Assembly (NCBI GenBank): GCA_951406725.2
Contig: OX597822.1
Coordinates: 49,042,001 to 49,106,000, forward strand
DNA from: Octopus vulgaris
Lineage: Eukaryota
Length of the DNA: 64,000 bases
Direction of reading: 5' to 3'
Position numbers and translations under genes: made by a program. Of the stretch, positions 1 through 64,000 are shown in pieces (position 1 is the stretch's first letter; each line of letters opens with the position of its first letter). The notes beneath the pieces are model-generated. The model saw only the letters and a list, made by a program, of their open reading frames with translations, was not told where the DNA came from and did not search any database.

Positions 1-387
1 CTTTGTGATATTCCTTTCTAGGCATTTCATATTTGTGCAGCGCATTCAAATAATTCTCGTTGCATCAGTTGATAATAAGTACAGAGTTATTCTTGGAATG
101 TGAGATACACAATGCTTTACCATTATGCTATTTATGGAGAGATATATGACCTCATGAAATATAACTCAAGCACTAAACGAGAGAGCCTGTCTGCGTAATC
201 GCTTGGCTTACTAAGTATAGCAGCTTAAACCTCATTCGAATCACAGATATCGTCTTCAAAGAACACATTGCATAATACAAACCGAAATATACTATATTTG
301 TAAAAAGCGACGTGTTAGTCATGACTGGACATTCTTTGATTGCAAGTCTGTTTGACTGAAGTTCATTTGATGCTAAACAACAACAGT

Positions 388-538
<151 letters not shown>

Positions 539-932
539 GTACCTGAGCATTGATTCTTGTGAAAATCTAGTTCAATCGGGCAGTAAGAGAAGTGTCTACG
601 AAGTTAGACATTCGAAAATCAAGGTTTTGTGATTAAAAGCCTATGTAAGCCATCAACTCCAAAATTCATCTCGTTAGGTGCTACAAGTGTGAGTCGACAC
701 AGAATTTTCTATGAAACAGTTTCCTAATTCACAACTGTCAAGTGCTGACCCTGAGCATACCCTAAGAAACCAATATAAAGTTAATTAGTGTAGCCTTACT
801 ACAGGAGAATTAACACAAATAACAATTTAAAGTATGATTCGAGTAAATGTAATGGTTTTAAATCGATTAGTCATAGAATAGTTTTGAAAATGTAGGCGCA
901 GGAGTGGCTGTGTGGTAAGTAGCTTGCTAACC

Positions 933-2907
933 TCTGACGTGTCCGGACCCGTTTTTTTTGGCTGCTCCAGTTGTCACGTATTTTAACGTGGATTGTTGAA
1001 CTTTTGACTCGACTACAGGTGGGCGTTTTGTATTTTTGGGAGCTTAGTGAAGTTTATTGCTTGCATTTAATGTTTTTTAGCATTTAATAATTTTTAGCAG
1101 GTAATAAACTCCACTTTGCTCCAAACAATTTTTCCTGCCTGTAGTCACTTTGTAGTGAGTATTGTGTTTTTTTGAGGAGGTGTAGCCCCACCTCAAAAAG
1201 TAACGTGTGTAATTGCCTTTGTCTTCGGAGTTACCAACGGAGTACCAAGAATATTAACACAAGTGGATTACCAGTGGCCTGGAATACCTTTTTGGCCGGG
1301 AAAAAAGAAACAAAAAATTAATTCCTTTGCCTGGATTTTGAACTCACTTCTGCTATCTTTTATTTAAAAAAATCCTTTTTGAACTGCTGTTTCGAATTTT
1401 GTTTCTTCCCTTCTGTTCTGTTTTTTATTCTCCTTTTTTTTGTCTATTTTATTTTTATCACGTTGAACTGTTTTTTGAACTTTCGTTATGGCAAAGGAGT
1501 TCACCATATGGGAGTTGACACCTCCCAAAAGTTATCTGAAAGATCTAGAGGACAAGACCGTGGTTTTGAGGACTTATTCAAAGTCGCTCAACACCATAGC
1601 TGTCTTTCCAAAGGCCACTATTATTAACGAGCTGGCAGGCTATATGCCAGCCGTTAAATACATCGCACGGGGAGTCAAATACGCAACGGTTTGGTTGCTG
1701 TTTGACTCCCCTAAAGCAGCTTGCGACTTTGCAAGCAAGCCCATTGAGGGCAAGGAGATATTGTTCCTCCCTAATTACAAGGGACAAAAATTGCTGAGAG
1801 CTTGGATCTGCGGCTTACCACCCGGCGTTGAACCCGAGTGGATAGAGGACTCTATCCGCCGGGGTCTGGGTGGTAGCAGCGCCAAGCTCCTAAACGTAAG
1901 AGTACAGCCTGCGGCTGATTGGGAGGGGTCAAAAGCTATTTTGACCCTATGGACCCAATCAGCCAAAAGTCTGGTTTTGCTGGACTTCTTGAGGATGGCC
2001 GGGTAAGGTATCTGGTGATGCTTGAGGGACGCCCCCTCCCCCCCCAAGTGTCACCTGTGCCTGGAGACCGGCCATATTAAGAAAAACTGCCCCAGGGACC
2101 AAAGTAGGATCCTGGAGCAGTTGATATCGGAGCCTCTCCCTGCTCCCCAATGGAGGGAGAGAAACAGAGCGAGGAAGCAACGACTTCCTCAACGAGAAAG
2201 AGAAAAGTGGGGAGCAATGGCAACCCACCAAAAGACCTGGAAGCTGCGGGAGAAGAAGAGAACCCGGTGTGTGCAACACCGAAACCTCAACCTCCCGCGG
2301 CCCAAGGTAAAAAGAAGAAAAGGAAGAGGAGAAACGGGACGCCGCCGGCGGATTGTGATACGCAGACGGCGTCTCCCAAGTCTTCTCAGGCGGGTGTGCC
2401 GCCCGAGGAACAACTTGTAGAACAATTTGTGGTCCTCTCTTTTAAAGGTGGAACAGTGGAAGGTGAGATGAGGAAAATGAGAAAGCGGGGCCATTGGGAG
2501 GGACTTCGATCCTGCACGGAGGACCCCGAGTGGCCTTCGCAGCTGGCTGCGGAGGTCATGGGGAGGGGTAATCTGGGCAGGGTCACGCATTCCTTCCCGA
2601 TGGACTCATTTCAAATTATACCTCTAGACCACGACCTGACCAGCGATGATTGCCTCGTTGAGGCAAGAGCGCTGGTCGGCCGGGTAACATAGACTCATTG
2701 AACATTATATTGTATTGAAAAAGAAAATTTGAAATTCTTGTGAAATTTAAAAAAAAAAAAAGGAACAATGTCTTAGAGAAGCGAGGGTCGGCGGGCGCTC
2801 TTGGCTTCTCCCATCACCATCTTCGTCCATCACCATCATTCATTAATGTTTATTGTCCAGCCCGCAGCTACTCTTTGTACTGCCCTAGTGGCAAATCTTA
2901 TGAAATA
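933..2907 (+). mobile_element. ORF1-only non-autonomous non-LTR retrotransposon (Tx1/L1-like), element 1
   Basis: 16-bp TSD aagtagcttgctaacc (917-932 / 2908-2923). T-rich 5' UTR, one frameshifted ORF1 with a CCHC knuckle, and a 3' UTR ending in a hairpin plus aataaa. No RT or endonuclease. Confidence 0.88.
1488..2692 (+). pseudogene. Gag-like ORF1 with CX2CX4HX4C zinc knuckle, frameshifted
   Basis: ORF pieces 1488-2006, 2022-2420 (CHLCLETGHIKKNC) and 2150-2692 are collinear with the homologous ORF starting at 26415. Confidence 0.8.
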
Positions 2908-3050
2908 AAGTAGCTTGCTAACCAACCACATGGTTCCGGGTTCAGTCCCACTGCGTGGCATCTTGGGCAAGTGTCTTCTGCTATAGCCCCGGGCCGACCA
3001 ATGCCTTGTGAGTGGATTTGGTAGACGGAAACTGAAAAAAGCCTGTCGTA

Positions 3051-3097
<47 letters not shown>

Positions 3098-4269
3098 ATG
3101 TGTTTGTGTTTGTCCCCCCAACATCGCTTGACAACCAATGCTGGTGTGTTTACGTCCCCGTCACTTAGCGGTTCGGCAAAAGAGACCGATAGAATAAGTC
3201 CTGGGCTTACAAAGAATAAGTCCTGGGGTAGATTTGCTCGACTAAAGGCGGTGCTCCAACATGGCCGCAGTCAAATGACTGAAACAAGTAAAAGAGTAAA
3301 GAGTAAAGAGATTTGCATGAGACTTTGTTTTTTGGAATTTACACCTGGATGAATTTCCAAAAATCAAACACTTCGCTATATTTCAAATGGGTTTCTTTAA
3401 GAATAGTTTGTTTTTTTTGAAGTACTCCGTCGGTTACGACGAGGGTTCCGGTTGATCCGATCAACGAAACAGCCTGCTCGTGAAATTAACGTGTAAGATT
3501 GTTGTATTTATGCAAGGTAAGTTATCTAGGCACATGTCAGCCAGTTTAAGGCCCATTCCTTCTTAGCTTTAAGATCTGACTCTGTTGCAGCTGTCACTGA
3601 AAATCCAATATAAAACTGATTAGTATCTCGGCATGGGGGGATTGCAATTCATAATACAACCAACACACCGAACAAAAGTGAACCTCAAGAACCCCAACTA
3701 AAGTAAATATAATGGTTTTACATCGATTTGTTCATGTTAATATATTTAGAACAGTTCTGACAATTCAGATATTTCATGCCCGAAGTCTTTTTCAAACTCA
3801 AGCACTGAAACACACACAATTAGAAGATAGCGAAACACTCACCAGTATATGTTATTCTTGCTGTTTAAAGGGTCATATTGTATAGCCACATGATATCCGC
3901 GTATCAGAAATAGCTAGCTCAGAGGTAATGTAAGCGGAGTATCTTTATCCACGAAGGAGCAAAGTGTTTGATATAGAATATAATTCATTATCCACACCAT
4001 GAAAGAGATTAAAATTCTGTTTATTCGTCCAGGTACATTTTTCAATTCAGTAAATTTAGAAATGCTGTAAGAGATAGATAAATTCTGTTCCGGGTATAAT
4101 TATTTTAAGAGATGTTAGAGCGTGATGCTAACCTGAAGGTTTACTCTTTATTTCCACTCAGTTATTGAAATGTGGGTGTGATCGGCCACCAATTCTAAAA
4201 TTCATCCACAAAGAGCCTGTATGTGATCATTCCACCCACTAGAAATGGTAGCCAAATGTCTCTAGTGCT

Positions 4270-5627
4270 CAATGGGTACTTAACTTATCGACCTCGGAAG
4301 GGTAAGAAGGGAAGTCGACCGTGGCAGAAGTTGAACTCAAAACGTAAGAAATGCTGCTAAGCATTCCGCCAGCTTGCCACTTATTAGAAAATAAGATATA
4401 TATTGTATTTATTTTCCATTAAACTTTCTTACTATCACAGCTCTTCAGAGCCATTATAAATCTAGTTTTGGCACTAGGCCAGTTATTCTGAGGGAAAGGG
4501 TTAGTCGATAGATCGATACCCAATACTTAACTGGTATTTCATTTTATCAGTCTCGGTGAGATGTCAAGCAAATTTGACCCCGGCAGAATTTGATCTCAGA
4601 ATGTAATGAATCGGTAGGAATATCACAAAGCATTTTGTTCGACTGTCTAAAGGTTCTGCCAACACGCCGCCTTGTACATGGCTTTAATAATGGTTTCAAA
4701 TTTTGGTACAAGGTCAGCAAGTTCGGGGGATGGGGTTAGTCGATCACATCAACCACAGTACCAGACTGATAGTTATTTTATCGACCCCGACAGGATGAAA
4801 GGCAAAGTCGACCTCGGCGGTATTTGAACTCAGAACGTAAAGACGGATGAAATGCTGCCAAGCATTTTGCCCGGCGCGCTAACGATTTTGCCTGCTGGCC
4901 ATCTTGTACATGGTTTTAATAATGATTTCTGACATAAGATAGGCTGTGCGATTCGTGGGAGTAAACCGTCGTTGATTATATGACAATCATCATTTGCCAG
5001 GTATGGCCTTGAGCCTAAATTAAAAACCGTTATTCACCTGGAATTTATTGTTCGAACCGATGAGAATAAAAGGAGAAATCGGCTTCGGTAAGGTTTGAAA
5101 TCAGTTTGTAATGTAAAGGACGTAACTGAATAAAGTAAAATATTCTGTTGACCATTTTATCACTGGCTCGGATAACATATAAATTAGACAGGTAATATAT
5201 ATTGGTTTCAAATATTTCGCGGGAGTAGGTAAATCGATTACATCGACCTTAGTGCTTAACTACTACTTATTTTATCGACATCGAAAGGATGAAAGGCAAA
5301 ATCGGCCTCAGAAGAATTTAAACTCAAAACACAAAGACGGACGAAATGCCGCTAAATATTTTGCCCGGCACGCTTACTATTCTGCCAGCACGCCGCCTTA
5401 CAGGATATATATATTCTTTTATACTCTAGGCACAAGGCCCGAAATTTTGAGGGAGTGGGGCAATCAATTAGATCGACCACAGTACACAACTGATACTTAA
5501 TTTATCGACCTCGAAAGGATGAAAGGCAAGGTCGACCTCGGCGGAATTTGAACTCAGAACGTAAAAACGTAAAGACAGACGAAATACCGCCCCGCGTTTT
5601 GCCCGGCGTGCCAACTCGCTACCTTAC
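4270..5627 (-). mobile_element. Cluster of about five degenerate SINE family B copies in the same orientation
   Basis: Repeated reverse complement of gagttcaaattccgccgaggtcgactttgcctttcatcc near 4310, 4570, 4800, 5290 and 5520. Confidence 0.85.
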
Positions 5628-5907
5628 AGGATATATGTATATATCGGAAAATAAAATATATATTCTACTCATTTTCCACCAAATCTCGTCTTAAGTAGAA
5701 TTTCCGTTCTTGGCATGGTAAATATCGAAAACTAAAATTTCTCACTATTTACTCCACGTTTTTGTAATTCTTTCTTTGATACCGACAGATTCTGCATAAT
5801 AATACGTTGAAATTTGCTAGTCGGCAAATATCAACCTAAAATTTAAAATGTTACAAGTAAATTAAGGGTTTAGCAAAGCAAAACAGAGGCAGAAAGAGAG
5901 AGAGAGA

Positions 5908-5965
<58 letters not shown>

Positions 5966-6185
5966 AAACAGTTTTTAAAATTTATTTTAGAAATACAGCA
6001 GCAACGACAAACCTGAAATGATAAAGAAAATGTAAAAGAAGAAAAGTAGAAAATGAAATAAAAGAAGCAGAAAAAAAGCTTGAGAGAATGTTTCGTGGAA
6101 CTCAATAATTTGTGGGGATTGTTAGCTTTTACAGTATTCCAGCATTCTTAGGCGAAATTGCATCTGAAAATAAATAGATAAATAA

Positions 6186-6218
<33 letters not shown>

Positions 6219-6286
6219 TGTATGTATGTATGTATTTATGTATGTATGTATGTATGTATGTATGTATGCATGTATGTATGTATATG

Positions 6287-6343
<57 letters not shown>

Positions 6344-6675
6344 CTAAAGGAAGAAATTTAAAAACAAATAAACGAATAAATAACAGCGATAGTGAAAGAA
6401 GGAAATAAATGCATTCTTTAAAAAATAAAAAATACAGAAAACTATATATATTGATAACAAAATAGGAAAAAAGTGCACATCTTTGATTTTTGATTTTATA
6501 TTAAGTAATAACTAAACAAAATACAAGAAGTAAACAATAAAAATTAAAACAGAAAAATTATTTGTTTTTATATTTTTCAAGTTTATTTTATTGATTTAAT
6601 TTATTTATTTGATATTTTTTCTGATCACATTTCAGTTAACACAAGTGATATTTTCAAAGATATTATTATTACGCA

Positions 6676-7090
6676 AGGCGGTAAGGTGGCGAGTTGGCAG
6701 AATCGTTACCCCGCCAGGCAAAATGCTTAGCGGCATTTCTTTCTGAGTTCAAATTTGGCCGAAGTCGAATTTTCCTTTCGGAGTCGATGGGATAAGTTCC
6801 AGCCGAGCACTGGGGTCGATGTAATCGTCAAGCTTCACTTCTCCCCAAAATTTAGGCCTTGTGCTCATAGTAGAAAGGATTATTACACAAGGTGGCAAGA
6901 TGGCAGAATTGTTAGTGCGTCGGATTAAATGCTTGACGGTATTTTTCCGACTGTTTACTTTCTGAATTCAAATACCACCGTGTTTGACTTTGCCTTTTAT
7001 CCTTTCAGAGTCGATAAAATAGTACCAATTTAGCACTGGTGTCGATGTAATCGACCTACCCCTCCCAAAAAATTGCTGTCCTTGTGCAAT
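6676..7090 (+). mobile_element. Two tandem SINE family B copies
   Basis: Head tggcagaatcgtta...gagttcaaat and body ggggtcgatgtaatcg each occur twice. Confidence 0.85.
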
Positions 7091-7094
7091 TAGG

Positions 7095-7404
7095 AATTTT
7101 TTCGATTAAAAATTACTTTTTAAGATAAGGGGAAAACCTATTATGAAAAGCCAGTGTCCAAGCAAAAAAGAAGAAACCATATTTGCATTCCCTGAAATGG
7201 CCATAAGGAATGTAAATATGGTTTCTTCTTTTTTGCTTGGACACTGGCTTTTCATAATAGGTTTTCCATTTATCTTAAAAAGTAATTTTTAATCGAAAAA
7301 ATTTCTAACCGATGAACTTTTATCTTTCCTTATATATCATATATATTATATATTTATATATAATATATAAGGAAAGATAAAAGTTCATCGATTAGAAATT
7401 TTTT
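7095..7404. repeat. Two overlapping long palindromes
   Basis: Arms 7095-7191 / 7207-7303 and about 7296-7336 / 7363-7404 are near-perfect reverse complements. Confidence 0.9.
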
Positions 7405-7632
7405 TATATGTATTTTTATATTCAATTTGGTCGCTCCACATGTAACTTACTACCATATTGTGTACTTAATAAACATTGACACACGACTTCTTTTCTAATG
7501 CAGTGATTATTGAATACACAATTACTGCTGATTCTACAATTACATGTTTTAAGTAGCTGTGTGGGGTTTATATTATTGTGGGTGATATTCATTACATTAT
7601 TAGTACTATGGCAATTGCTTACACCTATAATG

Positions 7633-7823
<191 letters not shown>

Positions 7824-8299
7824 GAGTGAGCGAGCAGAGCATGCCATCAAAGTGACACTGGGGTAAAATATACGAAGCCCAGTATACCCATCATGACTAC
7901 CCGTCTGATAAGGGTACACCAGGCACATGCATCACAACCATATGTGCGCGACATGGTGATCTCATATCAAGATAAACAGCACATGACCTTGCAGGTGGAG
8001 CCCAGTTAGAATTTTCTTCAGATCGAGTAACCCATCCCGCTCAAAAGGTCCCTGAATAAGGGTTGTTTAAGGACGTTGAACGAAACACCCATGTTTCCAG
8101 AGGTGAATTATTCAAACCCCAAACAATCCTTCTCAACACATGGCTATGATGCTCCCCCACTACTTCTGCTCGTGATCAGAGATGCACATATCGTCAGCCA
8201 CTAAGGGACATGCTCAACTGGTTAAGGTCAAACAACTGACAAGCAAATCTGTGGTATTGAGTAGAATATTTGCTGTAGCCCATCTTTTATACCAAGACA
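7824..8299 (-). mobile_element. Non-coding retroposon inserted in (TAA)n
   Basis: Flanked by (TTA)n on both sides. A truncated second copy at 9175-9277 shares the left end exactly. Confidence 0.7.
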
Positions 8300-8306
8300 T
8301 TATTAC

Positions 8307-8388
<82 letters not shown>

Positions 8389-8389
<1 letters not shown>

Positions 8390-9151
8390 TATGTTTGACT
8401 TTTGCTTTATGTCTGTACAAGTTGGCTCCAAGTCTCACCCAGAGACCTCAAGAGACAACAGGTTGGAAGTTCACGTTGTTGTTATGCCTAGTGTGCCATA
8501 TATTTGGGGGGGTTTTTTGGTGTTGTACTAGTGAATGTCTAATACATAAAAAAATTTTTTTTAATGTTTGTTTTAAACCTTGGGATTACATAGAGAGTAT
8601 TTTGCGTAGGATATGAGCAGTTCCCATGAGCACTATCTTTTGAATTTCTGCCATTTTGGGGTTTCCTGGTATCTGAGTTAGGTAGCAATCATCCCCTTTC
8701 GCTATCATTCCCAGGGCACCTATGACAACATGTATTGTTTTAGTCTTCAGGTTCCACATTTTGCTGATTTCTATTTCAAGATCTTTATATTTGCTCAGTT
8801 TTTGGTAGGTCTTGACAGATACGTTTATATCGATTGGGACAGTCATATCAATGAGGAGGCATGTTCTTTGTCTGAAGTCTTTCAATATGATGTCTGGCCT
8901 ATTTGCATCTATCTTTCTGTCAGTTTGAATGGTGAAGTTCCAGAGGAGTGAGATGTGGTCATTTTCAAGCACTGGAGGTGGATTGTGTTCCCACCAGTTT
9001 TTTTCATGGGGCAAATCCAGGTTTTTGCAAATTACCCAGTGAATACATTGTGCAGCTCTATCATGCCTGTTGAGGTACTCTGTAGGCGCTAGAAGACTGC
9101 ATTTGGAGACAACATGATCAATGGTCTCGTTTTGTTGTCGGCATACACGAC
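8389..9151 (-). mobile_element. 5'-truncated REL-type non-LTR retrotransposon (R4/Dong-like): zinc finger, endonuclease and 3' UTR
   Basis: Minus strand reads RVCRQQNETIDHVVSKC..RHDR, RPDIIL..LIDMTVP..KLSKY, VIGALG. Flanked by (TAA)n. Confidence 0.9.
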
Positions 9152-9174
9152 TTATTATTATTATTATTATTATT

Positions 9175-9277
9175 GAGTGAGAGAGCAGTTCATGCCATCA
9201 AAGTGACACTGGGGTAAAATATACGAAGCCCAATATACCCATCATGACTACCCGCCTGATAAAGGTACACCAGGCAC
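9175..9277 (-). mobile_element. Truncated copy of the 7824-8299 element in (TAA)n
   Basis: Near-identical to 7824-7926, with TTA repeats on both sides. Confidence 0.75.
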
Positions 9278-9337
<60 letters not shown>

Positions 9338-9420
9338 TTGTGTATGTATAATTGTTGTTATTTTTTCTACTTAGGTAGAAGGTATCCAGTTTCTATTATT
9401 AATTGAGGATTTGATAGTGG

Positions 9421-9729
9421 CTAGGTTATGTTTAGACTATACCCTATTCTTATTGTTTTATTATTTTCTTTTGTAACGTGTTTGTTAATTAATCTAAATA
9501 TTGTTTTTACTATGTCATTCTTAATCTGCATAGCGAAAGGGATGATCAACCACAGGATATCAATTTCAATAATTTTCTTATTAGGGTTTTCTACATGATG
9601 GGTAACTTTTCTGTTATTATTCCTATTTTTGTTTTTATATTTAATATTATTATTATTATTATTATTATTTTTATTACTATTACTATTATTATTATTGTTA
9701 TTACTAACCATTTTATCAGTATCATTATC

Positions 9730-9819
<90 letters not shown>

Positions 9820-10880
9820 TTATTGTTGATGTTGTTGTTGCTGTTGTTATTATGGTTATTATTTTTTTTATGGGTCTCTATCGTATTCCTGATATTTTTA
9901 TTATTATATTTATATTTATCTTTGTCTTTGGTAGTGTTACCTTCGTCCTAATTATTGGGGCTGGATGTAGTTGCTCTATTCTGGCTACTATAGTTAATAT
10001 TTCTTGATATTTAATTTTACATTTATATCCCGCATTTTTTAGTGTTATGTTATATTTTTCCTTGTGCTTATTAAAGATTTCTTCATTAGAAGATAGATTT
10101 GAAATTCTTTTACTTATATTCAATAGTAGCGCTTTTTTATTTGTAAGGGATGGTTACTTGAGCTGTTTATATATCTTAGTGTAGAGTTTTCTTTAGTATA
10201 AGGCTCAAGAAGTCCGGTATTTAAGTTACAATTTGCATCTCTTCTCTCTTCTACTCTTCTACTTGTTTCAGTCGTTTGACTGCGGCCATGCTGGAGCACC
10301 GCCTTTAATCGAGCAACTCGACCCCGGAACTTATTCTTTTTGTAAGCCCAGTACTTATTCTATCGGTCTCTTTTGCCGAACCGCTAAGTAACGGGGACAT
10401 AAACACACCAACATCGGTTGTCAAGCAATGCTAGGGGGACAAACACAGACACACAAACAAACACACATGCATATATATATACATATATACGACAGGCTTC
10501 TTTCAGTTTCTGTCTACCAAATCCACTCACAAGGCATTGGTCGGCCCGGGGCTATAGCAGAAGACACTTGCCCAAGATGCCACGCAGTGGGACTGAACCC
10601 GGTACCATGTGGTTGGTTAGCAAGCTACTTACCACACAGCCACTCCTGCGCCTAAATAGTTTATAGAATAGTTTTAATTTTCTATGGTTATGGCTAGGCC
10701 AAACCTATTAAAGAATTTATATAACCTCTTTTTTTAGCAGTTCTAGGCGTCTATTTGAACCGTTCTAAACTAAGAATAGTGCGTCATCCCTATATAGGCC
10801 TCCGGTTAATTCGGGGAATCCTCTACTTATGTTATCCAAGATGTATAGACCTACCAGGTCTGTATTTTTCTACTTGTGAA
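9421..10880 (-). pseudogene. Penelope-like element RT remnant interrupted by SINE-A and (TAA)n
   Basis: Minus strand reads GLYRDDALF (about 10800), YINSSSNHP (about 10165), ISKRISNLSSNEEIF and IRIGYS. Confidence 0.75.
10251..10652 (-). mobile_element. Full-length SINE family A
   Basis: Intact head, body and tail with an empty target site. Confidence 0.92.
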
Positions 10881-11056
10881 GTAATTCACTCGTAAATATC
10901 ATCACACATAACATGGACAAAATTTGTTCTTAAGAAAATACATATTCAAATGAGTAAATCATAAAATCATGAATAGCGAAAGCGAAACCGGTCGATATAT
11001 CCAAAATTATAATAAAAATATGTAAAGTGTGTATTGTGTATTTTCCTTTTTTAATT

Positions 11057-11126
<70 letters not shown>

Positions 11127-11667
11127 GTATGCATATATAAGTGAGGATCACACCAGATAATTCAGTCCTCAAATAATAATCCAACTCGCTTTCATCAATA
11201 GAATTGATATAGAAGAATCACCAAAAGCACATAATTATTATATAGAATATATCAAAATACATAGATACATTAAAAATATATAGGTATATTAAAAATATAT
11301 AAACATATAAGGTAATTGATACATTAAAAAATATACACATGTGAACATTGATGCATATATACTAAAATATATCGAAGACGTATAAATATGTATATATATA
11401 TTTCAATCATTTGTATCAAGTCCTTTTCGAAGTTGGCAAGTGCAGGATTTGGAGGAGGGTTTTATAAGATTTCATATTGTATGTATCCAAGTTTATTAGT
11501 TTTATCAGATTGTTTTGATTTACGATCGTAGTATTGAGCTGTCCAGCTCATTCTGTTGATAAATTCATTAGTCAGGTTCTTAGGTTAAGTTATTTACTTG
11601 TCATATTTAAATATTCGTTATCATATTTAAATTTACGCTTTTAACATCTGCCCGTGTACAATATTGC

Positions 11668-11756
<89 letters not shown>

Positions 11757-11762
11757 CCTACA

Positions 11763-11848
<86 letters not shown>
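11668..11848. repeat. (TATC)n microsatellite
   Basis: Read directly from the sequence. Confidence 0.95.
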
Positions 11849-11849
<1 letters not shown>

Positions 11850-12609
11850 TACACACACATACACATGCACACTTACAGATAGGTAGATATCTCCGTAGGT
11901 AGTAAGGGAGATAGATAAACATAGACAGCTAGGTACTTAGGTTGATTTTAAAGGTAGGTAGAATGGTAGATTGATAGGCAGGTAGCTAGAGAAGTAGATA
12001 GACAGACAGTAGATAAATAGATAGGTAGATTGTGCTGATGTACGGCCAACAAGACATACGGAGACCCCAGATACAAATAACTATTGTGGAACATAATTTG
12101 TTGACCATACAATTAAATTTCTGTTAGTGGTTTTGATATGATACAATACTCATAATAGAATGCAGTATAAAATAGTGGTGTCTTGGACGTAACATGTACT
12201 GAGATCTGGATAAACAGATTCTCTAGAGAAGTAAGTTGAAAATATCTTAGTTGAAAATTTACATAATAATCTGCTTGTCCGTTCACCCTTTATACTTTAG
12301 TTAGTTAGAGAGGTGGAGATAGAGTGAGTGAGAAGTGGAGTAATAGTGTGTGTGAGAGAGAGGGGGAATGTGAGTAGAGAAGAAAAGAGTATAATAATAC
12401 ACTAAGGCTCACGTGGTTAGTTGATGAGAGAAGCGAGGAGCGAGAGAAAAAGACGGTGAGAGAAAAGAGGGAGAGAGAAGTGTTAACGACGTGTGGGGAT
12501 GGAAATAAAAAAAACAGAGATATGTTTAGGATACAATATTCAGCAAAGGGGGATGTTCTGGTGGTGAGGTTGAAGAAAGGCAGATAGAGATGGACAGGGG
12601 AGGTAGTTT

Positions 12610-12667
<58 letters not shown>

Positions 12668-12935
12668 TAGAGATAGTGTTTGTATTGTCAGAGTAGAGAT
12701 ACATCGACAGCAAGAAAAAGCAGATATAAATAATCAGCTGAACTGAAAATGAAACGAGCTTTGTTCCTGAAAACTATAGTGATGATGATGGTGATGGTGG
12801 TGGTGGTGTGTTGATTGTGAAAAGTATTTTTACTGAACTAAAATTATATTATTCTTCTACCTGTTCGTAGAAGCATATTATAGTTTGTTAGGAAAAAGGG
12901 GAAGGTGGACTGAGAGAGAGGAAGAGAGAATGTGA

Positions 12936-12992
<57 letters not shown>

Positions 12993-14081
12993 CAGAGAGC
13001 CATCTGATGCATTATGCTGTCACACATATGATTAGTGGGAGTGAGAGGTGAAGAGAAAGAGAGAAATATCAAAGACAGGAAGAGGGAAATTCCATGGTCA
13101 AAATGTTTGCTGACGAGGTTAGAAAGAAAGAGATAAATATAATGTGCTTAGTAGAGGGAAATGTTAAAGTTATATAATATATTATTGCGACTGGAAGTGG
13201 AATAACTTAGCAAAATATAAATTAAGATGCAAATAATCCTTTCTTTCTAAAATAGCTTCTCTTAATCTTTTTTCGTTCTGTGGAATTGCCATGGGTTCTA
13301 CTTGTTAAAAGAATTTCTAAATCACTAAGACGTTAACGAATTATTATATGGATTCTCGTGTCTAGAGAGTTCTTGCTACTATAGATTTGTTTGTCAATCT
13401 TTTTCTCTCTCTCTCTCTCTCTGGATCTATCTATCTATTTGTTTGTTTACTTATCCGTCTGTCCATCAGTTTATCTTTCTCCGTACGTTCTCATGTAAAA
13501 GTAATTAAAAAAAAAATACGAAGAACTGCAAGCAAATCTGATTTTTGTTTTTATACATGTAAAAGTAATAACATACAGAGACAGAAACACACATTTATGT
13601 ATGTTGTAAATGTGTGTGAACATTCTGGGATGTTGATTTAACATAAAGAGCCTAACCTGAAGCAATTCAGAAGAAAATTTGTTTTGTGTATTCTCTGAAT
13701 GGAATTATTCCGAATGAAACCTTCTGCAAAATAATTTAACCTAAGTTCGCGATTCGTTTTCATTGTCGCTGAGAAATGATTTGTTTTTAGTCACAGATTA
13801 TATAAAAAAAACCAAAACTATAATAGCTACAAAACAAAAATTCGTAACGACCTGAGCAACTTAAAAGTAAGCGTTTGAAAGATTATTTAATATTGAAATT
13901 GCATTTCTTGTCACTTGTTTACTGTACAAGAGTTCACAATGGATGGCGTTTCTTTTATTGGCTAGCGTTATTAACGCGGTTCACTGGTCGTATGACAAGT
14001 GATGATAGCATCGATTCATCTCAAATGTATTCATTCTAAAAGACTAAGAAACATAAGTGAAGTGGTCGTATAACTTATTGA

Positions 14082-14146
<65 letters not shown>

Positions 14147-15005
14147 GAGAAAAGGAGAATTAGTGACAGCAAATAGTTGATTTGGAATCTAAAATTGGAA
14201 CAGACCTCTACTGAGATTCACTGGATGAGTGCTTAATAGTGAATTGTGCTTCCACTAAAAATGTAATCGAATCATTTCTTTTTCTTCAGTAAAATTAATC
14301 CTGTTATTTCTTGTTCATATGTTATACGCTGTTGGATTGCTCCGGCTCGATAGAATTCCACCTTTGATCAAGCCATTTTTCTTTTCAGACAGCGTATCCA
14401 TTCCACAACAAAAAACTTAACTATACCTGTGGCAAGGAATTAAATAAGCTGGGCAGACAGAAAATGTGTGCCAACACATATAGTGCATGTATAACTAGGC
14501 ACATATGTATCTATAGGGTAGGTCCCACCAAATATTAGGTCACGATCTACACATACCATTATATTTTTGCATGCTTGTATTTATATTTATTTTCTAATTT
14601 ATTCCCCAAAATTGGAAAACGGGTGTGTTTATCTGTTTTCAGAAATCAATTTATTTAAAAGATTGACTATTAACCTCACCTTTTTTAAGTATCTCTACCT
14701 TCCCCCCTCTCTCTTTTTTGCTATATTTTCTTTTCTTTCTCTCTTTCGTTCTTACTTTACTTCTCCTTCTCGCTCTCTATCTATAAGGTGTATTTATCTA
14801 TCTATTTATTCATTTTGCACTTATTTTTTAAAACTGTTTATTTATATATGTATGCGATAGTGTGTACTTGTATTTGTGTGTATATGCATGTGTTTGTATG
14901 GGTGTTTATGTGTATACGTGTGTCTCTATGTAGCATCATCATCATTGTCATCGTCTCGACGTCAACATTAACCATTATCGAGGTTATTATTACTGTCACT
15001 GCTAA

Positions 15006-15237
15006 GGCGGCGAGCTGGCAGAGTCGTTAGCACGCCGGGCGAAATGCTTGGCGGTATTTCGTCTGCCACTACGTTCTGAGTTCAAATTCCGCCGAGGTTG
15101 ACTTTGCTTTTCATCCTTTCGGGGTCGATAAATTAAGTACCAGTTACGCACTGGGGTCGATGTAATCGACTTAATCTGTTTGTCTGTCCTTGTTTGTCCT
15201 CTCTATGTTTAACCCCTTGTGGGCAATAAAGAAATAA
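15006..15237 (+). mobile_element. Full-length SINE family B with the cccttgtggg-aataaagaaa tail
   Basis: A-box-like tggcagagtcg and B-box-like gagttcaaatt. The central gctttcatcctttcggggtcgataa domain resembles MetaSINE (inference). Confidence 0.9.
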
Positions 15238-16297
15238 GAATCGTTACCGCGACGGCATTTCGGCCCTCTTTGCGGCCTGACTTCAAATTCCACCGACTTT
15301 ACCTTTCATTCTCTCAGTGAATATGTGTGTACATACACCTATATACATGTGCGTATGTTTATGACTACCATTGCAAATCTATGCATCCATTTACTTAAAA
15401 AGGTAACTTAGCCATTCACTAAATATACATCGATAAATTATACTTGTTCGAAATAAGAACTGGCTTCGATGATGAATAAAAATACCCTTGAATATAATGC
15501 GCCATCATAGTGGTAAGCAAGTAAAAGAGTAATAAAGCAAAACAAGTAAGAGTGAAGAGAAAATTTATGGAATCTATTCGTTGTTAATCTATCTTTACTA
15601 TACATTAAAGTGTCTTATATTAACTAAATATGTCAATTCATTGTCTTATTCTATAATCAACACGTGAATGTTAAATATTTCCAAGAATATATCGATTTAT
15701 TAATTTGAGACAACGCCTCAAATTTATAGCACTTCACTTATATAAAACATGAATTAATTCCCGCAAGGGTTATTTTTTTTAAAGAATATTACAAATTAAC
15801 ATTAAAAATATTATTTTTAATGTATTTTTCTCTAATTACGTTAAACGCTGTTTGCACATACCTGAAATATAAATAGAAATTGGTGTTTACAGTCAATTAA
15901 TTTGCAACTTGTGCACTATAATTAATTATGTCATGCTATTTGCTCATAGCCTGAGGTTACATATAAGCTACAAAGCTTCTTATAAATGCTTCCACTCCTA
16001 CAGATTGTAGATGACAGAAAACTACTAGAAAATATATAGGAAGAATAACAAAAGATAAAAAAAGTCAAGTTAAAAATCAAGAAAACGAAGAAATAGGGAA
16101 TGGTCTGTTTGAACAACAATTTTTGAAGTTTATTCGTTGTGAAGATCGAAGAATCTAATGTTTAAGGTAATCTAGGACCATTCCTTTTCTTGAAGATAGA
16201 GAAATGTTAATTCTGGCAAGGATGATACTTCTTTAGGAGATTCTGGGGATGTCTTGCTGCACAGTCATACAAACATCACGACTTTTACTTTATTAGG

Positions 16298-16720
16298 GCG
16301 TACATCGCATCCGCTATCTACTACCGTCTGACCGTCGTGCCTTGCCCCGACGGACCGGTGAAATTGCTCGGGGTTTGGTTCAGTCCAGACCTCCAAATGG
16401 AGAAGAACTGGGATGAGATAATGAGCAGAGAGGTCAATCTCACCTGGCTAAGGGGCGAGAGGAAGCTATCTCTAAAAGGTCGGGCTGAGGTGGCGAATGC
16501 GTACATCGCATCCCTCATCTACTACCATGTGACCGTCGTGCTTTGTCCCGACCCTACCTTCACGAACCTGGAACGCATACCCTTCCGCTTTTCATGGAGG
16601 GTTAAGCGATTTATTTTCTGTCAACATCAGCTAAATGGAGGGCTGGATATGCCGTTGTTGATGATGCGCAGACATTCGCTGAGACTGCGACATCTCCAGC
16701 GCTTCATAGACGACGGTGAA
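16298..16720 (+). pseudogene. Fragment of Tx1/L1-clade ORF2 (RT C-terminal region)
   Basis: VKLLGVWF..NW..RKLSLKGRAEVANAYIAS..YY..FRFSW..GGLDMP is the typical L1/Tx1 post-RT pattern. The segment is a GC-rich island. Confidence 0.75.
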
Positions 16721-17001
16721 CATCCATCCATCTATCCATCCACCTGTGCAGATTATATAAACGTATAAATGGCAGTGCCCCAGCATGGCCACAGATCGTG
16801 AGCTGAAACTAGGTGAAATGATATGAAAATGAAATGAAATGTATATTCTAGACACCTGCTTCCGTTTATATTTATATATATCACCGTGATCAACGTGACC
16901 GACCAGACTATCAAATGTTGGTACACATCGCTGGTCACAATGCGCTACGCATTGTTTTAGCCTTCAAATGACGCCACCCCGCTGGCTAAACGAGCAGGCC
17001 A

Positions 17002-17075
<74 letters not shown>

Positions 17076-19173
17076 ATCTATGTTTATTGTATGCATTGAT
17101 GTATATGTTTATGCGTATCTACGTATGTGCTTACATGTGTATCAGTGTGCGCGCGCGTTTGTGTAAGGGTGTATCAGCCCATGTTTAACTGTTTATCAAT
17201 GTACGTTTTTATTTGGGCGTGTATTTGTATGTGATTTTGTGTATCCGTGTTTATATGCGAATCCATGTGTAAGTTGATGTATGTATGTTCATACATCTGT
17301 TTATGCATAAGTGTGTATCACGGTGTATTTTTGAATGTGTTTCCATCTGTGTATTCTTGTGTGTAATGTTTTTTATCTTGTATCTTTGAATGCATATATG
17401 TGTATCCAGTTATATATGTTGTGTGTAGTCCTGTGTACCATTTAACATTATGTATGTGTCGATGTCTGTTTTTACATGTCTCCACGCTTATGTTTACTCC
17501 CTTATATTTATACGCATGCATTCCGACCTACCTACCTACCTACCTACCTACCTACTTACCTACATACATACATGCAATAAATACACATATACCACTCCAC
17601 ACATACATACAATGTATCCATCCATACATACATACATACACACAATATACATATATCAACTATATGTATTTGTGTGTGCATATTTTTTCCTTGTTTCTAC
17701 AAGTGTGACACACACACACACACACCGTATTTTATCATGTATAGGGAACTCCCTAAATTTTGGGGTTTGATAATTGGTAAAAAAAGTTTTTTTAAGGGAT
17801 TATAACACTATCCATATTTTTTTAAACCTAAGTTTTGACAAAAAAGGGTTCCTTTTACACGTTAAAATACAGTATATAGGCAAATCAAAAATAAAAGCAA
17901 AATCAGAAAAAGCAACAAAAGCCTATAGGACGTACATAGTGAATGTACACTCAAGAAAGTTTAAGACAGAAAAAAGAGGGGGCGTGACGTTTCGAGCATG
18001 ACTCTTCGTCAGAAAGAGGAAGAGGGAGAAGTCCGGAGAGAAGTAAAAGAATAGTCCGCGAAAAGTACGTGTAGTCTTACATCGCTGAGAAATAACTGAC
18101 GGGAAGTGGTAAGAGATAAAATGGTTTTTTAAGGTAGTGTGTGTGTGTGTGTGTATGTGTATGTTTGTGTGTGATAGTATCTGTGTGGTGTTTGTGTTGT
18201 GTATAAGTCAGTTATGTGTGTATGAGTAGCGCAAACAGGTTAGTAGCAATAGATTTAGTGGTCGAGAGGCGAGGTGACTTGTGTGTAAGTGCATTGGTGT
18301 TACTGTGAGTGTACGCATGTGTTTGTGTCCGTACGTATGAGTGTGTGTGAGTACGTGCGTGTGTACAAGTCAGTGTGTATATGTGTGTGTATATAGTCTT
18401 GCGTATGCATATTTGTGTGTGTTGGTGTGAGTGAAAAGTTTTTGTAGATGCCAGGATCTGGAAACGTGTGTTCGTGTGTGTGTGTGTGTTTGTGCGGTAG
18501 ATATGCATTTAATATGTGATGGTGGGGTGCCAGTTATGTATATAGGTGGGTATAAATGTGCGGAAGATGAATTAGAAATAATTAAAATTATAAACATCAA
18601 AAAATTTAAATTAAGATAAACTTAATAAATAAATAAATAAAAATTAATTAAAATTAATTAAAAATTTAATTAAAAAAATTAGATTAAATCACAAAATAAT
18701 TAAAATTGAAAGTAAAAAAAAGTTAAAAATAAAAAGTAAAAACTAAGATAAAATAAAATAAAAAAGAAAATGGAAGAAGAAGCTGTTACAAGAAGGAGGA
18801 GCAAATAGAACTTGTAATGTTTTGACTTATAAATTATAGAAGTAATATTTTGACTTATAGATTATAGAAGTAACGTTTTGACCTATAGGCCATATACCTG
18901 TAATATTTTATTTTTAAAGTTCCAATAGATCTTAAGTGCAATTTTTTAAATGAAACAATTTCTATTTGCCTCTGTGAACTCTAACTTCTCAACATTGTTG
19001 CTCAGGTGATTATTTACGTAGCCAAATTCTCACAAATGCAGTCCACATGAAGTATCTGCATGTTTACGGTTATCTCAGAACACACACATACATACATACA
19101 TACATACATACATACATACATACATACATACATACATACATACATACATACATACATACATGCATGCATACAT

Positions 19174-19568
19174 GGTGGCTGCCCCCTCGTTATCGAGTAT
19201 GGCCATTGCACGAAGCTTAATCAATGTTGTAATCGTGCAATGCTTGTGCAAGAAGATTTTTTTTAAAGTGAGGAAAGGCTGTGCACCGCATCAATCCCAC
19301 TCACTAAGCAACAGCAGCCATAATCCGAAAAGAAGAACAAGTCAACATCATCGGTAACCACTGAGCCACAGGTTTTATGTCGGAGTTATCCCAGTTACCT
19401 GAGTTACCTTCTCTTAGATGGATGCCCTAACAAAGGCTAGGAGTCCTTCACTCCCAATGGTTTAACCGCACGATCGGGTATTCAGTCCGATTATTTCTAT
19501 GTCCCCGCGCATGATACAGCCTTAAGACATTTATTAGATGGCCGTTGACTCTCAAGAGTTCCTCCTCC

Positions 19569-19570
<2 letters not shown>
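19174..19570 (-). mobile_element. Non-coding retroposon with (TATG)n tail, probably an RTE-derived non-autonomous element
   Basis: Second copy at 37023-37369. 10-bp stem cattgcacga/tcgtgcaatg near the 3' end. Confidence 0.65.
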
Positions 19571-19636
<66 letters not shown>

Positions 19637-19772
19637 CTCTAGCATATATAAATGTATGCTAGAGTACATATATACATACAAAAATATTCCGTTGATACTG
19701 AAATTCCAATGAAGGAGCCTTGGATCTAGGTTAGAAACTGGCTCTTTCTCTTGAAATCTTGAAATAAAACTG

Positions 19773-19958
<186 letters not shown>

Positions 19959-19989
19959 ACATTCTTATCTGTTATATTTATCAGTGTTA

Positions 19990-20400
19990 AATTCTGTTTA
20001 ACACCTTATTCCTACTACTTTGCATAATTTCTTTTCACGTCCCAAATAATTATGTCTGCTCTGTTGTGCACATATTTGTTGTCAGTTTCGACAGCAACAT
20101 TCTGCTAGCATTTCTTCATATTATTAGAGTGTATACCTTTCCCCATCCCATCACTGTACATTACTTATAGTTTGATTTTCAGGGTTATCATTGAGTTGCA
20201 GTGTAAGGTGCTTTGACACGTCATCGTCATGTCTCATGGAGGAGAATGTCCTGCTGACATTTTTGGACAGCTGCCTGTTATTTAGTTCACATCTTTGGTG
20301 TCAGTCCCTCTGAGTCTGCGTCAGTTGTCACATTTTGATGTGTTACTTGACTCCATATTCCTTTTGTGTATCGGGTATTTTATGGTCATGTTCCCTTCTA
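19990..20400 (-). pseudogene. Decayed REL non-LTR zinc finger/endonuclease fragment
   Basis: Minus strand reads ITGSCPKMS..RHD and HNRADIIIWD, with stops. Paralogous to 22234-22890. Confidence 0.6.
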
Positions 20401-20402
20401 GA

Positions 20403-20404
<2 letters not shown>

Positions 20405-20433
<29 letters not shown>

Positions 20434-20734
20434 TGTATGTATGTATGTATGTATGTATGTATGTATGTATGTATGTATGTATGTATGTATGCACGTATGC
20501 ACGTATGCATGTATGCATGTATGTATGTATGTATGTATGTATGTATGTATGTATGTATGTATGTATGTATGTATGCATGCATGTATGTATGTATGTATGT
20601 ATGCATGTATGTATGTATGCATGTATGTATGTATGTATGCATGTATGTATGTATGTATGTATGTATGTATGTATGTATGTATGTATGTATGTCTGCATGT
20701 ATGTATGTATGTATGTATGTCTGCATGTATGTAT
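20405..20734. repeat. (TATG)n microsatellite
   Basis: Read directly from the sequence. Confidence 0.95.
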
Positions 20735-21915
20735 GGCATTATTCAGCTTTATTTCAAGATTTCTTGCTAACAGAGAAAGAGCCGGTTTCAACATCAAGAG
20801 AGGCTGCGCTTCATTTCAATTCTACTGCCTTCTTCAGGCTTCCGGGCAACATACCTATGCATGGCCTTTTTTTTGTATGCTGAGTGCTTTCAATCCAGGT
20901 CTTCTCTGAGGTAGGAGGGCACAGCTGTTTTGGGGCTGTATAGGAGATCATCAGGAAGAGGGTGTTTCTTGAGGAGTTCTCTGCCAACTCGTACAATGTT
21001 GTTCACTTCACTTTTCAGGATTGCATTAATATATTTATTTTTACTGCTGGTGTTTAGCAGGTGCTGCCTGAGTGATACCATGCGGCATTCGAAGGCCATC
21101 TGCAGTGATCTCAGGTCTCTACTACTTTCATTTCTTCTTAGGTAGAGCCTGTGAACATCACTGTTTCTGTGGAAGTTCCCAGTTGTCGTCAGGATTTTGC
21201 GGGTTTTGATATCTATGGAATAGATTTCCTCCAAAGACCAATCAAGTATGCCAACTGTTGGGATCAGTACTGGTACTACAAATGCATTGTGGGATATTGT
21301 TTTGTTGTAAGAGGAGTGTTCCGACTGCCATATTTTCTTAAGTCTGGTGTGATATTCTCGGGTCACTCTATCTTTATTGAGTGCCTTCATATGATACATT
21401 TTCGTCTACACCTAGGTACTTTTGTATCATTCTTGTCTGGAATGGGGGAGATAGAGAGACCATTGATGCATAGGATTGGGGTTTGGGGGAGTGACTTTCC
21501 TCGTTCTATAACCAAATATTAACATTTGTTTTGGCCAAATTCCATACCTGTATCATCTGAAAATGTTTTAAATTCCAGTTGCTTTTGGGCATTGTTTACA
21601 CTTTTAGTATAAAGCTTCAGGTCGTCTACAAAGAAATTATGAGTTACATTGATATTTCTGGCAGTTAACGATCTTAGCCTGTAACCATTTGTTTTCTGCA
21701 GTAAGAACGATAATGGAATCAGTGCCAAAATGAAAAGAAGTACAGAAAGTCTATCTCCCTGGAATATTCACTTTGTAATGCCTATACTATTAGAAATAAT
21801 TATTCTGTTCTCAGTTGTAAGAGTAAGAATAGTTGTCCATGTCTTTGTGACTCTCTGTATAGCCGCAATTAAAGTAGTAGGTACCTTTGCCAGATGTAGG
21901 CACTTCAACAGCCAC
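20735..21915 (-). pseudogene. REL-clade non-LTR RT fragment joined to a short 3' tail
   Basis: IFQGD, HNFFVDDLKLY, GMEFGQNKC, IDIKTRKILT and RLYLRR, with stops and frameshifts. Confidence 0.8.
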
Positions 21916-22233
21916 GTATGTATGTGTGTATGTATGTATGTATGTATGTATGTATGTATGTATGTATGTATGTATGTATGTATGTATAAATATGCATGTT
22001 TGCATGTATGCGTGTGCGTTTGTATGTATCTATGTTCTCTTGTATTTAAAATATTTTGAAGTTTTCCTGTAAGCTGGTTTCTAAGATGTATACGAAAGTC
22101 CATTGTGGAATGTAAATAAGAAAAATGTTACATTTTTGAACTTGAGAAAATTCTTACATATAATTACTGTTCAGCTTACAGGTTGCATTTGTAATTTGCA
22201 AATCGGTTAAATCCTTAAAATCCTTAAAAATCC

Positions 22234-22890
22234 TTAAAAATGTTTTAGCCTGAAGGCCGCAGCCATGCTGGGGCACCAGTTGATTTCTTTTCCTGAAAAC
22301 CCCAACTTCTTCAAATTGTCACTTAGGAATTTCCTCACAAAACAGGGTGCACCAAGTATTGGGTATAAAAGCTGAAGGTTTCGAAGTAGTTGTCTGTAGT
22401 TATACTCTTTCTCTTTGATTTTCGTATAGATAGCTATATTAGCAGGGCAGCTGAATTGTATGACGTTATGCACTTTTATTCTCTGTCCAAAGAACGGTAT
22501 ACAGCCAGTTATGTTTGCACTTAGTAGAAGTTTTGATGGGAAATTTTCACTCATTTTCCTTATATAGGTGTTTTTGTATGTATTCAGTAACAGGGGAATG
22601 ATCTATATTTATCACAAGACTTTTTTTCGGATGCTGTTGTATTTTGTTTATCAATAAGGTAATGACGCATTGGGAGGTTATACGTTGAGGACATTTTGGG
22701 GCAGCTGCTGATGACATATGTGATGTCTTCTACAGAAATGTAACATAATCGGTGTTTTCGATTGCATCTTAGAGCCCCCAGAAGATTCAGTGTTTCGTTT
22801 GTTTATCAAGTATTTCGTAGCAATCTCCTGTTCTTGGAGTGCAAACGCATAGTCTTCGAAGTGTGATGTGATGTAGCGATCACTTGTCAC
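22234..22890 (-). pseudogene. REL-clade non-LTR C-terminal fragment
   Basis: FALQEQEIATK, ISSCPKMS, CPA..KEKEYNY and ILGAP. Confidence 0.7.
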
Positions 22891-23620
22891 CTCTTACGTT
22901 AAAAACGCACACCCCACTTTTCTACTTGTCACCTGTTCTTCTGTCTCCTTATTCTCAAAATGCCTCTCTCTCCCTCTCTTGGCTCTCGTATCCAACATTT
23001 CATCTGCCGATCTTTAATTTACTGCTATTATCTCTTCGACTCTCTGTCTCTATTATCGAAGAAACATATCTCGGAATGTTAGCTGTCTTCTCTGCACTTG
23101 GCAACCAAACCTGTTAAATACGCAACAAACAGCCTGAAGCTTAAATATTTTACGGAATAAATCAATACTAGCATATTTTAAACCTTATTTATCGATACAG
23201 CTAGCTACAAAATGTCGAGTCTAAAATACGGAAAATATTGAATGGCATTTTCAGGAGCATGATGCCAGAAGATGATCTGTCATATAAATTATATGGATAT
23301 ATGTCGGACGTGTCCATTTCATAATTTGTCTGTGTTGATATCCATACTTGCCCATTTCCTTTCATTCTGCGAGAGGTGGTATTTTTTTTTGCATAAATAC
23401 TTTTATGGATTTTGATCTTGAATTCTCTTTTTTACTGTATTTTTTTCTTATATGTCAAGTACTTTTAAACGTTTTTCTTTCATGTTATTATGCATACCAG
23501 TATACTTTTACTTGGTTCTGAAATATTTCCTAGAAGCCACAATAGCTACTCCTTAACAGGTATCAATCTGACTAAGAAGCCTTTCTCTCTATGCGCAATG
23601 TTGTTCTATGCTCTCCTATA

Positions 23621-23692
<72 letters not shown>

Positions 23693-24282
23693 GTATATAT
23701 ATCTATATATATCTATATATATATGTATGTATGTATATATATAATCAACTATGAAATGGGAGACTGACCAACAAAGTTGGCCATTGAGGTTTGTGAAAGA
23801 GTGTAATATAATCTCGAAGGTCGATTAGCTTCTTACCCGGTGTACTAACGATTCTACCAGCTTGCCGGTTTAACAAGACAACAGCAACAGTAATATTTTT
23901 AACCTATTGATAAGAACAGTTTAGAAAGCTGATCTGACATAGAACCAACCCAAACAGTGGCTATTACTTAACCAGCTGGAGTGCAATTGAGCTTTGGCCT
24001 TACACCTGTCATGGTTAATGAAACGAGAAGCAGTAAGGTCCAGGGGCTAATTAAGACAGTTTTATACATTCTCTTTATGCAATCAATGTCATTATAGTCA
24101 CAAATATCACACTACCTTCAGTATGACAATGATGGCGATAATAATCATGATGTTGATGACAGTATTGATTCGATTATCTTGCTACTGTAATTATTATTAT
24201 GTTTATTATATATTGCTATTTTTTGTTTCTATTGTTTTGCTACCTTTTATTGCTGCCATTGCTGCCATTGCTCCTGCTGCGG

Positions 24283-24363
<81 letters not shown>

Positions 24364-25840
24364 TATCCTTTTGCTGCAATAGACAGATTAAACTTGATAT
24401 CACAAGAGACAAGGGCGGAAATATATTGATGTGTTATTTGGATTGGCATGTACAATAAATGGAGTTGTATGGCTCTTGTAAAGGAGACGCTCCAATACAC
24501 ATACAAGGAAAAAATAAAGAAATACATAACAACAAAAACAAAAACAACTATTTACGATCCTTGAAATGATTGTTTCCACATCACCGACAGTCATGACTGC
24601 TATCAAATGTCGGATGAGTTTTCCTGTTAAATAAACTGATGGCAAAGGACGTCAAAGGGGAAAGAAGAAAATGGAAAAAAAAGAAAGAAAAAAGAACGAG
24701 GAGAGAAATAATAAATAATCAATGAATTAAAGTGAAACGGGAAAAGAAGAGAACTGGAAGACCAAGGACTCGAAGAAGAAGAAGAAGGCGAAAAGAAGAG
24801 AGAAAGATGAGGGAGAGGACGAAGAAGATACGGGGAAGGAAGTGAAGATGAAAGAGGAGAAGACAAGGAAGGGTATGATGATGATGAGAAAAGTGGAAAC
24901 CATGACATTAAAAGGCTGGCTTAATCTAAAATGGCAGCTCATCTATTTGTGTTTTGTTTGTAATTTAATCTGTTCTCTGGCTGTGCTAATGCATACTGTT
25001 AACAGTATAAATAGCTGACTGAAGAAGTGTCTAAGAACGAATTACTCATCACAATTTGTCTTTTTTCTCTTATGTCACATTTGTGAAATCACAAGCGATA
25101 AATAAGAAGACATTTCTCGGAATGAAGTGTATTTCTTTTGAAAAATTAATTTGTTGGAGTAGCAGGAGCAACTATCGTGACTTTTGCAGGTGTCCTGTTC
25201 TAAATTAGCGTGACTGAAGTGACTGATGTCCCATTCCATTCCAACGGCTCTATGTCTGTAAAAAAAGAGAAGCGAATAAATAAACGTGGGAGGAAATTTT
25301 GCGGGTTGCAATTTTGGAAAAGAATGATTAAACAAAGTATTAATGTCGGATTCAGTGGATGAGAGAAAAGAAGAGAAGCAAACATATCAGACAACACAAA
25401 GTGAAAGTGCTGTGCACCTTTCTAGAACTATAGTTGCGCTGTAACAGATGTCTATCCGTACCAATCCCCTTTATATCTGGACGCAATGTTGTTATATTCT
25501 ATCCCATGTATTATATCAGCTTTTGAAGAGACAAAGGGGTGAAACATATTTGTGAGCTAGAGGCAGCAGCATGTTGCTCAGGGAATTTTTGCTAATCAAC
25601 CGAATGGTCTTTATTTTTAAAATAGAGTTCAGGAAATATTTATACTCCTCATTAGCGCTATAAAAGGTACATGGGCAATATTCTTGTGGCAGCGTTTCAT
25701 GCTTTAATATGTTATAAATATTGTAGCGACTTGACTGTGACACGAACTTGTTGCGTCTCGCTTTGCTTGACGGTTGAAACTTTTTCTTATTAATTTATCA
25801 CCAGGCGCAGGAGTGGCTGTGTGGAAAGCAGCTCGCTTAC

Positions 25841-27870
25841 GCGCATGCGTTAGTTAGTTTTACTTCTGCACTGGTGTTGCCAACACATTGCTTTGCAGCG
25901 GTCTTGAATTGAAGAACTGTGAAGGCGCAACTATAAGGTAAGACGTTTGGATTTTGTGGGGATTCAGTGGGGGTTTGTTGTTTGATGTCCATTTTTTTGT
26001 CGAACAAGAAATCCTCACTAGATTCCGGGGCATTTGTCTGCCAAAAGTTGCGCCAAGTGTCTCACTTAACTGTGAGAAGAGTGCTGTTTTGGGAGCGTAT
26101 TCCGCCTCCAAAAATTGTGAAATTTTTGTGAAAAAATTTTCTGAATTTTTGCTAATTTGTGGTGGTTTTTGTTTGAAGCCGTGTTCCTGCTGCTGTGTCC
26201 CTTTTCACTTTTGGAGTAACTTTGGAGTACCTTTTGGCCAGGAGTACCGGTTGACTGAAATTGTGTGTTGCCGTCTTTGAACTGTCTTCCTTCTTTCTTT
26301 TTTCTCTTCTTTGTCTTTCTGCTCTTCTTTGTCTTCCTTCGAACTGTTTTTTGACTTTGTTTGGACTTTTGTTGTTTCTTGTTTGAACTGTTTCCTGAAC
26401 CTTTTCTTCAAAGCATGGCGAAGAAATTGAACACTGTATTGGAGTGGGAAATGATTCCACCCAAGCAATGGCTAAAAAGCTTAGAGGAAAGAACGGTGGT
26501 GTTGAGGACTTTTTCTAAGTCACTCAACACTACCGCTGTCTTTCCTAAAACAGATATAGAAAAAGAGTTGGCAGAGAATCTGCCAACTATTAAGTTTATT
26601 TCCAGGGGTGCCAAATATGCAACGGTGTGGTTGCTATTTGACACCTCTGAGGTCACTCCTTAGAAGAGCAAAAGATTCTGTTTTTTCCCCACATATTGTG
26701 GGAAGAAATCAATAAGAGCTTGGGTCTGTGGGCTGCCACCGAGCATTGAACCGGAATGGATAGCAGACACTATCCGCTGGGGTCTGGGTGGCAGCGGGCC
26801 CAAGCTTTTAAATGTGAAATTGTTGCCTGCGGCTGATTGGATAGGGTCAAAAACGTTTTTGATCCTATGGACCCAATCAGCTGCTAAAAATCTTGTATTT
26901 CCAGATTTTTTGAAAATGGCCGGTTGCAGGTACCCAGTGATACTTGAGGAACGCTCCCAAGTGTCACCTGTGCCTGGACTTGGGTCATATTAAGAAGAAC
27001 TGTCCCCAGGACCAAAGTAGGGGCCTGGAGCAGTTAGTAAAAGTAACTCCCCCTCCTCCTTCAGAAGGAGAGAGATGGAGGCAGCCGAGGAGGAGACCTC
27101 CTCGAAAATAGGGGAAAAAAGGAAGAAGGTGGACAGCAATGGTTGCCCTCCGAAGGACCCTAAAGCTGCGGGAGGGAGGGAAGATCCTCCGGATAAAGCA
27201 AAATAACTACACCCTCCCGTAGCACAAGGGAGAAGAAGAAAAAAAGAAGAATGGGACATTGCCGGCGGTTAATAGTACACTGCCGGCATGTCCTGAAACC
27301 TCGTCGGTGGGAATTGTGCCACGGACGGAGGAAACCGTGCCCCCTCCCGTTATGATGAAGGATGATTTTGTGATCTTCTTTCATAAGGGAGTGGTTGTAC
27401 AGAGCTTTTTGAAGAAGCTAGAGGGCCAGAGGGAAGGGGTCCTGTCCTGTACTGAAGACCCGGATTAGCCTTCGCAGGTAACTGCGAAGGTCATAGTGGA
27501 AAATGATATGTTCAGGTGATGGACTCCTTTCCCAGGGGCCAATGCAGTTTTGCATTCTGGAGCACCGACTTAGAACAGCAGGATTGCCTGCGGGTGGCAA
27601 GTTGCCTGATCGGGGAGGGAAGGTAAGAGGCCTTAGTGTCTCGATTTGAAAGTTGACTTTGTTTTTTTTTGGTAAGAGGCTCTGCGCCTCATCTTGTAAG
27701 GACGATTGCATCCATTCTTTGAACTTTGGTAAGAGGTTCAATACCTCATTTTGTGTTGATGAGAAAAAGAGAACAATGTTTTCGGGAAGCAGTAATCGGC
27801 GGGCATTGTCTGCTTCCCCCACCAACCATCTTTTCATCTTTGTAAGGCTGTATGGCCAATTTATGAAATA
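25841..27870 (+). mobile_element. ORF1-only non-LTR element 2, same family as element 1
   Basis: TSD aagcagctcgcttac (25826-25840) / aagtagcttgcttac (27871-27885). ORF1 from ATG 26415 (RTVVLRTFSKSLNTTAVFPK; CHLCLDLGHIKKNC). Same 3' end atgaaataaa. Confidence 0.87.
26415..27600 (+). pseudogene. Decayed gag-like ORF1 with CCHC knuckle
   Basis: Collinear with 1488-2692, with several stops and frameshifts. The 3' limit is approximate. Confidence 0.75.
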
Positions 27871-27888
27871 AAGTAGCTTGCTTACCAA

Positions 27889-29671
27889 GTATCTTGCTTC
27901 CGCTTCCGTTGGCGTATGGGTGTTGATTTTTTTGTCGTCGAAAGAGTGAGTTGTTACCGTTGTTTTATTGTTGTACGTTGAATTGTTATATTGTTGTAAT
28001 TTATTTGGATCAGTTGGACTGTTGTATTACTGAACTGTTGGCCTGTTGTGAGAAGGCTCTTCCCCAGTCATGGGTGAAGGTGCAAGGAGTAGTTATGCGT
28101 CGGCTGTGATTAAAAGTACACCAACCAGCAAGTTCGGGAAATTGTGGTAGAAGAAAGTAAGTGGAAAGACGCAAGAAAGTTGGTGAAGAAGGATGGAGAG
28201 GGTCTTTTGCTGACATCCCCAGTGGAAGTTAGTAAAAAGGTTGAATAGAGAACTGTCGTCGACAGAATGTGGTCGACAGTCCCGAAGAAATTGAGGTAGC
28301 TTCGATAGAGGAGATTGAAGAATGTTTAAAGGAGGTGAAGGAGTACACCACCTTCTATACCAGAAGAAGAAAATTCGTCACAGTGGAGGTTAGGTTCGCT
28401 AGCGAGGAGTTAGCGATAAACCACTCCACTGTGCCAATTATAACCAAGCTGTGGACCTTACTACCAAGTTATTGTGGGAGAAGCGTGTCCAGAATCAAGA
28501 TTGGAAGGGTGCCTCCTGAAATAGAGGAGGCATGATTGGTGGCAGCGGTGATGGAAAATATGGAAGATGAAGTAAAAGTATTGAAAATAACAAAAACGGA
28601 GGAAATCAACTGATGGGAATAAGGGCTGGAGCTCACGGTTCTAGTTGGCCTAACGGAGATGCATGAGATTGCAGAAGAGGTGAGATTACTGGATGAGAAT
28701 AATGAGAATAATGGGGGAAAGGAGACCTACATGCTATCAATGCGGTAAAAAATGTCATTTAAGGGCTGTTTGCCCAAAGAATGAAGAGGGGAAGGTGGAA
28801 GTAGTAGAACAGAAGGAAGAAACCCCAATAGTAATGGAGCAGGCAATGGAGGAGGATTGTACTGTGGCGAAGAGGAGGAAGAACAGTGGAGACTCACCTC
28901 CAAAGAGTGTGAGAAAGAAGAGAAGAGGTGGGAAAAAGAAAAAACCGAATAAGCCAGAAAATGGCGACAAGAAGGAAAAATATGTGGAAATGTGTGAACG
29001 GAGAACGCTATTCAGAAGTTATAGTGGAGACTATACGGAGGGTGGAGAAAGAGGGTGGAGAAAATTCGATGACTGTAGTGTGTGAAAGACGGGAAGGGGA
29101 GGAATTTGAATTGACGGACGACGAGGATGAAGTGATGAACGAGAGTGAACTGGAGCGAAGGAGAACTAGTTTTGGAAGGAATATTCGGAATTTGATAATT
29201 TACAAGAAAAGTGTGGAAACTGAGGAAAAAGTCGAGAAAATGAAGAACATAATAAGAGTAAAATTGATAGGCAATGATAATTTTAGAGCTATTTTATTAG
29301 AAAGAGATAGAGGTGAAAGATTCCAGACATTGTTTGCAAGAAAAATGATAGTCATCAAGCGGCAGGTTCGAGATGACGAGCCGCCGCCGGTGGTGGGATA
29401 CGAAGAATTAAAACCGTACTGGTGGAATATAAAGGACTCATTATGAACTAAAGTTATTTGTGAGAAATTTTTTATTTTAAAAAGACTGCTAATTGTTGTA
29501 TAAATAGTAAAAGTGGAACCGCCTGCATGTGGGGAGTGGTTAAGCCACTTCATTTTCATTTCCATCAATTCATGTAATTCATTCGTGTATGTTTTATGTA
29601 TCCCCTGTTTTGTTCTTTTATGTTTTTATATCGCCCCCTCTGTGTTTGAGCCCTTGTGGCTAATAAAGAAA
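27889..29671 (+). mobile_element. ORF1-only non-LTR element 3, a distinct family
   Basis: Flanked by aagtagcttgcttaccaa (27871-27888) and gtaagttgcttgcttaccaa (29672-29691). ORF1 contains CYQCGKKCHLRAVC. Tail is gcccttgtggctaataaagaaa. Confidence 0.83.
28269..29446 (+). pseudogene. Decayed gag-like ORF1 with CCHC knuckle and Lys/Glu-rich region
   Basis: ORF pieces 28269-28535, 28693-29085 and 28928-29446. GRVPPEIEEA parallels GLPPGVEPEW in element 1. Confidence 0.72.
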
Positions 29672-30951
29672 GTAAGTTGCTTGCTTACCAACCACGTTGT
29701 TCTGGGTTCAGTCCCACTGCATGGCACTTTGTCTATTCTGCATTCTGTTTATTCTGCACATATTCCAGCAAGCTTTGGTTGGCACCAACATTTATTGATG
29801 CCGACATTATCGCTTTCATTAACTCCGATTTCTACCATATTCTACATTTTCTTGATATATTTCCAACAGGACCCTTTGAAGGAATTGAAAACATTCATTC
29901 AGGTTCAGACTTTGGGTGGTCCACACATGCACGTACACTCACACACATCCTTCCTTTCGACTAATCTACAGACATGATAGCTCATAGCTACCCTCTCCCT
30001 TTTGGAAAGCAAACTCTATCCTTTAGTTTTACACATATGAAGGGACAATTTATAATCCAGAACCTTATCACACCAGACTTACATTGACACTTCACTGTAT
30101 TTGAAAAGGGTTTTGCGACAATCACCAAATGAGGAATGTCAAAACATTTTTTCAGCAAAATACATACATACTTTAATCATTGGATTTCAGTCATGCTGGG
30201 GCGTCCCCTTTAATTGTTTTAGTCAATCATACTGATCTTAATGTGTATTTCAGTCGGGTGCTTATTTTATTAATTTCAATTTATCGCATACATGTCGATT
30301 TAAAAGGATGCAACTCGGTGCACCAATTTACACTAGTTTATACAAGCATAGACACCCAGATTCTGTCAACGAAATCCCGCTCACGAAGCATTGGTCAATC
30401 TAATGATACAGTAGAAGATACCTATCCTACGTCATGCACAACCGCAAGTCACGTGGTTCCGAAGCGAACTTCTCTGCCACAGTGTTGCGTCAACTAAAAT
30501 TTATAAATATAATTATAGAATAACAAAAAGTATTTATAATAATATAAAAATGTCAATATTTATTGACGTTGTAGTTGATGCAACTTATTTCTTTCAAAGA
30601 TATCTCACACATACAGCAGAACTGATTTATGGGTGAGATCATGTGAGTAATTAACAATCATATACATCGAAAAAAGAAAATAAATGGTTGTAACAAATGG
30701 TTGTACTAAAAACTGGTCTCGGTCCAAAATTTCTGGGCGCATGTAAAACAAGATAAATGTTCTTTTTTTAAAACATAATGCTTATTTTCTAAAAAATTCT
30801 TATCGAATAAAAATAATGTTAACCATTCCTGGCATTTTTTAATTCAAACGTCCAAGTAATTTTCATTCATCACATTTAGATTATCGTCATTAAAAATAAT
30901 AATCCTCATAGCAACAAATTACTATATCTCTCTCACACATACACACACACA

Positions 30952-31047
<96 letters not shown>

Positions 31048-31130
31048 TGTTCAGCAGAGCAAATAAAATTCTTTTCTTCTTCTTCCCTCTCCCTTCCCTC
31101 TTTTTCTTTAGCACTCATTCCAAATACAAA

Positions 31131-31179
<49 letters not shown>

Positions 31180-31510
31180 ATGCTCTCTCTCTCACTTTCT
31201 CCTCATCCATCACCCTCTTGCACTATATTATATTCCTCCCCACCACTACAAACTCAATACCACTATAAAATGGTCAAAACTAAGTTCACACAGGAACTTA
31301 GTTTGATTTGAAAACCCCACTAGAATGGGAGAAAGCGCTAATACATGATCTAAGTTATATGATGTATAAAAAATGTAATATACAAATAAATATCTGTAAA
31401 TATAAAACCATCCGAATTTCTGAATACCTCATTTCTTCTAATATATATAAAATCACACACAGACGCACATACATGCACACGCGCAGCCACGCGCGCACGC
31501 ACGCACACAT

Positions 31511-31585
<75 letters not shown>

Positions 31586-31861
31586 TTATTTCATTCCACA
31601 CGGATGGAAAGAAATATAAAAAAATGAAGCTGAAAATGTACCAGTATTCTTTTAGATTCTTTTTAATTTTTAAACACTGAAACGGTTTCACGAACTTCTC
31701 TAATTTTCTGAAGTTCAAACAGAAAGATATTGCAACTATCTTGCCACTCAAAGCAGTTGCAGTATAGCTCCATATTTTTGAAAATCAGAGAAATTTGTGA
31801 AACCGGTTAAGTTTTTAAAATATAAAAATAAAAAATAACTAAACAAATCCCAGTGCACTTT

Positions 31862-31904
<43 letters not shown>

Positions 31905-32294
31905 CTTTTATCTTTTACTCGCATCAGTTATTAAACTGCGGCCATGCTGGGGTACCGTCTCGAATTTTTAATCGAATGAATCGACCTCAGTATTTATTAT
32001 TTTTAAGCCTGGTACATATTCAATAGGTCACCTTTGACTAAACGCTAAGCTAGGGGACACAAACACACCAACACCGTTTGTTAAGCGGTGGTAGCGGGAC
32101 ACAAAGACACATAAACACACACACACACATACGACGGGCTTCTTTCAGTTTCCGTCTACCAAGCCCACTCATAAGGCTTTGGTCAGTCCGAGGCTATAGT
32201 AGAAGACAGTTGCCCAAGGTCCCATGCAGTGGGACTAAATCCGGAACTATGTGGTTAGGAAGCTAGCTTCTTACTACACAACCCCGCCTGCGCC
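31905..32294 (-). mobile_element. SINE family A, diverged
   Basis: Similar to the other family A copies. Confidence 0.85.
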
Positions 32295-32300
32295 TATATA

Positions 32301-33068
32301 CAGTGATCCCTCGTTTATCGCGGTAGATTGGTTCCGAGACCGGCCGCGATAACTGAATTTCTGCGAAGTAGGGACACCATATTTACAGTATTTATTTAGC
32401 GTGTATTTGGACTTTTAAAACCCTCCCTGTACTGTTAACAACCCACCCATTACAGTAGTCTGTTAATAACAAGGACAACCGTTAAGCAATAACACTTTAG
32501 ATTTAAAAAATAGATTGTTACTGTACTCAACACGAAAGAAGTTGAAGTAAAATTTGAATGATTATAATGATAAATTTGCTGCGCAGTAGAAATGATGATG
32601 ATGAATCTGACGGCGGTGCCCTTTCCTGGGACACCTTTTCCACTTCTTCCACAAAGTTCAACGCAAAGAAAAACAAATCACACTCAGCGCAGCGTAAAGT
32701 AGTACAGTAAACCACTCGACGAGAAAGCTTGGAGCGTAATGGCCGCGAGAGAGAGAGACAAGGGAAGATGCTGCGGATTTGAGCATCGGTCAAAGCACCA
32801 ATCACAGGCCAGATTACAAAATAGAAAGGCGTGATTCGTCGTCTTTCTCCATTGCCCCAATCACAGCCCGTCTTAAGTTCAAATACCCCTGTATATGCTT
32901 TTTTGCTATTTTACGCTTGTTTTGTTGTTCCTAGATTAGGAAATAATATTATTAATATTTTAATGGATTTAATGAAAAATCTTAGGTGTTCATATATATA
33001 TATATTTAAAAAATCCGCGAAGTTGTGAACCCCCGATAGTAGAACCGCGCAGTAGCGAGGGATCACTG
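32301..33068. mobile_element. pogo/Tigger-like MITE
   Basis: TIRs cagtgatccctcg / cgagggatcactg, TA on both sides, no ORF. Confidence 0.85.
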
Positions 33069-33384
33069 TATATATATATATATATATATATGCATACACA
33101 CAAATATGTATACAAATATTTCTCGTGTTACTGAAAGTCTCTCTGTAGTGTGGAATTCCGTAATCCCTTGAATTTAGACGTTATAAGTTGGGGTACATTG
33201 CGATGGAATTTTTTACGAAAAAACCCAAGCAATACAATAATTAGGATTAAATATGTGCGCGATCAAGCGTCATCGCATAACTAATATTCAACTGCACTTA
33301 AAAAAATATACAGCCGAATGTGATAGATTCGGCTGTATATACACTTATCTTTTATACCCACGTGTGTGCTACAACCTATATTCT

Positions 33385-33587
33385 TTTCATTTTTATCAGT
33401 CATTTGACTGTGGCCATGCTGGAGCACCATCTTTAGTCAAATCGACACCAGGACTTATTCTTTGAAAGGATACAGTACTTATTCTATCGGTTTCTTTTAT
33501 AGAACTGCTAACTTACGGAGACAGAAACACACCAACATCGGTTGTCAAGCGATGGCGTGAGGAACAAACATAGACACACAGATACAT

Positions 33588-33600
<13 letters not shown>
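33385..33600 (-). mobile_element. 3' half of SINE family A
   Basis: Tail similarity tgactgtggccatgctggagcacc. Confidence 0.75.
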
Positions 33601-33626
<26 letters not shown>

Positions 33627-33633
<7 letters not shown>

Positions 33634-33881
33634 ACCGATCAGACCATCAGATGTTGTTACACATCGCTGCGATCGCATTGTTTTAGCCAAGTGAGCAGGC
33701 CAACAGAAGAAAGAGTGGGAGAAAGAGTGGTGAAAGAGTACAGCAGGGATCAGCAAACCCTGCCGGAGCCTCGTGGAGCTTCTAGATGTTTTCGCTCAAT
33801 AAACACTCAGTCTGGGAATCGAAACCGCGATCCTACGACCGCGAGTCCGCTGCCCTAACCACTGGGCCATTGCGCCTCCAC
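33627..33881 (-). mobile_element. tRNA-headed SINE family C inserted in (TA)n
   Basis: Minus-strand head ggaggcgcaatggcccagtggttaggg...ggtttcgattccc with A and B boxes. Related pieces at 53452-53705 (+) and 16893-17000 (-). Confidence 0.8.
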
Positions 33882-34294
<413 letters not shown>

Positions 34295-34626
34295 GTTCGC
34301 TGTTTTACCCTCGTTATAGTCTAATGACCCTCCATGTTTGTTTTCGTTCGGTTTCCTTGTATGTCCCCAATGTCCTGTTTTTGTTCCCAACTTTGACCCT
34401 CCATAAATCCCAAATTTTATTTTGGCATTTATGGGAGCAATAATCTTTGAAAACTCATATTGTCGTTCAATGCTCAAAATGAGGAGTAGATAGCCGATAA
34501 CTGATGAGGGGTCGTTTTTTATGTTACTTGTGCTGTTTTTATTTGTTTCGTTGTTTGCGTATTAAACTCATTTGCTTTCGTATTTCATGTTGTTTTCTGT
34601 TGGTGACGTTCTGTACCCATATAAGC

Positions 34627-34685
<59 letters not shown>

Positions 34686-35069
34686 TTGAATTCGTCGGTA
34701 CTGGACGTTGAATATGATCTGTCTGATACTGTTTTGAATTGGATAGGTATGTTCAATTTTTCCAGTGCTCTGAAATTTAATATCGTGAATCCTGTGCTGA
34801 AGAGGAAAATGTTTGGGTGAAGTATGGTTTTTACATTCTTCATACCGATCTAATTCCGAAACGCGTCCACAGGTAAACAAATACCGAGTGAATTTCGTTA
34901 TTTTTCCTCTCTGTCAGCGTGGGTTATTTCGAGTATTTTGTTTGTCTGGGAGTCTCTTCTTATAGTAGAAGAAATAGCTAAGGTTCTTTGGCTGCTATTT
35001 CTAAACTTCGGTATGTGGTAAAGCAAATCTTTGCTGAACCCTAATTATAATTATACTCGTAATTATAAA

Positions 35070-35116
<47 letters not shown>

Positions 35117-35738
35117 CATATTTAAGGTGCATTCCATTAGGAAGGTATTACAATACAAAATAGAGCTCGTTCACCTTTAGAATTACCAAACAGCCGGTAG
35201 TATTACGGTATATTTCCAAGTTTGGGTTTAGGCATTCATCGTGTGTGAAAATAAAATAAAATTGAATAAAACGAGTCAAGAATGAGTACATTTAGACAGC
35301 TATTAAATAAACACTACATACGTTCCGATACAACATGGATCTACATATACACAGAATTTAAATTACGATTTGCTAACGGGAACAGCGATTGTATATCACC
35401 TGAGGAGATACAATTGGATCCCATTATACAGGTAAACCATTGCTTAATGCAAATCCTGTATATATGTGGATCTATGTTGTATCGAAATATGTGTAGTGTT
35501 TATTAAATAGCTGTTTAAAAGTAAACATTCTTTACTCTAATTATTCAATTTTACTTACATATTTATGTATGTATATCCTTCGTTTACTGTTATCATGGAA
35601 AATTCAATAAACAGTTACCAGGGTAGCAAAATTCACGCAAGTAACAAGGATGTAGCGACCTATTCAAAGGTAGAAACTCCGGGTTAATGTGCAGTAATTT
35701 ATATAGTATAAGTAAATAAATGGAGTTGAAAGTTTTAC

Positions 35739-35822
35739 TTTCGACATATGTTTCGAAGACAACATTGGTTTTATTCCAAAGGAATAAACTGTGTAAAATA
35801 ATGCAATCTTCTCATCAGGAAA
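35739..35822 (-). ncRNA. Type I hammerhead ribozyme motif with extended stem II
   Basis: Minus strand: tttc CTGATGA gaaga...tcttc GAAA catatg TC gaaa. Confidence 0.75.
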
Positions 35823-36576
35823 TAAAGGGAACCTATCTCAACAACAAAACATTATAACAATTTTGATGACTGCATAAATGATAAACATAATATTATTAAG
35901 TATTTAAAAAAAACCGTTAGTAGATCCGACGGCAAAGGCAGACCCTAGGAAGAGAAGGGGTAAAGAAATAATAAGTAGAGAACAAATAAAGAGGGATATA
36001 TTGGCTAAAAAAATGTTCAAAGGCTTGGAAGTAGATTTCTCTATTGAAGTAAAGTGCAAGTTGAACTAAATGTTCAAACTATAAAGACTGGTAAAAATCA
36101 CATATATGTCTATATGTATACGTTTATGTATATGCAGACAGACAAACATACACACATACACACTTCAACATAACCATCAGCTCCATTGTCTTATGGTTTC
36201 GATTTTTTAGTCATGACTTTAAAAATCTATTTCGAAATATCTTCGAATATCTTTGAAATCCGTGTGATGTATCTTCTTGTTCTTTAAAAAATTTCTTGTT
36301 TTGTTTTAAATTTCAATGGAGTGCATGTTCACACTGTTTTTGATAGTAAAAATAGTTAAACTGTTAAAATTAATCCCAACAAAAACGAAATCAAATAAGA
36401 CCAATCCGATATACCGTATATAACTTCATTGGCCTCTCTGAATCATATATCTGATGAAGTATTTTGGTGCCTCAGGGAGCTACAATTTTGCTTTCATGTT
36501 GCTAGATTGGATTTTTGTTGCATAAAGTGGTGTCACTTCATGAATACTTCAATTAATTTCGAATATCTAGGAGTTC

Positions 36577-36654
<78 letters not shown>

Positions 36655-36685
36655 GTCTGTCTGTCTGCCTGTCTGCCTGCCTGAC

Positions 36686-36734
<49 letters not shown>

Positions 36735-37022
36735 GCTTGTCTGTCTGCCTGTGTGTGTGTGTGTCTGTCTGTATGTTTACATACATGTATACATGCTTGC
36801 ATGAGATAAAAAAAACAAGGTGCACAGCAACACATTGTATAGCATCTCATCCGCGAGGGACCGATGTATTATGGGTCAAAACGATTGTAGTGATTAATAA
36901 TCTCATGAATTCCATTTTCTTTCTCTTTCTTACATACATACATACATCCATGACACATATATACATGCGTGCATACGTACATACATACATACATATATAC
37001 ATACATACATACATACATACAT

Positions 37023-37369
37023 GGTGGCTGCCTCCTCGTTATTGAGTATGGTCATTGCACGAAGCTTAATCAATGTTGTTATCGTGCAATGCCTGTGCAA
37101 GAAGATTTTTTAAAAAAGTGACGAAAGGCTGTGCACTGAGTCAATCCCACTCACTAAGCAACAGCAGCCATAATCCGAAAAGAAGAACAAGTCAACATCA
37201 TCGGTAACCACTGAGCCGCAGGTTTTATATCGGAGTTATCCCAGTTACCTGAGTTAACTTCTCCTAGAAGGATGCCCTAACAAAAGCTAGGAGTCCTTCA
37301 CTCCCAATGGTTTAACCGCGCGATCGGGTATTCAGTCCGATTATTTCTGTCCCCGCGCATGATACAGCC
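37023..37369 (-). mobile_element. Second, shorter copy of the 19174-19570 retroposon in (CATA)n
   Basis: High identity, same left end, truncated right end. Confidence 0.7.
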
Positions 37370-37486
37370 ATATACATACATACATACATACATACATACA
37401 TAATACATACATACATACGTACATACATACATACATACATACGTACATACATACATACATACGTACATAATACATACATACATACA

Positions 37487-37517
<31 letters not shown>

Positions 37518-37684
37518 CATAAAATATTCTTGCAGCCATGAATATACACATTAGTTTCATGTTGATAAAGATAATTATTCAAGTCTCCATCTTGAATAAA
37601 ATCACGAATAAAGAATATGTATCCACTAATGCAGTATTGAGTGCTTATTCTCACTTATCGATATTAACGTCTGTATATGTGATA

Positions 37685-37850
37685 AGATGTGGCTATATGA
37701 TAAGAAGCTTGCTTCCTAACCACATGGTTCTAGGCTCAGTCCTACTGCGTGGCACCTTGGGCAAGTGGAGTATACTATAGCTTCGGGCCGACCAAAGCTT
37801 TGTGAGTGAATCTTGCAGACAGAGACTGAAAGAAACCCGTAGCATATATA
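37685..37850 (+). mobile_element. Degenerate 5' half of SINE family A
   Basis: aagaagcttgcttcctaaccacatggttc... Confidence 0.7.
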
Positions 37851-37873
37851 CATATATCTCTGTGAGTCTTTGC

Positions 37874-37922
<49 letters not shown>

Positions 37923-37974
37923 ATGCAAAAATGGTCTTTTACCAGTCGAGAAAGCAATAAGGAGCACACTTCGA

Positions 37975-38370
37975 GGCAGGAGTGACTGTGTGGTAAAGTA
38001 GCTTGCTAACCAACCACATGGTTGCGGGTTCAGTCCCACTGGGTGGCATCTTGGGCAAGTGTCTTCTGCTATAGCCCCGGACCGACCAATGCCTTGTGAG
38101 TGGATTTGGTAGACGGAAACTGAAAGAAGCCTGTCATATATATGTATATATATATATGTATGTGTGTGATTGTGTGTCTGTGTTTGTCCCCTAGCATTGC
38201 TTGACAACCGATGCTGGTGTGTTTACGTCCCCGTCACTTAGCGGTTCGGCAAAAGGGACCGATAGAATAAGTTCTGGGCTTACAAAGAATAAGTCCCGGG
38301 GTCTATTTGCTCGACTAAAGTCGGTGCTCCAGCATGGCCGCAGTTAAATGACTGAAACAAGTAAAAGAGT
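37975..38370 (+). mobile_element. SINE family A with empty target site
   Basis: Full head, body and tail. Confidence 0.9.
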
Positions 38371-38387
38371 ATATATATATATATATA

Positions 38388-39626
38388 TAAGGTTGTTTCT
38401 CATGAAATGTCGCATTTTTAATTACTTCTTACTTCAGTCATTTAAAAACCCTATTATGTATACTTTGCATTTAATCTTGAATCTTTTTCTTTCCTAACAA
38501 TATTAGTATACAAAATTCGTACCCACATGACAGACCTTATGAAAATGATAACCAAACAATGTTGAGTGGTTTTCTCGTATGAGTACAAACTGGGTCACTC
38601 TGCCCCAGAAGCTCTATGGAATATCAAAGCAGGCCTTTGGTAATGATTTTGTTGGCATCAGAACTATTCAGAGACGGTTCCAAAGCTCTCGTTCAGGAGA
38701 TGATAGCCTTGAAAATAAATCAAGGGGTAGGCCAAAATCAGTTATTGTGCATGATGGATTAAATGCTTTGGTCGTACAAAATCCGAGAACAAATGTTCGA
38801 AAACTTTCATCAGAACTCCAAACATCTCGCACAACTGTTTTTGGACACTTGTAAAAAACTGGAAAAGTCAAGAAAACTGATAGGTTTTTTTCCGCATCAA
38901 CTAAGCGAGATTAAAAAAAAAAAAAGATGCCTCGAAGTGTGCTCCTTATTGCTTTCTCGACTGGTAAAAGACCATTTTTGCATCAAATCATTAATTGTGA
39001 TGAGAAATGGATTCTCTTTGACAACAGCAGGAGGACAGGACAGGACAGAAATTAAATGCAGGAGAGTCACCTAAACACTACCCAAACCCACCATTGCATT
39101 CTAAACAGTTAGTGGTCACTGTATGGTGGTCTGCGAAGAGAGTTATTCATTATTCATTTCTGCAACAAGGAAAAACGGTAGCAGCAACATCGTATTGCCA
39201 GGAAATTGATTGTATGCATTAGAATTACAAAAAAGAAGCAACCCAGATTAGCGAATAGAGATGGGCCAATTTTACTCCACGACAATGCACATCCTCACAC
39301 TCCTCAAGCAACGGTCCAAAAATTGCGAAGCCTGAAATATGAGATTTTGCAACATCCTCTCTGTTCCCCTGATATCTCTCCTACTGATCATCTCTTATTT
39401 AAGCATTTTGAGCTTTTCATAAGCAATAACGCATTCTTAGATAGAAGAGGTAATTGAAGCATTCGGACAGTTTATCAAAGCAAAAGATGAATTTTTTTTT
39501 AAAGATGGAATATTCGACATAGGGAAACATTGGGTAAACGTCATAAATGAACATGGATCATACTTTGATTCAATAAATTAAGTTCTCTAACATGTCTGAA
39601 GTACAACATTTCTTGTGAAACAACCT

Positions 39627-39628
<2 letters not shown>
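38388..39628 (+). mobile_element. mariner transposon with decayed transposase
   Basis: TIRs taaggttgtttctcatgaaatgt / acatttcttgtgaaacaacctaa in (TA)n. Motifs TVWW, LLHDNAHPH and CSPDISPTD, with stops and frameshifts. Confidence 0.92.
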
Positions 39629-39657
<29 letters not shown>

Positions 39658-40851
39658 CATCAACGAACCCGGATCATAGTTCTGAAGTTTATATTTATCA
39701 TATATCATTAGACAATAATAATGATTTCTAAAATGAGATAAAGGTTACACATTTTGAGAAGTAGTAAGAGTTGATTAGATTGACCCTCTAGTACTTGAGT
39801 GATTCGTATTTTGCTAATGCCAAGAAGTTTCTCGCCCGCGTTACTTTGTAAGTAAGATAACTTTTTCCAAGGATGACTTTTACATAGGAAACTTATTGTT
39901 TGTTTGAACTTCTTAAATTTGAATTAGTCAAAGAGTAAATGGGGGAGAGTGAATATTTCCTGTTTCTTATTGAACCTCTTTAATGAAGCATTGTCCATTT
40001 TCTTGCTGCAAAGATCTCAAAACGACTAATAGAAATAGTTTTGTGTATGCAGAAAGTTTACTGATTAAGAGAACTAAAAGAATATCAGTGGAAAATACTA
40101 GAAGGTTACTCTCTGCTTGAGGAACAATCAAGCTACTTTAATTGATGTGGTGAGCCGAAAATCATTTTTAATTAATTAAAATCATAACCGTTATAAGAAG
40201 GAAGCTCATTTGCGATTATGGAACTTTTTCTTAGAAGAAAAAAACGTGAGAAAACCGAAAATTAAAAGTAGAAATACGAGGCACGGTGAGAATCTGAATT
40301 TTGGCAGCCGCCATCATAATAGCGGTGAATATGTGTTGATCTTTTTTGATCCTCTTTCAGTAGCCTATAGCTTGCTGATTTTGTTCATTTCATATTCCTA
40401 CTTGTTACCGCATCGTGTCTTCTCTGTTACTTTTCTATACATTATATCGATGCAGTATATCGCTAAAATCACGACTTTCTTGATATTGACCACCTCGATA
40501 AGAATGTAATCATTACATCCGTTCCTCCTCTTCAATTATAGACACTCACGAAACTACAGACAAATGTTACAATAATACAAATGCTTGCTCAGTTTCTAAC
40601 CTTTTTGTAGAGTGTGAGGACACAGACTTACTAAAGATTATTTGAGTTGGAAAATAGCAATAAATTGAATTCCGTTTTCCAGTGAAAAAACAAACAAACA
40701 AAAGAAAGCAAAACTAAAACGGAAATCAAAGACAAAAGCTTCATCAAATCATAAAAGATAGTATAACCGGCAATGAAAAAAAGGAAGAAATAAGATCAAA
40801 GTAATGATGATGGGATAATGGATATAAAATGTAGCAACTAGAGAGAAAGAA

Positions 40852-40918
<67 letters not shown>

Positions 40919-41465
40919 ATATGTATATATATATATGTGTGTGCGTATGTGTGCAAGATTAAGAGGGAAAATGAAAAAAAGAGAATGGAAATAAGGTGCA
41001 GAAAAAGACAGTGATATGCAGGTAAAGCAAGAGAGTGAGTGAGTGAGTGAGAGAGATAGAGAGAGAAACGAAGAATGGAAGTCAGAGGAAGTAAAAAGAT
41101 TTGGTGTTATTAGTATCAATGGAGAGTTTGTAGTTTTATGTATCAACGATTTGCTTGAGGAACTGCGAATTATAATGAAAAGCCAGACAACAGTAAATTA
41201 CTGTCAATGCATCGTCAGTGCTACATTCTGATTTCAGTATCTATTTATAATACCAAAAACTGTGCACTGACAACAGCAAAATCTTATACGCAGCTATACT
41301 TTATATTCTTAGCAATGTTAGCTTGAAAGTTATGCCAACATGTATTAAAAGGTTGTATAACGGCTACATTGAATTCGAAATTCAAGTTGAAACTTTACAA
41401 AATCTATTATGTTAAAGTGCTAACGATAAATTCCTGTGGTGTAAAATATCTGTCCAGCAGAGAGA

Positions 41466-41500
<35 letters not shown>

Positions 41501-41741
41501 TCAGACGAAAGTTGCTGGTATATACAGACACTAAGACACATACAAACGTTATTGCCACTTATACAAACTGAGAGGTTGTATTTATGAGAGAGTGTCGGGG
41601 TATGTGTATATGAACGCATCCTAAGCATTCATAAGCGTGTCTGTGTGTGTATGAGTACACGTAGATATGAAGTTTTTCTGACTATGTTACCATGTTCCTT
41701 ACTTCGTATGTGTAGCGGTATGTCCTGTTACCATTAATTTA

Positions 41742-41910
41742 TAAAAGAGAAAAAGAACAATGTTTTCGGGAAGCATCGATCGGCGGGCGCCGTCTGCTTC
41801 CCTCATCAATATCATTATTTTGCTCATCATTCATTTCGTTTGTGTTGTTGTCCAGCCCGCATTTGCCTCTTATCTATGTAATGCCTTTATGGCAAATTTG
41901 ATGAAATAAA
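41742..41910 (+). mobile_element. 3'-end fragment of the element 1/2 family
   Basis: agaacaatgttttcgggaagca...ctgcttccc...gtccagcccgc...tgcctttatggca...atgaaataaa matches 2760-2907 and 27770-27870. Confidence 0.8.
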
Positions 41911-42730
41911 GAAGCTTGTACTACACACGCGCGCACGCATACACAAACACACGGACACACACACACATGCACACAAACAAGGCAATTTAGAAATTCGTTT
42001 AAACTTTAATATATACTATAATTTTTTATTTATTGATACAATTTTTTTTTCTTTTGTTTATATTTCTAATATTATTTTTGCTATTTTGTCGTGAATCTCT
42101 TTTGATATATATAAATACATTTTGCTATTTTGTGGTGAATCTCTTTGATATATATATATATATACATATGATGGCCATCCATTCGTGACTCTACTATTCT
42201 CACTAAAAATACCAAAGAGTGAATGAAATTACATCCCGAATTCTACTCATTCCAAATGATATACTCTTTCAATTTAGACGACCTCAGTTTTCAAAATATT
42301 TAAACGTTGCTGTGTCAATAAAAAAATTCCATTGACAGTTATGGACTGCATCTTGAGAAATATTGTTCTGCTCATGGTCAATTTTGTGTAGGAAGCTCAA
42401 GAGTTGAAAGCCCATTTAATCTTTTTATTTATGTCCCCTATTAGTAGAACGTTTTGTATACTGAGAGATAACTTCCCAGCTTATATGATACCAGAGCTGG
42501 TATCATTGCAACTCTTTATATCATTACCGAAGAATACTTTACCGAAGAATAATTATATTTATGAGTGGTTTACTTCTTCACAAGAGAAATCCATTAGTGG
42601 TCTTTGAAATAGATGTGCCTTCATTAAGAACCTAAAGAACATTAAAAATCCCAGACCAGCAAAAATAAAAAAAATAGAAAAATAAAAAACGGTATCTTTC
42701 AGACAAACCTATTATAATATGATGTTTTAA

Positions 42731-42927
42731 GGCGGCGAGCTGGCAGAATCGTTAGAATTCCTACCAAAATGCTTAGCAGAATTTCGCCTGTTTTTATGTC
42801 CTGAGTTCAAATACCGCCGATGTCAAGTTTGCCTCTCATCCTTTCGGGGTCAATGAAATAAGCACCAGTTGAACACTATCTCACTCCCCGACAATTTCAG
42901 ACCTTGTGAATATAGTAGAAAGGATTA
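42731..42927 (+). mobile_element. SINE family B, diverged
   Basis: Head ggcggcgagctggcagaatcgttag. Confidence 0.8.
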
Positions 42928-43275
42928 TATGTTTTTACTTAATTTCCATCTGATGAGATCTTTCATACTTTAATAATTCCCCTTAAAAAGCAAAAAAAAT
43001 GAGTAAACATACAAAAAGACAAGGTATCTTTTTGTGGCCAATGAACCTGCTATAAATAACAACTAAATTTCCCCCCAATTAACATGGAAAATGGAAAAAC
43101 CTGTTTTTAAATACATTTTACCCGAAACTAAACGTACAGTAGTTCTGCTTAAAGAGACCTAAATAATAACGGTATATAACAATAACTTTATAAACATTAC
43201 GCAATGAAATCTTGAGAAGACTGAGAACAGGTGAAAGCGCTAGATTCAAGCTCGAGACTGTAATCTCTCTTTCGC

Positions 43276-44190
<915 letters not shown>

Positions 44191-44564
44191 GACAAGAAAT
44201 AATTTTTGGCTCTTTTTATGAAGATCAAAGAGTTTATAAGACTGCAAAAAAGAAGTGTTCAAATGTAATTGAAACAGAGATAGAAAAATATTGATCAGAG
44301 AACAAATATCAAGTCGACGACTTTATATGTAATACCACGCCTCCAAAACATTTGATCATATATAAAAATACAGATATATAGAACGGCCTATCAAGAAGGT
44401 ATATACAATCGACTAAAAATTCTAAAGTATGTCATACGACTAAAAATCTAAATAAAATAAAATATCAATCGACAAAAACATATGTCAAAAAAGTTCAATT
44501 CATAAAAACCATGGTAGATTGGAGTTCAAGAGCAAAAAGAATTTCACAAAATCAAGTCAAACAT

Positions 44565-44623
44565 ATCTATGGCCATTTCGGGAGTTCATTACCGCATCTT
44601 GGCAATGACCCCCTCATCAGGAT
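44565..44623 (-). ncRNA. Type I hammerhead ribozyme motif
   Basis: Minus strand: atc CTGATGA gggggtcattgcc..ggtaatgaactccc GAAA tggcca TA gat. Confidence 0.7.
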
Positions 44624-44819
44624 GAATAGGAATCTCAACAAATTGTTCGTTTACAACGCCACATGGCTAATTTAAAAATAGTAATCCATCACAGGACCAG
44701 TTCAAATTTTCTAACACACTAAAAAAAAAAAATTACTATTTCATTGCTAACCATGCAGGTGGCTGCTAATAATAGGAATGTTTAGTATTCGGTTTCAAAA
44801 TCCCGTAAAACTAAATATT

Positions 44820-45230
44820 ATTTGCCACATCTTATTCTACTTTTATATACTTTCAGAAAAGTAGAAGAAAACTTATGGTTGCAAAAAGGGATCACCTCTG
44901 TAAATTTATTTAATGTTTTAGGCCCAAAGGATTTAAGGATGGCAAGAAAACCCCTTACACACAACTTACACTTGTTAATATTAACTCTAAAATAACAGAC
45001 CATCAAAATAATAACTTTTTTTATTCCTCTTTAAACCATGTATATAAGAGGCAAGTGTAGTGGAGTTACAATATTTTTCGTTCGAAAACGAATTCATCTG
45101 GGCCCTATACCTTGCCTTAAAACTGACAGTACCGCCTATGTAAAACCTATCCAAAATTACCCTCCTCTTTAACAACGTATTTATATATAGCACTAGTAGT
45201 CAGCAGAATCCGTTAAGGGGACATAATGTA
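44820..45230 (-). pseudogene. Penelope-like GIY-YIG endonuclease remnant
   Basis: FYIGGTVSFKARYRAQMNSF..TTLASYIHGLK. Confidence 0.75.
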
Positions 45231-45520
45231 GGATTTCTAGAATTACAAGGTTTACCAGAACCACCCATAGCCCTATTACTAATACTAACATTACTTATCT
45301 GGCTTCCTGCGTTCTTTCGTTCAGATATCTCATTAGTATATTTGCCACTTAAACCCCTTAAAGGTTAGCCACATTTAAGTGGCAAATATACTTCACGATG
45401 TCGTGCAGCTACTGTTTATACATCGTTCAGAGATTTATTATTGCTTGTTTACACCTTTTTCGAAAAAAGGATATATATTTGCAAAGGGAACTCACTTTTC
45501 ATCGGCAAATCGGTGATTGT

Positions 45521-45565
45521 CACACGCTGATGACGGGTCGATACCCAGAAACTCGAGTCCGTGTG
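45521..45565 (+). ncRNA. Minimal type I hammerhead ribozyme motif
   Basis: cacacg CTGATGA cgggt-cgat-accca GAAA ctcgag TC cgtgtg. Confidence 0.85.
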
Positions 45566-46166
45566 TATCATGTCAGATTGAAGATGGGAAGGATGGCTTC
45601 CCTTTGCTAATACTGATGGGGCACAGAATGTGTGTCAATAGCCAGCTGGAGGAGTGTCTTGGGGCTACAAGCTACAGTAGCATCCACCCTTAAGGGTAAG
45701 CCACATTTAAGTGGCAAATATACTTCACGACATATATATATAAATTTATCAACATTTTTCTTATTTATTGCGTAATTTAACATAACTTAATTTAATATAG
45801 TAGTCCCTATATGAATTTCTTTATCGACTTTTACTATCCTTCCTACTAATAGTTAAACTTGGATTATTTGTTTTTTATTTGTATATATTTATATATTTTT
45901 GCCTAATTTGTTGTTTATGTTATCGGTTATCCATCAACCAACCATAACAAAGTCATGGCTTTTCAAAACAATAGATGACCAATTAGATTACGGGACTGTC
46001 CATAACCCCCTCTCCATTTCCCGCAGGATTTCAACAACTCGATAAACAAAAAGTAATGGAAAATAATAAAGTACCTTGATTAATACCCGGAAATTTATTG
46101 TGGACCTTATTGTGGACTTTTCTCTCAAGCCTTCAATAGAAAACATATCGCATGTTTATATGTATG

Positions 46167-46258
<92 letters not shown>

Positions 46259-46580
46259 TTTATGTATGTAGGTATGTGTGTGTGTTTGTGTATAATTGTA
46301 TAATTATTATAATTATATCAAAAGAAAAATACAAACTACTACAGTAATCCCCCCTTCTCAACACATGAAATATGTATGTACCTATGGGTATGTTTGGACA
46401 TAAATGTGTATGTATATATATATATGTATGTATTCCTAATTTATATACCTTTTCTTTCTTACAAAACTACAATAATCTTAAGATAGATTGATTATTTAAA
46501 TTCCACTATCATTTCTCTTTTTAATAATTTACTCTTTCCTCTGTTTATACTTTATCTAATAAGAATAATATAATACACCT

Positions 46581-46620
<40 letters not shown>

Positions 46621-47043
46621 TCAAGCTTGAATCAATGAGAAGATCATTGATAGAATTTCCGAAAGACTATCAAGATACCTATACGCGTATATCTATTTAT
46701 ATTGTACTTTCGCACAATGCAGAGGGAATGAATTTGAGTGACTTTTAACATAATTTACTTTCAGGTATGGATGAACTGAGTTTAGTTTTAACCTCCCCAT
46801 TCTTATCGTGAGTGCACGAAAACATATGTGTGCGTATGCTTACATTTTCGCAGATGCTTCTATTAGGGAGTCTACACACGCCATGCAGTTTGCGTGAGGT
46901 CGTTTATGCATCCATATTTGCTAACGGTTATTTTAAATACTTTTCTCGCTGTATTGCGTGTTCGTTTCCTTTTTGCTGCATTCCTTTCTACGAAACACGA
47001 AGACACATTGCGAAACTGTTATTTTAACGAGTTGTGTGTATTT

Positions 47044-47149
47044 ATCACCCGATGAGACACATCTGAACCGCCGGATGCTTCTGAACCAGTTGTTAAGTGT
47101 CCCACACGTGAGGGATTGATGCTAAATGTGTCGAAACATGTGTCGTGAT
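47044..47149 (+). ncRNA. Hammerhead motif with one core mutation (CCGATGA)
   Basis: atcac CCGATGA gacacat...atgtgtc GAAA catgtg TC gtgat. Confidence 0.65.
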
Positions 47150-47192
47150 TAATAATAAATTCTCGTATGTTCCATCTTCCGCCTTTCCTTTA

Positions 47193-47293
<101 letters not shown>

Positions 47294-48672
47294 CGATATA
47301 GTTGTGTGTATGTGTGTAAGTTTAAACATACTTTTATTTACTTGCAAAGGTGTTTACTCTCATTATATATACTACTATATCATACATATATGTACCTCAA
47401 AGACTCACATATTTCACACATGAACACGGACGTACACACACATAGGCATACATCTATGAATGCATACATGCATGCATACATACATATAGATACATATATA
47501 CATACATACATATAAATGTATACACCTATTTATATAAAAACAGAATCAAGGTGGTTTGAATATCGACAATCTTGTTTTGTTTTCCTTTGCCTCTGGGAAC
47601 AGTATGAAACGTGATTTCTTCGTGACGAAGAGAGACCAATAAATCACGTATTTGGTTATCTTCTCTTCTAAGACAATTTCTTTTCAAGCCAGCCCAACAT
47701 ACAATCACAAGTGAACACAATGTAACGGAATCAATAATCTGCGATTATGTTAAGTAATGGCCTTCCAGTTTTATTTTAAAACTATGCAATGTCTACTCCT
47801 CCCCTTCGGAACTTTATTTTCAAAGTTATGTAGACGATGGTTGTATATTAAAACATTCTGCAAGAAATACTCTTACTGTCAATTCCCAAACGTTGGAAGA
47901 GAATTTGTACAGCTGTCATCACATTTATCATAATTTGGTAGGAAATTAAATGGAAAAGTGTCATACACTATTTCGAAAATGAAAGGACCCTTTCAGTAAT
48001 ACTCAATACTGTTTCCGCACAGAATGGAAATATTTTATATAGCCTATCAGAATATTCGACCAAAATATGGCTTTAATTATCTGGATCAGTAATTAATTGC
48101 GCATTGATTATGTGAACCCATTTATTTGAAGTCATACATGTTGTCGAATTATTGTAGTCATAAACAGAAATATCTTTGTATGTATATCAAGAAAAAAGAG
48201 CAGTGAACTAAGTGATTTCTTTAAATAAATGATACTTAATTGTAGCAAATAGATATCTTGTGAAAACAAAATATTAAGTGAGATTTCATCATGTATCACA
48301 CCGAGTGAGATCTCTTTACGTTTGTTGGATAGAGATAAAACGGTACATTACTATTCTGTGCAGATAACACTAAATTTTAATTCAAAGTAATGGTGGTTCG
48401 CGAAAAAGTAGCTTGGGTTCTGAAGCATAGTGTAAATACAGAAATAAATTTACACATACACACAAAAGCACCAAGCCTTTCGTTTGCAAATGTCATTATG
48501 CTATTTCGACTGCTTATAACTGCTGAACAAAGATGGGACACTAGTCGACTGTTTGCTATGTTATCCTCACTGGCTCCTCACCACATTAGTTGACTGTAAG
48601 ATTGCATTGAGTGAACTTCTCTAGCCTTTTTCTGTAAGATTGGATTGAGAGAACGCATCTAGCCTGATCTGC

Positions 48673-48790
48673 ATGTCGACGTACTCAGTAGCTGAAAGAG
48701 TTGTGATTGTGGAAGCGTATGTGAGAACGGATTCTGTTAAGCAAACGCGTGAAATCTTTGAAGTTAAGTTTCCGAGTAAAAGCAGTGATT
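48673..48790 (+). pseudogene. N-terminal fragment resembling a Tc1/mariner-superfamily transposase HTH (DUF4817-like)
   Basis: Hand translation MSTYSVAERVVIVEAYVRTDSVKQTREIFEVKFPS. Family assignment is from pattern recall only. Confidence 0.45.
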
Positions 48791-50210
48791 TTCGATTACT
48801 GCAGTCCTGTAACTGAAGCAAATAAACGCGTTGACATGTAAAGGACTAAACATGGACGACTGGGTGGTAACGTTCAACAATTTCAATGGCCATCCTATTG
48901 ATAAATTTCAGTAAAATCAAATAAATATATTTATTTTATATAATTTAAATGTTTAGACATTATATTAGATCTAAATGTAGGCAAGCGCTATTCCTATAGA
49001 AAGCCATATATAGCTTTATAGAGAAAGAAAACTCTAACCACCTCCTTTATTATCATAATAATTTAGTAGGTAATATACATCGGAATGTTTGGAATCTTTC
49101 TTCCAAAAGAGTATAATCCAGTGAGCCGCATCCTACCATAACAACACGTTAGCTGCAAACGGCGCCCAGGAAAAAAACTAGAATGCGTTGTTAAGCATTA
49201 GAAATAGGAAAATAAACATCATATGGTTTACCTCCTATTACCGGTAACTTTGCATCCATGATAAATAAGCATTAGCTCTTAGCACACAAGCAAAAATTTT
49301 CCAATAAGAACAGTGTTTAGGTTAGTTACATCTGCTAAAATTATATCGCATCTCAAGTATAAACTCGATCCTTTTGGCTAGAATGCATTTTCAGCAACAA
49401 TAGACATTGCTCAATTAACGGTAAATACCTTACAAATATAATTGTGTATAGAGCAAAGATACAATGTGAAGAGGGTTTTGGGAAAGGCTTCATGGAAATA
49501 AAGGAAAAAAAAATTATTTTTAAGAACGCTACACACGGCACACTCAATTTTGCAGATGCAGCAACAGATTAAAATGCACCTCTTCATTTCATTTGTGTTT
49601 AAGAAGTGAAATAAAATGGAATTAACATCCTTACTATAAACTGGAGAATCGTCGAAACAGTAAACTCATATGCAAATAGAGAAAATGCAAGCTATGTCTC
49701 ACTGAAAGCGTCCCTTCCTTTGGAAAAATATCCGGCAACATCGAACAGTAATAGTCTTACTCTGTATGACACCAAACTGATAATTTTATTGCCACCCGTT
49801 CTCTAATAGCAATACATACAGGTGAAGGTAAGATTGATCATTTATATAAAAATTATCCCATACATATCTGCAACAAACTGACTCTTATTTCTACTATCTT
49901 CACCACTATCAGCAGCCAGTTGGGTCTATATTTTCCGGTTTGTTAAATAGTGATACAGAAAGCAGATTAGATGATACACTCGCTTGCCAAACAGCAATCT
50001 TTTCTCCTTACACTATCCATTTCATTTATTCAGAGAGGTAGTTGGTGTAAAAGGCGGCCTGAGGTATGAGTTACTGAGGAGGATATGATTGGTAACGAGA
50101 GGAAAGGCTAGAAGTATTTCAGGAGCATTTATAGATATACTTACACTAGCTCCACCACATTATCAACTTATAAGTATGTATGTATATGTGCATGTAGTCA
50201 TGCACACACA

Positions 50211-50311
<101 letters not shown>

Positions 50312-51402
50312 GTCAAACAAATATTTATGTTGTTTATACAACAAAGTTTGTAATTAATGTTTTTATGATTTCTCGTCGCAAGACGAAATCAAAAGCAGGA
50401 TCTGTTATAAACTATCGCTATGCGATGATAATAAATTATATTCATTCGAAAGAAATATTTAAAAGACAAAATTTAAAAAAGACCCAAACTGGTCAGGAAA
50501 TTTTTCTAGTTTGTTTATTTTAGAGTTATCATGTGAAAGCAAAGCTGTTACATTCTATCTCTTATGTTTATAGTTTATCAGAACTATAACACCTTGCTTT
50601 AGTTATGACAAACACCTCATAATCATCTTGATTGCATCTAGGTAGATAATGTTACTATAGAATTCTCTTGATAAATGTTGCGCTTATTGTTTTTGTGACG
50701 ATATTGCCGGCGTCGTATATTGTCTCGCATGAAACAATATATCTGTCACAATGTTGCTGTGACGTTGTTGTTATTGTAATGAATAAGCAAACCTATGATG
50801 AAAAGTGTTTCAACCGTGACCTAAAGATTTCGGGCTTACTTTGCCCAACTTAGAGCTAAATGTCCACAAATTCACACCGTATCGTCTTAAAGAAAGGACG
50901 GACATAACGTAATGAATAATGTAATCCTGGATATACTATGGTTGATGCGTGAAGAAAAGATGTAGTAACAGATGGCACATACTTAATCATAAGTTTGATC
51001 AAGGTCGGCAAAAGCTATAACAAAGCTTCTGTACCGGACTATAATGCTTTTGAAAAGTATAATGTTATTGTTGTTTTGACCAAGGTCTTTTATCGAGCAG
51101 GCCCACGTTTGGTTATCCTTTATATTTTTAAGATGTAGGGTGTAAATTGTGGAAGTTCGCTCTTTCTAGCAAATCGAGCGAAAACGTAGAGGTTTTTTTG
51201 TCGATCCGCAGTATTTTACCGGTAGCCTGATTATAAATTTTCAGAATGTTACATTCATCTTTGGAGAGGAAATATATAGTTTAAATACATTAACCTACGG
51301 TCATTTCCTTCTGCTTGGTTATTGAAGGTTACCAAGTACCCTATTCCTGGAAATGAATATATATATATGTATATTGTACTGGACTGTATTCAAACTCAGA
51401 GT

Positions 51403-51710
51403 ATGTATTTCTAAACTAAGAGTGGTAACTCTCTTATCTACTTGACTGTTGCTTTAAATATCAGGAATCTTTGAAATCCCTTGTGTCTGTGGTATAGTTT
51501 CTTAGTTTAGAAATTAAAGTTTAAGTCTTCAGTCCTGTACTGCGTAGGTATCCAAATACAGCTCGAAAAGCTTTAATCGTAGTAACTGTGACTTCTTTTA
51601 GATATTTAATGACATCGGGTTGATATTGATCAGATTACAGTGTTAGTGACGTATAGTGATAATGGAGCAATCGTTGGCTTCGACCATGAGCATTCCGTTG
51701 TTCTATCAAC
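51403..51710. repeat. Left copy of a 308-bp direct duplication flanking the RTE element
   Basis: Matches 52420-52727, with two mismatches seen. Confidence 0.92.
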
Positions 51711-52419
51711 AGCGCGTTTGGGAGACTGCGCAAGAAAGTCTGGGAGCGGAGAGGAATCAGCCTCAACACCAAGCTGAAAGTCTACCGGGTAGTCGTGCTT
51801 ACCACCCTACTATACGGCTGCGAGACGTGGACTGCTTACCGAAGGCACGAGCGCCAGATAAACCACTTCCATCTCAGGTGTCTTCGGAACCTCCTTCACA
51901 TCCGCTGGCAGGACAAAGTCCCAGACACGGAAGTTCTGAAGCAGGCAGATCTCCCTAGCACCATCACAATCATGCGCAAGGCCCAGCTGAGATGGGCGGG
52001 CCACGTCTCCCGCATGTCCGTCACTCGCATCCCAAAACAGCTCTTCTACGGTGAACTCGGCCAGGGCAGGCGCAAAGTCGGAGGGCAGAAGAAGCGCTAC
52101 AAGAATAGTCTCAAGGTCTCTCTCAAATACTTCTCCATCGGAACAGAGACCTGAGAGACACTTGCTGCCAACCGCTCATCCTGGCGCAGCGCAACCACCG
52201 TGGGAGCAGGGACGGATTCGGTCAGCGGAGCAGAAACGTCAGATGCGTAAAGCCAGAGCCGCCTGCACCAGTAGCACGGCCCCTACCCACTTCTGCCCCA
52301 CCTGTGGGAGGGGCTTCCTTGCCCGGATTGGCCTCACCAGCCACCTCCGGTCTCATGGCGGAAGTTCCATCAGATGATGTCAGTTGGTCATCTTTGAACC
52401 GAAGGACGAACATAATCTA
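51711..52419 (+). mobile_element. 5'-truncated RTE-clade LINE
   Basis: SAFGRL..TLLYGCETW..QLRWAGHVSRM..PKQLFYGEL, and C-terminal CPTCGRGF..GLTSHLRSH. Confidence 0.92.
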
Positions 52420-52727
52420 ATGTATTTCTAAACTAAGAGTGGTAACTCTCTTATCTACTTGACTGTTGCTTTAAATATCAGGAATCTTTGAAATCCCTTG
52501 TGTCAGTGGTATAGTTTCTTAGTTTAGAAATTAAAGTTTAAGTCTTCAGTCCTGTACTGCGTAGGTATCCAAATGCAGCTCGAAAAGCTTTAATCGTAGT
52601 AACTGTGACTTCTTTTAGATATTTAATGACATCGGGTTGATATTGATCAGATTACAGTGTTAGTGACGTATAGTGATAATGGAGCAATCGTTGGCTTCGA
52701 CCATGAGCATTCCGTTGTTCTATCAAC
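52420..52727. repeat. Right copy of the 308-bp direct duplication
   Basis: Matches 51403-51710. Confidence 0.92.
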
Positions 52728-53019
52728 TGAATAACTCGTTAAGTAAATGAGCATTTCACTTATATGTGTGATCTTAACTCAATTCTTAGAGGGAATCAGC
52801 TCGACACAATATGTGTCTGAGTCAGGTCCTTTGAAGTACAAGAACAGTTCACCAAAAATGCATCCACAAAGTTCTATCCAAAATTCTTTCACAAAGCTTG
52901 AGCAAAAAGGCGACTATGGTAAAAAATACTTGCTCAAAATGGTACACAGAGGGATTAAACCGAAGACATCATGATTACGAAGAGAGCTTTAACTACACTT
53001 GCGTCTAGTGAACAGTATA

Positions 53020-53418
53020 TATTGATTTCAAATTTGGGTACAAGGCCAACGATTTCCTGGGAGGGGGAAGTCGATTGCATCGATCTCAGTGATCAACTGG
53101 TACTTATTTTATCAACCCGAAAGGATGAAAGGCAAAGTCAACTTCGGAGGAATTTGGATTCAGAACGTAAAGACGAAAGAAATACCTATTTATTTACTAC
53201 CCACAAGGGGCTAAACACAGAGAGGACAAACAAGGACAGACAAACGGATTAAGTCGATTATATCGACCTTAATGCGTAACTGGTACTTATTTAATCGACC
53301 CCGTAAGGATGAAAGGCAAAGTCGACTCGGCGGAATTTGAACTCAGAACGAAGCGGCAGACGAAATACCGCTAAGCATTTCGCCCGGCGTGCTAACGTTT
53401 CTGCCAGCTTGCCACCTT
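53020..53418 (-). mobile_element. Two tandem or nested SINE family B copies with different tails
   Basis: The full copy 53187-53418 runs directly into a headless copy at 53020-53186. Confidence 0.85.
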
Positions 53419-53451
53419 ATATGTAGTGTACATATTGATAATATATATATG

Positions 53452-53705
53452 AAGGCGCACGGCCTAGCAGTTAGTGGTGTTGTACTATCAACCGCGAGAT
53501 CATGGTTTCGATTCCCAGACCAGCAGTGAGTTGTGTTCTTGAGCAAAACACTTCAATTTGTGTTGTTCAAGTCCACTCATCAGTTAATAGGTAACCCTGC
53601 AATGGACTGGCGTTCTGTTCAAGGATATTGGCCTGCTTGTCTTCCAGCGGTGTGGCATCTTTCGAAGGATACAACAGCACGAGGAAGCACACTGAGATCA
53701 GTGCA
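53452..53705 (+). mobile_element. Diverged SINE family C-like copy
   Basis: aggcgcacggcctagcagttag...ggtttcgattcccagac. Confidence 0.65.
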
Positions 53706-53765
53706 TATATATCTATATCTATATATATATATATAAATGTGTGTGTGTATATGTGTGTGTATATG

Positions 53766-53797
<32 letters not shown>

Positions 53798-54544
53798 TGT
53801 ATGTATGTATGTATGTATGTATGTATGTATGTATGTATGTATGTATGTATGTATATACATACGCCGCAAAAGAGACATGAATATCGCAAAAAAATTTGAG
53901 GGCGTGAGAATATAAAAAAAAATCAATAGTATCATTAAGATTGTTTTTGAAATATTACCAATGTCTTTGAATGCATTAAAAAACGTCTGCAATAATTCTT
54001 ATCTTCCATATTGAAAAGGTAATCAAAGCTTTGAATCATTAATTCAATACACTTTATTTTGTTAATCAAATAAAATAAGATAAAAATAAAAAAAATAAAA
54101 ATTTAATATTTAAAATATCTAATATTGTCAAAAAAGAAGCACAAACAATCTAACAGTTTTTATTCACTCATTTTTCCTTTGTTTAAACTTTCTCATAAAA
54201 TGCTTAAACTAATTATTCCGGAATTTTATGTGCATAATGCACTAAAACAATAACCGGTGAATTAACCAGATAACGAGAAAGTCAAACAGATATCAGTAAG
54301 TTCGTACTTCGTGTGGAGAAGAGGAAAAACAAACTATTATTTCAAACTTAACAACTGAAAATATTTCGTTCTTTCCCATACAAAACAATATCTCTGAAAT
54401 TATATAATCCCACACAGTATACTAACTTACCCCAGTTCATGGACTGCTCTTCATAATTTTTGCCGACGCAGGTCATCAACAAATTCCCATGAATCTTCGT
54501 CGGACATGCTAAAACTACTGACGAAGCCTCTACATGATCCCCCA

Positions 54545-54775
54545 ACCTGCTAGCTGGCAGAAACGTTAGCACGCCGGGCGAAATGCGTAGCCGTATTTCG
54601 TCTGCTGTTACGTTCTGAGTTCAAATTCCGCCGAGGTCGACTTTGCCTTTCATCCTTTCGGGGTCGATAAATTAAGTACCAACTACGCACTGGGGTCGAT
54701 GTAATCGACTTAATCCGTGTGTCTGCCTTTGTTTGTCCCCTCTGTGTTTAGCCCCTTGTGGGTAGTAAAGAAAAA
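54545..54775 (+). mobile_element. SINE family B
   Basis: Near-identical to 15006-15237. Confidence 0.88.
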
Positions 54776-55235
54776 AAATATATATTAACCATATTTCCCG
54801 CTCTTCAAACTACGTTCTATTGCCTTTCAAGAAGGAAAAACATATCTTATACTGTAGTCCTACATACTTCCTCTAAGCAATTTTGTCTTGCTTGCGTTTC
54901 TTTTTATCACAGATCTCGGTTATGGCTGACTTGTGTTTAAACAACGTGAACAGTAACAAGGACAACAACAAAGGTAGTAACAATGACAAAAACAAAATTA
55001 ACTACACCAAAAAACAGCATCAACTCTACGTCCAGAAACTAATGAAGAAAATACAAGTCCAATAATTTCAGTATTTTCTAGATTTTACTTATTTATTATT
55101 TGCAAAACAGATTGTTGATTAGGGGAGTACAGGAAATGAGGAACATAGGGAAGGAGGCGGCACGCCGAATCTAAAAATTCGAACAGATGTACTGAGTTTA
55201 TTTTTCTCTCTCATGTGAATCCTAAAGCATACGTG

Positions 55236-55306
<71 letters not shown>

Positions 55307-55339
55307 CCGCGAAATTGAAAACCGAGCAACAAATGTTAA

Positions 55340-55497
55340 CAAAAGTCTGTTGCCCAACCACATGGCTTCGGGTTCAGTCCTACTTCGTGTCATTTTGGGT
55401 AAGTGTCTTCTACCTTAGCTCCCGGCTGACCAAAGCTTTGTGAGTGGATTTGGGAGACGGAAACCGAAAGAAACTTGTCATATACGCATATATATTT

Positions 55498-55542
<45 letters not shown>

Positions 55543-55707
55543 ATCCCTTGACAACTGGTGTTGGAATTATGTTCCCGTAAGTTAGCGGTTCGGCTAAAAT
55601 GACCAGACTTTAAAAAAAACAAGTGTTGCGGGTCGATTTGTTTGACTAAAATTTTCGAGGCGGTGCTTCAGCATGCTCGCAGTCTAATGACTAAAACAAA
55701 TAAAAGA
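55340..55707 (+). mobile_element. Diverged SINE family A
   Basis: aaccacatggcttcgggttcagtcc...atgactaaaacaaataaaaga. Confidence 0.8.
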
Positions 55708-55871
55708 ATATATATAATTAATTATTAAAATTATAATTAAAGGTATCTAAGAGATACAACCACGCTAGAAATAGCAGCCAAAACTTGACTCTGAAACCAC
55801 ATTAAATGTTCATACAAAATCAGGAGACAAGACAAAGAGACAAAATAAACTAGCAAAAAAATTACTGGATA

Positions 55872-55930
55872 ATTCCAGATCCCGGATTTCTGGTTCTGCA
55901 TAAAAAATGCTTTGCCTTCATCAGTGGAAT
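55872..55930 (-). ncRNA. Type I hammerhead ribozyme motif
   Basis: Minus strand: attcca CTGATGA agg...cca GAAA tccggga TC tggaat. Confidence 0.75.
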
Positions 55931-56191
55931 ATATGCAGATAGTACATAAATGCAAATATATATATATAACTTATAAAATAAGGGCAAAATAAAAATTCTA
56001 ATGCCAAATATGCCGAAAATAGACAAATTGTTAATAACCATTATGATTTAATGCGTCTATTTTCGGCATATTTGGCATTAGAATTTTTCTTTTGCCCTTA
56101 TTTTATAAGTTATTTATAAATTTAATCTTTAAAGGTATTTTTTAATATGCTGGCCATTGATAAAATTTTTTTCGAAAAAATTTTATCCTAC

Positions 56192-56227
<36 letters not shown>

Positions 56228-57389
56228 ACATGCGAATACTTACATAAACGAACGTATACATATATGTATGCACACAACCAGTTTAAATTGCCCGCCTAAA
56301 ACTCCTCGTGCGATCTGGCCAAAATACCACCGCAGTGAATATAATGACGAAATAAATATATAAATTTATATAAATAAGGATAAGATCGTTATTTAAAATA
56401 TCGATCTTGTCAGGTGGCTAGCACGGGAAAAAAAATCTCAAAGGTAATAATTAATTATCAAAATTATAATTAAGGGTATCTAATTATTAAAATTATAATT
56501 AAAGGTATCTAATTTTTTTGCTAGTTTATTTTGTATGTTTGTCTTCTCTCCTGGTGCTGTATGAACATTTAATGTGGTTTCAGAATCAAGTTTTGGCTTC
56601 TATTTCTAGCGTGGTGGTATCTCTTAGATGCCCTTAACTATAATTTTAATAATTAATTATTAACTTTTGAGGTTTTTATTCCCATGCAAGCCACCTGATA
56701 CAATCGATATTTTAATAAATTTAAAATTTCTGCAGCTAATTTACCGGTTTGAGAACATTATTATTTAAAAATTAAATAATGAGGGTAGAAATTGATATTA
56801 ATCAAGTAAAACCAGTGGCTTAGCATATTTAAAAAATCCGAAGATTAAAAATTAAGAGGAAAGACCACCAAAGTGGACACCTAATATGCTAAATATAGAC
56901 GTCAAATGATCTTACCACGAAGAGTGTGTCTCAAGAAAAATTTCAGCAAAACGCCAGAATGTAAAAATGAGCAAGACAAATGAAAATATACGAAATAAAA
57001 AACGATTACCTACGTACCAATGGTTTCGCTTGTTAATATTTACGAATGTAAAAATCTGCAAGCACATCAGCGTAGTCTGTCGCTTGCAAAACATAGCTTA
57101 CAGAACTAGACACAGAACGCTCACAAGTCTTAATTGATTAATATCAATTTCTACCCTCATTATTTAATTTTTAGATAACCGGTAAATTAGCTGCAGAAAT
57201 TTATTAAATGCAAAGTTATTTCCGACCTCAGCGCGTCAAAATGAAGATATTTGAAAAATACTCCCAAATATAAATTTCAGAACTTTATACATGCTCTCTT
57301 TCGGGTGAGCGTTCTGTGTCTAGTTCTGGAAATTATTTATAGTACTAGATTTCAGATTCACGTTTTCAAAATTACTATTTAAATCAGAT

Positions 57390-57880
57390 TCGTTATTTGA
57401 CTTATTAAACTTTATTTTATTTTTATATCCCGTTTCCTAAGTGCTAAGTTATAATAGTCTTCATTTAGTTTGAAAATATTCACATTGGCTGATAATTTAG
57501 ATATTCTTGTCGAAATGTTCCTTATTAGCGAGTTTGTTACTAATTTGGGATGATTACTTCTAATGTTTGTATATTTTATGTTTTCATTAGGTTTATGAAA
57601 GGGTTTATAAATTCCATTTATGATTTCTAACGTAAAGTCTAAAAAATTAACAGAGTTGTGTTAATCTTTTATCGTTATAGATAGACCTATATTTTCAAAG
57701 AATTCAAAATATTTCTTTCTATATTTTTCTAACATTCTACTAGATGTATTTACAATTGTAAAAAGCGCATCAACCCTATATAAACCTCCTGCTATTTCAG
57801 AGAATTCCTTATTTAGACAATATAAAGGATTCTGGAGAGAATCAGGTACTTAAATGGTATGCACCAAGTTGGTTTGATTT
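57390..57880 (-). pseudogene. Penelope-like RT remnant
   Basis: Minus strand reads GGLYRVDALF, NFLDFTL and KPFHKPNENIKYTNIRSNHP. Confidence 0.65.
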
Positions 57881-58409
57881 AACCTGTAGACACCACCTTT
57901 AGTCGGATCTATATCTCACTGGGTACTGAGGTAACCCAGCGAGATATTTAGGCTGTGTGCACACAGAAAATCCACCGCTACGAGTATTTAACACTAAAAG
58001 AACCGTATTCATCAGATGATCCATATAACTTCATAATCATAGAAGAACAATCCCTGCGCGTAGTGAGAACGCATCTGTTCGCTAGTAAAAGCTGGTCATG
58101 AATGGAAGAAAAACAGAACCATTAAAGGAATGGAAGTGCATTAGGAATTTAGTAAGTGGATGGGGTGAGAAGAGATTTATGGCCACCAACCTAGCTAGCG
58201 ACCAGTCAAGATGTAAGTTGGAGACAATTAGGTGGTTCGTTATCAACGACAAAAGATGAAGTGTCGGAAATGATATACGTATTTTCTCCGTGTTTAACTG
58301 TAGTTCGTTTTAACACCATGGGGTTAGAGAGATGTGAAATCGAGACAAAGGAAATAGAGGCAATTAAGTACAAGTATGAGAGAAGCATACCCTTGTTAAA
58401 TTCCTTACA

Positions 58410-58560
58410 AAACTAGAATTCTTTCGATTATCCGGAAAATAGAACTGTAGCAAGCCTGGCCAAATATATATGGCAGTTAAAAGAAGCAGAGCCTTCTCAT
58501 TTTAAAATTTACTGCTTTGTTCTGGAAATGGCAACCCTAAACGGACACGGCACACAGATG
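58410..58560 (+). pseudogene. Penelope-like GIY-YIG remnant
   Basis: NSFDYPENRTVASLAKYIWQLK. Confidence 0.5.
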
Positions 58561-60398
58561 TTCAATGGGATGCAATTTATGCTTGAGCGTGTGTATGTGT
58601 GTAAGCATGTGTGTCTGTGGATTTTTAAACAAAGCATATATGGGAGTTTTTTGGAGGCTTAGTTAGAGAGAAAAAAAAGAAAGCAAGAAGGAAGATTCTC
58701 TTTTAGAGAGAAAGTGCTTGCCAAAGCACATTGTTGAGTTTTATATAGAGCAACATAATTTGTACAGTGCGATCTTAAACAACTTCAAGCAAAACTTTCA
58801 AATGCGAGGCTGGAAAGCTTTGTTTAAAATATCAGAGCGTAGGTATGCCCACGAGCTTAATCAAATTTGCAATGCAGACCTTCCCGTCACTCTAGCAGTT
58901 ATATTTTGTCATTGTTGATGTTCCTCTTTCATTATATTATTCCATTTCCAAGATCTCTTTCTGGAAAGCAGAAAAGAATACATACATCGTTAATGAAGGA
59001 GTCGCAATGTTATTTATTTATAGTAATTGGATGGAAGCACTCTCGTATTTCCAAGCCACTATTCAGTTTCATGAATTTGTCTACGAGTGTTTAATGTGAA
59101 AGGACTAAGAGATTTTATCAACGCAGTATTCTGCAGCGCAGTATTCTGAAATTCTTTAATTCCTTACTGCAATCTAAATTCCGATCAGATATGGAACTAT
59201 TGCCTTCAGGCATGGTCATAACCTATTCCTACCTAATTCTAATATTGCAGCGAACCGATATAAGCAATACGAGAAATGAGGTAATATAAAAACATGATTG
59301 AAAATATGAAAGAACAACAAATACATTTGTATGTATATGCCAATATAGTTGTATAAGTGCGTTGTGTAGATGAATATGTGAGAACTGTGGATTCTGGAAA
59401 AGTGGTTCATTGTAACGTTACTTATAAAATCCTGTTGAAAGTTCCGACCATTATCGCATAAAGTAATAAATGAATAAAATTAAAAATACGAAAACAGAAA
59501 AAATGTTAACGAAAGCAAAATGATAAAAGAATAAGAAAGAGAAAGTAAGAAAAAAATTGAAAATAAAGATAAGCGCGAAAAAGAAAAAAACCCGACTAAG
59601 TTGAAAAGCAATACATTAGAGACCAAGGAGTAATTTACCAACAACAAAAATGGTAAAAAATAATAAATCAGATCATATTAGAAAGAAGCGTAAACTCTAC
59701 AGAAAGTGTAAAAATGTGCGGTGATTGTTTCTGACGAAAGGACGAAGACTTAGGGAGAACATCAATTACTGTAAATAAGTAACATTGCGACTCCCTCATT
59801 AACGATGTATGTAATCTTTTCTGCTTTTCAGAAAGAGATCTTGGAAATGGAATAATATAATGAAAGAGGAACATCAACAATAACAAAATATAACGACAAA
59901 TGCGCCAAATACAGCAACCACAACAACTACAACAACGTTAACAGTACCGTTATAGCAACAATAGCAAATAGATGGAAAATTAAAAGTAAGGAGAAGAAAA
60001 AAACAAAGGATAAAATGGGGAGAATGAGTGCAATGACTTCATGTCTTCAGTTAGTAAAGTGAAACAATAACAACGGTAACATGATAATAAGAATAAAAAC
60101 AACAATAACAGCAAAAATTATGAATCAGGCATTTTAAATAAAACAAACAAAATTAGATATTTAACAAATGATAATGGGGAACGTAAAACGAATTCATAAT
60201 TTCTGCTACTAAAGCACAACATTAGCAGCAACATTGGGAACAATAACAACAACAACAACAAAAATAACAATAACAGACAAAGACTTCCAAACCAAAGGGA
60301 CGAAAATAAATAAATAAAAATTTGATGAATAAGAAATATATATTCGTGCGAAACAGGTGAAAACCTCTGTCACCAATGTAAATTGCAATGATAAGAAA

Positions 60399-60791
60399 TC
60401 TTTATATATAAAAGTCAAGTTGTGTGTCTGTCTCCTACGATTTAGATTCCTAACTACTCCCACATTTTGCGGTGCAGTTTAACCAAAACCGGGTATCTTA
60501 TAGTCGTGATTCATATCGAGCCCTTCTGGGTATTAGCGCGCGTCTACGATGAGTCTACGATTAAAAAAAAAATTACCATCATTTTTTCCATTTTAATGCA
60601 TTTTTTCGCTATTATATAAGGGAAGTAACTCTCTAAAAATGTCTACGATGAGTCAACGATTTAAAAAAAATTACCATAATTTTTTCCCCATTTTTAATGC
60701 ATTTTTTTTGCTATTTTTTGGCTATAACTCTCTAAAATGTTATATAGTTATTTCCCTTACAAACCCGAGCAACGCCGGGCGATACTGCTAG
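60399..60791 (+). mobile_element. Non-autonomous Helitron
   Basis: Starts TC and ends CTAG, inserted between A and T with no TSD. Subterminal hairpin cccgagcaacgccggg and an internal ~110-bp tandem duplication. Confidence 0.85.
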
Positions 60792-61010
60792 TATAAATAT
60801 AAAAATAAATTAAAAAGGAAGTTGAAAATGGTAAAAGAGGAAGAACAGTGTTCTATATAAGAAGGTAAAGAGGAAGAACACAGTAGTATAAAGGATAACA
60901 TTAAATGAAAATCTTGATTCTTCTGTTCCGGTGACATTCATTGCTCTTCTCTGCTTGTCTCCACAGGTAACAATGACGTCGTCGTCGTTGTCGTCAACAT
61001 TATCATCGTC

Positions 61011-61052
<42 letters not shown>

Positions 61053-62330
61053 TCCTTAACTGGACACGAAATGAACTGACCAAAATAGACAGGAAAACAA
61101 GAAAAATAATGACAGGATCTAGGATGCATCACCCAAAATCTGACATAGAAAGACTATATATACAACGTATAGAAGGTGGTAGAGGCCTTATACAGCTGGA
61201 AAACTACTATAAAATAACCACCATAGGACTGCAAAAATATCTACTTCAGAAGGAAGGAAAACTGATCCAGATAGCGGCAAAACACGAGCAAAACAAAAAA
61301 CTGTTCTCAGTATTTAAGGAAGCTGACAAATACAAACAAGAAATCATACCACCTAATAAACATGAAGAAGAAGAAGAAGAAGATGAAGAAACAACAAAAG
61401 CTATAAAAAAAATGAAATCCAAACTAAAAATAGAACAGCAACGAACCATGATAAAACGATGGCAAGAAAAGCCCCTTCATGGTAAATACTGGACTAAACT
61501 AAACGCAAAAGAAATAGACAAAGAAAAATCCCAGCAATGGTTGAGAAGCTCAGGACTCAAAGCAGAAACAGAGAGATTTTTAATTGCAGCACAAGACCAA
61601 AGCCTCCCCACCAGAAATTACCAAAAACATGTAATGAAAAGAAATATTACAAGTAACTGCAGAATATGTGGAGATGGACAAGAAACAATAAATCATATTA
61701 TCTCTAGCTGCCCAGTCCTGGCTAAGAAGGAATATATTCACAGACATGACAGAGTTGGAACTTACATACATTGGAAGCTATGCCAACATTATGGAATAAC
61801 AACAGAAAAAAGATGGTATAGGCACACACCAGAAAAGGTCACAGAAAACGAGAAAGCAACCATACTCTGGGATATACCGATACACACAGATAGAGAAATT
61901 AAGGCCAACAGACCAGATATAGTTGTCAGAGACCATGAAGAAAAAAAATGCTTTCTAATTGATGTATCAGTACCGGCAGATGACAACGTGTCTCTAAAAG
62001 AAATGGAGAAACTCTCAAAATACAAAGACCTGGAAATAGAGGTAACTAGAATGTGGAATCTGAAAACAGAAACAATTCCTATCATAGTAGGTGCATTAGG
62101 CATGATAAAAAAATATTCAGACAAATACATAACAAAAACACCAGGACTTACAAACACATATAACATACAGAAAATTGCACTACTAGGCACTGCACACATC
62201 CTACGCAGAACACTTTCCATACAATAACCATCAGAGCATCACAACAAATCACAGCACATACCCAAGGCACACAGAGCTGCGCTCGGTAGTGAAGTGAAAG
62301 CACGCTATAAAAATAAAAATAAAACTACTG
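61053..62330 (+). mobile_element. 5'-truncated R4/Dong-like REL non-LTR retrotransposon in (TAA)n
   Basis: (TAA)n at 61012-61052 and 62331-62343. The reading frame is open to 62227. Confidence 0.93.
61109..62227 (+). CDS. C-terminal part of a retrotransposon protein: RT thumb, CCHC finger, PD-(D/E)XK REL endonuclease (5'-truncated)
   Basis: RLYIQRIEGGRGL, CRICGDGQETINHIISSC, RHD, RPDIVV..LIDVSVP..EKLSKY and IVGALG. Confidence 0.85.
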   Translation: MTGSRMHHPKSDIERLYIQRIEGGRGLIQLENYYKITTIGLQKYLLQKEGKLIQIAAKHEQNKKLFSVFKEADKYKQEIIPPNKHEEEEEEDEETTKAIKKMKSKLKIEQQRTMIKRWQEKPLHGKYWTKLNAKEIDKEKSQQWLRSSGLKAETERFLIAAQDQSLPTRNYQKHVMKRNITSNCRICGDGQETINHIISSCPVLAKKEYIHRHDRVGTYIHWKLCQHYGITTEKRWYRHTPEKVTENEKATILWDIPIHTDREIKANRPDIVVRDHEEKKCFLIDVSVPADDNVSLKEMEKLSKYKDLEIEVTRMWNLKTETIPIIVGALGMIKKYSDKYITKTPGLTNTYNIQKIALLGTAHILRRTLSIQ

Positions 62331-63534
62331 AATAATAATAATAGCTGGTGGTTGGATGTGACAGCAGCTGGACGTGTTCTTCTACTAGATGTATTTACAA
62401 TTGTAAAAAGCGAATTGAAGACACAGAAACACTAATATAACCCAGCAAGACAACTGAAAAATAACTCTAAGAGACTGGAATATCTACAGTTTCCAGTGAG
62501 TATTTTGAATTTCCCTCAAAATAAGTTAAGGAACTTACATATTTACAGCTTTCAAACACATAAACGATTAGCTTTAAAACCTTTGATATCTACAACTTCT
62601 GTGAATACCTATACTTTCCTTTCCCTCTGAGTGTTCGAAAATGTAAACATCCTCTTTATTCCAAACACTACAATTTTTCTCTATTTGGACAGATAAAAAA
62701 ATCATCTCCATTAAATTTTATAACCTTAATATCAACAATTTTCTTTGAAAAAATTTACCTTCCTTTTCTTTCCGTTCCTTTTCCCCTGAATATTCGAAAA
62801 TGTAACCATCCTTTTTATTGCAAAAAAAAAAACAAAAACAAAAAACAAACAACAAAACACTACAGTCTTCTCTGAACGGAAATACAAACGAACACCTCAA
62901 AATATTTAGAAACTTTAATATCTCCAATTTTGTGTGAATATTTTATTTTTCCTTCTTCCCTAACTACCCGAATATGTTAACATGCCTTTTATTGTAACAA
63001 CACAAATGCACGATAACAAATTAAGGAAGTAAGAACCTACCAACATATATATATATACTGCACAACTACAAAACCTTTTAAAAAGAAAAGAAAAATTCCA
63101 AAAGAAAAAGAAATTTAGAAATTCAAAAATCCAAGGTGAACACCTCTTCTTCCTACAATTCCCACAGACTGGAATATTTACAATTTTCCTGTGAATATTT
63201 TAAATTTTACTGAAAATAAAATAAATGAAGAAACTTACATATCTACAGCTTTCGAACACACGATCGATCAGCTTAAAAAAACCCCTTTAATATCTACAAC
63301 TACTGTGTGAATATCTATCGCTTCCTTTCTCCCTCAGTATTCGAAAATGCAAAGGTCTTTTTCATTGCAAAAGTCCTGCTGTATTCTCCAACTGGACAGA
63401 AAAAGGAACATCTCAAGAATACTTAAAAACTTTATTATATTACCCAAATACGTAAACACATCTTTTATTGCAACAACATAATTGAATTCAGAAATTCAAA
63501 GATTCAACACCGTGAATATCAGTATATATATATA

Positions 63535-64000
<466 letters not shown>

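Follow-up and report, generated by a model that had tools for sequence, protein, structure and literature searches.

Non-autonomous LINEs that keep ORF1 alone have been described before, with HeT-A (Jockey), HAL1 (L1) and Ag-Sponge (CR1) being the cases named in PMC5786205. For HAL1, several independent origins are reported (PMC5753468), and in the guinea pig its ORF1 was kept for long periods (PMC3627910). Target-specific LINEs are the other systems that come close, and families of the Tx1 clade are described as often targeting other repeats, giving 16-bp duplications and tandem copies (PMC4494074).

The stretch of Octopus vulgaris DNA analysed here, 64,000 nucleotides in length and called the window below, contains three ORF1-only units, elements 1 to 3 (E1 to E3), and a fragment, E4. 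As in HAL1, HeT-A and Ag-Sponge, an ORF1p-type protein is encoded by element 1 and no ORF2 lies between ORF1 and the 3' end. The likeness to HAL1 extends to the retention of both ends, the ORF2p of HAL1 being supplied in trans (PMC3627910, PMC5753468). Unlike HAL1, the octopus element has an ORF1 predicted to be of type I (two RRMs and a CCHC knuckle) and not Transposase_22 (coiled coil, one RRM and CTD), no poly(A), a strict shared target and a mollusc host. A poly(A) tail is a hallmark of L1, and HAL1 proper was ruled out since neither Transposase_22 nor poly(A) was found. HeT-A is likewise ORF1-only, targeted and arranged in tandem arrays (PMC5537684), but it extends chromosome ends, its 3' UTR is long and it carries an A tail, whereas the octopus element is internal, sits inside a SINE and carries a 16-bp duplication; these internal insertions with duplications exclude membership in HeT-A. 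The CR1-derived Ag-Sponge shares the character of an ORF1-only non-autonomous LINE (PMC5786205).

Among the Tx1 systems, Tx1L, Keno and Tx1-Mar with SINEU-3 also combine a multicopy-element target with duplications of about 16 bp and tandem copies, and they include non-autonomous riders with a common target (PMC4494074). However, the Tx1 targets reported in the part of the literature consulted are DNA transposons, LTR elements, snRNA genes, 5S genes and microsatellites, whereas the octopus target is a SINE head, and the reported riders are non-coding SINEU, whereas the octopus unit codes for ORF1 and offers no RT by which to place it in a clade. Dada DNA transposons insert at fixed tRNA-gene sites, several of them within the A box (PMC8869645). 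They have a DDE transposase and 6-7-bp duplications, in contrast to the RRM-CCHC gene and 16-bp duplications of the octopus element, and membership in Dada was rejected on these grounds.

The reading preferred here, with a probability of about 0.6, is that element 1 represents an ORF1-only LINE in its full length, non-autonomous and mobilised in trans by a partner with sequence specificity, probably Tx1. ORF1-only LINEs as such are already known. In a search of the openly accessible literature, neither a cephalopod ORF1-only element nor one directed at a SINE head was encountered; the octopus families may already be catalogued in Repbase, Dfam or the O. vulgaris repeat library on Zenodo.

Layout of the ORF1-only elements

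Element 1 (933-2907, 1,975 nt) is a complete unit between perfect 16-bp target duplications (Table 1). An earlier note had described it as a full-length ORF1-only unit rather than a truncated LINE, with both ends present, an ORF1 stop at 2690-2692, an AATAAA near the end, no ORF2 and a second element of the same layout. This description was largely borne out. A TAG is found at the given stop, 215 nt before the right duplication, exact repeats bound the unit on both sides, and the longest stop-free run in the 215-nt 3' UTR is 63 codons on either strand, consistent with the absence of ORF2. The AATAAA signal exists at 2904-2909, but two of its six bases lie inside the duplication and no poly(A) follows; none is present at the junctions of element 1. 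Element 2 has the same layout and a similar length (2,029 nt) despite clear divergence, as seen in a whole-length alignment. The 5' UTRs of the two elements are collinear from positions +18 and +16 after the left duplication to the ATG (0 of 500 dinucleotide shuffles reached the score; 3 of 500 for the first 200 nt alone), which argues that both are complete and rules out a simple 5' truncation of element 1. A gag-only LTR element was ruled out as well because a blastn search of 933-2907 against the window gave no repeat between the two ends. Splice-donor-like motifs occur at matching places in the two 5' UTRs (1016-1024 and 25935-25943).

Three frameshifts interrupt the ORF1 of element 1 (near 2004, at 2042-2051 and at 2130-2150), two of them situated in C-runs, and no in-frame stop is left in its 400 codons once these breaks are set aside, while the ORF1 of element 2 has four frame breaks and four stops. 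Neither can make ORF1p now. In the spacer of element 1, a 14-nt near-copy of the terminal motif is followed by an A-run (2733-2761).

Element 3 is a distant relative, about 30% identical to element 1 over the best-matching stretch, with three frameshifts and four stops in the aligned part of its ORF1. The degenerate target copy at its 5' end resembles an older SINE-A variant and was possibly carried along from the donor locus. Directly after E4, 10 target-like nucleotides are found; no duplication was detected at this fragment and no SINE head upstream of it.

Table 1. Positions within the window of elements 1 to 3, fragment E4 and the SINE-A sequences that host them.
Feature	Position	Strand	Remarks
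Host SINE-A of element 1, 5' part of tRNA-like head with A-box-like motif	894-916	+	aligns to five empty copies
Left target site duplication, element 1	917-932	+	exact match to 2908-2923; present once in empty SINE-A copies
Element 1 5' UTR, T-rich, 555 nt	933-1487	+	collinear with element 2 5' UTR (0/500 shuffles)
Element 1 ORF1, about 400 codons	1488-2692	+	RRM1-RRM2, CCHC knuckle, basic linker, C-terminal region (predicted)
Element 1 spacer after stop, A/T-rich	2693-2775	+	weakly similar to repeat unit 2 of element 2 spacer
Element 1 3' UTR stem-loop	2776-2810	+	common to element 2 and fragment E4
Element 1 terminal module	2881-2907	+	3-4-bp hairpin, then GAAATA end; no poly(A)
Right target site duplication, element 1	2908-2923	+	exact match to 917-932
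Rest of host SINE-A with B-box-like motif	2924-3310	+	3' limit read from sequence
Second SINE-A head and decayed left duplication	25803-25841	+	duplication 25826-25841, 13/16 matches
Element 2, ORF1-only unit, 2,029 nt	25842-27870	+	ATG 26415, stop 27624-27626, 244-nt 3' UTR
Duplication between elements 2 and 3	27871-27886	+	followed at 27887-27901 by a degenerate second copy of the target
Element 3, distant ORF1-only unit	27902-29673	+	ATG about 28070, stop 29444-29446, 227-nt 3' UTR
Element 3 right duplication and truncated rest of second SINE-A	29674-29726	+	duplication 29674-29689
E4, 5'-truncated 3' end of element 1/2 family, about 170 nt	41736-41918	+	blastn E 1.5e-19; 0/500 shuffles

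A common target in the SINE-A head

The duplicated 16-mer is part of the head of a repeat, SINE-A, and occurs singly in all five empty copies of the window, at 10657(-), 37976(+), 64000(-), 32299(-) and 37689(+). At up to three mismatches, the 16-mer of element 1 has eight matches in the window against 0.32 expected, a number reached in none of 100 shuffles, and its remaining matches are SINE copies. Of 164 positions compared between the SINE-A that hosts element 1 and the empty copy at 10657, 161 agree. The A-box-like motif of the head lies at position 12 and the target bond follows position 23, just behind the A box and ahead of the B box. ARAGORN scored the head as a tRNA only at a relaxed threshold and reported no tRNA at default settings. 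Octopus tRNA-derived SINEs are cited in PMC4758252 and could not be matched to SINE-A. In the empty copy at 37976(+), one extra A lies exactly at the target bond (37993-37997).

A profile search finds three ORF1 copies in the window, E1, E2 and E3, and all three sit at the same SINE-A bond. Two of the seven SINE-A copies are filled, one being split by element 1 and another holding elements 2 and 3, so the targeting is read from two independent loci. A random insertion would fall within 1 nt of one of the seven target bonds with a probability of 1.6e-4, a value for a site defined post hoc. The duplications carry the subfamily base of their host, TAACC at locus 1 and TTACC at locus 2; they are therefore derived from the target, and the two loci represent separate insertions. 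A single composite of SINE and ORF spreading as one unit was considered and rejected, since the inserts have a dS above 1 while their hosts match in 69 of 75 positions and the duplications follow the host subfamily. This nucleotide-precise shared target in a SINE promoter, which the earlier note does not mention, is a stronger feature than the ORF1-only layout.

The ORF1 protein and its relatives

The predicted protein of element 1 has two RRMs (1488-2040) and a CCHC knuckle (2049-2090), the latter placed C-terminal to the two RRM folds in Pfam scans. The zf-CCHC match has an E-value of 0.0031, below the curated Pfam cut-off, and the full-length unit gives almost no Pfam signal. Since there is also no RT, annotation based on RT or Pfam domains would miss such elements. 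Pfam was scanned 20 times with ORFs from the window and with their relatives, and Transposase_22 was never matched.

A profile search with the first 172 ORF1 residues against 1.84 billion representatives returned 15 matches, from which P0002 and P0004 were dropped as repeat-driven. Of the 13 remaining relatives, eight are proteins of Octopus sinensis, O. vulgaris or O. bimaculoides and five come from short contigs. The closest, P0001, is the annotated O. sinensis gene LOC115225585 with three RefSeq protein accessions; it is identical to element 1 in 177 of 273 aligned residues and to element 2 in 195 of 272. Its structural model (mean pLDDT 71.6) shows two beta-alpha-beta-beta-alpha-beta domains and had 96 Foldseek matches at E<=0.001, with RRM proteins in all of the rows listed; the best single-domain structure match reached Z 8.8 (rmsd 2.6, 81 aligned). 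Atlas neighbours of ORF1 are CCHC proteins and a cluster with the ZCCHC3 RNA-binding domain (scores 0.90-0.92). The RRM-RRM-CCHC order fits the type I ORF1p as defined in PMC5203782, and on the basis of these profile and structural predictions, the ORF1 of element 1 is classed as a type I LINE ORF1p. The C-terminal part of about 90 residues had no Atlas match and an uninformative model (pLDDT 38.6).

Element 3 is 40% identical to P0013 of O. vulgaris (111 of 275 residues) and 34% to P0015 (96 of 285). Its profile match (iE 1.2e-42) was obtained with a profile that included part of E3 itself. Its C-terminus does not align to the C-terminal regions of elements 1 and 2, nor does its 5' UTR to theirs, and an apparent C-terminal likeness between E3 and P0015 did not hold. 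In the tree, E1, E2 and P0001 form a clade with support of 100/99 on a branch of 1.58. P0006 (O. sinensis XP_029639579.1) begins with about 38 residues of an element-1-family ORF1 start that precede a K02A2.6-like region. This gene model is probably chimeric and a further family member; it was excluded from alignment A2 and from the tree, and P0009 was excluded from the tree.

Further searches added little. Among 93 candidates of similar length, only P0001 was found as a relative, and none of E1 to E3, which are all broken, nor P0001, which ends at 281 aa, provides an intact full-length ORF1. A prokaryotic genome scan gave 601 pattern matches, none of them confirmed, and a PDB sequence search with the ORF1 profile gave only six chance rows.

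The annotation of P0001 as a gene, together with ZCCHC3-like domains listed by the Atlas at a score of 0.90, could also suggest that a site-specific RT produced the elements as retrocopies from an RRM-CCHC gene family of the host, or a domesticated one, with selection having acted on the source genes. This is very improbable: there is no poly(A), the 3' hairpin and exact end are conserved in three copies, the many relatives are highly diverged, often truncated and confined to Octopus records, and in P0001 itself the knuckle is broken and the protein stops short.

Selection on ORF1 and the presumed loss of ORF2

The earlier note had further proposed a long-lived non-autonomous lineage that kept ORF1 under selection, provided its RNA-binding protein in cis and borrowed RT in trans. 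The part concerning selection stood, with a dN/dS of 0.27-0.35 between the ORF1s of elements 1 and 2, which is not near 1. Nei-Gojobori on 376 codon pairs gave a dS of 1.21, a dN of 0.33 and a dN/dS of 0.275 (95% bootstrap 0.19-0.37), and GY94 gave 0.35 (p 2.8e-13 against 1). By region, dN/dS is 0.20-0.25 in the RRM-knuckle part, 0.25-0.39 in the linker and 0.50-0.60 in the C-terminal 84 codons, where selection is not significant by GY94 (omega 0.60, p 0.13). An alignment made from nucleotides only agrees with this, as 44, 33 and 85 of 192 codons differ at positions 1, 2 and 3 in the RRM-knuckle part (p 2e-9), and overall 176 of 384 third positions differ compared to 112 of 385 and 107 of 383 for the other two. 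The sequence comparison thus supports purifying selection on ORF1 between the two elements. A pairwise dN/dS cannot date this selection, which may have operated either in lineages already devoid of ORF2 or in a pair of autonomous parents.

Relative to the nearest empty copy, the host SINE of element 1 has changes in 3 of 164 bases (about 2%) and that of element 2 in 5 of 69 (about 7%). Compared to a dS of about 1.1-1.2 between the elements, this indicates that most of the divergence predates insertion. Retroelement lineages need not follow the host substitution rate.

The most likely source of elements 1 and 2 is a single ancestor that already lacked ORF2, although one loss is only suggested. 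Their stop codons align codon for codon, and they share the hairpin and the end. The three elements have 215, 244 and 227 nt after the stop, and no ORF2-like leftover was recognised in these 3' UTRs. Between the stop and the shared 3' block, the spacers measure 64 nt in element 1 and 137 nt in element 2, and as a whole they do not align (164 of 500 shuffles score as high). The 3' UTR of element 2 begins after the stop with three degenerate repeats of 49-57 nt, each opening with the 9-mer that spans its stop (0 of 20,000 shuffles). This threefold repeat can explain the length gap between the spacers without different breakpoints. A splice-donor-like motif starts each of the repeats (27622, 27671 and 27728). 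The spacer of element 1 resembles unit 2, with 0-16 of 1,000 shuffles scoring as high under most settings and 40-123 when the local gap costs were stiff; among 6,721 background windows, 170 reached the score. At the sequence level, a shared stop-to-tail junction is suggestive at most.

Alternatively, elements 1, 2 and 3 could each have arisen by an internal deletion of their own from different autonomous SINE-targeting LINEs. The low dN/dS would then record selection in the autonomous parents, which fits the inability of a pairwise value to place selection in time, and the ORF1-only units would be short-lived. The repeated origin of HAL1, the distance of E3 with its non-aligning 5' UTR and C-terminus, and the weak homology of the spacers are in line with such a history. 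Nevertheless, the lack of a recognised ORF2 leftover in the three 3' UTRs and the common stop position, hairpin and end of E1 and E2 speak against it. In addition, no longer or ORF2-fused relative appeared among the 15 profile matches or in two protein searches, which were weak, one of them also missing P0006, P0013 and P0015, known from the profile search. Repeated deletion is therefore judged unlikely, though it has to be reckoned with, and descent of elements 1 and 2 from a common ORF2-less ancestor is preferred.

The 3' end and the putative partner

A stem-loop of 14 pairs is common to E1, E2 and E4, with 38 of 42 cells paired and five pairs changed on both sides (8 of 500 shuffles, a count that is not a probability and comes from only three related sequences). 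Its folding z is -0.9 in element 1 and -2.0 and -2.3 in the other two. These three copies end in GAAATA. The terminal hairpin is found in E1, E2 (with its register shifted by one), E3 and E4 as well as in three tails of a second SINE, SINE-B; 20 of 21 cells are paired, and 13 of 500 shuffles did as well, in a set of only seven related sequences. The last 37 nt of E3 match SINE-B tails at 81-86% (E 4e-6 to 2e-3). SINE-B copies with an element-3-like tail lie at 15198-15260, 53160-53405(-) and 54550-54776, and in two of the three, sequence resembling the SINE-B head follows immediately, as though they had landed in a further copy of that SINE. Rfam gave low-complexity and hairpin matches only, all below the gathering scores.

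The AATAAA-like signal at the end and, in the 3' block of E2 and E4, a short frame that opens with ATG could mean that transcription of an autonomous element ended prematurely and gave the ORF1-only RNA, the apparent 3' UTR being the spacer between ORF1 and ORF2. However, this frame stops after two codons in E1, and we take it to be nothing like an endonuclease start. No poly(A) is present, and the terminal module also closes E4 and SINE-B, which marks it as a true 3' end. Premature termination is scarcely credible in view of these observations.

For a full-length unit moved in trans, the following course can be proposed. The RNA would be transcribed by Pol II from the 5' UTR, which presumably holds an internal Pol II promoter; a T-run lies at 952-960, and T-runs in this region would stop read-through by Pol III. 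ORF1p would coat its own RNA, and the 3' hairpin module would recruit ORF2p from an autonomous LINE, a partner that most likely belongs to the Tx1 clade. The partner endonuclease would nick the SINE-A head at GGT/AAGTAG, the RNA ending in A would pair with the nicked strand for target-primed reverse transcription, and a second nick 16 nt away would create the 16-bp duplication. Since the duplication regenerates the target, copies can stack in tandem, as E2 and E3 may have done. Each insertion moves the A and B boxes about 2 kb apart, which should silence the SINE copy concerned.

No autonomous partner sharing the element ends was found in the 64-kb window. Judging from the type of ORF1 and the target habit, the partner is most likely Tx1. 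A type I ORF1 (RRM and CCHC), which is not unique to Tx1, is predicted here, and a target preference with long duplications is seen in all three copies, at one bond and in two independent loci. For O. vulgaris, 80 L1-Tx1 families are reported, of which 13 were recently active and account for 421 insertions over 2.29 Mb (PMC13282606). Another possibility is that the partner belongs to the L2, CR1 or I group, has a type I ORF1, ends in a stem-loop and also moves SINE-B, SINE targeting being achieved by that enzyme or by tethering to Pol III factors. The absence of poly(A), the terminal hairpin common to SINE-B tails and the mostly arthropod CCHC proteins among the Atlas neighbours would suit such a partner. 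L2 and CR1 usually leave short or no duplications. Jockey-superfamily elements are described as carrying every ORF1 type, while RRM/CCHC ORF1s in non-mammalian animals are called consistent with Tx1 in the same source (PMC5203782), and the fixed 16-bp duplication at one bond fits the sequence-specific Tx1 elements (PMC4494074). A partner outside Tx1 is accordingly considered improbable, and a Tx1 partner remains the preferred candidate.

Other repeats in the window

A fragment at 16226-16768 with an internal duplication of about 50 nt and no Pfam support looks, in our assumption, like the post-RT part of an L1/Tx1 ORF2; a PDB sequence search with the ORF2-like fragment 16352-16714 returned nothing. 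The sequences at 60977-62227(+), 8586-9197(-) and 20890-21405(-) are presumably R4/Dong-like fragments of restriction-like-endonuclease LINEs. The first has a zf-RVT match (E 9.7e-6), and the first two adjoin (AAT)n runs. We take 51650-52420 to be a 3' fragment of an RTE-like ORF2. A decayed element with inverted ends in TA runs (38370-39646) is presumably mariner-like, and a long near-perfect, MITE-like inverted repeat (7083-7301) gave the top Rfam match, which is sub-threshold.

Implications

A more far-reaching interpretation, which is tentative and as a whole rather unlikely, is that of an old Octopus guild of ORF1-only LINE parasites that was already ORF2-less before the split between E1/E2 and E3, whose RRM regions are only about 30% identical, and that has kept one nucleotide-precise target in the promoter of an abundant tRNA-derived SINE. 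If true, LINE parasites would put SINE copies out of action by inserting into them, and another SINE family would share their 3' module, giving a four-party system around one RT. With a mollusc element of fixed target, a fourth setting would join Jockey, L1 and CR1 (PMC5786205). The need for ORF1p in cis, by way of selection on ORF2-less branches, and the inheritance of a partner's target by a rider would both become testable in one genome. By having a SINE promoter as its target, LINE machinery would, in addition, be able to thin out SINE copies.
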